From positions 2,356,001 through 2,420,000 of the forward strand of contig OZ296659.1 in NCBI GenBank assembly GCA_965655095.1: 64,000 nucleotides of DNA, given 5' to 3'. The stretch is from Haplodiscus bocki. Taxonomy: Eukaryota. A program made the position numbers and the translations under genes. Numbering within the stretch: the first letter of the stretch is position 1; each line of letters begins with the position of its first letter. A model generated the notes under the pieces. The model had not been told where the DNA came from. It ran no database searches and saw only the letters and a program-made list of their open reading frames with translations. Positions 1 through 64,000 of the stretch are shown in pieces.

Positions 1-1920
1 TGTTTTTTCAGTCGGCATTTTATCAAGAAGTCAAATCTTATGGTGACTCGGTTTTCTGACCATTTTTTGCACGGAGCCGACAAAATAGAGCATGCGTGGC
101 CTCTGGTTAAATTCTGAATTTCGCGGCACCTACTCGGCGGCAGCAGCACTCAGCTGTTCTCGTGTTGCTGGTGCTCCCTCTCAAGTTGGGATTTGAATTT
201 CTCTGTTCGTGCCAAAAATGATTCCATCATGCTAACTGCACCAAAAGCAATGTATAGTTTGTCGGGACCATGTTGCTTATATACCGCCAGTCGTACAACT
301 TACCTATACCCCCAATTTATGTCACTAAACGGACGATCGCTAAAAAATCCTAGCAAAAATGCGGAAGGTATCAATCATATCGACTAGATTAAAATCTAAA
401 TACGAATTCTGTGGTTGTTGTTCTATCACAGTTTCTATCACAAAGAATCGTTGTTCTATCACAAAGAATCGTTTCAGGAAGTTCGAGATGGCACAAAGTA
501 CTAGTAACTTCAGGTATTTGAATGCGATCGATATTGCATTGATTTCAAATGCGGAATGCGGTAGTTTGCTTACAATACAGGATGGCATCAAACGTAGGTG
601 CTACAATGCAAGGTAGAGATTTATGTTGAATCCTGCGGGCTTTTCGTTCTAATGAATTTAATTAGCATTGCTTTTGTGTTGTTTATGATTTAAACTCGTA
701 TTTGCTTTTGATCATCTGTAAATATTTGTACTTGTACGCTCCGTGAAGGCAACAAAATAACATAATTCGATTTACAAGCTTACATCAACAGCAAAAATTA
801 TGCTACGACATATGTAGCATAAAATAACATGGCATTTTATTTGAATGTTGACATAGTTTCAATGCTGTGTTGAATTTAATGATTTCTCCCAACGCGTTTT
901 GTTTGGGTGGATATACAGTCACGTCAGGAAGTAACCGAAGCAGAAATGGAATAAGCACACGCCGCACAGTTCAACGCCTCAATCAGATTTCTCATAGGTG
1001 AATTTCTCGAAGCAGAGTCAGTTCCTTGAAAAATGAAACAAAAAATTGAGAAACAAAAAATTCTCGACTTTTCTAGTTTACAATGGTTTTTGTATAAAAA
1101 CAGTTTGAATCCTGGTACAAGAAAAGTTCGAAACACGGATTTTACGCTGATTTCGCCGATTTTGTCCGTCTTGAACTTGTTCCGGCCGATCTGAAGATTA
1201 GCTGCAAAAACTTTCAGGGGATTTTCTCAAGATTCGAATTTTGTCTGCAAACATCAATTGTAACTTTTCGGGCAATGCTTCATTCAGATGCGAACTGGAA
1301 GTAAAAGGCAACTTTTTCTGAGACTTCGATTTTACGTATTCGAAAGGCTTCCTGTGTTTTATGAATGCCTGGTTCCAGTTCAGTTGTGGATGAAGCATTT
1401 CCAGGCAAACTAGTAAACTTAAAATTTGGAGAAAAGCTGGAAATTACAGGAAACTCCCCGGAAAGTCTTCGCAATTTGGAGTCAATGGTCAGATATTCTG
1501 GAAAAACAAAAAAACCAAGCTGAAAAAATTAAGGGGACATGCTGAATTACGAACTCTTGTAATTGTCGTTACACAGATTTCAAACAAAAACCATTGCAAA
1601 CCAGAAGAAATTCTAAGAAATGTTTGTTGCTGACGTTTCCCAAGTAACTAGCCGCGCTCTCAGAAATTCAACTCCGAATAAAACTGTTTTCAGCGTTCCA
1701 TTGTACGCTGTACCATTTCTGTTCCTCTTACTTTTTAAGGAGACTAACATGGTATGTTTGTTGTTCCAAAACCTTGCCTGCAGAACAGACTGTTGATAGC
1801 TTTAGAGCCGCGTTTTCCTGGGGCTGCTTCCTAAAAACTCTGCAAGTGAAGTTTTAGGTGTTAATAATTCGTCAGGTAGTAGTGTGTTTTCATAGGACTA
1901 CGTGGAATCAACGGGGGTGC

Positions 1921-2018
1921 AAAAAAAATTCGCCGAACCCGGATTCGAACTTGCACGGTAGTTACTTACGAGACTCTTGGGGAATATCTTGTCCGAGCAT
2001 TTAACCACCAGCTTATCC
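1921..2018 (-). repeat. tRNA-derived SINE head or tRNA pseudogene
   Basis: Minus strand shows A-box-like TGGTGGTTAAATGC, B-box GTTCGAATCC, then a T8 tract; no clean cloverleaf. Confidence 0.5.
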
Positions 2019-2310
2019 AAGCATAGTCAAACACAACTTCATATTTCTTTGATTAGAAAGAATAATCAAAATGTTGTCAATTTATCAAAATTCTGATTCA
2101 TTCTTTTTTTGAACTGTATATTTATTGGAGTAAATTAATTCACAAATACCGAAACCAGCAGAAGCAAACTCTTTTCCTAAATGACAGCGGAAGCTGAAAA
2201 CTACTTTGCATCAGCGATCTTATGCCTATCTTGGACTTACAGGCACTTAATTGGTTACAATTTTATCCACATATTGCTCTGCTCAGACATGTTGTTCCGT
2301 TAGTTATTTG

Positions 2311-2822
2311 AACAAGACGACCAGCTACCACCGGCATATTTTGCGCCTTCCCATTTTGGTGAAGATGCCTTTTTTGAACGAAAGCGTTCTTCTCATACTC
2401 CGTTTCGTAACCATTTCTAAATTTTCATAGTTGAAAAACTTTGCGAATTTCATCCAAAAGCACCTTACAGACAAAATGGAAAGACATTTTTCGAAAGTAA
2501 TACCATTTGATACGCATTTTACAAAAAAAATTATACCACATTAACGATTTTGATGAAATTGAAGGTTTTTTTCGACAAAAAACCATCTATTTTATCAAAA
2601 AACACAAACTTTGGACGTTTTGAGAAATCTTACTATTTCAGTCTTCTACGGCAAATTTACTACATTTTGTCAAGAAAACTTCACGTTCAGAAACGTAAAG
2701 AAATTTTGGCCAACATCGTTTAGCCTGAACGCCGTTGTCAAACATCGGGTGAAGAAACGTCGGATTTTGGGCGTTTGAACGGATGATTTTGCTCCCACAC
2801 TTGAAAAATATGGCGCCAAATA
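2311..2822 (-). mobile_element. ~500-bp interspersed repeat, Helentron/HINE-like non-autonomous element (copy 1)
   Basis: Homologous to 14214-14708, 21131-21645 and 60341-60752; subterminal IR ATTTTGCGCC/GGCGCAAAAT and a terminal CCGG hairpin. Confidence 0.7.
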
Positions 2823-4819
2823 TTAAATCTTTTATTTCTCACCCAACCTCATCAACTAATTATGTTCCCTCAGATGACAATCCGGTTCCAGAATTCAATC
2901 TGCAAAGATCTAATGTTTGCTGTAAATGTAGAAATACTAGTTCAGATTGAATTGTAACTCCAACTGGCTAGTGATAGTCTGAGGCGAAAATTCATCGCAC
3001 CTCTCAAAATTCAGGTTTATTCGTTATTTATTGCTTCGAAGAGCTCTCCATTGTTGAGATGCCTTTCGTACAAATCTCATTCGGATGTTTGTGATGAAAA
3101 ATCAAAAGAGGTTACTCGGAATTGTGAAAAAAAAACAATTTCTGCTCAAAATTTTCATGCAAAGAAGTTCGATGAAAAAAGACTGAAAGGTCTAGACGGT
3201 TTCCTTGAAGTAATCAATCATCTATCGGAGATTGAATTAGGGGAAAACTAATTGTAGCTGATTTGTCATTTCTATAGAATCACTCGATCAAAACTTGTTT
3301 CGAAACGCCACGGTCATCCCAGTTCAACTGAAAAAAAAACGATGAAAGCTTGAAGATGCAACCCGGTCCCACTATATTTGACAAACCGAGGATCAGACAA
3401 GAAAAACTTAACTTCTAAAGAGTGTTCCAATCGTTGATTAAAAAACGCAATCTATAGCTCTTTAGTTGGCTAGGGAAAGAATGACTTTTCAGCTTCGGAG
3501 CTGCGTTTGGCAAAACAGAATCCGATGCTCGGCATAAATCTGAAGATCGTGTATTCATCAATCTTGTAGCTGTACCAAAAAAGGTGGGAAAACTTTCAAT
3601 AGGAGACAAGGGGGTGTCTCAACAATTGCAACGTTGCTACTGATACCCATGTCGGATGGTGGTCTGCTAGGGACTCAGAAAGTACCTATTCCAAGAATCC
3701 AGTTGGCGAGCCTCATCAATTCCTTCTGAAGGCAGTAAGGGAACTCACACGGAAAGATATAGCACGCTTTTCGTTTGAATCTGAATTTCAAAGGAATTTT
3801 GTTTTTTCATGCTTTCATTTTGAAATGCAATTGATGGCAAAGTTCACATTTCCTGACACAAGAAACAGCAATTAGGTTGCCAGGAGCAAAATAAGTCACC
3901 GCGGGCTCGCCCATGGTTGTTTCAGCTGGTTTGCCAATACCGTGTTTTTGTTAATCTTGAGATGGATGGGATCAAGTGGAACAGGACCAGTATCTTTGTG
4001 AATCTCTTTGAGGATTCCTGCGCTTTCATTTTTCACCAGATGTACTCAACATTTTTGTCCTCTTGTATGTGCCTACATTGATTGAAGAAGAGTACAAAGC
4101 CTCTGCACGTAATTTGACAATGAACGTGAACATTCATGCATATTTGGAATCTCACATTGTTTTGGTGTCCCGTGAGCATCTATTTAATAAGAGGATTGAT
4201 GGAATACAACTAGTATAGGCGTACATATTCAGACTCTTTGTTTTGGCTTGCAGTAGGTATCAGTACAGCGAAAGATTGAAGGAACAGACTCAATAAAGGC
4301 AAACATAATTGGACTATTTGATTTTTTTGACATAACTTAGGCATCTAAAAAGTGAAGGATTGATGGATTTTATCTACTTTAGTCACACATGTCTGCACTG
4401 TTTGATTGTTTTCGCATACCTTCGGCAGCTGTATACTGAAAGATTGATGGATAAGACTTATCTTAGGCGTACAAATTCTGCTTGTCAGACTGTTTCAGGT
4501 ATCCGTAGTCAACTATACGCCGAACGTAGGTCTGACTTCATTTAATTCTTTAATGCTTCTGCTTTCCTATTAGTTGATGCATTGGCCAAGTACATTTTAC
4601 AAAACAGAATGACCACATCTTTCAAGTCATTTGAGAGCGCTTGCGGGGACATTCAACACGTACTTGAGAGTAGTTAGTATCTAGCACCACTGAGACACAT
4701 TTTCATTGAAGCAACATATATTGCGAACAAAACACACAGAAGCATTGTGAAAAGACTATAGCTTTTGTAGCAACACATCGTAGCAGGAAAGGCTGTTTTT
4801 ATTCGGTATCGCTTTCAAT

Positions 4820-7300
4820 CTAAAGTCTTTTTCTTTTTGCTCCTTTGAGGTTATGGACAATTTCATCATCACTGAACCAATTGTCAAAGTCTATGAGGTT
4901 TCCCAAGTCCTCCATTGCATTTGCTTAATCTTCCGTCAAAACTGCGGCCACTCGACAGTCATGCCTCCAAATCTTTCATTCTTTCATTGAAAAGCTCATC
5001 CAAAGCCTCACATGCTTCATCGTTTATGAAAAGGCTCGGGGATGTTCCCTGAAAGATTTATTTACATGATCTATATCTTCTCTCAACTCTGAATCTGAAA
5101 ATTCTCAATGGTACCTTCATTGGCACCTTACATGATAGGGGATGACGACACATCCAGCATCGGTTGTGTTAATGATCTAGTTGCGTCAACATGTGTTGCT
5201 TCAGCATTCGGTTGGGGACTTTGGCGCGTATTGAGCTTCAGTAGGGTAATAGCGGAAAATATCAAGCCTGCGCTCATCGCCGATTACTTCATTCCACATT
5301 TGGCCTGACGGTTGTTCGTAATCCCAATCAGGATCAACTCTTATGTTTTGAGAACCATGAACGTCACGTATCAGATACTCTCCAAGCGGTTAAGTTGTTA
5401 TGTAGTCTAAAAAGAAACGCTTGTCGTCAAAGTTACTAAAAGATAGCTTTTCCACTGCAATGGTTTGTAACTGATGGAGCTTCAGTCTTATTCTACTATT
5501 CATCGTTTTGAAGGGTGATCCCGATTGTGAAACGTCCTTATGAAGATCGCGGGCAAGTTGCCGCTGCGCGGGTCGGGTTTTACACTTTTAGCGGAAAGGT
5601 TCTGCTACAACCCGCTCAGAATTGAAAAAATTTGAGCCTTCAAACACACGAACTCTTTGATTGACTCCCCATATTAGTCGCTGTTGACTTTGACTGTGAC
5701 CTATTTGTTCTCGCTGCCATACAGTTTGTGATCTGGATAATTTGAAAGGTCGAAATGGCTACACAAGTCGTTTTTCGCGGCCTCTTCGTAGAAATCTGTA
5801 TGTTTGCGGAAAGAATCGATAAAACTATTCAAGACATGACGGTTCAGGTGTGTCTTCATTATATTGTAGTGAAATTGAAGCACGTGGTATTCTGCTAGGT
5901 CAAAAATAGATGCCCCGAACTGTAGGTGCTTCTCGTTCGTTATGAGGTTGCACCTAGGTTTTCATTGAAAAATTTAATTTGATGAAACTGAGCACAATCT
6001 GTCGTCTGAGACAGCTGGTCTCGATTGCAGATCAAATTAACGGACAATCGGTTCCCTTTTTTCGAGGGTTTTACCATAGAAGGAACTTTTCATCAGTCTG
6101 AAAAAATTCTCTTCGAGCTTGTCATGCGCCCGATGACATCTCTCCGTATTAAGTTGATCGATGGTTCCAACCAAAACAATTGTCCATACTTGAGCACTCG
6201 GTGGAACTTTGTCACTTCTAATCCCATGCTGACATTTAGTTTAAACTTAAAAAATGGTGTTTATAAATTTCTGTTAGCTAGTGATTTTATCAACTTTTTG
6301 CACAAGCTAGATTGACTTTTCTCTCCCATTCGTTGCACCATTCGTTTTTAATCTCCCAAAAACCTTTGTAGTCAACTCTCTCTTGTGGGAGCCAGTAGGA
6401 AGTCTTGATGAACATCACGTAGTTTTTCAACATAACCCAACTCAACTTAGAGAAAATACCCAAACTCTGAGTGATTCGATGTCTCCAATATCGAATTGAG
6501 GTTGAAGGTTTGTATTTGACGGAAATTGTTCGAAAGGAGGGGAAATTCTCCACTATTCCACTGTAAAGGCTTATAATCCACCCCAAAGCTTGTTGACATC
6601 AATCTTTACCCAATTACTGTCATAGTTGCTATAGTCAAGAGTTTCCAAAAAAATGGTTGACTCTGACTCACCTCTTGTAGAAAACTGGGGAAACTCCGCT
6701 ACCAATTATATTTTCCACCATTCCAAGTGCTGCCTGTCAGTCAAAATTTTCATGTCCGCTTGACACTTCCTGAGGAACGGATGTCCGGAGAGATGAGAAT
6801 ATGTCAAATAATGAGCGCTTTCGAGACTATCAATTTTGTGGCAGAATTCACGAAACTTCTCACCAACGCACGCAAGTACAAGAGTGTCTGCTTTTAAGTG
6901 AAGTCGTGATTGTCGCCTGAGTTGTGGCAGCTGAACTTTTGATATGCTTTTCTGGCGTGATGCCATTGACTGAACACTCACTATTGCGAAAGAAATCTCT
7001 CCATTGATCAGGTGGTAGCTGCTTCTTCACATGTGTCGAAATCGTCGAAGTAGGAATTTTCACTTGCCAAGTGGCTGGCTAGTTTATCCCCTAAACAACT
7101 AGATTGCGTTTCCTGTCACCGTTCTACAATTCTGTCTCGGAAATATCGGTAACTCTGCTTTTTGGATTAACTTCAGAGGCTACCTCCTCAAGAGCTGTTA
7201 CAAATTCAGGCATATTCCAGCGATCTCTCCACCCGCACATGTCAGTTTAGGCTGTCCATGTTATATTCCGACTACCTAGAGACCACGTGGTCGATCAAGT
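4820..7300 (-). pseudogene. pPolB remnant with stops, frameshifts and deletions
   Basis: KADTLVLACVGEKFREFC..LESAHY (6706-6981), LQFHYNIMK...FDLSNYPDHKLY (5701-5883), KLSFSNFDDKRFFLD (~5405-5455), acidic tail ending AKRKRL at 4820. Confidence 0.85.
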
Positions 7301-8904
7301 TCTCTGACGTTGGTGTTTTATTTAATTTGACCCAACCTATCGCTGGTTGTACCAAGTCCAAAAAAAGATCCATGGAGCAAACCAACGAGCTGCCAGACGT
7401 TGGAACTTGAGACAATTGTTTTCCGGCACAGGGCTTGGAGCAAAGTGCTGGTTGACATTGCAAACAGCCTTACTCCATGACGCTGGTAACTGTCGTGGTT
7501 CATGCGTAAACGAAAACAACTTCCGCAAAGAACCGGCCCCAATTATTGAAAGAGCGCTTTATTTACGTGAGAAATCTCAAAAAGTTGTACTTAGAACATA
7601 ACGGTACTATTGACTTTCATCTACTCGCAGCAAGTCTGTTTCAAAAAATCGCTCAGACTCTTGATACAATCGCAAGGGCGGGAGCTGTGTGTTATTATAG
7701 CGAAAGATGGAATAACTTTGAAGATGTTCATTTTCTCGAATCGGAGGATATGTGCGATTTCACACTCCCCATTTGCTTGATGACGGAAGGGATTTCGAGA
7801 AAAGTAGCTCTCTGGGCTTGTTCGCTTCTTGATACTATCACGGCTTGCACTATGAAAAAAAGGCCCGTACTTTAGGTGGCAAGCTGCAATAAAGCAAAAC
7901 AGGAAGCAATTATGACCAAGTCGATTTCGTATGTTCAAAATCACAGCCAATGCACGATTACGGTTCAAGGCGGTCGATTTTATATCAAGATGATCAATTT
8001 CGCTGAGTATCTATCCAGTGCCAGACGCTGTGAAAGTAAAAAAAATTGTTGAGCAGTTTGTCCACCATACCAAGGAAACCGGCCTGAGGTAAACTACCAT
8101 TCACGGGTTGCATGTCCGAGCGCCGGCAGTTTCGTTTCCTCTTTCTTGGTCCGCTTGAACAGTTCTAATATTCCGAAGCGTTGAATTTTTCTGGTAGTTT
8201 GAACCACATTCTAGGAAGCCAAGTCATCAATAAGAGGTTTAACATCTGTGAAACATGGCACCAAGTCATTTTACTGGTAGCAAGAAACCACAGTGGCTTC
8301 TCTCTAAAAGTAGATCGAAAAATTACTCTTTCTCCAACATTGTTTTGTCGTCGCAAAATCTCAAGCTGCTGCGTCAACAAATGCTACTACAGTTCTCAGT
8401 TCAAATGACTATCTCAGCCTGAATTTCATTGATATGTCTTCAATCTCGATTTGTCAACAAACATGACCTTCTTGAAAACAGGATCTGCTGAGTGTGTCCA
8501 CCTGCTAGATAATTCCTACGACGTTTATTTTCCTTGTTCAGAGTACTTTCTATCTTATGAAGGTCTAACATGCAAATACATCTCGCTTGAGTTTGGGAAG
8601 CTGCAACAAAAACTACCTTTACGGGTAGAAAAATTGTAGCCCTTGTAAGCTTCAAAGTTGCATATGACGAAGACGGGCAACGTGGGCATGTACGAAATCG
8701 CTCTTTTCATATCTCCGGGGCCCCTGCTATATGGACCACAGCCCACTTTTCGTTTGCAATCTGAATTAATTTCGTTCACGCTTGTAACTTTCCTTCGTTT
8801 TGTATACTTCAAGCCCGTCTTTTGTTTTTAATGAAAACGCTTCCAGCAAAACAATTTCAATTCTTTCGAAAGATTAGTCAATGGATTGAGAACCAGCATA
8901 CTTC

Positions 8905-9320
8905 CTAGAGGATTAAAACTGAATGTTCGATCAAAAGTCGCCACTCTTTTTCACTAATGCATAGGATACAAGGAAAGTAAGCACCAAATACACGATGAGG
9001 AATATAAATACAAGAGCGTACTGGTAAAAGAGAAAATGACTTTTGCAACGGTACCTTCATGAGTTCAGATGTTCCAAAATAAGCAAAACACACTCAGAAA
9101 CGTGCCTTGAACTGTTGCGGGTAATCTAAGTAGGTCGGTAAACAGGTGTTTGTTGTCTCAGTTGAACAATAGGCAATGACTTCCTGGTTGGTCTGCCTTG
9201 TCCGCATTGACAAGAAAACTATTGAAATAGAAGCATAGTGGAAAGTTATTTGCTGAATGAACTCGAACAAACTTACAATCCAAGAGTTTGCATTACTAAT
9301 TCAATTTTTGACAGATTGAG
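8905..9320 (-). pseudogene. Adenain protease remnant
   Basis: RVHSANNFP...FLVNADKADQPGSHCLL...CIYIPH, colinear with the intact protease. Confidence 0.7.
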
Positions 9321-9329
9321 TTCGTCAAA

Positions 9330-10610
9330 CATCTCCGAGAAAAAATTTGTAATAAGAAAAGTTCGGGAAATTATTCGAAGAGAGTGAATGTAGATGGCTG
9401 AAACTTTTTGTTCAAGAAAAAATAATTCAGTGTTGCTTGCCAATGCAGTTGAAAATCGTAGACTGATTGAAATTGTAACGTTTGTAAGTTCAGGGTCTAG
9501 TGTGGTGCCTGCTGAGTAGTGGTACGATCAAACACCACCAAACAATGATTTGGATATTCTGAATACAGTATGTCATGACCATGATGCTCACACGCAAGAG
9601 CTGCCAGTGAAATCGAGTGAATCGTCTTGTCCGAATGCCATCAGGGGCGTTCCAGCAATGGGGTAACCGTTACGGAAAATAGTGATACTGCTCAACTCTA
9701 ACTTTTGGTAATGAAATGGGTTAATACACTCAGCGCCTAGGAATCCAACAATAGTCATTGCGAAAACGGATCTTCGAATAGGTTCTCTTTTAAAAAAATT
9801 TCCTCGGTCCCAACTCTGCACATTGTTAGAGACAAGAAAAAGTTTTGGTATGAGTTCGGTATCGCGGTAACTTGAACGTGCATCTTGGTACGTGTACTCT
9901 CGATGGCAGTATAAATCTTATCTGCAACTTTCATTTTGTGAAAATCCCGTATTGCTTGTGTAAGGTTAGTTTGGTATTCTTTTCCTGCATCATCAAAAAA
10001 TCATGGCAAATTCTGGTCCTTCCACAGAAAGGAGCTCCGAAAGATAACGCCAGTCAAAAGATGTTTGTCACAAGAAACAAAAAACATCTGCTGCAGCGTT
10101 TCCAATGAAAGCAACTATCGATGAACGCCTGATTTCGCTGTCCTTGAGTAAAGGTGGCTGCTGTGAAAGTGTTATGGTTTGTTTGGTAGCTGTATCCCGA
10201 ACATTTCAACCAAATGCTTTGCTTTTTTGTTGCGAGACAATTCTCTTTCAATGAAAGCTATAAGCGCGTAAGTACCATCCGCAGATGAGTTTTTTTAAAT
10301 CTCATTTGGCGTATTACTACAAACAGAAAACAAAGAATGGAGCGTAGTGTTAGCAAATACAGGTGGATAGCAGTTTGCAGCAGTTGTAGCCTCGTGAGCC
10401 AAGTCTGTTCGATCTGGTTTAGTAATTCTACATTTTACTTCGAGGTATATGTTTTACAAGTCAGTAAAAATGGTTCAATCGCCTGCAACTTTAAACTAAA
10501 GTGTTCAACGCTTCGGAGTAGAAATGGAGCCAGTTTTCCTTATTCAAATGATCTTTCTGAAAAAATGAGTGGAGGTGGCTTTCCAATATACCGAGTGCGC
10601 TACGAAATGC
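9330..10610 (-). pseudogene. Major capsid protein remnant
   Basis: FKREPIRRSVFAM...NPFHYQKLELSSITIFRNGYPIAGTP (9588-9821) aligns with the intact MCP FGTEPVRRLTVCM...PFQYQKFQLSKI...GVPIAGTP. Confidence 0.85.
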
Positions 10611-10611
10611 T

Positions 10612-11810
10612 TCAACAGGTTAGACGTTGCACAAAAATTTTGACTCTTGCAGAGAAATCACACCGACTTCTATGCGATAAGTTTTTGGGTTTTATGACTC
10701 TGTGTTCTCTTCCAGCTGAGCCACCTATTTGCTTCGCAACAGTTTTCCGTACGGCCGACTTTTCAGCTTGCTTGATAAACTTTCTTTTTTGATGCAACCT
10801 CTATCAGTTCTGGTACTTCGGGCAAACAACTCAGCCAATTGACTTGACTGCAGGTAGCAGAACTTTTTTTGGCAAATGGAATCAGTAATCACCCAACGCC
10901 TGCTGCGAGAGACCCAAAAGACCTCCCTTTTTGTCTCGCGTGACCAATGACTCGAGGCAGAATGGATTATTGCAACATGATAATGGCATTTTAAAAAATT
11001 TTTGAATTTCAGTGTAAATGCAACTCTTCTGGTACGAACGAGCGGAACTTTTTGACCCGTAACTCTGACAACTTCAATTTGAATTGCTTCAATGGTGGTG
11101 ATTAGCTCCATGAAATGGGCTTCTAAGAAACGTTCTTGAACTGTTGAAGTCACTTTCAAGCAACCGTTCGACAATCTTCTTCGGCTATGAATGATAGGCA
11201 ACAAGGTTGTTTTGACACCTGCAACATGTTCTTCTTCAAAGATAATTGTGTGTGCGAGGAACATATTTATCCCCGTCGTAAGTTCTGTACGATAATCATT
11301 GAGGATTGGTCCCGTCTTCAAGCCAATATCTTTGCTTGCCCGTAAAGTAGGCTTTTTTCGGTGCTTGTCCAAGTCACCCTTAAAACTCAAGGCACCTAAA
11401 ATACTGCGATTGTTGAAATTTGGCCATATTTAAGGTTCGACACAAGAGCTGCTTCCACTTTGTTGATTGAACGGTTTCCTGCAATGGGTTCCTTCTTCGA
11501 AAACTTTCCAGACTTTACACTTTTTTGTATTCACCAGAAGGAAACTCTGTATTGTCCTGAGCTCTAACGAAAAGATTCCAACAGAAACTGGTTGAGAAAA
11601 AAAATTGAATGGTACGTTGCATCTGTATATGAACTACTCGTTCGTTGTAAGTTATTAAATGCTGTTAGGGAATATGATTTCAGCCAAAACCACACGCTAT
11701 TTGCCTTCTAGTTGAATTGGATGCGTAAGTCGCGAAAGACCGCTATTGCGTTTTTGGGGTAAAAACTCACTGAATCGTTAAATTCGACGTAAATAGTAAA
11801 TTCATCCAAT
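10612..11810 (-). pseudogene. Core protein and minor capsid protein remnants
   Basis: DEFTIYV near 11800; EHVAGVKTTLL...IQIEVVRVTGQKVP..RVAFTLKFK; KSAVRKTVAKQIGG...RSRCDF. Confidence 0.75.
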
Positions 11811-11819
11811 TATTTGGGT

Positions 11820-12716
11820 TAATTCCAGCTCGTAAAATTTTCTTTTGATGGTCTCTCTTCTCCCATTCAACACTTAGTATGTTGGTGGGATGAAAGGGGT
11901 AACTTTCGTAATGGCAAAAGTTGCGTCAGTGAAACTGATGTAGCATTTTTTGGAATGCTAAACTCTTCCTTGGTTGTTGAACTTTATTACCAATCGCGAA
12001 TCTTGGTTTGCTGACAAACTTGGTCAACTGTTCTGCAGCTAGAGAAACCAAACGTAGTAGATGCCGTTCTGTAACTTTGCTTGGTGCCAAGCGAGTGACA
12101 CGGTTCACTCAAGAAATCATGGTGTTGACAAATGAATGCAATCTGTTGATTTGATGATAAGTCTGTCTGTTTTCCAGCTGTTTGTAAAAGGTTTTTCAGA
12201 GAACGGATGATTCGTTTAGGAAAAGCAGATTTCATTTAATTTGTGGCCGTGTCCGAGTCGATGTCCGTTTTGTCGCGAAATGATTTGAAAGCTCCCTTAG
12301 ACTCCTTCCTTTGTCGAAGCAGTTCTCTCGGAGTTGAACTCGCTCAATCATCTTTTCAAAAAGTTTGGATGCGTCGTGGGCACTTCTTGTTCCCATTGTT
12401 ACCACTCGAAGATAACATAAGACATCAACTGCGACTAGTAATTATTGGAGATTATTGTATTTGGTTAATTTGTCAACATAAACCACGCCTATTGACCGAA
12501 TCTCGCTAATGCCATAGGAAATACCTTTAAGGCGGGGAAATTTCCATATAAACAGTCGATATTAGGTGCGTGTATTTTTCCCCAGGAGGAACGTTTCAAT
12601 TTTTGAACTTGAGTTTGCTAACTTTTCGCCGACTCTTGGAACTTCCATATGCAGCCGGACCACATGAATCAAGGTTTTCCGGAATTTTTTAGCGGTTCCT
12701 CAGCGGTAGTAAACAT
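11820..12716 (-). pseudogene. Integrase remnant
   Basis: KFPRLK, LLVAVDV, KSAFPKRIIRSLK, NRVTRLAP, KPRFAIG, PPTY, KFYELEL in shifting frames. Confidence 0.8.
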
Positions 12717-13051
12717 CCTTAACTAACTGATAGCGATGTTTTAATCACCTGCGTTAGCTGATAGCGATTTTTTACAAGCGAAACACAGCTCTGTATGTAT
12801 TGTGAACAAAAATTATTGTAAAACTGTATGAATGAGACACCTGAGAAATTTGTAAATTGACGTCTTTCAACAAAATCAAACTTCAAGTTATTGATACGTC
12901 TAATTCACGCAGTGAAAACTGGGCGTCAAAAGCCGATTTTAATTTTTTCAAAACGTGAAACATTTCATCGAAACGGTATAATTTTCCTTCAGAAAAACGA
13001 ATACGGTAACTCAGCTTTCGTTTTTTTTTCATAGATATTTTCATGTCTCAC

Positions 13052-13352
13052 CTTTTGGGGCGAATATGTACTGAGTGGGCGTACCAGACACAGGTACTTC
13101 CAGAGTATGACTCCTCAAATCGATATTGGGCTCAGGTAGTCCTCCGTCCCCTGAAGGGGGGCTCATCACTTTGGATCCTTTGCCTCCCACTGGCGAATTG
13201 GGTCCAGGCAGACCTGAGCTGCTGTCTCCTTCTGGCGACTGATGTTCCTTCATGTTGTGACGTATGCGTTTGTAGTGGTTGTACGTCGCTACTGACAGAA
13301 CCTTTTTGGCGTGTGATTGTCCAATGACGAAACGGTCCAGAAATTGAAAAAT
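13052..13352 (-). CDS. CLPX: Host CLPX exon (start of AAA+ domain)
   Basis: Acceptor ttttgtttag, then [33 protein letters not shown]..., the ClpX signature [25 protein letters not shown]. Donor GTGAGA at 13051. Confidence 0.93.
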
Positions 13353-13454
13353 CTAAACAAAATTGTGATAAATACCGAAAGTTAAATAGTTTTAGGCCCA
13401 CCTGCCCAAATTGCAATTTCCAAAGAAAATTTCATGTCCAAATTTCAATAATTA

Positions 13455-13890
13455 GCAGAGGCGAAGCTGCGCTTCGCAACAGTTGCTCCAAGGGAATACT
13501 CATGAACAAATCGAACAAAGATAACTAATTTTTGAGGGGAACTCGGTAACGGAAACTAGATTAATCAATTAAACAGAAATTTAACTAACTCAGTGATTTC
13601 TATTTTTTTTCAGTTTTTATAGAGAATTTTTTATATACAAATGTAACAAGTACGAGCGGCTATAGCCTTTAATTCGCTTTATATTTAAAACAAGCGCGGA
13701 CGTTGGAAAAAATGCCCTGTGAACAAATTTTACATCTGGCGCGAGAGCGCATGAACAAATTTGTGCAAGAAAGCGAAAGCGCTTGAACAAAATCTAAGCA
13801 ACATTAGAATGAAGGCACTAATGCCAGTTGCGATCGGGTCGGGAAAAAAACGACGCCTGATATAACACTTGTTAGCGCAAGTGTAATTAT
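13455..13890 (+). repeat. Two adjacent interspersed repeats (13455-13680 similar to 23757-23950; 13700-13890 similar to 59285-59460)
   Basis: Shared blocks gaagctg..cttc...ggaatact...caaatcgaacaa...acagaaatttaa.taactcagt, and gcgcgagagcgcatgaacaa...gcaagaaagcg. Confidence 0.65.
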
Positions 13891-14213
13891 TCTAATCACA
13901 AATTTTTGCAAGATCTTCACAATGGTTCAAAAAAGAATAGTTTCAGCCTTTCTCAGTTTTGGAAAACTGCACTGTGATAATAAAATGCAAAATTATATTA
14001 CAATTTAAAACCGCAGAGGTGTAAAGGAAAAAGTCCGTTTCTTTGAGACACGTTTAATTGATTAAAAATATATAGATAGAAATCATTCATTCTAGAATAC
14101 CTGACAGTAGACACCATATTTCCGATTACAAAACGTCTAAAATTCACGATTCTGTTTTTTCCATCTGAGACACTTAAAGGGTGTCGGATAAATACACTTG
14201 TCCGAAGAACGAA

Positions 14214-14708
14214 AAACAAGACAGCCGGCTACCACCAGCATATTTAACGCCGACCAAGTTTGTTGAAGATGCCGTTTAAAGAGATGAACGCGTTTTTTAA
14301 AAATCTTTCTCCACCGAATTTTGTAATTTTTCCAAATTTAAAATTTTTGTCATTTCCGCAAAGAACACTCAATTCAGGTGAAAAAAACACATTTTAATAA
14401 AACAATATCATTTGTTTCACAATCTACAACAAATTTCCCACCTTTACCGACTTTGAAAAAATTCGAGTTTTTGTCAATAAAACTCCAAATTTTTTACCTT
14501 TTGAGAAATGTAACTATTTCAGTTGCATTCTACGGCAAATTTGCTATGATTTGGTAATAAAAAAATTTCACGGTCAGAATCTCGGATACTTTCACTTAAA
14601 TCAGACATAATGTCAAATCAGACAAAAGGGAAAAACGTACAGGAATTTTGACTTTAGCGTTTTGAGGGGATGATTTTTCTACCAAATTATAAACATGGGC
14701 GGAAAGAA
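14214..14708 (-). mobile_element. Helentron/HINE-like repeat (copy 2); partial copy at ~15117-15280
   Basis: acaagacagccggctaccaccagcatatt... colinear with copy 1. Confidence 0.65.
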
Positions 14709-15542
14709 AACAATGAGCGCTAAGAAATCAACATAGCAAAAACAGACCAAAATTCAAATAAACTGACCGATGAATTCAAGGAAAGGGAGAAGAAAATGTC
14801 ATGCGAATGAAGTTTTCAGGAACATTTGAACCACTTCTGATGCAAGCGAAAGTGAATTGGATCAGTTTAGCAGCACACGAAAGAATTAACGGAAGAAAAT
14901 AGAGGTTCACCAGCTGAGCTATATTACTCGGACAGAATGAATCCCACATCCGGCAAATATCAAAACAAGCATGAACAGAAAACTTTTTACTGGCTCCAAA
15001 ATTAACTGTTTATCGCTGTAACGATTTTGTTTCGAGTTACTGAAGAAAGAATGCAAAAATATTGGGCGTTAAGCCTGCACTGAATGCGAAATAAATGAAG
15101 ATATAATAATGCTTCGAATTTTTGGCAAATTTGCTATAATTTAGTGATAAAAAAATTTTCAAGCTCGGAATTCGAACATCCGACATTGTCAATTGGCAAA
15201 CATGTGGTTAAAAAACGTCGGAAATAGCCATTTTGAGTGGATGATTTGCCTTCGATATTATAAATATGGGCGGAAAATAACATTTTCTGAACTTTATCGA
15301 CAATAAATATAATTTTATTTTCGATTAATTATTTCCGAATTTTGAGTAGTTTTTCGCAGCAACTCAAATTATCATCAAAGTAATACAATGCATGTAACTT
15401 GGCAATAAATATTCTATCAACAATTTTAAAATCATCAGTGTCCAATAAAGTAATTATCCTCCGACAGCATGATTTGATAGACAAGCAGTTATGAATCAAC
15501 CTTCGTTCGTACATACGAACAGTTCACTGGAAGCAAAGTAAG

Positions 15543-15968
15543 CACAGAGACGAAGCGAAACTTCCTAACACATTCAGACATTCAAACTTTTCAGTTGAGA
15601 TCGCGGATCCCAGAAGACATTTGAAACCATGATCGGAGATGTGATTGTCATCTCATCAATTGTCAAAAAAAATTTGTTGGGAAAAGTCAAATTGCGACAA
15701 GTACATGTCACAGGGTGTCACACTAGAAAATTTGATGTCAATCAAGTCTTTTCAGGTTACGCCATTTTGTCGCCCAATATTTAAGAAGTTTTCACAGTAA
15801 ACAACGCGAAAATGAACATGTACTTGTCAAATTGAAGTCTTTGTTAATCGTTTACTCGAGATGACCTGACTCTGATCACGTCAAAAAATGCAAGTTTTGG
15901 ACAAGATTAAAAAAATAAGTATAAAACAGTTTCTAATACACATATAGTTCCTTTCAGTCAGAATGTGT
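15543..15968 (+). repeat. Interspersed repeat family B (second copy 40575-41008, partial ~24290-24480)
   Basis: Shared blocks gcgaaacttc, tttgaaaccatgatcggagat, ggaaaagtcaaattgcg, ttacgccattttgtc, ctttcagtcagaatgtg. Confidence 0.8.
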
Positions 15969-16789
15969 TTGTTAAAAGAGGACAGATCTTGAAATCAACA
16001 TGACCGACCTCAGCAGGAGTAGGACGGAAATGACCGAACGATGAGTTTCTATCAGAAGCGGAAACAGTTCCTCAAAGGGCACTGCAACCTCTCGGCCATG
16101 TTGCATATAGCGATCGTTTCGGAAGCTTCTTCTGCACAAACATTTGCTTCTTCCTTTTCGCTGACTCTCTTTTTGCATCTTTATTCACTGTTTACAATTT
16201 GCCAATCTTGAATGCTCACAAGGGTTTGATATCTGGGGACCCAACAATATCTGGCACAAGAGCCGCCACATACTGTATCCAGTTTGCCACTCAGAAAGAA
16301 CACTCTTAAGTTAGTTGCAAAATACGCTCAAATATATTCAATTCCAAATGCTGTTTCTACTATATTCAATTCTATTTACCTGTACTACAATTGAAAGCTG
16401 CACACACATCCAATAAAAAACGTCAAGAATGGACATCAAGCGTGCAGGCAATAAGCGTTTAAAAATAAGAAAAGATGGAAATTAGACTACTTTAACGTGC
16501 TGATAAATTCCGAATGAAAAAACGAAAAAAAAGAGAATATTACATCACGCAGCGAAAAACCACAACGAAAACTTTCTGGTAGCTTAGATGAATTCTAAAG
16601 AAGTTCACTCTTTGACTATTACCCAGCCCCATAAATTATCAGGCGCTTACGCAAGAATTGTATATGTAATTTTACGTTTTAAAAACCTAGATTACTTACT
16701 AAGGCCCAGAGATGCCTTGTTAGCACAAAATAGAATGTTTGAAACAATGAAGTTTGTGAACAACTTGTAAATCTAGGTTCAGATAGGGC

Positions 16790-17160
16790 TCTCCTATGCT
16801 TTGCCCGCCGCCACGTTCACATTGCTCTCCATTGGCTTCTGTTCTCGGTCAGTTCTTTGCACAGAGCAAACCCAAACCACTTCTGGTCAACTTGCAATTT
16901 TCTCAAATAAACTATAATATAATCTTGAGAACCTTTTCCTTACGCAGAACTTGTCCCAATTTTATCTCAAAATTGCGAAATCGAGCTCCAAAAATTCACA
17001 TTTAATATTGATGCAGAGCCTAGTCCAACAACTTTTTAACAAGCCTAGCAGGCAGACATTATTATCATTGATACCAAGTAAGGACATAAGTACCAAGGCT
17101 TTCACATTGTAGCAACAACACTCGAAATCAACTCTATCCTCTAAAATATTCCAACTTTTA
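16790..17160 (-). mobile_element. Possible 3' fragment of an RTE-clade LINE
   Basis: Minus-strand ...ELTENRSQWRAM resembles the RTE C-terminal 'A.DR..WR' motif; heavily decayed. Confidence 0.3.
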
Positions 17161-20100
17161 GTTCCAAGTTTTTACACCTTTTTTCGCCCAAAAAAATTTA
17201 CACAAATTTATACTTGAAAAAACATATATACTTGAGAATAACCTCATTTTTTAAAGAATGGGTAAAAATATAGGTGAAAGTATAAAATATTTGAGTATAC
17301 TGATGTATTTCTTCGTTAGGTAATTTATTTTTGAGGGTTATTTGAAGAGAATCCAGTAGCTTTGGGGGTCTTGTTGGTATAAAGTAAAAAAAGATTGCTA
17401 CTATCAGAAGAATTTTTTTAGGAGAATGAGTGAGATTGGTGCTCATCCAAAAACATACTCAAGTGAAAAAAAATTGATGATCATTCAATTATATACCCAA
17501 CTAAAAACATAGGGTTTGTGTCCATCCAGTTACCATAAGCAAAAAACTAATTTTGACAGCCATGTAATTGAATATCTAAGTAAAAAAACTAAGCTGGGTG
17601 TTCTCTAAATCAAAGATCTTAATAAAATTAACTTTTGACGGCCATGTAATTATACCCTGAGTAAAAAACAACAAAGTTTGGTGTCCATCCACCTATTTTC
17701 TTAAACATATCTTTTTATAGAGATAAAGAGATAAGAAGAATCTATTGATAAAGAAGTATTTTAAAAACGAAAAAAATATGATTGGTTGGATGGAGAAAAT
17801 GGTTGGAAGATCTTAGAGCAAAACGAACAAAAGATATATATGCTGGCTGGGAGAATCACGTTCGTTTCGCGAACGATCGAAAAAGCTGATTTTATTTTAG
17901 GAAGAGGGAAAGAACAATTATTGCGAACATGAATTGTATTTATACTTATTCAAAAAGAACAAGAACTGATAACTATGGTAGATTAGAAAATCGTTATACT
18001 CGAGAATGAAAAATTACTAAACCACAAGCTAAGTAAAAATCACTTGATCGTCATCTTAAACGATTAGAAAATTTTGACCCGCGATTTGCAAGTTTATTGC
18101 TCTATTTAACAGAAATTGACAGCTGTTCTCGGTATATAATTAGGTTTCTACAGTCAAGTTGATTATCATAGACTACGTGAACTTAAACTGATTTTCCAAC
18201 TTATCAACCTTTTGAGCTTCATATAAGGAAACAGGTTTTCACCAAGTTCACAAGATCTGTGACACAAAGTCTCAGGCGAGGCAAGCAATTTGACACTAAC
18301 AAAGGGAAACCCGGGTGTACTTTTCCATTTGGGGACCGACGACTGCCTCAGAAAAACCTATTCTGTTGGTTTTCCTGAAACAAAAGTCAAGGTGCGGATT
18401 TTTGCCTGTCTGGGCGAAGGTATATGAGAAAGTGCCATTTTACATCAACACCATTTTCCGGATAATTTTGCATCAAACTAAACCCTCTGATTCACATTCT
18501 TCTATCGTCTACAATTTCAACAAAGGACCGTTTTCTTGCAAAAATACTCCACGAATCTCACGAAGATACAGTTCGTGAGATGGGCAACAATCGCAACACA
18601 GGCGAAATTAACATCAAAAGTTCTCAAGAAACAGGTGGACGAATTTGGCGAAGCCGGGGGAGTCATTGGGACTGAGGGGACATTCCCGCAGAAAACTTTC
18701 ACCAAGTTGATGCGATTCAATACGACTACAACTTTGTTCACCAAGCTTGGCAAGTCGGAGGTGCCAGAAGACAAGAAAGTACCATCGCGGCTGGACGATG
18801 ATATCGGTCTCGGGAATGAATCCCGATTCACAACAACAATCTTCTCAGAAACTGGCGAGATGAGCAAAATTCTGCAACACCTAAATCACACTCATGAAAT
18901 TTAATGGTATTATTAGTAAAGCATCGGGTGAGAAGCAAAGAATTTTGTAAGCATAAGTGATATAACATCCATTCTATTTTAAAGTATTGTATCGAAGCTT
19001 CATTATTAGTTCAAAAAGTATTGATTGAATTGAATGTTTAGGGCAAAGGACGGCCTCAAAAGCTTGTGTGAACATCTTAAATTGCAACTGCCACACCAAG
19101 AAGTCCGTCTATGTGACGGTGAAGGCGTTCAAATATGAGACTGAGTGGTCGCTACACACTAGAGTTGGTCAGGTGATCACCCTTCACCAATGTGAAATGA
19201 TGCGACCAATCGTTGAATAAAACAATTACGTCGATGCGAAAGTGACAAGGGAAACGATTTGGAGGAGGCCGTTCACGAAGGAAGCGGCGAGGAAGAACAG
19301 AGGCCTCATGTGGTTTTCAGGCCACCAACAAAAAAATCAAGATAGCCATCAGCGAATGCACCGGTATAATCCGAAGAAGGCGCCACCTAAAAAGACAGTG
19401 TGGCTTAAACATCCGCTGCCACGAACGTGCCACCATGAAAATTCTAGAAAATACACTTGACAGTGACGAATAGGATAGATGACTTTGATTTTATGGTTCT
19501 GTACAACTTCTAAAAGTCGGTGATGGCTTCTCTATAATATCAATTTCGTTTCAAAGGTTACTGAAAACGAAAAAAAATGAAGGTATATTTGTCTTCATTC
19601 CGGCACAGAAATTCCAACTAGCAAAGTTTCTACGAGCTAATCGCTGGAAACATTCACTAAAAAGTGATTGAACAAAAGTCGGATAGCGAAAAATTCACGA
19701 ACACTAAATTACAATGACAAAGACCTCGGTTATTTTCGAACCCTTGAAAAACAAAAGATGAATTTCAATTTAGTTTCGATGCTCAAAGACGAATATGAGA
19801 TTCAATGGATGCGAAATTGAAAAAAAAGGCAAAAAAGGAGTCCAAAACTCCTTTCAAATTTGCTTCAAAAACGCGCCAGCGCTAGCGCGCTTAACCACGT
19901 GGTCCAAAAATTGCGACTAACATGAAATTCCAGTGGAACAAACCACCAGGCTACAATCACCACTGCTATGAAATTGACCTAACCGATTATATAAACAGCA
20001 CCTTTTAATAGTACAACTGTATTAAATAGAACAGCGTATGAATATAAATGAACTGCATTCACAAAGCCTATCTTCATGGCTTGCTTTGTGTACCGGCTAA

Positions 20101-21130
20101 TTAAACTTTACGTATTCACGTGGTATTTAATTTGTAATACGATATCAGGGACAACTGAAATGAAACCTTGACGAAATTTAGGGAGCTATGAAAATGTGCG
20201 GCAACCCCCCCAACACATACTACTTCCGCTTTACAAAATCCTAAGTGAAGAAGTCAATAATAGGAGATCAGATTTAAAAAGGTATTCTCAGAAAGCTTAT
20301 TACAAGGGCTACCACCTTTGTTATTTTATTTTTATAAATAAATTTTATAAATAAATTTCTATTTTATTTGCCAAACGAAGTAAATCAGAATGGTAGAAAA
20401 TTGCGTCCCAAAATTTAGTGAATGAATTATGCAAGCATTGCGTATATTGAGTAATTTTGGCAGCTGTCCTACGAAATCTTGACGATGACGCACGAAACAA
20501 ATTACATCATTTGTTAGTTTTGGTTATTCCCCAGAGTTTTTATCTTTGACATTTTTTTCACAACTATCAAGTTTCAGGAGAAATTGCGAAAAGTAAAAGT
20601 ATAAATTTAAAATCCTATTTTAAAACATTGATTTTCAGCCTTAGCAGATTCAACATGGATTTTGGAATAGTTTTTGAAAACCTTCATGCGGACAGATAAT
20701 ATCAGCTGTCACAGAAACATCAGAGGCACCTATTGATGAAATAAAATTCCATAATTAATTTTTTAAAGTTACAAAATTCTCATAAGAATGGAAAATTTGG
20801 CCAAAAACGCATTTTTTAGTTTTCGCTCTCTTCGTTGAAAATTTTTCAAAATGTATATTAAACATGGGCAGAAAGTGATAATGCACCGTAGTGGGAGTCC
20901 TTGGTCAACTAGCAACGGATGTTCAACGACATTGGCTGTCTCGGTTGTGTTTGTCTGCTGTGGTGTCTCGGGTGTTTTCGCAGCACTTGTTTCTTCATTG
21001 CACGTCTTCACTCTTTTTTGCTAACAGCATCACTGACACAACCGCTGTCAGTCACAAAAACTCAATTAATACGTATCCAGTAATTTTGAACAAGGGGCAT
21101 CCTCATAAATTCCAGTTGAAAAAAAAAACG

Positions 21131-21645
21131 TTATTTTGCGCCATATTTATAATATGGGAACAAAATCATCGACTCAAGAGGCCAAAATCCGACAATTTTT
21201 TACCCGATGTTTGCCAATTGCGGTCACGCTAAACGATGTTGGCCAAAATTTCTTCTCGTTTCTGAACGTGAAATTTTTTTTAACAAAATGTAGAAAACTT
21301 GCCGTAGAAGACGACTGAAATAGTAAGATTTCTCAAAACGTCCAAAGTTTGTTTTTTTGATTAAATAGATGGGTTTTTTTTCGAAAAACCTTCAATTTTA
21401 TCAAAATTGTTAATTGTGGTATATTTTTTTGTACAATGCGTATCAAATGGTATTATTTTTTAAAAATGTCTTTCCACCTTATCTGTAAGGTGCTTTTGGA
21501 TGAAATTCACAAAATTTTTCAAGTATGAAAAATTAGAAAATATGAGACAGAGTATGTTAAAGAAAAAAACTCTTTCATTTAAAAAGGCATCTTTACCAAA
21601 ATGGGAAGGCGCAAAATATGCCGGTGGTATCCGGAGGTCTTGTTT
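21131..21645 (+). mobile_element. Helentron/HINE-like repeat (copy 3, opposite orientation, best-preserved ends)
   Basis: 5' TTATTTTGCGCC ... 3' GGCGCAAAATATG-CCGGTGGTATCCGG-AGGTCTTGTT. Confidence 0.72.
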
Positions 21646-22057
21646 ATAAACCAAACAATAAGCATGGATGACAGTTCTTATTAGCATTGTTAAAAACTTA
21701 AATTTCAATCCTAACTACTAAGCACAATAAGCAATCAAATTACTCTGCGCACGTCGGTTTATGAGTGACCGATGATTCAACATTGAAGTTGACTTCGCAG
21801 TCAGTATAATTTCATCGCAGCTGAACATAGCAAAAAATTGCACATTGGCTCATCATTCCGTGCAAATGAGTAGACGGCGAAATCATTCGATTATTCTGAA
21901 ACTACCTTCTTATATTGCACTAGAAAAGCAAACATAGACATCAAACGAAAAAAGTAACTAAAATTGGCATTGAAATACTGTGAAATTCCAAATTTTGTGT
22001 TCTGTTCTGGCGGCAGACATATGTAAACAAGGGAAACGTGCTGAAACGTATGTTAAC

Positions 22058-22239
22058 CTTTTTAGGCGCAGGTATTTGTTGGGATTCGTCTGAGTGTTGA
22101 TTGCGAGAATCTTCGGCATCTTTGTTTTCGGCACCAGAAGGCGCCGTCTCTGTTAGTTCTCTCTGTCTGGCCTTGTCTTCTTCAGAGAGAACCGCAAAAA
22201 AGTAACTGCAATTATCGCATTTGACAAAACGAGTTGACG
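22058..22239 (-). CDS. CLPX: Host CLPX exon (second half of zinc finger to the PPPKK-like segment)
   Basis: Acceptor tttatttcag, then (S)STRFVKCDNCSYFFAVLSEED...QIPAPKK, then donor GTTAAC. Matches CLPX [20 protein letters not shown]...PPPKK. Phases (1 in, 0 out) fit both neighbouring exons. Not in the ORF track. Confidence 0.92.
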
Positions 22240-23524
22240 CTGAAATAAATAAAAGCCGTTCTCTCAGATGATCACTTTGTTTTCAATAGTGTACCACAAT
22301 GAAAGGAATAAGAATTCATTTCTCACAAATACTATATAGTTAATCATTGTTTTTGCGAATTGAAAATTATAATGTACCCAAACAGGCTCATTTATTGCAT
22401 TTAATTCAAGCCCAACATTTAACATTCGAAAATAACTGGCTACAGAGACCAATTTGAGCCTGCATTTGCTACATGTTCCGATCAAACTGTAAATTCAATT
22501 AGTTTTGAAAACTGAACAGCGGGAACATGCATATTGGTATCAACTTTTTTCCAACGTGGACCTCACTTTCACATCCTTTTCCTATCTTCCTATGGTATCA
22601 GCCTCATAATACATAGGAGGGGAAATGTCGAAAGCATAGAAAAATATCATCTAAATGAATTGCAATCATTTTAAAGTCTCCTAATATTATACATTTCCTA
22701 AAACTTACGTTCAAAAGATTTTATAGTACATGTCAGAATTTCTGAGAATTTGCGCGTCTTGCCGAAAATGAAAAGTATTTTACCTGTTGAAAGACCGAAA
22801 GCCTAACTGGGCAATGCAGTTATGAACGAGCAGCTCACTTGGCTTAAATGAGTGATAATAAAATGTTTCGAATCTTACCAACAATTTTTCCTTTGCAACA
22901 CTTTACAGCAATTATTTCTGCTCATCAGAAGCACTTGCATTGAAAAAAGGCATCAAGCGCTGAGAATTTAGATGAAGTTACAAATGGAATTTAGCGAATT
23001 TATAAAAAGTTCCCATGGCCTTGAAAATTCACACAATTCAAAGCCTCAAAATTTTCGGATTATACAATGGTCTTCAGGTGTTCAACGCGATGAATGGTCA
23101 CCGTTTTGAGCAAGTGGAAAATATGATGCCAACAACATTGACAAGTTTCAGATAATACTTGAATCAATTAAAACAGAAGAAATGGACGAGTAAAAAAAGA
23201 CGTTCGCTCTAGCTAGGGGAAGAAAAATAACAGGCGAAGCAGAACATCGCAACGCATTCTGACTTGTGAGCTGAGATCAAAGATAAAGTTTACACAACAA
23301 AGGTCTTGAGACATTTGAACCTTGATCCCATACACACTTGACGCTGAAAAACTAAAACAGGTATCTATCAAAAGGTTCGAAAGAAAAAACGAATTGAGGC
23401 AAGTACCAGGCACAGTGTCTTTTACTCGAAAAATTGATCTGCCAACCATGCCTTTTAAAATTTGCCATTGTGCAGTCCAATGTTTAAAATATTTACATAG
23501 TAGAAAACACAAAAATGGATATTA

Positions 23525-24276
23525 CTAGGTGTTCCAAAAACCGTTACATGTGAAAAATGTCAAGCTCTTTAAATAATTATTAAACAACAAGACCGCAAAC
23601 CAGCTCCAAAAAATTCTCATCCCACTTATCAATCATGAGGACTTTTGACTGAGGTAAAACATGAAAAAGTTGCAGAATTTCGATCAAATAAGTGTAAGCA
23701 ACTTCAGAATTGAAAGTGGTCAATTTCACAATTTGAGATTCAGTTTCAATTTTGACACAGAAATGAAGCTGTGCTTCAGAAAATTTGCGCCAATGGAATA
23801 CTTGTGAGCAAATCGAACAAGTTTAACTATTATAAAGGGATCACGGGATACTACAAAAGCTACTGATTAAAGGATTAGACAGAAATTTAATTAACTCAGT
23901 TACTTCGCATAGATTTCTATACAAGTGTAATAAGCACAAACGGCGATAAAAAAATATTTAATAATATAGCAATAATATTTCATTTGCTTCATATTTTAAA
24001 CACAAACACAGATTCTGAAGCGAAAATGACACCATGGTAGAGCATGCGACTGCGGAGCAAACGGTCCAGGCTCGAGTCTAGGCAACTCTTTTTTTGGTCG
24101 AATCTAGGAACTTGAGTTAGTTGTGAACTGATCGGAGAAAAATTAAGATTGTTATAATGTAATGGATAACAGGCGGTATGTGCCAACTTGAAAGAAGTTC
24201 CGATGTTTTGTTTACTACTATCAATCATTTTGAGAACCGGAATTTTTACATGTAACGTTTTTTTGGGGACACCGAA
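23525..24276. mobile_element. Tc1/mariner-like MITE with nested repeats
   Basis: Imperfect IR ggtgttccaaaaaccgttacatgtgaaaa / ttttacatgtaacgtttttttggggacacc, flanked by TA on both sides. Confidence 0.5.
24030..24190 (+). repeat. tRNA-derived SINE (related copy ~61135-61260)
   Basis: A-box TGGTAGAGC, B-box-like GGCTCGAGTCT (GGTTCGAGCCT in the second copy), shared body tttggtc.aatctaggaacttg. Confidence 0.55.
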
Positions 24277-24698
24277 TACAGTGCTCACATTGATATTTCA
24301 CTCGGTTTTTTCGGGTTACACTATTTTGCCACCCAATATTGAAGAGAACCGCTGGCCATTTTTGACCGTTTAGACACGATGACTAGAGTCTCTCTGATGA
24401 CGTCACAAAATGCAAATTTTGTACAGGATAAAAAACTATGCATAAGCCACTTTCCAATACACATTCCTCTTTTCAGCTGCATAAACGTAAATGTAAAGTG
24501 TAATAAATGAATGAGAGTAAACAAAAAAGAACTTATCCAGCTTCACTCAATCACTCAGCTGGCAAGTCACGAATCGGTTTGAGAAAGATGCTCGAAGATG
24601 CAAACAAAAAAAAACGAAATAAAATCTAAAGGCCTATCGGCTTAATGACAATTATTTTTTACAATAATGCTCACCACTGCACTAATGTGAGTATTGGC

Positions 24699-24876
24699 AG
24701 TAGTATTGTAAGGGGGGGGGTTTAGTGCTATTTTGGCTCCTTTGCAGTTTTTGCACAAATAAGAAAGTTTTGCAGTATATTGACAAAGAAAACTTCTTTG
24801 ACAGCCCATTGACAAGTGAAACCACTAAAGCGAACCCAAAATAGATTTGACAGCTGGCTGACAGGTAAATATACAT
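24699..24876 (+). repeat. Left terminal inverted repeat of the Polinton
   Basis: AGTAGTATTGTAA-G9-TTTAGTGCTATTTTGGCTCCTTTGCA...; aligns to the reverse complement of 39415-39603 with about 20 mismatches in the inner ~135 bp. Confidence 0.93.
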
Positions 24877-25680
24877 TTGTTCCAATTTTGATAAATTAAT
24901 CCTGACCCATCACGAATTCCAACAAAAACTGACACCGGGTGCCAAATTCAATAGATATAATACATTGAACGGCCTAACTATATTTTCGTACGAAAGCTTC
25001 TTTAATTCAACTGAAACTCTACGCAATTAAATGCAATGGTCGAATAATACCTTTACCGAAAACCTTCGACGAATAGCTGAAAAACTCAAATTGGCTGTTA
25101 CTCAAAGGGGATCGAAAACCATTTAAAATTGAACAAACTCCGATTTTTACTGAGAGAGGGTTTTCCTTTTTTCGATGAATTTTTGAACAAGCAAACGCTT
25201 TTGTCAGATCGGCAGATTGAATAATCAATCTGTCTATGACATTTTGAACATTCGTTCGCGTGTTTTTTTTGGGCATCGAAGTCCCAGTTATCACGGTGAA
25301 TGAATAAAGCAGACGAGTGAATGTAGCGGACCGCGTAATGAACTCACTGCGTTTCTTCATTTTACATGTTCATCATGATGCCATTGCTGAAACACAATTG
25401 CTTAGTTTTACTTACTCGTTTTTTGGCTCACTGTTCCACTTGCTCGCTTCAATCTTTCGGCAATGACGTCAGAAAAACTTGGATGATTTCGAATAGCCGA
25501 GACACAGTTGACTATCTCCATCTTATATGGGATTTTTGAATGCTCTTGAAAATTTAATAGGTGAGGTATTTCGAATGTTCTGATTAATATAGTAAATCAA
25601 TTCATTAGGAGAATAGCTTACATTTTGTTTTCTTGATGAGGAAAACCCTCTCGTCAAAGTAAATCCTTCCATTGATAATC

Positions 25681-28600
25681 ATGTTATCCTGTGAAACTTG
25701 TGGTAAAATGTTCAAAACTCAAGGTTTCTTGAACAACCATCTCAGAATTAAGCACCAACTTAATATAATCAAAACTGCTGCTTCTTTCCATTGTGGGGAA
25801 TGTGGTGCTCAGTTCACTAAAAGCAAAAACCTTGTCAGACATTTGAGAAGTCAACATCAAACCGCGAACCCTCACAGATGTTACTTCTGTCCTCAATTCT
25901 TTGCAATGGAAAACTCTCTGAATGATCACGAGCAAAAGGACCATGGATTGAATGTGGAAAACGTCCCACGGAAAAGAGTCGCCAATCCTGCATCAATTGA
26001 AGCCACTACTGTGGCAATAAATAACAGATTCACAACTCATTGCTTAAAGCTACCAAAGGACGAACTTTCCATCGATCCATTCAATTATTTAGTTTCGCAG
26101 CAATCAAACATAATGGACTTCATTGATGCAGAACTTCAGAAAGTGCCCAATATGAAAGTTGGTTTTTCTATTTCTGTCGACCTTGTGAAACCTCTGAACA
26201 ATGACAAAATCACAGCTTTCTTCAATTCATGTCTGGTTAGAATTGCTCATAGCATCACAGATGAAGAGTATCTTGACCACGTGGACCAACTAATGTCTAA
26301 GCTCAATGTATTCGCTTCTTGTGGTTCTGGATGGGTGATTGAAAGTCTTAAATGTATCGAGGTCAAAACAGCGACATGCCAGACCCTCAACGGGTCCTCT
26401 TACATTGAGACACCTAACATTCTGAAGGGACTTTCGAAGAGTCTTTTGAACGTGAGAAACAAAAAGGACAATTTTTGTTTTGTGTATTGTGTAGCAGCCT
26501 CAATCTTTTCTTTCATCGGTCGAGCAATTTACCCAAAATCGCACAAAGAGAATGTCAAACGACTAAAATTCAACGCAAAGCGAATGCCAATGCCTTTATC
26601 CAGTATAGCACCATTCGAGAAAAGCAACAACGTCTCAATTAATGTGTATCAACTTGACAACCATAAACTGGTAGCGGTCTATTACAGTAAAAATAAAACT
26701 TCTAAACGACGTATCAATTTACTTCGTTTGGTCGACGGTTCCAAAAGTCATTACTGTCTGATCAAAAATTTTTCCAATTTGCTTCAGCGGCTCACTCGAT
26801 CAGAGAAGAAACGAAGGCACGGTCCTAAATCAAAATTCTGTTCAAATTGCTTCCAGCCCATTTTACGAAAAAATTACAGAAGTCACGCAAAGTTCTGTGA
26901 GTCAAATTCACCTCTTGAAATTCGCATGCCTCTTTCCTCGCCGATCATTGAGTTCGTAAATTGGCAGAAAACTCAAAGAGTTCCGTTTGTTGTTTACGCG
27001 GACCTTGAAGCCATCGATGTTCGTTCTGACAATTCAGTAAAAGCTGGCATGAACACAAAGGAAATTGAAAGACAGTACCCTTGCAGCTTCGGTGCCGTTC
27101 TCGTGGACGAAAGAAGTTGGTTTTAATTTTTCGTGTTTAGTTTTGCAGAATTTTGTTACAAGAAAAATATACTTTTTGGTTGACGAGACCATAATTTCAA
27201 ACCAATTATTATTTTCTGTTTAGGTAACGCTGTTATAAAGGAGAAGTTCTACAAAGGAGAGGACTGTATTATTCATCTTATGGATTTGCTTCGTTCTTGG
27301 TCTGCTTGGTGTTATGCTGAGAAACGTAGGTTCAAACAGTTGAAAATATCTACAGAAGACAGAATGATTTTGATGAACAAAGATCAAATTCTTTGTTGTT
27401 TGTGTGGAAGTAGTGTTGAGCGAGTAGAGCGAGTTATTCATCATTGCCACCTAACTGGAGAAGTTTTCGGAGTTGCTCATTCTAAATGCAATCTACGAGC
27501 CAAAACCACGCGGTTTTTACCTATTTTCTTTCACAATCTATCACGATATGATGCACACCATATAATCAAAAATTTGAAACTCAACAATGGTGAGAAGCTT
27601 TCAGCTATAGCAAAGAATGATGAAACCTACATTTCCTTTTCCTTGGATGTACCGATGGAACGATTCAAGAGCAAGTCGGGGCAGCATATCGTACTGTATC
27701 ATTCTTTACGTTTTTTAGACAGCTTCCAATTCATGTCCCAAAGCATTGACTCGTTAGCTAAAACTATTGACAAAGGAGACTTCAAGTTGTTGAAAGCAGG
27801 CTTCCCAGATATTGGAGAGGAATTATTCGAAAAAATAACCAGAAAAGGTGTCTTCCCGTACAATTTTCTCGATTCTTTTGAAAAATTCAATGAGCCTTTC
27901 CCACCTCATGGACCTCTGTGGTACAACAGTTTAACAAAATCAGTTGATATTACAAAAGAACAGCATACCTTTGCCTTGGGAGTTTACAACGATTTCAAGT
28001 GTAGAAACTTGGGCGACTATCATGATGTTTATTTACGAACCGACGTTTTAATTCTTGGTGACATTTTCCAAAAGTTCAGAGAGGTATGTATGCAAGTCTA
28101 CAACTTGGACCCAGCACACTTTTATTCGGCTCCCAATCTGAGCTGGGATGCAATGCTCATTACTACTGGAGTAAAACTAGAACTATTACAAGACATTGAC
28201 CAGCTTTTATTTTTCGAGAAGGGAATTCGGGGTGGAATAAATGGGCTGGGAGCCCTTCGCCACTTTGAAGCAAACAATAAGTACCTTGAAAACTTCAATC
28301 CAGATGAAGAGTCTACTTTTGGTGCTTTTTTTGACGTAACATCTCTATATGCTGGAACAATGCAAAAAGAAATGCCTGTTGGCGGTTATAAATGGTGCAC
28401 AGAAATCACTCTATCGGAAATTCTTTCAACATCTGCAGATTCTGCTTTTGGATATTTCGTTGAGGTGGACCTTGCTTATCCAGCCGAAGTTCATGACGTC
28501 CACAATGATCTGCCTCTCGCACCGGAAAAAATTAAAATTCCAACCGAGTGGAGATCTGATTACGCCAAATCATTCGGGTTGAATGTAGGTTCCTCAACTG

Positions 28601-30255
28601 AAAAACTTGTGGAAACTTTGCTCGACAAAACGCACTATATTTGCCACTACGAAAACCTAAAGTTCTATCTCAAGCATGGCCTAAAAGTTAAAAAACTTCA
28701 TAGAGTAGTAGAATTCCAGCAGTCGAAGTGGCTTGGAGCCTATATCGCGAAGAATACAACAATGCGAAAACAAGCATCTAATGACTTTGAAAAAAATTTT
28801 TACAAACTGATGTCAAACGCTTGCTTCGGCAAGACAATGGAAAACCTTCGGCGACGCGGTAATATGCGATTCGTTACCACAGAAGCACAAGCCGAAACCT
28901 TCGTACAACGAGCTACGTTCAAGAACTTCAAAATCATCAGCGATGCGCTTGTGTCAGTTTCTTTCAGCGCTTCGTCAGTAATTTGGAACAAACCTACGCC
29001 CGTGGGAGCAACTATTTTGGATCTTTCAAAGCTCTGTTTGTATAAGTTTCACTATGAAGAGATGCTGCCTCGTTATGGATCAGATCGGTTGAAGGTTGTA
29101 TATAAAGACACTGATTCTTTGCTTTATAGAATCCAAACTAACGACTTATATGCAGATATGTCAACATTTAAGCATCTTCTTGATCTTTCTGATTATCCCG
29201 AAGATCATATGCTTCACGACAAAACCAACAAGAAGGTTCCACTTACAATGACCGATGAACTGAATGGAAAAATTTTGAAGGAAGTGGTTTGCCTAAGATC
29301 AAAATTATATAGCATTGATTATTTGGGTGGAACAAAGCAAAGTGCCAAAGGTGTGCAAAAATCTGTCAAGAAGACTCTGCACCATAGTCTCTTTAAAAAC
29401 TGTCTTCTCTCGAAATCCACTGTACGAATAGAAATGACACAATTAAAATCAGTGGGGCATCAGATTGTGGTCAACTCTGTAAATAAAATAGCCCTCAGTT
29501 GTTTTGACGACAAGCGGTATATCTTGGATGATACTGTGTCCTCTCTAGCATATGGGCATTACTCTCTCACTGTCTCTCTACAAGAGTCTAGTAAGTCGGA
29601 AAAAGTCGAATGTAAAAGTTAAGCATTTTAAATTACTTTTTTTGATCGAAAATTTTTCTTTTGTAGCCAATAACGAATCTCATACTGAATCTGACACTAC
29701 GAGTGAGGCTGTTGACGAAATTTGCACTGATACTGATGATAATAATGCTGATCATGAAACGGACGAGGAAGATGTGGATGTTGACAGTACTGCTTCTACT
29801 GCAAGCAATTACAAAACAGCGTCAGCGAGTTGCTCCGCAAACGCTCTATTTGTAAACAATGATGGGCCCTTGGCCAAAGCATGGAATGCAACAAGCTCTT
29901 TCTGTGAGTTGGTAACACTCGATTCCATACCCAATTAATGTCATTCGTAGTGAATTGTACCGTCCAATACTCAAGGATTATTAAAACGTTTTCTCCTTTT
30001 TCAGCCAGTCCCGACCCAGGATATTTTCTAAATAGAAAAAACGACCTTGACTCCGATGACGAAGCTCATTGCATTGACTTCGACGACGATTTTACTGATG
30101 ATGAAGCAAGTCTAACATCCAACCGCTCACCAAGTTGCCCCTTCATTGAATATGAAGCGGAAGAGACCGAGTCCGCTTATCAAAATGATAATGATGATAG
30201 TGCCTTTGCCGTTTGTTCGTCATACAAACACAAACGTCCGAGAACTCAGTTGTAA
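25681..30255 (+). CDS. Protein-primed family B DNA polymerase (pPolB), spliced: exons 25681-27115, 27224-29590, 29667-29903, 30005-30255 (~1429 aa)
   Basis: In order: three C2H2 fingers; GSGW motif; OTU/papain-like DNFCF...SHYCLI; ExoI YADLEA; EndoVII-like CxxC...HCHLTG...AHSKCNL; ExoII FHNLSRYD; RKGVFPY; ExoIII YLRTDV; pol A DVTSLY, B KLMSNACFGK, C YKDTDS; acidic tail ending KHKRPR. Three GT-AG junctions restore the frame (4290 nt total). Confidence 0.93.
27116..27223 (+). other. Spliceosomal intron 1 of pPolB (108 nt, phase 1)
   Basis: GTTGGT...ttttctgtttag; T-rich; two in-frame stops (27124, 27181). Removal gives ...VDERS-NAVIKEKFYKGEDCIIHL, joining ExoI to the rest of the exonuclease domain. 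Confidence 0.88.
29591..29666 (+). other. Spliceosomal intron 2 of pPolB (76 nt, phase 1)
   Basis: Canonical GTAAGT donor and ttttcttttgtag acceptor; removal joins ...LQES to TNNESHTESD... in frame with ORF 29552..29938. Confidence 0.82.
29904..30004 (+). other. Spliceosomal intron 3 of pPolB (101 nt, phase 1)
   Basis: GTGAGT donor and ttttctcctttttcag acceptor; removal joins ...ATSSF to SSPDPGYFL... in frame with ORF 29938..30255. Confidence 0.82.
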
Positions 30256-30313
30256 CTATAAAAAAGCTTAGCCTAAAAATACACAGTATTAGCCCTGGAA
30301 AGTACCGAAACTT

Positions 30314-30319
30314 TTTATT
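30314..30319 (-). terminator. Putative polyadenylation signal (AATAAA) for the minus-strand virion gene block
   Basis: AATAAA ~53 nt after the protease stop, in the gap between the convergent pPolB and protease genes. Confidence 0.4.
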
Positions 30320-30371
30320 ATGTTGGTCTCAGCGAAAGCATTTCAAAGATTTGAATTCTAAATTTTTACCG

Positions 30372-31001
30372 CTAAATAATTTTATACAAAAGGTTTGTTT
30401 GACAGTGATCATTGCAAAATAAAACTAAATCTATATCTAGCAAACTTTTCAACGGTTGGAATACAGACAAAATAAATGATTCCAAACAGCTCAAGCTAAC
30501 TGATTGCTGTTCAAGTTTCCGTATCAAATAATGAGCAACGTAGAGGCAAAAGAGACCGCAAGTATTTGAATATGGAGACTGTAGGGGTATTTGTAGTTCT
30601 CGAACTTTTTGAATTTTCGATTGTTTCGAAACTTCTTGCAAATGATTAAAAAATGACGGGTAACTTTTGATAGGTTTGCCCAGAGGATCCCAAACACAAA
30701 ACATTAGATTTTGTTTCTCTCTGTGAACGGGCGGTTGTTGTTCTTCACATAGTAGAAGCAAAAGCAACCAATGCTTTCCCAGACCTCCAGCTCGTGATGT
30801 GTTTACAATGAAATAAGATTGGACAAGTAGCTTAGAAGCATCGCCATTGAATTTCTTTTGTTTTCGGATTGTCTTTTTGCGGCTTTGTGGTGGCGAACAG
30901 TGCAATAAACCAAAGTTGTCTGCTGACCACACCCCGGAAAATTTTGCTCTCGATGTAGCACAACAATTTTGGGCTATTTTAGCTAAAGTGAAGTTATCCA
31001 T
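30372..31001 (-). CDS. Adenain-like cysteine maturation protease (PRO)
   Basis: GVWSADNF, FIVNTS...GKHW (catalytic His), VWDPLG (Asp), LQSPYSNTCGLFC (Gln/Cys). ATG at 31001 overlaps the MCP stop. Confidence 0.92.
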   Translation of the reverse strand: MDNFTLAKIAQNCCATSRAKFSGVWSADNFGLLHCSPPQSRKKTIRKQKKFNGDASKLLVQSYFIVNTSRAGGLGKHWLLLLLLCEEQQPPVHREKQNLMFCVWDPLGKPIKSYPSFFNHLQEVSKQSKIQKVRELQIPLQSPYSNTCGLFCLYVAHYLIRKLEQQSVSLSCLESFILSVFQPLKSLLDIDLVLFCNDHCQTNLLYKII

Positions 31002-32364
31002 TGATGAGACTGTTTTTGGAAATGTTACGAGTAGCGTCAATAAAGACTTGACTAAATCGTTCACCGACAAGAAAAAGCTCTACCGGGTTAGTTAGAGCTT
31101 CCGAAAAATGCAACTTCAAAGTAATACCGGCGCCCGTAAGCTCTGGGAACAAAGTGAGAGATTTACCGGCTTCTCTGGACGAAGTTAGATCGAAGACTAG
31201 AAAGTAATGATTTTCTTCAAAGTCGGTAATTTCAATTCCATTGCCGCCTCTCGTGAAACCGAGAGCACAAATTGTGTTGTAGAACAGACGAGTGTTTTTG
31301 GTAGTGTCAATCGGTGTTCCAGCAATTGGAACGCCATTGCCGCGCTGAATTTCAATTTTGCTCAGCTGAAACTTTTGGTATTGGAAAGGCGTGTTTTCAA
31401 ATGTTGATCCACGAAAAAATTTGTTTCTGACCATACAAACGGTTAGTCTTCGCACAGGTTCGGTGCCAAAAATATTTTCTTTAACAAAACAGTTTTGTCC
31501 GGCCTGAATGATGAAGCTCTTGTTTAGGCTCTCAATATATGGGTACACTGCTGGACTCTTTGTCAAAGCCCTTTCAATGCTGACTTTGACAGAGTCGGAA
31601 AGGACAACCTTGTTAACAAACAGCGAGGCTTTTTCAATCACTACTGAATACGGTGTCTGGTCAACCCTTTTAATATCTGCAGCTGACCATGTGCCCACAC
31701 TTTCAAGTGCACAATTGTTTGGAGATCTGTAAAACCGCAAGTGAAGTGTCACACCAGGTAGCAGAAGGCGCTCACAATCCAAAAAGTCTATGTGTGGTGC
31801 TCCATAGAGCTCAAGATTGAACTGATCACCCCTTCTAAATTCTGCCAATGCTTTTTCTTTCGTTTCTTGACTCGATTTCGCATTTGCTCTGTAGCGATAC
31901 CCCTGACACGGAGCCCACGTAAGTTTGCTGCCAATATCTGTTGTCAGTTCAGTTTCGATGAAAGCCAAGTGGTGGTAGTTGTTGTTGCTACTTGAAATCA
32001 ATTTACCATTTAGAAACATCTCCACATGTGAGAATAAAGAATGTAAGGTGTTGTTGGCAAAAATGAGGTCTACGTCTGCAGGTTTCACTTTTTCACTTCC
32101 ATCAGGTTGGTAAATGCAAATCTCTACAGCTAGGCAAATCCGGTTCAAATCTATACAGTTTTTGTTTTCTGCAGTGACGAAAAAATCCAATTGAGGTCCG
32201 CGGCATCCTACGTGGGGAAACACCTCTTGATCGAAAGAGCCTTCATAATTAATCAGAACACTTGGCCGGTCAAAAAAGTCAAGAGCGCTATGCGTGACTG
32301 GATTGGCAATCTCAGATGATCGACTAAATAAAGTTGTTGCTGTTCCACTGATGCCTGTTGCCAT
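30994..32364 (-). CDS. Major capsid protein (double jelly-roll; PY/hexon-like), 456 aa
   Basis: Polinton MCP motifs NNTLHSLFSHVEMFLNG, NNNYHHLAFIE, RLLLPGVTLHLRF, PFQYQKF, FLVFDLT, LKLHFSEAL; size and position are typical. Confidence 0.9.
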   Translation of the reverse strand: MATGISGTATTLFSRSSEIANPVTHSALDFFDRPSVLINYEGSFDQEVFPHVGCRGPQLDFFVTAENKNCIDLNRICLAVEICIYQPDGSEKVKPADVDLIFANNTLHSLFSHVEMFLNGKLISSSNNNYHHLAFIETELTTDIGSKLTWAPCQGYRYRANAKSSQETKEKALAEFRRGDQFNLELYGAPHIDFLDCERLLLPGVTLHLRFYRSPNNCALESVGTWSAADIKRVDQTPYSVVIEKASLFVNKVVLSDSVKVSIERALTKSPAVYPYIESLNKSFIIQAGQNCFVKENIFGTEPVRRLTVCMVRNKFFRGSTFENTPFQYQKFQLSKIEIQRGNGVPIAGTPIDTTKNTRLFYNTICALGFTRGGNGIEITDFEENHYFLVFDLTSSREAGKSLTLFPELTGAGITLKLHFSEALTNPVELFLVGERFSQVFIDATRNISKNSLING

Positions 32365-32387
32365 CGTTTCCGTGCGCTACTCTTGCT

Positions 32388-32960
32388 TCAACTGAAATTG
32401 ACTTTGGACAAAATATCGGACCGACTTCTCTTGGCGGGACTCTTTTTCAAAATGACTTTCCTACAAACTGAAGGACCGGATTCTGAATTGCGACTTTTGA
32501 GTTTGTTATTGCTTTTATTGGCTGCTATCACTTTTGCACGCCCATGACCGGGCGCACGCCCGCGGCGTCGTTCCGCGCGCCTAGTCGCCGCAGCGCCGCC
32601 CGCCCCGCCACCGCCCGCCCCGCCACCGCCCGCCTCGTTGCCGCGCGCCACGGAATCCCATTCCTGGGTGGCATCCATGATAGTTTTTCTTGCTGATTTT
32701 TTCAATACGTCTCTCACCGCTTTGCGAGGTCGCTTTTTTCCGGATACAATGCTGGTGATTTCAGGAACGAAAGACGAAACTAGGTTTCTACCCAGCTCTT
32801 TGGCCACCGGAAAGATATACTTTTTCATCAAAGGCATCGCCACTCGTCCCATTCGCATAGCAAATGCACCCATGCCACCCGAGCCAAACTGCCGTGCCGG
32901 TCCGTGAAATGTAGACTGCTGATGTTGCTGTCGAATTTGAAAATCATAATGAGTATCCAT
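32388..32960 (-). CDS. Basic core/membrane-active virion protein (adenovirus pX/pVII-like Polinton core protein), ~190 aa
   Basis: QFGSGGMGAF protease-site-like motif, amphipathic helix AMPLMKKYIFPVAKELG, Arg/Lys-rich C-terminus; lies between mCP and MCP. First ATG is at 32960 (the track ORF starts at TTG 33140). Confidence 0.7.
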   Translation of the reverse strand: MDTHYDFQIRQQHQQSTFHGPARQFGSGGMGAFAMRMGRVAMPLMKKYIFPVAKELGRNLVSSFVPEITSIVSGKKRPRKAVRDVLKKSARKTIMDATQEWDSVARGNEAGGGGAGGGGAGGAAATRRAERRRGRAPGHGRAKVIAANKSNNKLKSRNSESGPSVCRKVILKKSPAKRSRSDILSKVNFS

Positions 32961-33028
32961 ATAGCTATGCAGCCTGCACTTTGTCCGACTGCTTCCCTGG
33001 GCCGTCTTTAGAAGAAATGATGATGGTG

Positions 33029-33030
<2 letters not shown>

Positions 33031-33105
<75 letters not shown>
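33031..33105. repeat. (GAT)25 microsatellite inside the Polinton
   Basis: 25 perfect GAT units with degenerate units on both sides (33017-33112). Confidence 0.97.
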
Positions 33106-33106
<1 letters not shown>

Positions 33107-33132
33107 GTGATGGGCTCAAATAATTGATCTCA

Positions 33133-34086
33133 TTAATCAATCCGCTTGCGAAAGTGTAAAGTAAGATTTGTGCGGCCGCGATTTAGAAACGGAATTAGGT
33201 GGCCAGTTTCATTGCGGAGTGAAACCGTGATAGATTCAATGCTAGACTTGACAATGCGCCGCCATTGAAGGTTGCCAAAAGTTCGATAATTCTGCTGGTG
33301 TTGGCTCCCACCAGTCTGTCGTTCATTCAAGGGAATTGCTCGTAGCAATGCACTCTGGGTGTCTCCCACAATTTCGTTTTGTACCAAATCGCAATAAAGA
33401 AAAATTGTGTTGCAACCACCGGTGAGATCCGTGGGAAATTTCCCGACCGTTTTGGATAACGGTTTGTTGCTCTGCTCTTCGATCGGTTGTGTGAATTTTT
33501 GAGAGCAGTCAATTAGTGTTTTCATGCCAAGGACATTTATTAAGTCTTCGGATATGGCTTCCAAAAACATACAGTCTTGTTTGGGACCCTCATAGTAAAC
33601 TTTCAAGGATTCTGATGGCTCATCTAATTTCCACGAAAGAGGAAACCTGCCATCGGCGTGCTCTTCGAAGATTTTTTTGCAAATTGAACGCATAATGTGG
33701 TCGATACTCACGTAGACACCTGGCTTGATGTTTGTAACTTTTTCAATAAACTTTTCTTTAATAGGTAGTGTTGGAGGGACGTACATTGTAATCATTCCAT
33801 AGGGCTTTCTTTTTCGCTTGTTTTTTCGAACTTCATGGCTACTGCCGCTTTCGTTCTTTTCAGTTTCTCTCATTGCTGTCACCACCGGAAGACGGTATTT
33901 AAACTGACCTGATGTTATATTCTGAATTGACGCAGGCCAAGCAATTTCGGACAAGGCTACTTCCCAGGAACCCGTTAGGGTAAGTTGTTGAGGTAGGAGT
34001 GTTGTAAACCGGGAAAGTGTGTTTTCGGGAAACGTGGCCATGGATGCGTTCGAAATCAAGTTTATAGTGAACTCTTCCATTGACAT
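33133..34086 (-). CDS. Minor capsid protein (single jelly-roll penton; PX), 317 aa
   Basis: FTINLISNASMATFPENTLSRF...LTGSWEVALSEI at the N-terminus; FLYCDLV...VGDTQSALLR...IPF...LTLHFRK at the C-terminus. Confidence 0.9.
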   Translation of the reverse strand: MSMEEFTINLISNASMATFPENTLSRFTTLLPQQLTLTGSWEVALSEIAWPASIQNITSGQFKYRLPVVTAMRETEKNESGSSHEVRKNKRKRKPYGMITMYVPPTLPIKEKFIEKVTNIKPGVYVSIDHIMRSICKKIFEEHADGRFPLSWKLDEPSESLKVYYEGPKQDCMFLEAISEDLINVLGMKTLIDCSQKFTQPIEEQSNKPLSKTVGKFPTDLTGGCNTIFLYCDLVQNEIVGDTQSALLRAIPLNERQTGGSQHQQNYRTFGNLQWRRIVKSSIESITVSLRNETGHLIPFLNRGRTNLTLHFRKRID

Positions 34087-34139
34087 TTTTCGTGGATTCT
34101 ACTAACGCAATGCGGTGGTAGTTAAAATGTGAGAATATG

Positions 34140-35135
34140 CTATTGTTCAAAGCGAGTCAACTCGGCTTCGTAAAATTTGCCTTCTATCAGCTGATTGTTG
34201 GCGTCTTTTATAGTGTATGTGGGAGGGTTCAATGTTTGCACTGTGGCTATGGTAAACACTTCCTCGGTAAATTGAATGCGGTAGCCTCGATGAAATGTCT
34301 CAATTTTTCGTTTTATTCTCACTTGCTGGCCAGTTTTGAATTTGGGTTGGCGGATTCGGTTGCAATTTTGAAGTGATATCAAGTAAGGAACATCATTTTT
34401 ATGCACATCTTTCGGTGCTAACTTGGTGATACGATTTACCCGACTATTGATAACATTTACGAATTGTTGCAAGTTTTCAATGTAAGTGTCCGTATTGTTT
34501 TCATGTAGAAATTTGAAAATAAGTGTTTTCAATGATCTAATGTTTCGTTCAGCAAAAACTGATTTGGTTTCACTATGTGTTGAGTAAACATTGATGTTAT
34601 TTTTTTGGCAGAATTTAGAGAACTCGCCAGCAAACTCTCGACCTTTATCGACCCAGATTTTTTCTGGCTTGGGCTGATTAATCGATTTTGTCTGACAAAA
34701 CTTTGGTTTCATCATTGCTTTTTGGCAGTCATTTCGCGAACAAAGTGCTTCTAGGATTTTCTGCAATGCATTTTTACATTCTACAGCTGTCTTTTTCTTC
34801 AAGGGCAACGCCCAAACGAAGCGACTGAGAGTGTCTACCGCTACTAAAATGAAATTGACGCCATGGTTATACCTAGATAACTTCTGCATATCAGCCAAAT
34901 CAACAGACCAAATTTCATTTAGTCGGAAACTCTGCACTTTCAACCTAGGAAAACGGTTTTTGGTTTGCTTGAACTTTGTGTAGGTCTCACTGCAGTTCAA
35001 GTAGTTGTCCACTTGCCTGTAACTGCATTTCGACGCCCTTTTGAGAGCATTTCGTCCAGCAAAGGCTGATGGGTTGTTGCAGGATGTGTAGAAACTGTGT
35101 ATTTTGCTGTGGGCTACAGATTCCTTTGTAAACAA
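34140..35135 (-). CDS. Retroviral-like (RVE) DDE integrase of the Polinton; no upstream in-frame ATG, no C-terminal chromodomain
   Basis: WSVDLADM (D1), VDTLSRF, IWVDKGREF (D2), FAERNIRSLK (E), RGYRIQFTEEVF, GKFYEAEL. The first Met lies after D1. Confidence 0.92.
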   Translation of the reverse strand: MFTKESVAHSKIHSFYTSCNNPSAFAGRNALKRASKCSYRQVDNYLNCSETYTKFKQTKNRFPRLKVQSFRLNEIWSVDLADMQKLSRYNHGVNFILVAVDTLSRFVWALPLKKKTAVECKNALQKILEALCSRNDCQKAMMKPKFCQTKSINQPKPEKIWVDKGREFAGEFSKFCQKNNINVYSTHSETKSVFAERNIRSLKTLIFKFLHENNTDTYIENLQQFVNVINSRVNRITKLAPKDVHKNDVPYLISLQNCNRIRQPKFKTGQQVRIKRKIETFHRGYRIQFTEEVFTIATVQTLNPPTYTIKDANNQLIEGKFYEAELTRFEQ

Positions 35136-35358
35136 GTCTTCTCGTCACTGCGCATTTTGAGCACAAAAATTCAGCTTCTCTTTTGTAGTCCCTAACGTGT
35201 TGGAGACCACTGCATTTGAAGTGGACCCAACCGCAAATGTTGCACCATACGGATGGCTTTTGGCGTGAACCTCTGCCCAAAACTTCAGCACAGTTGCCAC
35301 AGTAATATTTTGCTGTTCGTATAGATTTTGATTTCCTACCGTCCGTTCTCTGTCCCAT
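34987..35358 (-). CDS. PHD finger ORF overlapping the integrase 5' end (probable N-terminal module of the integrase)
   Basis: YYCGNC...VWCNICGWVHFKC...FLCSKC is a C4-H-C3 pattern; ATG at 35358; the integrase frame is +1 relative to it. Confidence 0.8.
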   Translation of the reverse strand: MGQRTDGRKSKSIRTAKYYCGNCAEVLGRGSRQKPSVWCNICGWVHFKCSGLQHVRDYKREAEFLCSKCAVTRRLVYKGICSPQQNTQFLHILQQPISLCWTKCSQKGVEMQLQASGQLLELQ

Positions 35359-35423
35359 AGTTTAGCGAGCAACTGTTTGGAAAGGAATTTGTTTCGGGAA
35401 ATGAATAAAAAAGAGTTGGTAGC

Positions 35424-36077
35424 TTAGTATAATCGCAGCCATTTGGCGGTCGAGCAGCTTCCAACTTCTTCGATTTCATTGCTATCATAACGCGCCACTT
35501 CCGTTGATACACGTTTTGCATTCGTGTTGGCGAGTAGAAAGGTGGGCAATTTCAGTCGCTTGACTAAATCTAGGGTGGTTTCGCTTAGGTTTTTTGTTGT
35601 TGTTTGCAGGTCATTTAGAAAGTCAAAAACTGTTAGACCAAGATCCCTGTCATGAAGAAGCAGTCGACTTGAGTCGCGATCGATCGATACGACATTACAT
35701 TGATCAATTTTTTGGAGAATTTGTCGTGCCCGCTCAACTTTTCCGCCCGAGAGTCCCGACGATAACAAATCCAGAACAATTTTGTCCGTTTTCGCAATCG
35801 TTTTGGTTCTGTCGGCTATTGTATCATCAAGCGTCGCTTCCTTCCGCTTTTGTGTCTGTGCCAATCTAGAATTCAAGTTTAATTGAGCACAAAGCTTTCC
35901 TTCGTCAAACTGCGATGTGTTACCGTTCTGTACAGCGCCACACGCGTTCAAATTGTCTTGAATGGTGACGTCTAGGTTTGTGCTTTTCGATTCAATTGGC
36001 GGTTGTTCGTGGACCGGAATTTTCGAGGATAATAAACACGTGTATTCATCCAACGTTATCAAAACGAACTCTTTCAT
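35424..36077 (-). CDS. Polinton protein of unknown function downstream of PW, 217 aa
   Basis: Intact ATG ORF packed 1 nt after the PW stop; MKEFVLITLDEY N-terminus and helical C-terminal block resemble the ORF that usually follows PW. Confidence 0.7.
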   Translation of the reverse strand: MKEFVLITLDEYTCLLSSKIPVHEQPPIESKSTNLDVTIQDNLNACGAVQNGNTSQFDEGKLCAQLNLNSRLAQTQKRKEATLDDTIADRTKTIAKTDKIVLDLLSSGLSGGKVERARQILQKIDQCNVVSIDRDSSRLLLHDRDLGLTVFDFLNDLQTTTKNLSETTLDLVKRLKLPTFLLANTNAKRVSTEVARYDSNEIEEVGSCSTAKWLRLY

Positions 36078-36078
36078 G

Positions 36079-36411
36079 CTACTGTTTTACAACGATTCGT
36101 TTCCTCAAATGAAGCAGAACCGAGGACTGAATCAGATTTAAGAGTTTGATACCCCTCTTGGAAGCTAGAAGCTGGCGTTTCTTATTAATCTTGCTCTTTT
36201 TCTTACAGAGAAAGTCAATGTCGGCCTCATGCCTCTTCAGCTTCTTTTGTGATACGTTCGCAGTCATCTTTATTTCACCATGTACAACGTTGAAAAGACA
36301 ATTGCAGAAAAATTTAACAATTTCAATGGAACAGTGTAGAATGAACATTTGCTTCAAAACAGGTTTCATTTTACTGAATATTTCAAGTGTATAAAAGTCG
36401 CGTTGACTCAT
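36079..36411 (-). CDS. Polinton PW-like small basic protein, 110 aa
   Basis: FFCNCLFNVVHGEI...KKLKRH...KKRQLL..KRGIKLL pattern of PW; adjacent to the ATPase. Confidence 0.78.
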   Translation of the reverse strand: MSQRDFYTLEIFSKMKPVLKQMFILHCSIEIVKFFCNCLFNVVHGEIKMTANVSQKKLKRHEADIDFLCKKKSKINKKRQLLASKRGIKLLNLIQSSVLLHLRKRIVVKQ

Positions 36412-37084
36412 CGTTAACGATTTCTTTCGTTAAATTTGTGGAAATATAAAATACAGTAGGCTGAGAGCCAGTACAGTTTGAGCAATACTTCAATTTGGGG
36501 TCTGTCTGTGGGTCCAAATCAATTAACAAGTGACCAAACTGTTTATGGGTCGCTCTTTTATACGCCTCCAAGAGAAGTTTTCTGTCACCCAGCTGTCTAC
36601 CTAACACCCCAATTTGCTCAACGTCACGAGGACTTTTGAAAAGAATCATTTGCGTTACATTGAGGTCAATCGTTTTTGAGTTTTTTGCTGGTTGGTAAAG
36701 ATTGTGTCTTAAAGTCATCAAATGTATATTACGGTGTCTCCCAGCAACAACCAAGTTCAGAAAAGTAGCATCTTCGCAGGCATCTTGATATAAATCATCG
36801 ATAACCACTAGCGTTCTCCACTTCGCAGCCTCACTTTTATCTACTGCGGCCCATTGAAGTCCTTGATGAAATTCGATTGATATCTTTTCGCGTGTACATC
36901 CCAATAAAAGTGATTCGTAATGAGGTTGGAAGTGTTTGTAAAGGTACAAAATATTCTCGAAGCTCGGCTTGAAAATGTTTTTTTGATTGAGAATTATTTG
37001 AGACACCAAATGAGTTTTACCACAACCACCCGGACCCACGATCGAAATGAAACAATGAGGGTTCGTATAAATTTTTTTGTTCAT
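36383..37084 (-). CDS. A32/FtsK-like genome packaging ATPase, ~233 aa
   Basis: Walker A GPGGCGKT, Walker B LVVIDDL, GRHRNIH (Arg finger), LFKSPRD, FGHLLIDL; ATG at 37084. Confidence 0.94.
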   Translation of the reverse strand: MNKKIYTNPHCFISIVGPGGCGKTHLVSQIILNQKNIFKPSFENILYLYKHFQPHYESLLLGCTREKISIEFHQGLQWAAVDKSEAAKWRTLVVIDDLYQDACEDATFLNLVVAGRHRNIHLMTLRHNLYQPAKNSKTIDLNVTQMILFKSPRDVEQIGVLGRQLGDRKLLLEAYKRATHKQFGHLLIDLDPQTDPKLKYCSNCTGSQPTVFYISTNLTKEIVNDESTRLLYT

Positions 37085-37377
37085 GCTTTTGGACCAGGGA
37101 TGATGTATCCAACGCAAGCCGATAGTAATGCTAGTACTCCAGAATGATAGTTTGTTTGCAAGCTTAGCGCCAAATAGCCGATACTAAACAAAACGACCAC
37201 AAAGATGATCAGATAGTGTAGTGCCAGAATTAAAAAAGCTCTGTTGCATGTTGTTTTTTTTTCGAAACAGCATAAATTCACTTCAAATGGAGATCTCTCT
37301 TTCCTTTGCTCGTCAAAAATAACGCTTTCGATATTGATAGAGTCAGGAAAGTCAATACTGGAGCGACTGTTATTCAT
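37081..37377 (-). CDS. Small two-transmembrane-helix protein, 98 aa
   Basis: Hydrophobic segments FLILALHYLIIFVVVLFSIGYLAL and GVLALLSACVGYIIPGP; ATGA overlaps with both neighbours. Confidence 0.78.
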   Translation of the reverse strand: MNNSRSSIDFPDSINIESVIFDEQRKERSPFEVNLCCFEKKTTCNRAFLILALHYLIIFVVVLFSIGYLALSLQTNYHSGVLALLSACVGYIIPGPKA

Positions 37378-37625
37378 TGATGATGCTCAATATTGAATTG
37401 ATGTCCGGCCAAGTTCAACAAAACATCCAAAATTTGGTAGAGTCGTTGCAATTCAATCAAATTCAGATGAACTCGATTCAAGATATTTCTGTTTTTTGAA
37501 CTGGCAAGAGTAGGTTGCTCTAGACAGACTAATGTTGTTTTGGGATTCAATCGGCCAGTTAAATTTGTTGTGCTTGAGATGGGGATGGAGATTGAAGTTT
37601 CGACGTAGGACTGGACGACTGACAT
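37374..37625 (-). CDS. Hypothetical protein, 83 aa
   Basis: ATG ORF within the tightly packed gene block; its stop overlaps the next ATG (ATGA). Confidence 0.6.
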   Translation of the reverse strand: MSVVQSYVETSISIPISSTTNLTGRLNPKTTLVCLEQPTLASSKNRNILNRVHLNLIELQRLYQILDVLLNLAGHQFNIEHHQ

Positions 37626-37649
37626 CTGTGGAGACTAAATTTGAAATGA

Positions 37650-38066
37650 TTAAAGACAGTATTTCTTGTAGTCTGAGCTTTTGTAAACTTTCATGTGAAA
37701 CCAGTAAGCGAGGCCAGTGATATGTCCTAAGAACATACTGTTTGCGAAAATGGGTTTCTCTGAGAGTGCATAAACGTAACCAGGTCCCACGTTATAATTA
37801 CTTTTCATGAATCCAAAAGCATCGTGAAAAATTGCATGGAGCCGAAATAGTTTAAAATACGTGAAATATCTATCCAGAAAGCTGTTCCCTGGTCCTATAA
37901 GACCTCCAAACTCAGCCATTTCATTGACGAAATGCAGGTTTACTTCTTTGTTTATACTGTAACATACTGCTAAAAAAGCGTTTTTGCGTCGAGAGTTTTT
38001 GGGGAAGAGAAAAGTTATCATATTTAACGTACACTCCAATTCATTGGCAGTTAAAATAGTGCGCAT
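37650..38066 (-). CDS. Parvovirus-type phospholipase A2-like protein (PLA2X-like)
   Basis: GGLIGPGNS (Ca-loop-like GPGN) followed by LHAIFHDAFGF (HD catalytic pair). Start uncertain (38135, 38105 or 38066). Confidence 0.6.
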   Translation of the reverse strand: MRTILTANELECTLNMITFLFPKNSRRKNAFLAVCYSINKEVNLHFVNEMAEFGGLIGPGNSFLDRYFTYFKLFRLHAIFHDAFGFMKSNYNVGPGYVYALSEKPIFANSMFLGHITGLAYWFHMKVYKSSDYKKYCL

Positions 38067-38131
38067 TTTGTAATACTCAAATGTGAAGTGAAAATTCAAC
38101 TGCATTGAATGAAGTTTAAATGGAAAGTGAT

Positions 38132-38980
38132 TCAAGGAAACTGTGTATTCTCATCAAAAAATGTGAACAAATTTGAATGATACTCAAAATCATCTCGATT
38201 GACGCGTGAAATAGTTATGTTTTGTTCTTCAACACATTCAAAACAATAGCATTGTGCATTGGAACATCCCAAATCTACTTTCAATGTGTTGCTGTGATGT
38301 GAAGCTTCTATTGTCCCAAAACCACGCATAAGAATGTCTATATAGTCCACAACAGAATCTTTGAAAACTGCATCGGATTTTTGTAGTTGCAGTAATTTAT
38401 TACACAAATGAGCAACTCTGTCTGTGTCGTCCATGCCTTTGAATGGTGAATAGCTTTCGCGTTGGAACTCCCAAATAACTTTGTACTGACAGCCCAAATC
38501 GAAAGTCACCTGAGAGGTCGATATCATGCCCAGCCTGTCACCGTATATTCGAAGACTGCTGGACGAACTTTTCATTTCCATCTTTAAACATAATTCAGGA
38601 TAGGTGACACTGTACAGCCTGACATTACAGTCTTTTAGTCCGTTTTTCTCGAGTGTCATCGCTAAAGCTTTTTTGAAATAGGACTCTGCTCCAACGAAAG
38701 TCTTGATATAAAAAAGTAAGTGGAAATGGGGAAGAGTTATTCCTGAACAGATATCTTCACAGCCATGCGCGTGGAGTCTTAGAGTGTATTCACAGTTCGT
38801 TGAAGCAACAATTGTTTTGATAACTTCACTGAGTGTTCTTGGTAAATCAAAGTCAATCGTTTCAGCATATGTTTTCGCGCTGTTTGAGGGTGATGGAATT
38901 GGATCTGCTGCGGAATCCTCCTCGCAGTAAAATATCAAGTAATAGAAGTTGCTGGGCATTTCACGAAAGATACTTGTCAT
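38132..38980 (-). CDS. Protein with a putative HUH-endonuclease fold plus a C-terminal Cys cluster, ~282 aa
   Basis: ATG in a good Kozak context (ccgccATG); motif LPHFHLLF; C-terminal CSNAQCYCFEC. The ORF is solid; the fold assignment is inference. Confidence 0.6.
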   Translation of the reverse strand: MTSIFREMPSNFYYLIFYCEEDSAADPIPSPSNSAKTYAETIDFDLPRTLSEVIKTIVASTNCEYTLRLHAHGCEDICSGITLPHFHLLFYIKTFVGAESYFKKALAMTLEKNGLKDCNVRLYSVTYPELCLKMEMKSSSSSLRIYGDRLGMISTSQVTFDLGCQYKVIWEFQRESYSPFKGMDDTDRVAHLCNKLLQLQKSDAVFKDSVVDYIDILMRGFGTIEASHHSNTLKVDLGCSNAQCYCFECVEEQNITISRVNRDDFEYHSNLFTFFDENTQFP

Positions 38981-39414
38981 GGCGGAGGCGTTTGGATAAA
39001 TGGCGACTACTTTTGTCACAATTCTCAGCAGATCTTAGCTCGGTTATGTAATGTTTTCTTTCCACTTCTGTGGAATTTTCCATGAAACCAAAAGAGTTTC
39101 TAGCACAGTCCCGGTCTCCGTCGATGTTGTTGGAAATCCGCGGCGTCAGCGGCGGCAGGAGTGCGTGTTAGGGTCTGTGCTAGAAACCCCTTTAAAACAG
39201 TCAATTTGGTGGTATACCGTGGTAAAAACTCTTTTTACCTCTGTATACCACATTACAAAATTCGTTACTTTCATCTCAATTATTCATTATTTTACTGGGT
39301 TCTGAGGCATGCTGAGTTAATGGTGAGTTTTGGAAATTTTCTGCTACATGTTGCTTTCATTCTTTAATAGAAGTTTTGTTATTATCTTAACATTACGTTG
39401 ACTAAGTTAGGTCC

Positions 39415-39603
39415 ATGTTTATTCAGCTGTCAGCCGGCTGTCAAATCTAATTTGGGCTCGCTTTTGTGGTTTCACCTGTCATTAAGCTGTCAGATAAGTT
39501 TTCTTAATCGATATACTGCAAAAATTTCTTAATTGTGCAAAAGTTGCAAAGGAGCCAAAATAGCACTAAACCCCCCCCCCCCCCCCCCCCTTACAATACT
39601 ACT
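39415..39603 (-). repeat. Right terminal inverted repeat of the Polinton
   Basis: Reverse complement of the left TIR; the C tract is 20 nt (39571-39590) versus G9 on the left. Confidence 0.93.
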
Positions 39604-39671
39604 ATTGGCCATTTTTGTTTTTTTTTCAAAAAAAAACGAAGCTTTCGTTTCAACAAAGTAATTTCACTAAC

Positions 39672-39967
39672 AAACGAAGGTCTCCACGACACTGCAGTTG
39701 CTTCCACAATGTGTACAAATATGCACACTTTTGCCCCCTCCTCCCCCTCCTTTTCCACCTCCACCGGTTCGTTTCCGGTTGGTAGCTTTGGTGACATCAC
39801 ACCCCGATTCTGATTGGCTAGAAGAGACGGAGACGTCTTTGGATTCTCCCCCTCCTGTGTCAGATGAAGAGTTGTTTGAAGTAGCAGGAGGCTCCAAATC
39901 GTTTTCAATTTCTGCAACAGGTACAGAACAAGCATATTTGAAGTTCATGTCAGCTCCATTCAAAACC
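39672..39967 (-). CDS. CLPX: Host mitochondrial ClpX (Clp protease ATP-binding subunit), exon encoding the Gly-rich linker and first half of the C4 zinc finger
   Basis: Translates ...GGKGGGGGGKSVHICTHCGSNCSVVETFV, matching metazoan CLPX [24 protein letters not shown]. Donor GTTAGT begins at 39671 (phase 1). The acceptor (tttcaaag, ending 39968) is less certain. Confidence 0.85.
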
Positions 39968-40318
39968 CTTTGAAAGTTCGAAGTGAAAAATGCCAAATCA
40001 AATCAACTATTTTCTGAAATTTTCTCACCCACCAGCCAAAAAATTCAGTGGTTTTTCTTTGAAATGGTAAAAGTTGCATTCATAACAAGATTGTCGATTG
40101 ATAGAAACGTTTCCCAAAATCATTTCCATTATTGTTTGAGCAATGCGCGATATTTGAGCAAAATTCACATAATTCGATCATTAAGGTGCAAAAAAATTCT
40201 GCCACGTTGCCATCTATTTCAAATGGAAGAAAACTAACACTGCAACCTTTCCTATCAATAGTCCATGGATCGTTAATGAAATTTCTGTGTGGGGAAGCAA
40301 AAAAACAGCCGGAAATAC

Positions 40319-40505
40319 TTATTTGTTTTCTCTGTGTATGAAGTGGATTTAGTGAAAGGATTTTGCCCACCAACGGCGATTCCTGCGTCAGAACTATTGT
40401 TGTGTTTATCTTTATCTCCGTCAGTAGTTCTGGAAAGACATCGGCTGATACTTAGATTTCTCTGCAGCAGAAATTGATTGCCGACATCTAATTGTCTGAG
40501 ACAAC
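40319..40505 (-). CDS. CLPX: Probable upstream CLPX exon (mitochondrial presequence region)
   Basis: tgtag acceptor; open frame GCLRQLDVGNQFLLQRNLSISRCLSRTTDGDKDK... resembles a presequence/cleavage region. A GTATTT donor gives phase 2, matching the next exon. Sequence conservation is weak. Confidence 0.5.
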
Positions 40506-40574
40506 CTACAACACAGAATACATCACAGAAGACGCTCCTGTAGAAACAAGATATTTTCGCACACTAAAACGTTA

Positions 40575-41008
40575 AACACAGAAGCGGAGCGAAACTTCGC
40601 AATACATTCTGACTTGTCCGTTGAGACCACGGATTCCGGAAGAAATTTGAAACCATGATCGGAGATATAATTGACACTTATGAAAATATTGAATCAACTG
40701 TCATTCAAAATTTTGTTCGGAAAAGTCAAATTGCGGTAAGTATTTGTCACAGGGTCTCATACTCGAAACTTTGATATGTCAATCATGTTTTTTCAGGTTA
40801 CGCCATTTTGTCACCCCATGTTTGAGAAGTTTTCACAGCAAATAATGCGAAGATGAACAAGTAGCTGCGAAATAGTAAGTTTTCGACCGTTTACATTAGA
40901 TGACTAGACTCTCTGATGAGATTTAAAAAATGCAGGTTTTGGACAGGATAAAAAAGGATAAGCATTGGTCGTTTTCAATACACATGCCTCCTTTCAGTCA
41001 GAATGTGT
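40575..41008 (+). repeat. Interspersed repeat family B, second copy
   Basis: Colinear with 15543-15968. Confidence 0.8.
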
Positions 41009-41503
41009 AAAAGAGGGCCGGCCGATCAACATGTAAAACAAGCGAGAAAGGAAGATTAAATATTAGAGATTAGAATCGAAACTTCTCCAAAACATTAAGA
41101 GAAAAGAATCAAGAAATTACATCGACTCTGACATCGCTCAGCCAAGTTCATTTTCGAAAGTTTTGACTCGTATTTTAAGAGTTACAGCTAATGCTCCGTT
41201 TCATAAAGATCAGAACCTTGAGAGTGTTAAAAAAATTCCTAAAATAATTCTTAGAAAATAGGGCTTATTATTCATGTGAAAACTTTACCTTTCTGTCTTT
41301 GGTACATATTGAAACTTGAAAGAAACGACATCTGAACAGATCATGTGCTGAGAAGGTTGCAAGGAAGGAACTTGGGAGTTAGCATGACTTGTAATTTTCT
41401 TCCCTGCAAAGTTGTTTAAACACGGAAGTTTTGCAAGATTGCAAATTCAAAGATGAAAATGGCTGTTATAATTCTCTGACAATCTCATGCACCGGTTGCC
41501 GAT

Positions 41504-41782
41504 AAAGCCTACGGACGGGTGGCAGCAGGACAAAGCCTACGGACTGGGGCAGCAGCACAAAGTCTACGGACGGGGGGGGGGGCACAGCAGAAGCCTACGG
41601 ATGGGGGGGGGGCACAGCAGCAACCTACGGACGGGGGGGGGGGGGCAGCAGCACAAAGCCTGCAGACAAATGGGCAGCAGAAAGACTACACGCGGGAGGG
41701 GCAGCTGCACAAGGCCTACTGGCGAAAGGGGGTCAGCAGCACGCAGCCCACTGACTAGTGGCAGCAGAAAAACCACTGACTG
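41504..41782 (+). repeat. Minisatellite, ~9 units of 27-35 bp with a variable G tract
   Basis: Unit AAGCCTACGGAC-G(n)-CAGCAGCAC, degenerating toward the 3' end. Confidence 0.88.
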
Positions 41783-41906
41783 ATTGGACAGACTCGAAAA
41801 TAGCATAAAAAGCTAGATAAGACGCCCAGCTACCAGCAGCATAAATTTCGCCCTCCCAGTTTGTTGAAGATTCCAGTAGTATACATAGAGGAGGGTTACC
41901 GGTTTC

Positions 41907-44900
41907 ATGCTCACTGGATCACCGGAGTAGAATGGCAATTTTTAGTCCACATCAGAAGACCGTCAAACTAATGAAGGTCACCATTTTCATCCTAGGTTAT
42001 TCGTACTCTGCGAACGCTCGATTTAGCTTCATGACAACTTTGACAGCTTCTCAAATCTTGATTCCTATAATTAGTTTCTACTTCAACTATCGGATGAAAA
42101 TTGCAACTTTGATGTCATTGTTCTTTTCTGCTCAACCTTAGTCAATTTCTTACTGAAATACAAGCCATGCTTCAACGTAATCCACCGGCAGAAACTGAAG
42201 GCCTAATTAGCTTCTATAAAAAAGGTTCTTTCAAATTCTTCCAGAAAAAAGTAGCTGAACATGAAAACACTGCACCCCATGAAAAACTACAATACTGCTA
42301 TCTACTTCTTCGACCAGTGAAACCGACCATTCTACTTATACGACAAGTGAAATCAACAATTCTCCATTTATCTGACCGTCGAAATGGACAAAAATCTACA
42401 GAAATATTGCAGTTGAGTAACATTAGACATTCGGACGTCCGGATAAAGCCAACACCCAGAGCTACCGGAGTTTCATTTGAATTTTTGACAGTTTGCTCAA
42501 ATTGTTTCAAGTTTCAGATCGAACGATCAACTGTTGAATTCAATCAACGGATTCACACATGTCATTTCAAACCATGAAACAATTGTTGATGCGTTGAACC
42601 AAAAAACAGAAATTGCTTCAGGAAACTTCTCGTTAGCAATTCGATTATCAAGTTGTTTTCGAACTAATTTTAAATTGATATCTGAATTTCTGCATCAGAT
42701 GTCATCGAAAGGGAGAGCAGACCCGTAAATTTAATGGTGCCGAATAGCAATTTAAGGAATGAAAAATAGAAAAGACTCTACTGGGAGAAACCACAAACGA
42801 ACCATGAAAATACCCGCTCCATTTGAGCTGTTGCATATTGGTATTATGCGTCAAAAATGTGGGTGTTCCAAACAGCAAAATTTCCTGCCCGACTGAAAAT
42901 ATTGAACTCTGAGCTTTCCCTTTTGCTTTGTGCCTTCCCTTACCCAATCGAGAAAGGCTTCTTGATTCTGTTTAGGGGTCGAAGTGCGCAGTGCAATCTA
43001 ATCTGGAAATCTGCTCAAACTTTCAAAAGACAGTGTATTTCAGAGGGCAACAAAGGTTGATGCAAACTTTGACCACAGCAGCGAGTGGGTCCTATACCGC
43101 TGAGCTTGCGACGATCTTGGCTAACCTCTCAACTACAGTACCTTGAACAAAAGAACAACTACGGCCTTGTTTTGCTTTGCCAACTTCTTTGTGGTAGATT
43201 TTTCCTTGTGGTAGAAAATTCATTCAGTGTAACGAAGCAGGCCAATTTTTCGTTTTCGAAAGACTATTGAAGGGAAGTTCGGACGCGTTTTTAACTTAAC
43301 CATCATAGATTCAACCTTCTGAAAGTAAACCAAATTTCAAAGTTGCCAGAGCAAGTGGACTTTTCTAAATGCAGACGCTAGTTGCCTTTCGCAGTAGCTT
43401 TCAATTTATGTCTCAGCGTCTTACAACTGAACGGAAACCATATGAGCAGAGACTTTGTGGGTCTAACCAAGACAAAGTTCAACACGCTGGCCGTAAAAAA
43501 AGGGATCCCTCCGTATCAGCTATGTAGTAGGCTTCACTGAGTTTGAAAAACGGTGCCTCGCCTCTAGTACGAGGTTGGTGTATTTGATTTCAAACTAAGT
43601 GGGTAGTATGGCAAAAGTGCCCAACCCTAAAAAAAGTGTCCCTGATCTCTAATGATCAAGGCCCCTCGAAATCACTTGCGTTTCATTGCATTTTCATGTT
43701 CTTGTTCACGATCTCTTCTGTGGGAAGGAAAGAGAAAATCACCAAAGTTAGAAACAACGCTTGGTTTTCATATGTTTCAACATCAAGTACATACGGCACA
43801 CTCATTCAGAGTTCTGTCACGAGAACACTCGGATCGAGGACTGAGAATGTGCCATGTTTGTTTCTCGGCATTCCTCAATCAATACCAAAACGACTGCACA
43901 AGACTCAAAGTCAAAAGCAAGAGTACTTTTCCACAAAAACAAACGGAGGCTGGAGAAATGAATGTAGTGGAAGAGTGTAGACAGAATATTTCAATCAGTC
44001 GATTGATTTAATTTTCCTTTGGATCATTGACCATTGGAAAGGAAATCAAGTCAATTGGTATCTTCTCGAAAACATTACAATTTTAAGGAAAGTGAAGAAC
44101 TGCAAAATTGCGGGCGATTAGGGAAGCAAAGAGATCAACACTATTTTATCTTTATTTTTTGCTACAAAAAAAGCACCTACATACAGCACAAAGTTTTCCT
44201 TCCCCATTATGTCTACTGTATACAAAAGTAGATCTTTGTTCCGGCCTTTGATAAAGTCGGCATTGCTCGCCAGATAAGTCACAAACGGCAATCAACTTTT
44301 ATGTTTTCTCCATTTTCGACAGAAGGTTCAGTATCTCTTCGAGAACACTCAGTTTGTGGTCAACCAAGAGTGCTGCAAACAAAACTATGCGGTTTCAGTC
44401 GGCCGTTTTTACACAAAACGATGCGAAGTGATCGAAAAGCTGATTTTCGTCAATGCCTAGGAGCAGTAACTTTCTCAAAAGATTCGATCAGTATTTCGTT
44501 ATATCAAACCCTTTCATTCTCTGGTTCAACTACCAATCGCTAACCTAAAATTCTCCCAGTCAGCATTGCGTCTTTCCTGTCTAGATTGGGCAACTTTTAT
44601 GTTTTGATGGCTGGAAGTTGTTTTCCATCGTCATTCGCTACTGAGTCAGCATTGTCTCGCGTATCCGATGAACGCTTGATCGAATGAAACGGAACTCACA
44701 GCCCCTTTTTATGTTCCTGTAGCTCCGAAACCAATCTCGGTATTTTCACTGAACATGGTTTCTGCGACAAGCTTAACTCTACTGAATGTGCTCTTCAAAT
44801 AAACTGAAAGCAATACGTTCACTTTCAAGCTTCTCACTGGCAAAAAAAAACCAACTAAAAGTGACTCTAAAACCAATCCGAGGTATTTGGTGGCCTGAGA

Positions 44901-47900
44901 CCACACTAGACAACGCTGTCACATAGTTGTCGATTGTTATTGGGTTAGACTGGGGATCATTCACACCTAAACTGTGTTGTGGCAGATTCTTCAGGACGTT
45001 GTCATTAATTCTACTTTTTTCGACTTCCAAGAAGCTAGCGTGGCTTTCCGAAGTCCCGGCGTTGCACCCATAGTGCAATTTTGTCCAAATGCTGGTTGTC
45101 TGACTTGATTGTCAAGACCAATCGCACACATTGCTCCACCAGAAGGTACACTCACGTTCTCGTTTGATCGTGGGAAAATTAACCACCTAGAATTGAAAAA
45201 AGTAATTACTCAAGGTAAGGCAGCGAGCGTGGGCCGGCGCAAGATTGGCTTTACATTCACTATCAGTCGGTTTTTATCACCAGTGGAAACCGTGAAAATA
45301 GACGTATTGCTTTTAGCCTACTTGAAGAGGACATTCGGTTAGAAATGAGCTTCCACAAGACACGTGTTCAGCGTCAAAACATCGAGACTGGTTTCGGCTC
45401 TACAGGAACATGAAAAGAAGCTGCAAGTTCCGTTTCTTCTGAGCAAGCAATCATCGGATACGCGATGCAATTCTGATTCAGTAGCGAAAGACGATGGGAA
45501 ACAACCTGCCACCATGAAAACATGAAAAGTTGCACAATCTGGACAAGAAAAAACGCAATGCTGACTGGGAGAATTTTAGGTTAGCGATTGCTAGTTGAAT
45601 CAGAGAATAAAAGGGTTTTTTAACGGAAAAGTGATCGAAGCTTTTGAAAAAGTAACTGCTCTAGGCATTGCCGAAAACCAGCTTTTCGATGAATTCGCAT
45701 CATTTTGTGAAAAAAAACGGCCGATTAAAGTCGCGTAGTTTCAGTTGCAGCACTCTTGGTCGACCACAAACTGAAAGGTCCCGAAGAGATACTGAACCTT
45801 CTGTCGAAAATGGAGAAAACAGAAAAGTTGAAGGCCGTTTGTGACTTTTATCTGGCGAGCAATGCCGACTTTATCAAAGGCCGGAATAAAGATCTACTCT
45901 TGTATACAGTGGACATAATGGGGAAGGAAAACTTTGTGCTGTATGTAGGTGCTTCTTTTGTAGCAAAAAATAAAGATAAAATAATGTTGACATCTTTGCT
46001 TCCCTAATCGCCCGCAATTTTGCAGTTTTTCACTTTCCACAAAATTGTAATGTTTTCGGAGAAGACGCCAATCGACTTATTCTCCTTTCCAATGGTCAAT
46101 GATCCAAAGGAAAATTGGATCAATCGAATGATTGAAATATTCTGTCTACACTTTTCCACTACTTTCATTTCTCCAGCCTCCGTTTGATTTTGTGGAAACG
46201 TACTCTTGCTTTTGACTTTAAGTCTTGTGCAGTCGTTTTGGTATTGATTGAGGAATGCCGAGAAACAAACATGGCACAGTCTCAGTCCTCGATCCGAGTG
46301 TTCTCGTGACGGCACTATGAATGACTGTCCATATGTACTTGATGTTGAAACCTATGAAAACCAAGCGTTGTTTCTAACTTCGGTTAATTGCCATTTTCTT
46401 CCCACAGAACAGAACCGTGAGCAAAAGAAAATTGCACTGAAAAGCAAGTGATTTCAAGGAGCCTCGATAACTAGGAACAGGGCACCTTTTGCAGGATTAG
46501 GCAATTATGGCATACTACCCACTTAGCTTTAAGTCAACGAAACCAACTTCGTATCAAGAGCCAGGCACAGTGACTCAAACTTAGTAAAGCCTACTAGATA
46601 GCTGAAATGAGCGAATCTCTTTCATGGCCAGGCATTTGAACTTTGGCTCGGTGAGACCTAAAATTCTCTGCTCACATTGTTTGCGTTCAGTTGTAAGACC
46701 CTGAGACATGAAATGAAAGTTATTGCGAAAGGCAACTAGCCCGTGCATCAAAAAAAGTTCATTTGCTCTGGCAAAACTGAACTTCGGTTTACTTTCGAAA
46801 GGTGGAATCTATGCTGGTTGAGGTAAAAACGCGTCCGAACTTGCCTTCAATAGTACCTCGAAAACGAAAAAGTGGCCTGCTTCGTTACACTGAATGAAAT
46901 TTCTACTCAAAGGAAAAATCTACCACAAAAAAGTTGGCAAAGCAAAACAAGGCCGTAGTCGTTCTTTTGTTCAAGGTACTGTAGTTGAGAGGTGAGCAAA
47001 GATCGTCGCAAACTCAGCGTTATGGGACCCACTCACTGCTGTGGTCAAAGTTTGCATCGCGTTTCGTTACCCTATGAAATACACTGTTTGAGCAGATTTT
47101 CAGATTAGATTGCACTGCGCACTTCGACCCCTAAACAGAAACAAGAAGCCTTTCTCGATTGGGTAAGGGAAGGCACAAAGCAAAAGGGAAAGCTCAGAGT
47201 TCAATATTCTCAGTCGGGCAGGAAATTTTGCTGATTGGAACACCCAAAATTTTGACGCATAATACCAATATGCAACAGCTCAAATGGAGCGGGTATTTTC
47301 ATGGTTCGTTTGTGGTTTCTCCCAGTAGAGTCTTTTCTATTTTTCATTCCTTAAATTGCTATTCAGCACCATTAAATTTACGGGTCTGCTCTCCCTTTCG
47401 ATGACATCTGATGCAGAAATTCAGATATCAATTTAAAATTAGTTCGAAAACAACTTGATAATCGAATTGCTAACGAGAAGTTTCCTGAAGCAAATTCAGT
47501 TTTTTGGTTCAACGCATCAACAATTGTTTCATGGTTTGAAATGACATGTGTGAATCCGTTGATTAAATTGAACAGCTGATTCGTTCGATCTGAAACTTGA
47601 AACAATTGGAGCAAACTGTCAAAATTTCAAACAGCGCTGTTTGTTTTATTCACTCAGACCGAGTGAACGTTTGTTGTTCGTGTCGAACAATTGATTTTCA
47701 TCAAATTAGTAAAATAAAACAGCACATTGCTTCGCCGGCAACAAAATTGATTACTATTGTCACCCACCTAATTTTCGCACTCGAATAAAGTTGGGAAGGT
47801 AGCAGCTAAACTTCCAGAAAAACTAGTGTTTCAGTTTTGATTGTTCAAAACTGCTGGAGAACATTGCTTCGTATTAGAAAAATAATGACGAAGTTGCTCC

Positions 47901-48874
47901 TCTTTATTTTGGAAGCTTTATGCCATAAGGAAAATTGGTGGTGGTTTCAGGACAAACAACTTACGATTGAAAAAATTTCGTCCGAACCTTTGATCTTTAC
48001 TTTTGAACTTGGTGCATCATTTGGCAGAGAAAAACCATTTTGACATTTCAAAATGAACAAAAACTATATTCTTTGCAGAGCACTGAAATTGATGTACAGT
48101 TTTCCAAAAGTTTCAATATTAGGGGTGATCAATTTAGATACAAATAAATTTGAGAATTGGAAATGGAATTCTATATTTATCGAAAGATTATTCTTCGCTT
48201 GACGAAACATTCTAGAGGTTTTACACCATCTGAAAGTCTTGTAGAAAGTCATAAACTTTTCCTTCAAAGATCAGTTTTGTTTTAATGGAACTCCGGGGCT
48301 CTGGCTATTGACTTAACAGGACGGGCGAAAGTCTAGTAGGAATAAACTGTAGAAATTTTGTAGACTAATGGCGATTTGGAAGGTCGGGAAAAAAATTATC
48401 CAAGTCACTTGTCGTAAAAGGAGAAATGTCTATTTTGATGGTTTTAAGAAACAAAGCAAGCAGAGAACAGCTCAAAAACGCAAAACTCAAAAGTGAGGAG
48501 GAATGCGTTCTTGTTTTCCTAGTATCGTAGTTTTTCATGAGATGCAGTGTTTCAATGTTGAGCAGCATTTCTCTGAAAGAATTTGATAGAACATTTCTTA
48601 ACGAAGCGCACCAGTCAATCAAATTATGCGGGTGCAATATGTTCAAACATTGACTCAGATTGAGCAGAAAAGACCATTTTCATCAAAGTTAATTTTCATC
48701 CGATACTTGAAGTAGAAACCAAACCGTATCCAGGTTTGAGAAGCTGCCAAAGTTGTCATGAAGCTAAAGCGAGCGTTCGCAGAGCACGAATAACCTAGAA
48801 TGAAAAAGCTTAACTTCATTAGTTTGACGGTCTTCTAATGTGGACTAAAAATGTCATTCTACTGCAGTGAGCAT
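41907..48874. mobile_element. ~7-kb foldback/palindromic element with nested inverted repeats and possible hAT transposase remnants
   Basis: Outer IR 41907-42137 / 48659-48874; inner IR ~42476-44880 / ~45240-47631 (mirror ORFs 42702..42947- and 47159..47404+ are nearly identical). HPHNL and TPNI...FSALQRI at 48064-48646 resemble hAT motifs. Confidence 0.75.
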
Positions 48875-49399
48875 TAAATTATGAGACTACCCATCTGCAA
48901 CCCCCTTACATAAACTTCTTATGCCTCTTGAAAAGATGAAAAAGTCTCTCTTTAAAAGAAGTCTCCCTTTTTCATATAAATTTAACAAATAAAAATGGAA
49001 ATTTACTCATTTTGCAAAAAAACTTCACAATTAAGGTGGAATGGACATTAGAAAAAATTCGGTTGACAAGCATGCTGTAGCAACCTCTCCACGTTCAATG
49101 ATTTGGAAGAAGCCTGACCATTTTTTCAAAAAAGATAAAAACTTCGTATGTTTTTAGGGAACTCACCATTTTTATAGCAATGTTGCAGCAATTTTGTGAG
49201 TTCACATTCAGAATCGTCGTTATCGTCATCATTTTGCCGGAAAGTAACATTCATACAATATCAATTGACAAAATAGCGTATAAAAATCTTCGGATTTCTT
49301 CATTGAAGTAGATGAATTCATATTTTACCATTGCGATCAATGAGTTGGCACTATTACAGAAAAACAATATCAATAAAATTATACGTTAAGAGTAATTAT

Positions 49400-52300
49400 G
49401 CAAAACTTATATTTGATCTTGGAAAACCTTGGGAAACTAAGGTTTCTGGTTGACTTGCGTAAACTAACAAGCTGGTATCCGACAACTATATCAAAAACAA
49501 ACACCCCATTAGCACATTAACACACACTGCACAACATATGGCAGGCAAAAACTTTTTCGGCAAACTCGAATGTCCCGAAGCATACCGTTGACGATTTTCT
49601 TACAGACGCCAATACGCCCAAAGAAGTGATCAAAAACTTCCGAGCCGTAATTCAGCGCCTACAAGAGGCAAAAGTGAAACTCCCCATGACTGAGAGCCAT
49701 TTTGGGGTAGAAAAGGTTGATTTCCTTAGAAAAACAATACACCAGGAGTATCACCACAGAACGGAAAAGTGCATGATATTTGGAAGGAAACAAGTCCCAC
49801 GCTCCATAAAGCACTCCAACGCTACATCGTATTCTCGAAGTAAAACACAAAACAAACTCATAGATTGGATGCACAACTAGTCCCATGCATTCAAGTCCGC
49901 AAAACAATTGACAAAGTCACATTGACCCCAGAACTGATGAAAGAAATCAGGGAAACAAATAAAGCATTGGACCGTTTTGAAAACTCGCACTACGCCACCC
50001 ACTACCAAGTAAAAAACTACTCCTAATGAATATTGCAAGCGTTCAGGTGGCCGGATAGGCAGTACTCAGCGCACACGATCAAATTGAAAACAGGAGTCAG
50101 TAAGCAAAACCTATTATCTTAATAGCAAACAGACTGTTCATTTACGTAAGAGAGCTTTTGGCAAAGTACACAGACTTCAAAAAATTTGGATAAAAATTTG
50201 AGTGAACCACTACACCAGTTATAATCATGACCTAACGGGTCAGTCACATCATATCTTCCGACGAAAAGGATTTCGCCATCACTATGGAAATCTTATTTCG
50301 TCTTGCAATTTAAACTAAGTATGTGGAAATTTGACCGATGGAAAAAAGGCGAAAAACGTCAGACTCCATCCGGAGCCACCAGCTACTACAGGGCCTTGCG
50401 ACTATGACAATGACCTCCATAAAGACACTCCGACTGTCAATATCGAACAAAGGAGCGAACCGTAACGCAAATTATTTGAAAAAGGTTCAGACCCAACTCA
50501 ACTAAACTTCACACATGAAATTTAGGTTTTCGACTCGATGATCAATTACTCATAAATGACCAAAATCCATCGACTACTGCAGAAACAAGAAACGTATCAT
50601 CAACAAGGATGGCAACCTACATAGATAATAATACATTGAAGTTGTCGAAATTACAAGTCCTACTGCCCGGACAAATACTTAGAACATCACTGCAGTCACT
50701 ACATGACTCGTTGGGCTAACATCCAGTAATCACAAAAAAAACGCAATGAATACGCGAAAATTAAAATTTTACATGATTGGCAGCCTACGTGACAAAATGA
50801 GTCCGAAATTGTGAAAATTGAACCCAGGACACACGCATTACTAAACAAATTACACCAGATCTTATCGACCTGCCAGAAAGATATATAGGAATTGAAGCTC
50901 TCATGCGAAAAGATTTACGAGAACCGCCACCTATTGGAGGCTATGATAAAAGTATCACCGCAATTGCTATATTATACAGATATGCATTTGCATATCTAGT
51001 TTCTGACCTGACTACTGTCAACGTCGCATAAATCATCACTGATATCGACTTGACATGCCTATCTACCCACAATCACTATCCGACAAAGGATTGTTCTCCG
51101 TGTTTCAATCATAAATGAAGTAGTCGACGTGTTGGGCATTACCTTGAAACATGGGATAAATAAACATGTGCAAATTATTGGTATCCTAGAAAAAGCCTAC
51201 GGCAAAACCAAGAAATTTCCGGAATGGCGTCAGGCGAATATCGCAAACAATGGTACAAATATCTATCACTACTAATTTCAAATTGCAATACAAGAAATCA
51301 TTCCAGTATTGACTGCGAACAAAGTCGATTTTTCTCGGAAAGTTCAACAACCTCGACAATGAACTCTGATCAAAATTCAAAAAATATATAGCTCCAGCTA
51401 GACTTTGCTGATGAACTATTCCGACGAACTCAAGACTTAAACAAAACAAAGAACAAGTCATAGTCTTACATCAAAAACAAAGATATTACGACAAGAAAGC
51501 CAAACTTTCCTCAGTAAAAAAGACTAGTGTCATTACAAACTGTAGCCAGAAGAAGACGGTCATGTGTCAAAAAATGCTTTCCGTAACTTTCCGTCGATTG
51601 GCTAACATGTTGTAGAGAAGGTGCGTCTGAATGAGAGTTTCATTGTAAGCGGAGTTACCACAAATGAAAAAAAAATTCACAGAATACGTCTTGAAAAAAA
51701 CCCTAAGACTCCTGAAGACAACTATCAAGATGTCAAATGGCAAACTGGTTCCAAAACTGCCATATCACAAAATGACCCATACACCATTGCATGGTAGGTT
51801 AAATCTGGCGGCCCAAAAATCGAAAATCTTTAAAAAAATACAGAACCTAACTTATCTGACTAGGAAGAGGGTCATACGTAAGTGCCAGATAGCGTCAATG
51901 TCCCTGCACATCTTCTCAGTAATGATAATAACAGAACTGCCGCAGGAGTCTTGAACAAAGATTCAAGCTTTACGCCGGCTCTAGTTCATAGAGCTTGGAA
52001 TCAACTCCCAGTCAATTTCCGATAGGAGGACTATTATGATTTCTTCAATGGAATAGTCTTCAACTACTCCCAGGTATCGATACCTTCAATTTCAGTACTC
52101 TCAAATTCTCCCGAACCAAGCACTCTAAATATATCAATTCCTCTAAATTGCAGATTGGCTTTCTAATTCGATTATCAAGGAAATATTGAAAAGAAAAATC
52201 CTGGTTATCAACCACCTTTCGTTAAGCATTAAACGTGGTTCAGCCCTGAATTGGAAAATTCGACTGAAATTATAACTTCACAGATGCCATGGAATAAATG

Positions 52301-54450
52301 TGTTCGAAGTTCTTTACATTCCAATCAACAACTTGAAAAACAAATAGTTGATAACTTTAGGAATGAAGGTACGTACTGCAAGCACAGTTGAAGGATATGA
52401 GCTCCGAAACACGCTGAATATATATTACTTTACCAAAATTAGTTTGTAAGTTCCGATGTAAGTTAATGCGTTTGTTTACATAAAAAGCGAAGCAGGAAGC
52501 AAAATACACTTTGATGAAACACTATTTAATCACGTTCAGAAACAGATGGCGTCATCGAGGTCAGATAAGAAACGACTGATTAACAAGATTTACATCTGTC
52601 AAGAATGTAAGAAAACAATCTAGAAATAAGGACATCTAGCCAGAAAAATACATAAAAAAGTTATTTCGAAAAGTTCCATGAAAAAATCTACCATCATCAA
52701 AGTTAAAGCCGGCTTGTAACATTCATTGATATGTAAGAATGACTTCTATGTAAACAATTTTATCAGAACGGTAACACTTAGCATTGTAAAAGAACATCAG
52801 ATACCGACATTTCCAAGAGTAAAAGGCACAAGTTAGGAGTAACTAGGAAGGATAAAGCGCCACGATGAGAATTTGTGGCAGCGTGTAGTTTTGTCAAACA
52901 ACCGTGAATCACTTCTGAATAAGCACTGTTACAAAAACATCGGCTTTCACGTCCCGGAGGAGCACCGAAATGTGATTCATGTGTTGTGAAAAAAATTCGT
53001 AAAAATCCACTTAGTTCAGAGAGAAGAAGCCGCACGATACAATTTGGCGCAGGTGTCTGTATAGACAAGCCAGTACTGCAACGCTGCTTGTTCAGCAGTG
53101 GGGTAAAACCGTACCCATCTTTACTTTCAAGAATTGTTCATGTTTCTTCATTGATGTAGATTTACTTATCTTCTCCCAGTTATGATATCTATGATGAGGT
53201 GTAACATCAAAACGTAGCACCAACAATGCACCAGAAAATTTTCAGCTGAACATTCAATTCATTTTTGAGGTATTGAAGTTGACCGTTTTCAAAGGGTGTA
53301 ACTTTAGAGAATTTAAAACACACTAATTCGAACCAAAATGGTAGAATTGATTACAAGAAAGTTTCTGCGTAATTGTTATTACGATCGAAAAACCATCCAA
53401 TAAATCTGTAGTCGCTAATGTGCGGTAATGGTTAATCCTCAAACTGATGTCAACCTTTTGACCAGATTTTCACGGGTACATTTAAAAAACCTATGTAGGG
53501 TGTGAGGCGCCAACAAACAATGATGGTCAAAAGGAAGAAATTACTCACCTCATGACCCCTTTTCAACAGACCAATCCCAAAATCATCTACTAAAACAAAT
53601 GAGGGATCCTCAACCTTTTACTATCCCAGAAAAGAACTGATTCAAATGATGAATTTAAAGATCCCAAACTATTCACTAATCTTAAGGCTGAATCCATTGA
53701 ATCCATGCAAGATTCATTCCTTAGCAGAAGAAGCTCCCCTTCAAAAGGTGAATCATATGTCCCGACTACTGAACAAAACAAATCACCAGAAAACGCGATT
53801 CATCCAAGAGCAAGAAAAATGACCTATGACCAAAACCTAACCCAAACTACCCAGACATTTACAGATATTGATGTGTACAAAAAATTATTCACTAATTGCT
53901 CTAGATTTTCGGAACACAAATCAAATACCGTTTTTCGGACATGCTCACCATAGAAACATGAACAGATTTCAATTTGCAGGCTTAATTGGTACCTAAAGAG
54001 CACGGTTAGTCCAAGCTGGATAAAAATTGGGTCTTTGTGCCGGAGAACGACGTTGTATAGCTAATTTAACCGAAATTTGAGAAGATGATCCATCTGATGA
54101 AGAAGTATCAACATCAGCATCAACACAGAGTCTTGTATGGTTTAGCTAACTCTAGAAAAATTTTCTCCCACTTACGAAAAACCAAGACTGTCCGAAGGAC
54201 TGCAATTGCGCCTGAACGCTTGATCAGAGAAACTGCCTATAACTTGGATGAAAGAGGAAATATATTCAAGATCGGTGGAAAATACTATAGAAGGGACTTG
54301 AAAAATAAAAATCTCAGGAGGTTCAATGAATTCGGCTAAATTAACCTCAGCAATACCGCGTGAAGGAGACTCAAGTCCTACCGAAGGCAACTACAAACAA
54401 TCATTACCCACACACAAGCAACACACCTTGGACACATAATAAATGTACTT
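49400..54450 (+). mobile_element. Decayed Gypsy-like LTR retrotransposon (RT-RNaseH-integrase remnants); LTRs not found
   Basis: FLVDLRKL (~49443), GKLECPEAY, VDD, QRLQEAKVKL...HFGVEKVDFL, integrase-like H..G.HP.ITK, GGY...ITAI..YRYAFAY, SDKG, VVEKV..NE.FIV. The right boundary is approximate. Confidence 0.75.
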
Positions 54451-54549
54451 TCGTTTTGAAAGTTCAGGGCAACTGGCAAGGAATGTGACCAAATTCTCCA
54501 CGACCGTTCATGTTAAAAGATCACAAACATAGACATGCCAGAGGTCCTT

Positions 54550-57300
54550 ATCAAACTCCACGTAATCGTCCGAATGAACATTTTTCAAACCAGTTGCTAT
54601 CCACCAAAGAACTTAAACTGTGGAACATATGAGGATTAATATCCTGCAACTGACGAAGAATAAATAGGGCGCAAAAATCAGATCCATTTCCACAAAGAGA
54701 TCGCACTTGAAAGTCCGGTGTTTCAATGATTCTTTTGACATATATCGAATGCATATCCGGCCATTGACAATAAATGTAATAAAATACTCGCCACAACAGC
54801 ACTAGCATTTGTTTGAAAAAACTTAGCCTGCTTGCCCTTCTCTCTCTCTCTCTCCATTCCGATCTTAGCTTTAGATTCGCCCGCGCGCATAAGTCCGACT
54901 CATGCAAACAAACAGGAATGACTAGGAAAATTTGAAATAAAATCAAACTCTCGTAGTTCCTTCCTCTCAGTCGTCGTTCTAATCAGGCCAACTTTCACGT
55001 TGCACAGTACATCGGAGCAAGTGATGGCAGAAATAAAGCAATTGTCTGCAGAAGAAACTTACTCGTTCTTGAACATGCTGAAATTCTTGACGTTCTCCAG
55101 CAACACGTTCTTCCACACGACATAATCGGGGGCCAGTGACGAAGCATTTCTGAACAACCAGAATTCAAAAACATGAATCTATATCGGAATATTCTGGAAA
55201 CTTGAAAAGGACAACACTGCTTAAAAGCATCGGGAGGCAATTGACAACAATTTAAAATTTTCATCTTAGACGCTGATTGAATGCAACGTTCACCAAGAGC
55301 CCGAACACCGCAGCAAGAGTTATCAGCATTGAAAACAGCAATCGTCCGCATGACGCTAAAATGATTGAGCTTCGAATTGTCGACTTGGATGGGAGTACGA
55401 TTGAACTGATAGAGGACATCAGCTGAATAAGTTGGCCTTTCGTGCAAGGCTTTGATAAACTTGGAAAGGCAACCCCCACAATTATCAACAAAAGCGTCTC
55501 TGGAAACACCATTCAACAACTGTGAGGCTGAATAAACGTTGCTTGTAAGGACTAGTATGCTTCTGCCACAATAAGCAACCACCATGCTCACCAAATGTTT
55601 GCCCTCCCACTTGACACTCAACTCCGACAAGTTGTTGAGGTACTAAACCACAGAAAAACATTCCTTCGGGCAATAACTTCAGCAACCTGTTTCATGACCT
55701 GCAAGAAATTATGAATAGCCCGAAACAACATACGGGACAAACATTGAAACAACGACCCCAATATTCCTTCAACAAAAACCAGCATCAACCTGTTACCTAG
55801 AAACAACGACAAAAAGACCAAACCCCATCCATGCAAACGATAATTACTGCATTACAAAATTCGATCATTAGCAACCAACGTAACCTTCACCAGCCCTCAT
55901 GATGATTAGAAATCAAAATAGCAGAGACCTTCGAAGAGCTCCATTTAAAAGACCCAGTGGAAGCTAAATGGCCTGTCATAACTGCTACTTGAGTACAATA
56001 ATCTTCAAGAGCACAAAGCTGTCCACCGCTCCTCAAAAACGTCAATAACAAATTAATTTGAATCAACATTAATACTGTAGAGGATTCAGTCGTAAAGGTC
56101 AAGGGTTGACCTTTTAGCACATCGGCCTCTTGTAACAAATCAGGAATACCAACAACCATCTAATGTACTCGTTTCCAACTTAGTTCTATACAACACTCGG
56201 GGATCTCGTCGAGTTCTCACAAGGGAATGTTTCTCACGGAAACGCTTGTACGCAAGGAAATGGTAATCCCGTTAACGGTTTTTTTTCCAACTCATAACCC
56301 TCGACTCCTCGGAAAGGTTCTTCTTGCATTTGAAACAAGAAGAAACTGCTAATTCTTCATAGGGTCGTCAACACCGAAAACGAAAATCTTCGCGCGCAGA
56401 ACCAGCACTTATATTTTTTCCGTGAACACATAATTACATTAGTTTTTTCTTCAAGCACGAAGCGGGTTTGGCGGCTCCTAGCATGACCACTGGAACAGAC
56501 TGGCCGGTTTATTCTTCAAATCCGACTTGAATTGACTAAGTTCCAGGCCTTCCAACAGCGGTCTGTGTACTGCAGAAAACTTCATCGGCCTGAAGGCTCG
56601 AACAGGCTCTTTGGGAGTCCAAAATTGGAGTCGGTTGAGTTTTTGCTGACTCGGTTATAGTAGGAAGAGAACGAGATATCACGCTTCCAGCAAACTTCTT
56701 TATGCGAGGGAAAGAAGACATCTTAACCGCCCTTCCTATATCGCGTAACACGCCTCCTGTCCGACTGGATTTCAATATTAGGTCTTCCAACATGCAGACA
56801 GATTCCACAAAAACTTCTAATCCAAATGTCCAAGCAAACAATCATTTGATGGGAACTAAAACAAGTTGTTTGATGGCTCGGATCGGTCTGTGTTGGAGGA
56901 TTGTGCTCAAGAACTCTCGAAAATTTTGCTGACTGACTAGAGTAAAATTTTGTACGCACAGTGTCTGCTCCTGGCTGTCTAGTAATTCGATGCTGATGGC
57001 AAACTAACTATCCCGTCAATGAAGCCACCTTTACAAACATTGGGCCCATTTCCGTGGGCAGTAAACGCGCTGTCGCTTCCTACTCAGAAACACCATACTC
57101 CGTCACAGTTTTATCATGGTGACTACTATCGGAGCATTTCTCTCCACTGACTGCTCCCACTCCAGCCTAAAAGACAACTTACTCCTCCTCAACCCTCTCT
57201 CCTACTTCAAAGGCTATAGTTTTAGAAGGTAGTGTTCCACAGAAACCCCAATCATTTCTGACAAGTTTTCCTTCGCTGGTACCGAGCTTCAGGTCGCAGG
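54550..57300 (-). mobile_element. Possible decayed DIRS/Ngaro-like tyrosine-recombinase retroelement
   Basis: Run of broken minus-strand ORFs with RNase H-like RDAF..CGG / IQVDNS / FNAD, RT-like LEDYCTQVAV upstream and FHSL downstream; weak motifs only. Confidence 0.3.
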
Positions 57301-60300
57301 GCAATAACAGTCCAATCGAACAAATACTTACGAAGCAACTACTTCGATTAAGGAGTCGTGGCTGTTCAACATGGGTTTTGTCAATTTACTGTCATTAAAG
57401 ACACACTATTACTATCATACATCATATACATATATACAACCTCAAGTCAAAGTCTGCCAAATTTACCTTTTAAACCGATTACTTCAGTTCACAACAACGA
57501 TTACAGTATTGCAAATCTGACAATCAATTTTATTGTTATTTCAAATTTATCATGCAAAATGGAGACATATTGTGTGTCCTAATCTGTCTAACTTACATTG
57601 TTGTAATTTTTTTTGTTGATATTCGAGATAATTAGTTTCAGCATCAAGAAAAATGATAGTTAATTTGCCAATTTTCAACGTGAGGAACAAACGGGTACTG
57701 CAACATTGATAAGTGCATCCAGTAGACATAAAACGAACCATAGGTTCATTGTGAATGATGAGAATAGAGGATATAATCGTGCTGAGGAAGGTGAAAGTGC
57801 AGTCAGAAGAGCAGACTTAGACAGGCAATCACACACTCATCACAGGGGTATCACGGAAGATATCGAAGTTTTTGGTGCTGAGTGTAAGAAGATGAGAACA
57901 AAATTTTGCTCTGAAGGTCAAAAAATTCTCCAAATGAAATGTATGGAGTTATCAAAAAACATCTTTATTTGTGCGCCGGATAATTTTTAGATTCAAAAAA
58001 AGTACCACGATTTTTTCTCGTTTCTTGCAAATTGAGAAGAAATTGAATGGTGCAATTCACTTTCATATCTGCTTCAAGTCTCCTTGGATCTGTTTTCGAA
58101 AGCTTCCGGCTCTTCGGTTTTGTTATCTTTGGGAAAATCTTGGTACGTTCTAGGTATGTACAGTATATATATTGTGTCGGTCAGTATAAATCGTCAGTTA
58201 TTACAAATGTCGACTACAGAGTGAGCTTTGCCATCTTTGAAAAAACTAAGTAATACTATTGTAGGGCTAGGTAAACTAAAACGCCGACTAAAACAGGTCT
58301 CGAACATCGAAGCATTCGAAAACGAAAGGGACTTCCAGCACGAAAATCGATCAGAATTTACATTGTTTCCAAAAATTGGTGAACGTGGCAGAAATTGGCA
58401 AAAATATAGGAATCAACGCCTACGAATGAAGCTGTAGCATTAAAGCTGTTTTGGATGAAGAGACCGAAAATATCCGAAAAAGAAAGAACACATATTGATG
58501 GTCGCTTTTAAAGCATTCAGGGAAACTCATTTTTCAGAACTTCAGATATCCACTAAATGAAGCAAAACCGTACTCTTGTGTCGAGGTCATATAGACTAGC
58601 ATCAGCAAAGTTGACCTGGATGTCAAAACAGCAAGAATTCGGATCAATCGGGGAGTTTAAGATTTTCGATTTTAATGAAGACAACCAGATACAGTGTTTA
58701 TCAATGAAAATATCGAAAATACAAAACGTTTTCAAATATCTATCGATTTGCATTGACTCATAGTCGATTCTTAGCTAACAGTTGATTTGCAAGGTAAATG
58801 AATGAAAAAATCGTCAGGAAATCACTAAATCCAGTTTTTTTGACAGACCGTAAAACACAAGAAGTACCCTTCTATGTATGGAAAACCTAACTGGTAAATC
58901 ATTTGAAAACAATTCTAAAACTACATTGACCTAGATTGGCGTTTTTGTATCGCATTGGTTTCGCCGGGTGACTAAAAAATCTCTATAGCAAGGCAAAATA
59001 CAAAAATTCGGGAAAAAAATTAGCTTTCCTGGCTTACTTTGACATTTTTTTCGAAACAATCAAATTTTCGAGACAGGCGAAACTCCGGTTAGTATCACTT
59101 GCACTAAAGGAAAACTAATGAACAAATGTATTCAATTTTCAAAGAAGCCATGATACTACGAAAACTAGTGATTGAACACTCAAATAAAAATTTAATAACG
59201 GAACTAATTCCCATAAAATTATATTCAGGTATAACAACTACGAACCCCTATGGCTTTATATTTAGAACAGAAGCACATAATAAAAAGGCCGCGTGAACAA
59301 GTCTTGCAACTGCGCGAGAGCGCATGAACAACTTTTCGCAAGAAAGCGGGGGCGAATGGACGACTTCAGGGAACAATAAAATCTAGAAACAAATGCGAGT
59401 TTATGGACGAATCAAAAAATCCACAGAAGCCTGCGATTTAACACTAGGTTGCGCAAAAATCTCTAAGGAAAAAGTGTTTTAGCATTGACTTCTGCTAGGT
59501 CTGAGGATAGTTAGATGATTCGCAAAGCAAAAATGCGGAAAAATTTGTAATTCGGATTTTTTTGTACAACAGAACATAATATTTTGCAATTTTTTTCCAC
59601 AAAAATACAAATGCTACCATAAATTATGCGTCAGTAATAGATTGTCTATTTCTGCGGAAAAAGATGGTTTTCTACCAGAAATTAACATAACTTGGGCGAA
59701 GAGAAAAACTAGCAAATTTTGTTTCCTTTTTAGGCTCGCGAATATGGCAAAACGCTTTTTAATACGTGCATAGTATTTAAGTTCACTATATAGTTGTATG
59801 AAAAAATAGTCGGCGTAGTCCCCATGATAACTTTCACCTTCGGCTTCGATATTAATACCATTGAGAACTACACTTGAATGGCTCAGCAACTTTCTACTTA
59901 GTCTCACTCACAAAAAAAATCAGGTATAGGTCAGTTCAATACACGACCTCTTCAATATTGGGAAACGAACTGGCAACAAAACACGTTGCTATTCCGAACT
60001 TTGAACACAGACTTAACTCCAGGGTAGCTAAATTCTTTAGCCCTAAGATACCAAACACAAATTTATACAAAGCAATGATCTATCCAATGATATGAAAAGT
60101 CCATACATGCTAGTAATCAAAAAATGGAAGTATTTATATTGGAAAAAGTCGACGTAGGAAATCAACATTTGACAACATTGCCGGATACCATAGCATCGTC
60201 AATACCTTCTCTAGAAAAAATTCTCGTTACACTAGTTAGATGTAACTAGTTTCATGACTTCAAAATATTTTCAACAATAAAATGTATCATTCATTCAACA

Positions 60301-60340
60301 TCACCCAATCCATAGGTTCGCTGACAAAAACCAGGTAACA

Positions 60341-60752
60341 AACACCAGACGACCGGCCAACACCGACATATTTTCTGCCCATCAACTTTGTTAAAAATGC
60401 CTTTTAGAAGGAAAAACGATTTTTTTTCGAAAAAAAATACTTTCTTCAGCAAAGTTGCAATTTTGGAAATTTTCTGAATCTCTTTGCAAAAACCCTGAAT
60501 TTCGGTGAAGACATTTTCGTCAAATAATATCATGTTATATGCATTCTACAGCCTCCTAGCAACCTTTTCCCGATCTTTAAAAAATCTATTTTAAATTTTA
60601 CTATTTCATTTGCATTCTGCAGCAAATTTGCTACAATTTGGTGATTAGAATTATCAAGTTCAGAATCGTGCAATTTTGCGACATCGCGAAATTGTCAAGT
60701 AAACGTAAAACAAACGCACAAACGCTCTAAATTATAAATTTGGCAAAAATAT
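60341..60752 (-). mobile_element. Helentron/HINE-like repeat (copy 4, diverged); fragments also at ~41817-41875 and ~49080-49300
   Basis: gacgaccggccaacaccgacatattttctgccc...gcaaatttgcta... colinear with copies 1-3. Confidence 0.6.
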
Positions 60753-61424
60753 TAGAAGGAATTATTACTTCTTTCAATGCTTCCACCACAACAAACTCGG
60801 CTGGGCGGGCTGCATGACTGCACGATATTTCTTTGAGAGGAGAGAGCCACAGTTGCAGCAGCAACGTGAATCGAAGATGTTTGACAGACTACTGAGTTGA
60901 GCACTCCTCGAACCGCATACTTGCCACGCCTGCCACTCTGTGACATCATATCTCACACGAGTTTGGTTTGAAATTTCTTCAATGAAACGTTAGTTTCATA
61001 GTGATGACCAATTTAAACTCGAAGAGCCCGTTTAATCAATTTTGATTTCTTACGAAACAATCCGAAGGTGCTGAATTGCAGCCGAGATGAATTTAAACAA
61101 GTTTTCAATCAAAACAAATGACTGAGGCGAGTAATTCCCAGGTTCGAGCCTGGGCCACACTCCCTCTTCTTTGGTCAAATCTAGGAACTTGTGTTTGTTG
61201 GGAACGGATCGGAAAAATAGACTGCTATAACACTTGATTGCGCAAGTGTAATAACCAAGATACAGCAATATTGCTGTCTTTTTATAACAATGCCATTTGC
61301 AATAACATAGTATCTCTGTCGAAAAAAAGACTTTATAAGAAATTAGCTAGCGCGTTCAGGACTTTGTAAAACATGGCTTGAAACAACACATGCTTGATGA
61401 AGTAAATGAACCACAATAATTGTC

Positions 61425-61747
61425 GGGTCTTTTCCGTTTCTTCCCCCCCCCCCCCAGCGGATTATTCCCCCCCCCCAGTCGAAGCTGTAGCTGCTGCTAC
61501 CAGTGTACAGGTATTTATTCACTGAAAACGTCTTTCGCGAGTCAGTAGGCAGTGCACACAATTCACAAATCTCAAGTACCTTCCAAGAAGCTGACTGCTT
61601 GCTGAAGCTAGTTAAAGTAAACAAACAGGTATTTGCAATAACTTTATTAAGCAGAAACTTGAACCATACTGCTCAGCTGAGCATATCAGCTAGGGGGGGG
61701 ATAATAATTTTGCCAGTAGGGCTGGGGGGAAGAAACGGAAAAGACCC
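61425..61747. mobile_element. MITE with GG-ended TIRs and an 8-bp TSD (Merlin-like)
   Basis: TIR GGGTCTTTTCCGTTTCTTCCCCCC at both ends; flanks TAATTGTC / TTATTGTC (7/8 match). Confidence 0.75.
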
Positions 61748-62356
61748 TTATTGTCATATGTTGCACGTCCGAACGAAGTTTCAGTTCATTGAGATTGTTA
61801 AAAAGGTCGAGATAAAACGGATCCTTTACTTTTTATCAGAACGATTCCTTATTTTGGTCATCCCGATTGAAACTACATGTTCCAAGCTGGCACACAGTTG
61901 AAACCAATGTCTTTATACTATCGGAGGACTCTCTAAGTTGCAAGAGAAGAGTGTTCCGAAATTTCGCAACAAAGGGCTAATAGCATCTACTTCAAAAACA
62001 GTAATCTGAAAAACAAGTGATTTGACCGAATGAGAATCCCTTTTGTGGTCAGAACACGTTTTGGTTCTGATTGAATGCTTGATTGAGGCAAATTAAAAAA
62101 ATCTCTGAGCCGGTCTCAAAAATTGAAGCATATTATTCAAGAAATGTCCAAGAAAACGATGGTAATGGTAAAAAGCTTTTCAATTTCAACAATCATTATC
62201 ATATTTCAAGAAAAACGTTGTTGTGTCGATAACTTTCCTTTCACGGCAGAGACAACAAAAACATTATAACAGCAAAAATGAATTTTCATAAGGTGAGTTG
62301 TTTCTGTATTAAATAGTTTAATACTTATTAAATAGTTTGAGGTGGATATGTGGTGA

Positions 62357-62928
62357 ATGACGGACGGGCAACCCCACATTTACGCAGCGAGTTCAATCTA
62401 CTGGGCAATCGAGTCAATCGACGACCCAACCGTACGGGGCAGTCTCCGGAGGAACGTCACCGACATCCGAGGACTGTCGTTCAACCCGGCCAACGCCAAC
62501 AAGGACCTTGCCAAACTCCTGGTGAGAAGTACTTTTTCCAAAATTATTATTTGGCACGACGCCATTAGTAATTCAATTTCACCAAACCCATCCAACGGTT
62601 CTCTCATAACGAGTGAGAAGCTCTTGCAAATACTGAAAAAACTCTCTTCGAGAATTTCGGCTATTGTGTACACCCAGAAAGACGAAACCGCGGATATCTT
62701 CCCGGACCTCCTGAAACTACATAAGGAAACCGGAATAATCGTGATCGTAGCGCGAAAACTTTCAAATCACCAAAAGCGCAAATCACAAGAGTTCCAGGCA
62801 GAACTCCTGGAAACGCACAAAACGAAAACCTTGAGCTACAGTGGCTGAGAACAGTTCTAGCACACATACACAACCCCAACGCTCTTACCACAACGAGACG
62901 AGGCAAGAAGAAACCTCATCGCTACTAA
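62357..62928 (+). CDS. SGNH/esterase-like ORF upstream of LINE ORF1 (track ORF ends at 62848; likely frameshifted tail to 62928)
   Basis: HIYAASSI...GLSFN...IIIWHDAISNS...AIVYTQ...ETH alpha/beta pattern; alternative-frame continuation QNENLELQWLRTVL...RRGKKKPHRY. Confidence 0.45.
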
Positions 62929-63113
62929 CTGGTCAGTACCATCTTTTCTCTCACGTGTAGTCGTTTGTTATTACTCCTCTCTGCCTGAACATTTGGTCGT
63001 TCGGCACATCACATCTGCATAAACGTGGTTGTTCGTAACTTCCCGCTTAAACGTTTCGGTCGTTCGGCGCCTACTCCAACTGGTCTGAACGTTTTAGTCG
63101 TTCGACCTCCCAA

Positions 63114-64000
63114 ATGACCAACGTCCCAACTGTAGACAATCCCAGCGATTCCACGCGAACTCGACTCATGTCTGATTCTGATCTTGGCAAAAATTCCACA
63201 AAGCCCGGGTACTGTCCTTCAATCAGAGAACTAATCGGCAAGTCAACAGCGGCTGGAGAGACATGGATGAACAGTGCCGCGGCCACAAAACCCAACTTGA
63301 TCTTTCTTCTCAAAGAGGCAGTACAATTACTCAAACACGAAAAATCTGCTTGGGCAGAGGTAGCGGACCTGAGGAAAGAACTGAAAGACTTGTTTGACCC
63401 GGGCTCCCTGATCACCGAAGTCAAGTCCCAAATCAACAGCCAACTTGAGACCTTTCGGACAGAAGTAAAAGCCTCCATCCAAACTGAGGTGAAGTGCGCC
63501 CTCCAAACCCAAACAAAAACATTTGCAGACAGCCTCAAATCTAACATATTAGACTCGAACTTAATCCATGCATCATCTGGAAATCCAACCAAGGCTGAAA
63601 ACCTCACGCAAACCTCGTCACAGGTCAGGGTCGACGGAATCGAGGAAACCACACCGGGTTCAAACATGTCCGATACAAACCACATGGATAGCAAAGTACG
63701 CGAGGTCTTCAACCATCTAGGAATCGAAACCAACATTTCGTTCATTGAACGCATCGGAAAACCCAGGCGAGCTCCAAAAAGTGAACTACCTAGTTCTCAA
63801 AGACCGAGAACTGCCCTAGTGACGGTATCAACACGCTGGAATGCGAAGCGCATCTTTGATCGCGCATACCTACTGAAGGATTTCAAATCAAGTGTCTATA
63901 TCTCCAACGCTCTCACCAAGCAAGAAAAAGAAATAGAAAACGAACTCCTAAAGAAAAGAAGAGAACTGATTAATAGCGGTGAGAAGAAAGATAACATCCG
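63114..64000 (+). CDS. LINE (CR1/L2-like) ORF1 protein, runs off the window end
   Basis: Open frame from ATG 63114: coiled coil, then VRVDGIEE...VFNHLG...IERIGK...RPRTALV...VYISNALTKQE (ORF1 RRM/CTD pattern). Track ORF 63071..63754- is its antisense shadow. Confidence 0.85.
   Translation, partial: MTNVPTVDNPSDSTRTRLMSDSDLGKNSTKPGYCPSIRELIGKSTAAGETWMNSAAATKPNLIFLLKEAVQLLKHEKSAWAEVADLRKELKDLFDPGSLITEVKSQINSQLETFRTEVKASIQTEVKCALQTQTKTFADSLKSNILDSNLIHASSGNPTKAENLTQTSSQVRVDGIEETTPGSNMSDTNHMDSKVREVFNHLGIETNISFIERIGKPRRAPKSELPSSQRPRTALVTVSTRWNAKRIFDRAYLLKDFKSSVYISNALTKQEKEIENELLKKRRELINSGEKKDNI

Follow-up and report, generated by a model that had tools for sequence, protein, structure and literature searches.

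Vertebrate and nematode Polintons or Mavericks (eupolintoviruses, adintoviruses) share with the element reported here terminal inverted repeats, a 6-bp target duplication and a length of about 15 kb, and, in two facing modules, genes for a protein-primed DNA polymerase (pPolB), integrase, ATPase, protease and probable capsid proteins (PMC8097293; bioRxiv 10.1101/2022.07.12.499685). Their core genes are described in these accounts as intronless, and intact Mavericks have been defined by intronless open reading frames (ORFs) (PMC8097293). Spliceosomal introns are likewise described within Polinton-like elements of dinoflagellates, as introners that are multi-copy, transposon-derived, acquired for the most part once the element had integrated, and usually outside coding regions (PMC12166617). 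The adenoviruses, which are polinton-related, likewise express their protein-primed polymerase from spliced RNA, the E2B upstream exons being spliced onto distinct coding exons for pTP and for the polymerase (PMC11304566). Mirusviruses, unrelated viruses of protists, also carry spliceosomal introns in essential genes, patchily distributed among close relatives; these are mainly in virion genes, some are mobile, and they have been read as a sign of nuclear transcription (PMC12768974).

The element described here differs from the vertebrate and nematode Polintons in that its pPolB gene is divided by three GT-AG gaps, conserved across families, that are very probably real spliceosomal introns. 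In contrast to the dinoflagellate introners they appear to be old, conserved in site and inherited with the element, with intron 1 found only at Polinton places. Unlike the adenovirus E2B introns they are short and lie inside a single fused TP-vOTU-polymerase frame, whose splicing is predicted from comparison. Conserved pPolB introns are unusual among elements described as intron-free. They do not constitute a new kind of system, given that related viruses splice, and spliced Polinton genes may already be described in Repbase records and paper supplements.

The window (64,000 nucleotides of the Haplodiscus bocki contig OZ296659.1) contains the intron-bearing pPolB gene within a 14.9 kb Polinton/Maverick (24699-39603) that has a 6-bp target duplication and is inserted in a gene of its host, probably an acoel; from its motifs we take this gene to be CLPX (Table 1). 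Of three sister elements checked, two likewise have flanks that match. The polymerase matches PF03175 with an E value of 7.6e-24 (protein-primed family B), and the modelled N-terminus resembles adintovirus PolB folds. The integrase matches PF00665 (E 8.1e-08), its PHD and integrase parts being frameshifted apart in the window copy, and the protease ORF matches PF02902 just under the cut-off (E 0.002). The major capsid candidate is 57-97% conserved in sister elements, while a Pfam search gave no match for the minor capsid candidate. The capsid, ATPase and protease ORFs are uninterrupted, introns being visible only in pPolB, the longest gene of the element. A viral contig scan found no relative.

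Table 1. Features of the element and its surroundings (positions in the window; exons, introns and domains as predicted).
Feature	Positions	Strand	Basis
Host CLPX intron containing the element, 17,432 nt, donor GTTAGT	22240..39671	-	exon/donor positions
Left target-site duplication ATTGGC	24693..24698	.	same six bases on other flank, 39604-39609
Left terminal inverted repeat, AGTAGT at start	24699..24876	+	165 nt compared with right repeat: 88% alike
pPolB exon 1: three C2H2 fingers, likely terminal-protein and vOTU domains, ExoI	25681..27115	+	motifs, structure model
Intron 1, 108 nt, phase 1, GTTGGT..TTTAG; splits exonuclease domain	27116..27223	+	exon-intron reading, family comparison
pPolB exon 2: Endonuclease_7-like insert, ExoII/III, polymerase motifs	27224..29590	+	PF03175, PF02945
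Intron 2, 76 nt, phase 1, GTAAGT..TGTAG	29591..29666	+	exon-intron reading, family comparison
Exon 3: acidic Ser/Thr-rich tail, 79 codons, skippable in frame	29667..29903	+	translation
Intron 3, 101 nt, phase 1, GTGAGT..TTCAG; most widely shared of the three introns	29904..30004	+	family comparison
Exon 4: acidic tail, conserved DPG and PFIxxEA motifs, basic end, stop	30005..30255	+	alignment with relatives
Ulp1/adenain-like protease ORF	30372..31001	-	weak Pfam matches, below cut-off
Probable major capsid protein ORF	30994..32364	-	Capsid_N E 0.052 only; size and place
Probable minor capsid ORF	33133..34086	-	size and place only
PHD finger and retroviral-type integrase	34140..35361	-	PF00665, PF00628
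Packaging ATPase ORF	36383..37084	-	PF04665 E 1e-4, just under cut-off
Right terminal inverted repeat	39415..39603	-	repeat comparison
Right target-site duplication ATTGGC	39604..39609	.	matches left copy

An earlier note on this DNA had joined four ORFs through three phase-1 GT-AG introns (108, 76 and 101 nt) into one frame, and this anatomy was reproduced: exons of 1435, 2367, 237 and 251 nt give 4290 nt, or 1429 codons with no stop inside. The pyrimidine-rich acceptors it described have pyrimidine fractions of 0.80, 0.67 and 0.93 (introns 1, 2 and 3) over the 15 bases ahead of the acceptor, and the host CLPX donors to which it likened the pPolB donors were found in the window (GTTAGT at 39671 and GTGAGA at 13051, with GTTAAC at 22057). 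Intron 1 contains two in-frame stops, TAA at 27124 and TGA at 27181. On the pPolB residues, what we take to be the ExoI motif (YADLEA, residue 439) precedes junction 1 (residue 479), and the presumed ExoII (582), ExoIII (748), PolA (849), PolB (1006) and PolC (1105) motifs follow it. Since YGHY, the final conserved polymerase motif (residue 1255), precedes junction 2 (residue 1268), only intron 1 interrupts the enzyme. As the note held, removal of intron 1 is needed for a whole enzyme; introns 2 and 3 lie in the predicted acidic tail outside the catalytic core.

The alignment-based prediction of the exon 1 structure scored 84.6 and the single-sequence prediction gave a pLDDT of 31. The model resembles C2H2 fingers, Y-family polymerases and adintovirus PolB N-termini; among viral folds it matches best an N-terminal protein of Drosophila-associated adintovirus 2 that stands alone and is 560 aa long. 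It had no match in the PDB at E ≤ 0.001, nor did a PDB sequence search with exon 2 find one. Junction 1 is predicted to cut the exonuclease fold after two strands (residues 437-448 and 463-475), away from a domain border.

Sister copies do carry the gaps: intron 1 was present at 27 of 27 family loci scored, and introns 2 and 3 at 29 of 29. A sister element 99.4-99.7% identical to that in the window lies at a different site with its own 6-bp duplication and has all three introns; judged from these sequences, elements with all three introns have been copied recently. The copies in this genome are mostly degraded, and none of the 44 longer proteins found was a spliced full-length product of the window's family. 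In family A, splice sites have eroded to roughly the same extent as other positions, the pattern anticipated for dead copies: intron 1 retained 91 of 108 site bases and 1884 of 2187 interior bases. Selection is therefore argued from the between-family comparisons.

Beyond the family copies, 60 more loci were taken, of which 57 could be scored at junction 1. Fifty-one carry an insert of 66-126 nt at the identical codon, with GT..AG in register in 42, and the remaining six lack an insert, a single codon occupying its place. All three residue classes modulo 3 occur among the insert lengths. In six lineages (families A, B, C, C', E and F), intron 1 occupies one shared codon position and has GT-AG ends. 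Its interiors align at or near shuffle level between these families (z -1.8 to 3.6), in contrast to z values of 8.9 to 28 within families, while the first and second codon positions of the flanks remain 64-93% identical to the window across families with drifted interiors. The expectation that GT and AG would be kept while interiors drift therefore holds between families for intron 1. A gap of like base composition would have GT..AG ends with p of about 0.003, and the ends shared by six lineages with unalignable interiors appear to be more than chance. Eight or more polymerase families are present in the genome. In a tree built with the LG+G4 model, three lineages that lack intron 1 fall within groups that have it, and at least one of the three has several similar copies in the genome. 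To explain this distribution, intron 1 would have to have been gained or lost at one codon four times or more. Relatives from the public protein set, including those from short contigs such as P0006 and P0174, were compared as proteins, with intron status for P0005, P0008, P0144 and P0164 assigned from N-terminal residues. The spliced frame aligns without gaps to insert-free database relatives across junction 1, and to intronless relatives across junction 3, as had been anticipated; junction 2 lies in an unalignable stretch.

For the tail, acceptors were allowed 0-15 bases ahead of DPG. Among 57 tails an open spliced model was found in 38 and an open unspliced model in none. The last intron was in phase 1 in all 38 spliced tails, with its acceptor 8 bases (36 tails) or 11 bases (two) before DPG. 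In one cluster from Convolutriloba macropyga, a related acoel, the long-contig ORFs P0015, P0290, P0293 and P0294 end two residues past the intron-3 site, where the RefSeq proteins XP_075250921.1, XP_075241726.1 and XP_075245649.1, whose joins are gene models, run on into the DPG exon. The DPG and PFIxxEA motifs are conserved and contiguous in the deep-branching relatives P0033, P0260 and P0280. Intron 2 of families C and D was read partly by eye, and its position is not demonstrable as identical in every family because the surrounding stretch is poorly conserved. On the translated frame, introns 2 and 3 would merely append the acidic tail.

A GT donor, an AG acceptor and a pyrimidine tract, all features of U2-type introns, are present; branch-point candidates are loose matches only. 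A group I or II self-splicing intron was rejected, with no Rfam match in 24600-39700 and lengths of 66-145 nt. Frameshift or read-through rescue was also rejected, the insert lengths varying modulo 3 with several stops, and no poxvirus-type TAAATG was found at the starts listed for the window's family.

We consider it likely that these are old, ordinary GT-AG introns of a nucleus-transcribed Polinton/Maverick lineage, probably removed by the host spliceosome. Host RNA polymerase II would transcribe pPolB in the nucleus, and the spliceosome would remove the three introns whenever it is transcribed. As intron 1 divides the exonuclease domain, parting ExoI from ExoII/III, a whole enzyme requires its removal, and the element likely needs host splicing machinery for its DNA polymerase. 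The introns probably persisted because an element with defective splice sites could not produce the enzyme and would not have been copied. Intron 3 may be the oldest, and intron 1 may have arisen in a single gain with about three precise losses or have moved between families by recombination.

The earlier note had suggested a tissue- or stage-specific switch as in the Drosophila P element, whose key enzyme likewise needs splicing. There the third intron is germline-specific, its regulated retention is proven, and the retained intron yields a repressor. In acoel Polintons, retention of intron 1 would give a 481-aa stand-alone product comprising the zinc fingers, terminal protein and vOTU, which would act as a source of primer protein or as a repressor of copying, and removal would give the whole polymerase; if so, primer protein and polymerase would be parted in an adenovirus-like manner by regulated retention set by host tissue or stage. 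We regard this as quite improbable. The predicted exon-1 resemblances are in its favour, the Y-family polymerase fold having been linked to terminal protein (PMC11161782), as are the conserved intron-1 site, the phase-1 GTTAG donor that gives an immediate stop, and the differently spliced E2B RNAs from which adenoviruses make terminal protein and polymerase (PMC11304566). The comparative evidence argues against regulated retention: three nested lineages do without intron 1 and what retention would yield is not conserved, leaving a switch unsupported. Retention would end in an immediate stop in families B and C but two codons on in A, and one F copy reads through intron 1 in frame. The predicted cut is inside the exonuclease fold, GTTAGT also serves as a host CLPX donor, and the pPolB donors are of the host's own kind. 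A retained-intron RNA would, moreover, probably undergo nonsense-mediated decay.

A role of the introns in helping a long, otherwise intron-free viral RNA to evade host silencing or leave the nucleus is compatible with removal of ordinary introns by the spliceosome, but is itself unlikely. Introns are confined to the longest gene, and the host genome has a DUF3715 gene, presumably of TASOR/TEX15 type, but a single domain match is no proof of a HUSH complex, and lineages lacking intron 1 have spread too. HUSH is reported to silence long intronless RNAs, introns being protective; spliced stuffers with bare splice signals gave no protection (PMC8770142). Repression is reported to track A content, which is 41% in L1 ORF2 (PMC8770142); the pPolB exons have 31-32% A. 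That finger/terminal protein/vOTU and polymerase are instead two separately translated proteins, with the tail pieces unused and splicing unnecessary, is very improbable. A coral polinton is described with a separate terminal-protein gene (PMC11161782), and the top viral fold match stands alone, but the break would part ExoI from ExoII/III, GT-AG ends and the one-codon register are retained in six lineages, and the tail motifs are conserved. Copy-specific insertion, decay, assembly error or recent introner insertion, for which the degraded state of most copies and the dinoflagellate introners (PMC12166617) might speak, is more remote still, and is refuted by the family copies, the between-family junctions and the genome matches of intron 1. 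The gaps are in every scored family copy, public proteins from other assemblies are broken at this intron-1 site as well, and all 20 genome matches of intron 1 fall at previously listed Polinton places, none at unrelated sites. Intron 1 itself has no clean terminal repeats.

Conservation of the introns suggests that the element is transcribed by RNA polymerase II in the nucleus and has long resided in one host group. With so many polymerase families in one genome, this is a compact natural system in which intron gain and exact loss can be studied in a DNA element without its own reverse transcriptase. Intron-bearing lineages with ongoing copying would be overlooked where a copy has to be intronless to count as intact, as it did in at least one large survey. 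ORF-based screens do break the gene, as had been predicted: public ORF calls of about 475-506 aa terminate at or slightly beyond the intron-1 site, and those of about 785 aa begin downstream of it.

The conserved spliceosomal introns of this Polinton core gene appear, on the sequence comparisons made here, to be a real and unusually well supported case. The four exons and three introns that the earlier note read in the polymerase gene (pPolB) have the coordinates it gave them. The exons total 4290 nt, or 1429 codons without a stop, and the three gaps of 108, 76 and 101 nt each have GT..AG ends and lie in phase 1. Intron 1 contains two in-frame stops, falls between ExoI (residue 439) and ExoII (residue 582), and must be removed for a whole exonuclease-polymerase, as had been claimed. 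Since the final conserved polymerase motif ends upstream of the join at intron 2, introns 2 and 3 interrupt only the acidic tail. Exon 1 encodes three C2H2 fingers and then a region that carries vOTU-type Cys and His motifs and whose predicted fold resembles those of Y-family polymerases and adintovirus PolB N-termini; this order fits the TP-vOTU-EXO-PALM layout given in the accessible part of PMC11161782. The BFVD entry A0A7D4VFN9, a 560-aa protein of Drosophila-associated adintovirus 2, matches exon 1 alone. The polymerase gene of that virus may be split or spliced as well; the word 'intron' is absent from the available text of the paper describing it (PMC8363768).

The gene forms the left arm of an element 14,905 bp long that has inverted repeats, AGTAGT ends and an ATTGGC duplication at both sides. 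The opposite strand carries ORFs for a protease, a probable capsid, an integrase and an ATPase; the element is therefore a Polinton/Maverick. It is inserted in a 17.4-kb intron of a host gene, CLPX, and is 68 bases away from the donor of that intron; the window shows three CLPX donors, GTTAGT, GTTAAC and GTGAGA. The host is probably an acoel, since the closest named homologues come from one, Convolutriloba macropyga. Several sister elements have the PHD finger and integrase in a single frame, unlike the window copy, in which the integrase gene is broken or mis-assembled. The asymmetry of the terminal repeats recurs identically in a 99% identical sister, which suggests a chimeric element that still got copied. 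Exon 3 of copies from family B contains GAT expansions similar to the ATG/CAT repeat.

Positions of the polymerase introns and other features in the window
Feature	Position	Strand	Remarks
Polinton/Maverick element	24699-39603		
Terminal repeats	24699-24876 and 39415-39603		12% difference between the two
Intron 1	27116-27223		
Intron 2	29591-29666		
Intron 3	29904-30004		
Acidic tail with DPG and PFIxxEA	30005-30255		exon 4
Long ATG/CAT triplet repeat	33017-33106		between probable minor capsid ORF and next, basic ORF
PHD finger + integrase	34140-35361	-	frames differ between two parts; break near 35.1 kb
Large nested inverted repeat	41938-48852		arms up to 98% complementary

Within the window's own family, intron 1 is present in 27/27 loci scored (the best after the window's own, out of 40 genome matches) and introns 2 and 3 in 29/29, so that no scored sister copy was without them. 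One sister, on another contig and 99.4-99.7% identical, has all three introns and is flanked by a 6-bp duplication of its own; intron-bearing elements have therefore been copied recently. In older family copies the splice sites and all three codon positions decay at similar rates, the behaviour of dead insertions, and give no sign of host use. Genome matches to intron 1 itself fall at Polinton places in 20/20 cases; the element has no match in Rfam.

The join at intron 1 could be scored in 57 of 60 further loci. An insert of 66-126 nt stands at the identical codon in 51 of these, with GT..AG in register in 42, and the remaining six have exactly one codon there and no insert. Among the Polinton polymerase families of this genome the insert measures 108 nt in A (the window's own), 112-126 nt in B, 108 nt in C, 118 nt in C', 111-114 nt in E and 66-70 nt in F, and is missing from D1 and D2; every class mod 3 is represented. 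Inside one family the interiors align with z of 8.9 to 28; between families their similarity is at or close to that of shuffled sequence (z -1.8 to 3.6), with codon positions 1+2 of the flanks still 64-93% identical. Retained GT/AG ends around drifting interiors were a check that the earlier note had proposed, for sister copies. With the ends kept, the interiors drifted and a chance of GT..AG ends in one gap of p about 0.003, intron 1 bears the mark that would be expected of selection for splicing while the elements replicated. In public protein sets many ORFs end at or just past the intron-1 site and others cross it; these crossings, like the six single-codon loci, provide the gap-free joins that had been proposed as a check. 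Two family F loci, L129 and L130, resemble single 1300-aa frames with an insert because their intron 1, 66 or 69 nt long, can remain in frame.

The spliced model of the tail is open in 38/57 loci and the unspliced model in 0/57. In all 38 open tails the last intron is in phase 1 and ends in an acceptor 8 or 11 bases ahead of the conserved DPG; this holds in family D also, though that family lacks intron 1. Families A, B, E and F show intron 2 clearly; in C and D its reading is partly by eye. In the Convolutriloba cluster, long-contig ORFs end two residues past the intron-3 site and three RefSeq models run on into the DPG exon, a join that is independent, gene-model-based support. The deep-branching database proteins P0033, P0260 and P0280, from long contigs, carry the same tail motifs all in one frame, which makes the tail older than its introns. 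The whole clade conserves both DPG and PFIxxEA, and the latter may resemble the acidic motifs of Spt5/Spt6 that bind histones or chaperones.

In a polymerase tree of 21 rows (LG+G4, excluding rows of unknown intron status), with 11 intron-bearing rows, four of them assigned from protein ends, intron 1 required at least four changes in 200/200 counted bootstrap trees and a single clade of intron-bearers was rejected (p-AU 2e-7). Parsimony ties one gain and three exact losses with four gains, all at the same codon and phase; we judge the former more likely. This pattern could plausibly have arisen through recombination between families: D2 pairs a window-like capsid module (capsid, integrase and ATPase 79-91% identical) with a distant polymerase that lacks intron 1 and shows 38% identity in exon 1 and 58% in exon 2. 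Family C shows the reverse pairing; the module-swap loci are L104, L105 and L120 against L082, L083 and L098, and L106 and L108 against L097 and L100.

The three conserved introns of pPolB contrast with core genes described as intronless in vertebrate and nematode Polintons/Mavericks. The accessible part of PMC8097293 reports that intact vertebrate Mavericks showed no introns, notes that this agrees with Kapitonov and Jurka 2006, and treats large insertions as decay; that of a nematode preprint (10.1101/2022.07.12.499685) terms core genes intronless. A spliceosomal intron in a Polinton polymerase was not found in the available portions of PMC8502044, 10.1101/2023.08.22.554363, PMC12220804, PMC11296320, PMC5803895, PMC6431247, PMC8363768 or 10.64898/2026.07.28.741278, and the searched literature, mostly the main text of open-access papers, gave no description of one in an animal. 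As far as the accessible text of each source goes, nearby precedents are introners in dinoflagellate eupolintoviruses (PMC12166617), spliced adenovirus E2B RNAs (PMC11304566) and intron-rich mirusviruses (PMC12768974).

We infer that all three introns are spliced. Host polymerase II would most likely transcribe the integrated element and the introns would most likely be removed constitutively, removal of intron 1 yielding the whole exonuclease-polymerase and that of introns 2 and 3 adding the tail. The earlier note had suggested a tissue- or stage-specific switch, and retention of intron 1 would indeed leave a finger-TP-vOTU protein. However, the cut is predicted to fall inside the exonuclease fold, the retained product is not alike from family to family and three lineages lack intron 1; we found no evidence for such regulation. 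An anti-silencing role for the introns is a weak possibility. A host gene with a DUF3715 domain, over the Pfam cut-off, lies at L144:1276-3423 (+).

Follow-up and report, generated by a model that had tools for sequence, protein, structure and literature searches.

An N-terminal PHD finger on Polinton integrases of Haplodiscus bocki

Introduction

A stretch of 64,000 nucleotides in the genome of Haplodiscus bocki (contig OZ296659.1, positions 2,356,001 to 2,420,000; called the window below) carries on its minus strand a PHD finger and a DDE integrase, which lie next to each other in different reading frames. The locus raises the questions of how the two parts come to be joined in one protein, where the finger came from, and what it would do on an integrase. 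In a preliminary description, made from the sequence alone, the locus was read as a candidate histone-mark-guided integrase.

Precedents have been described in other elements, namely Ginger1-9_HM (PMC2836005), CopiaMBD and the chromoviruses (PMC6673714), and the LINEs with their PHDs. The Ginger1-9_HM transposase resembles the window protein in that a PHD is carried by a Gypsy-integrase-like DDE enzyme, but this PHD is C-terminal, stands beside an Ulp1 domain in a cut-and-paste transposon, and is listed for one of 16 families (PMC2836005). Chromovirus chromodomains and CopiaMBD are likewise captured epigenome readers on an integrase, for which an insertion bias has been proposed; these elements, however, are LTR retrotransposons described with binding or distribution data (PMC6673714), whereas the Polinton PHD is known from sequence and from a weak flank bias.

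A full-text literature search, with supplements, Repbase and the founding papers of 2005-2007 outside its scope, returned no report of a Polinton integrase that carries a PHD or is preceded by a 2A motif, of ribosomal skipping in these DNA virus-like elements, or of an explanation of how Polintons choose their insertion sites. The main texts of PMC8502044, PMC11161782 and PMC10748475 do not use the term PHD, that of PMC5890265 has no passage on a PHD, and Polintons are unmentioned in PMC12846837 and PMC12338488. For the PHD domains of LINEs, no functional study existed as of 2014, as stated in PMC4120745.

Results

The Polinton and its host gene

The two frames belong to a Polinton of 14,905 bp with inverted termini (Table 1). 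Polintons/Mavericks (Polintoviricetes, adintoviruses) have been described as elements of about 15 kb with pPolB, rve integrase, protease, ATPase and capsid genes, terminal inverted repeats and a 6-bp target-site duplication (PMC8502044; PMC11161782; PMC10748475). Like these, the window element has a protein-primed PolB (DNA_pol_B_2, with the gene in two frames), an rve integrase, terminal inverted repeats and a 6-bp duplication, as well as a packaging ATPase and a cysteine protease, both just under the curated Pfam cut-offs.

The host gene is mitochondrial ClpX. The exon downstream of the insertion matched solved ClpX with E 2.2e-4, and the upstream exon gave a weak match (E 6.2), with residues contiguous with those of the downstream exon. 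In Pfam, the ClpX exon next to the element had no genuine match. One end of the Polinton lies 68 nt below the likely splice donor of ClpX, which places the insertion, as judged from this likely donor, in an intron inside the N-terminal zinc-binding region. The earlier placement of the element in the 5' part of a housekeeping gene is to be understood by coding position only.

Several other features of the window were recorded. The GT..AG-bounded interval within pPolB measures 108 nt both in the window and in the nearest sister, whereas a sister of 96% identity has 111 nt, and one copy of a PHD-less sister family reads the corresponding stretch as a single frame of 1185 aa; a spliceosomal intron within the polymerase gene of a Polinton is thus a candidate explanation of the interval. 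Within the element, at 33017-33106, lies a long (GAT)n tract, read as poly-Ser ahead of a 264-aa ORF, which varies in length between copies. Outside the element, the stretch 41938-48852 forms a palindrome of about 6.9 kb; its inverted arms are nested and 75-98% complementary, and its centre is at about 45.1 kb.

Table 1. Coordinates of the Polinton features and the neighbouring ClpX exons in the window
Feature	Position	Strand	Basis or remark
Left target-site duplication ATTGGC	24693..24698	+	
Whole Polinton	24699..39603		Inverted termini
Left terminal inverted repeat, begins AGTAGT	24699..24876	+	
pPolB open frame 1, N-terminal C2H2 zinc fingers	25663..27126	+	
GT..AG-bounded interval within pPolB, candidate intron	27116..27223	+	In two sister copies too; splicing inferred
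pPolB open frame 2, DNA_pol_B_2 and Endonuclease_7	27184..29622	+	Pfam E 7.6e-24
Ulp1/adenain-type cysteine protease	30372..31079	-	Peptidase_C48 E 0.0024, C5 E 0.055, below cut-off
Probable major capsid protein	30994..32376	-	Weak Capsid_N E 0.053; size and position
Basic conserved ORF, no family match	32388..33182	-	
321-aa conserved ORF after integrase, probably minor capsid protein	33133..34098	-	Inferred from position; no Pfam match
Integrase frame: helical N-domain, rve DDE core, SH3-like C-domain	34140..35144	-	
Linker zone with frame-shifting short deletion, private to window copy	35120..35150	-	
C4HC3 PHD finger, preceded by start codon and basic N-terminal stretch	35152..35358	-	Cys20-Cys69 = 35301-35152; N-terminal integrase domain in sister copies
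220-aa conserved ORF, no family match	35424..36086	-	
116-aa basic conserved ORF, no family match	36079..36429	-	
A32-like packaging ATPase	36383..37183	-	Pox_A32 E 1e-4, just under curated cut-off
166-aa conserved ORF, no family match	37650..38150	-	
300-aa conserved ORF, no family match	38132..39034	-	
Right terminal inverted repeat	39415..39603	-	
Right target-site duplication ATTGGC	39604..39609	+	
Host mitochondrial ClpX exon upstream of insertion	39672..40002	-	3' end at likely GT donor 39671; 5' end approximate
Following host ClpX exon, downstream of insertion	22058..22239	-	

The frame break in the window copy

The frames of the window copy were found as they had first been described. 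The minus-strand ATG at 35358 opens a basic stretch followed by the C4HC3 finger, whose zinc ligands are complete, in a frame of 123 aa that extends to 34987. In the integrase frame a TGA occupies 35147-35145; the 334-aa frame behind it has no Met ahead of the first catalytic Asp and stops 5 residues past FYEAEL, the end of the SH3-like domain, with no chromodomain following. The 25-nt GT..AG interval at 35148-35124 is present, and the arithmetic by which its removal would restore the frame is correct. Pfam models matched the window with E 8e-8 for rve and, for the PHD, with E 1.2e-3 across the full model but below the curated cut-off. The frame break of this copy was thus confirmed as an observation. 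As read from its sequence, the copy would yield no more than a shortened PHD peptide and, at the most, an integrase without the first catalytic Asp.

The junction in sister copies

To join the two frames, the preliminary description had offered (a) +1 ribosomal frameshifting, (b) removal of the 25-nt interval as a micro-intron, or (c) a 1-nt indel in this copy or the assembly. When the genome was searched at the DNA level, 40 matches were scored, from which 30 loci were taken, the window itself being one. At the junction near position 35,130 all 29 sisters have extra bases; in 25 of them the net difference sets PHD and integrase in one frame, and the remaining four carry additional indels of their own. 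In L002, whose gene is 99.9% identical, and also in L004 and L028, the PHD-integrase is fully open with 407-409 aa, and these continuous ORFs bear out the proposed fusion by the sister comparison that had been suggested as a check. The nearest sister element is 99.4-99.8% identical along its length and has a continuous frame; the window copy is separated from it by 34 substitutions and 8 other indels besides the junction deletion. The junction difference comprises several bases in non-homopolymer sequence and is not a multiple of three. A protein search of the genome agreed with this: among the 108 matches listed, 17 were stop-free from the PHD to the C-terminus (counted by eye), and among 30 loci taken from it the two parts are in frame in 23, the window copy being one of the seven without a common frame.

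The frame break is therefore a deletion private to the window copy as assembled. Option (c) stands as regards an indel specific to this copy, and fails as regards the size of 1 nt. That the break is an assembly error over a truly continuous locus is quite improbable: at the junction, contigs of runs X3 and X4 carry the sister form as loose ends, and among those listed none bridged the deleted form, but the deletion removes several bases outside any homopolymer and the copy has its own history of substitutions and indels. Programmed +1 frameshifting or the 25-nt micro-intron has next to no probability as the connection between finger and integrase, and both are ruled out as family mechanisms because the sisters are longer at the junction and their frames are continuous; the in-frame GT..AG interval is present in the window copy and the family appears tolerant of an intron-like interval in pPolB, but a recoding signal would be kept among copies, and the near-identical sister lacks the break.

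Spread, selection and structure of the fusion

The arrangement is not due to chance, because the PHD stands directly ahead of the integrase at all 30 family loci from the protein search. In divergent copies (50-80% protein identity), the PHD and the gene order were kept in 20 of 20. Of 523 PHD candidates in the genome, 150 were scored. Among the 120 best database homologs, 40 have the full C4HC3 pattern, and many of the others are truncated gene calls. In a scan of viral_contigs, no relative turned up. PHD and integrase are truly fused, and this throughout the family.

Purifying selection acts on the PHD as it does on the catalytic core. In the least saturated pair of copies, pN/pS was 0.13/0.57 for the PHD and 0.09/0.60 for the core, and over 15 pairs pN was similar in the two parts.

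In a structural model of the full-length protein, the PHD (pLDDT about 90) is followed by the DDE core and an all-beta SH3-like end. For the integrase, the best match was that of a MELD virus (E 1.9e-15), and a wide structural search with the full model, which covered the catalytic core only, aligned this core with foamy virus integrase (Z 18.0, rmsd 1.9, 140 residues aligned). Modelled on its own, the PHD was poor (pLDDT 53), and the top Foldseek rows were PHDs, not significant at E values of 1 or higher; its feature matches in the ESM Atlas were PHD clusters (0.76-0.78).

Absence of a chromodomain

The preliminary description had proposed that the integrase swapped chromatin readers, a PHD for the C-terminal chromodomain. 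The window protein is indeed unlike the chromodomain-bearing (c-type) Polinton integrases in having no C-terminal chromodomain, and its clade is unlike adintovirus integrases, which have been described with a predicted chromodomain (PMC8502044), in lacking this domain and having an N-terminal PHD. However, by patterns and Pfam no chromodomain was found among the 120 best homologs of the PHD-integrase, nor among the 120 best homologs listed around a PHD-less relative, and it is also absent from the PHD-less Polinton families of the same genome. A direct swap was therefore rejected, since the PHD-less neighbours have no chromodomain either. Because PHD-less relatives lack the chromodomain and adintovirus integrases have it, its loss likely preceded the gain of the PHD, as far as can be said from trees without a chromodomain-bearing outgroup.

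The PHD-less, chromodomain-less Polintons of this genome (L213-L272) form several young families with copies up to 99.8% alike. In some of these copies (L226, L248, L255 and L257), the terminal sequence of another Polinton was found just inside the element's own end.

Origin of the PHD

Immediately before the PHD, 14 of the 120 homologs have a Leu-rich leader and an NPGP-type motif, and 10 of these 14 show the exact StopGo core (D/G/C/N)(V/I)ExNPGP (PMC12846837). In StopGo/2A elements this core follows a hydrophobic tract. The same leader-2A-PHD layout was found inside Polintons at ten loci of the genome (L111-L120), with the exact core in eight. These belong to a Polinton subfamily (L111-L120, L132-L137) in which a Leu-rich leader ending in GVEKNPGP precedes the PHD-integrase. 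In the window's branch, of which the divergent copies and the window gene were inspected, the 2A motif is absent.

Two midpoint-rooted trees were built, one of the integrase part from the 61 of 120 rows that have both ends, and one of 30 rows from which the PHD columns were removed. The main PHD type forms one clade in both (support 98/90 and 99/93, respectively), the 2A-bearing rows splitting off early in two groups and the branch of the window, which has no 2A, being nested under this rooting. In these sequence trees the fusion is the mark of a single clade among the Polinton integrases that lack a chromodomain.

When 1.84 billion proteins were searched with a profile, 113 hits were obtained. 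A 2A-like motif precedes the PHD in 17 of 73 lower-ranked hits (P0253-P0325), which rank below the integrase fragments. Among the 24 hits that were scanned, an APE endonuclease was detected in P0259, P0265 and P0279 and weakly in P0261, and a reverse transcriptase in P0316. The window PHD is 52% identical to that of P0265, a PHD-endonuclease ORF, over 52 aa, and P0257 aligned with P0055 at 49% over 72 aa through leader, 2A motif and finger. Judged by the 24 scanned hits and the pairwise alignments rather than by all 113 hits, the nearest non-integrase relatives of the window PHD are LINE 2A-PHD-endonuclease modules.

In CR1 and Crack LINEs the PHD has been described between 2A and APE, with some of the LINE 2A-like sequences being inactive (PMC3708506), and LINE PHDs have been called widely shuffled (PMC4120745). 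The Polinton cassette is like the 2A-PHD-APE modules of CR1, Crack and L2 LINEs in its Leu-rich leader, its 2A-type octapeptide, its PHD that opens a catalytic ORF and a PHD identity of about 50% (PMC3708506; PMC4120745). It is unlike them in that it precedes the DDE integrase of a DNA virus-like element, and in that leader and 2A were lost in the window's branch. The genome contains both the 2A-PHD-integrase Polintons and a family of PHD-RT retrotransposons; the exact LINE donor family was not found intact in it. The PHD-RT retrotransposons (L123, L124, L126-L131) are a young non-LTR family whose N-terminal PHD, placed ahead of the reverse transcriptase, shares the short loop of the Polinton finger.

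The simplest reading is that the PHD was captured from a LINE 2A-PHD module, which is likely because in the early branches, some of them in this genome, a StopGo/2A-type motif still directly precedes the PHD. The direction would be from LINE to Polinton, since by distribution and nesting the PHD is wide in LINEs and narrow in Polintons.

Two further Polinton-type integrases, P0089 and P0094, have a different, more canonical-looking N-terminal PHD. The 61-row tree suggests that this type and the main type may represent two independent captures. In the 30-row tree, P0089/P0094 and the main type group together with one PHD-less row, and an AU test does not reject a single clade for the two types (p 0.27).

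Residues for H3K4me3 reading

It had been claimed that the finger has the N-terminal Tyr and the Trp two residues before the His that are used by H3K4me3-reading PHDs. In a survey of 33 complete PHDs, the Trp is invariant (33/33), and the N-terminal aromatic (Tyr or Trp at the position two residues ahead of the first Cys) is present in 20 only; Leu stands there in 11, which are early branches. At the site where the PHF23 alignment has Met, no PHD of the 33 has Met, and none has an acidic residue after the third Cys (the Arg2 site). All 33 have a Trp or Tyr just before the third Cys, the loop ahead of the invariant Trp is one residue shorter than in PHF23 and KDM7, and the mean net charge is +5.

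The cage of H3K4me3 readers has been described as two to four aromatics with an Arg2 pocket that is often acidic, RAG2 being an exception with a Tyr (PMC3241642), and Set3 binds with a Thr at the Met site (PMC12365614). The Polinton PHD is like the canonical H3K4me3 PHDs (PHF23, KDM7, ING, BPTF and TAF3) in its C4HC3 pattern, its Trp two before the His and its often aromatic N-terminal site (PMC3241642; PMC12365614). It departs from them in having no Met at the second cage site, no acid at the Arg2 site and a Trp or Tyr before the third Cys, in its shorter loop and in its positive charge. The best matches among solved structures were PHDs of H3K4me3-reader type, and were weak. From its residues, H3K4me3 reading by this PHD is neither indicated nor excluded.

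Insertion sites

Targeting to active chromatin had been proposed, to be checked by mapping the insertions of the family. Flanks of 1.4 kb were scored against 60 10-kb samples taken at even spacing, a library that detects high-copy repeats only. The second ends of six elements, three loci of the 2A family and three PHD-less loci in which no terminus was found were dropped; for five PHD-bearing flanks the assignment was by terminal repeat alone, and the flank of the window element itself was counted in. The mean repeat cover was 0.13 for PHD-bearing (n=47), 0.24 for PHD-less (n=47) and 0.40 for random flanks (n=60), with 4, 11 and 20 sites, respectively, lying within a repeat. The repeat content of PHD-bearing flanks is lower than random (p 1.6e-4), whereas PHD-bearing and PHD-less flanks do not differ significantly (p 0.10 and 0.09), in a comparison of copies that differ in age and on which selection acts after insertion. 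A bias is thus seen relative to random DNA, but no significant one relative to PHD-less Polintons.

Among the PHD-less families, the one nearest in gene order is as poor in repeats as the PHD-bearing set, with 7 of 8 flanks under 5% repeat. Against the other PHD-less group, in which 18 of 39 flanks are under 5% repeat, the PHD-bearing flanks (34 of 47) differ with p 0.016 in a post hoc comparison; post hoc as well, 1 of 47 PHD-bearing and 9 of 47 PHD-less flanks are AT-rich (p 0.015). CpG and GC of the flanks are near random and uninformative. The repeat-poor flanks are a hint and not PHD-specific evidence. The 6-bp duplications show a palindromic preference, roughly N-A-Y-R-T-N, which is common to PHD-bearing and PHD-less families (L061-L137, L214-L270).

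About 15% of the random 10-kb samples belong to a very AT-rich compartment of dispersed repeats (GC 0.25-0.29; L147, L148, L153, L154, L172, L176, L179, L187 and L189), which PHD-bearing copies rarely adjoin. Histone genes were noticed in a tandem cluster, the unit being about 4.6 kb long, at G000:C4 15.6-16.3 Mb and on C37.

Discussion

The Polinton in the window is best read, with a probability of about 0.7, as a defective member of a family in which the integrase has an N-terminal PHD that was likely captured from a LINE and likely serves as a chromatin tether. The recoding account of the locus is to be abandoned.

As regards the steps, an ancestral Polinton would quite probably have acquired a leader-2A-PHD cassette before its integrase by recombination with a LINE. 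In the early branches, the StopGo-type motif would free the PHD-integrase from the leader by putative skipping; in the window's branch, leader and motif would have been lost, with the protein starting at the basic stretch instead. This basic N-terminus presumably acts as an import signal. More tentatively, and at somewhat less than even odds, the PHD may bind nucleosomes or DNA in a non-canonical manner and so keep the integrase in place, and would cause at most a modest insertion bias away from repeat-dense DNA. The 6-bp target preference would be set by the integrase core, as PHD-bearing and PHD-less families share the target base pattern.

The PHD could also be a structural zinc finger, unrelated to target choice, that acts on element DNA, in multimerisation or in packaging, and that replaces a missing zinc-binding N-domain. 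Its basic character would suit this role, and Polinton integrases have no N-terminal zinc finger of the kind described for Gypsy and Ginger integrases (PMC2836005); the shared target pattern and the equally repeat-poor flanks of the nearest PHD-less family point in the same direction. This explanation is nevertheless less likely than not: PHD-less relatives have transposed recently (copies >99% alike), which means that the PHD is not structurally required, and the exposed invariant Trp with a second aromatic suggests a peptide-binding surface.

RAG2-PHD works for RAG1 as a guiding H3K4me2/3 reader, and the Polinton PHD could in the same way be a true reader that guides integration to active genes or promoters. 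The invariant Trp, the N-terminal aromatic of the later branches, the reader-type structural matches, the scarcity of repeats in the flanks relative to random sites, the post hoc scarcity of AT-rich flanks and the position of the window copy 68 nt from a ClpX exon would all agree with such a role, and neither the missing Met nor the missing acid is decisive in view of Set3 (PMC12365614) and RAG2 (PMC3241642). Even so, a true reader appears rather unlikely. The Met and the acidic residue are absent throughout, a bulky residue stands before every third Cys, the finger is positively charged with a shortened loop, PHD-bearing flanks do not differ significantly from PHD-less ones, CpG and GC are near random, and a single intronic insertion is weak evidence.

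In its boldest and similarly doubtful form, the scheme would have the LINE-derived 2A-PHD cassette become a histone-tail reader, with ribosomal skipping in the early branches, an aromatic cage residue gained in the later ones, and a PHD that steers insertions to open, repeat-poor, gene-containing chromatin.

On the preferred reading, that of a LINE-captured PHD as a likely tether, a domain cassette would have moved from a retrotransposon to the integrase of a DNA virus-like element, with the StopGo-type motif still attached in early branches. Young Polinton families with and without the PHD coexist in one genome and provide a natural control, by which the role of a transposon PHD is directly testable.
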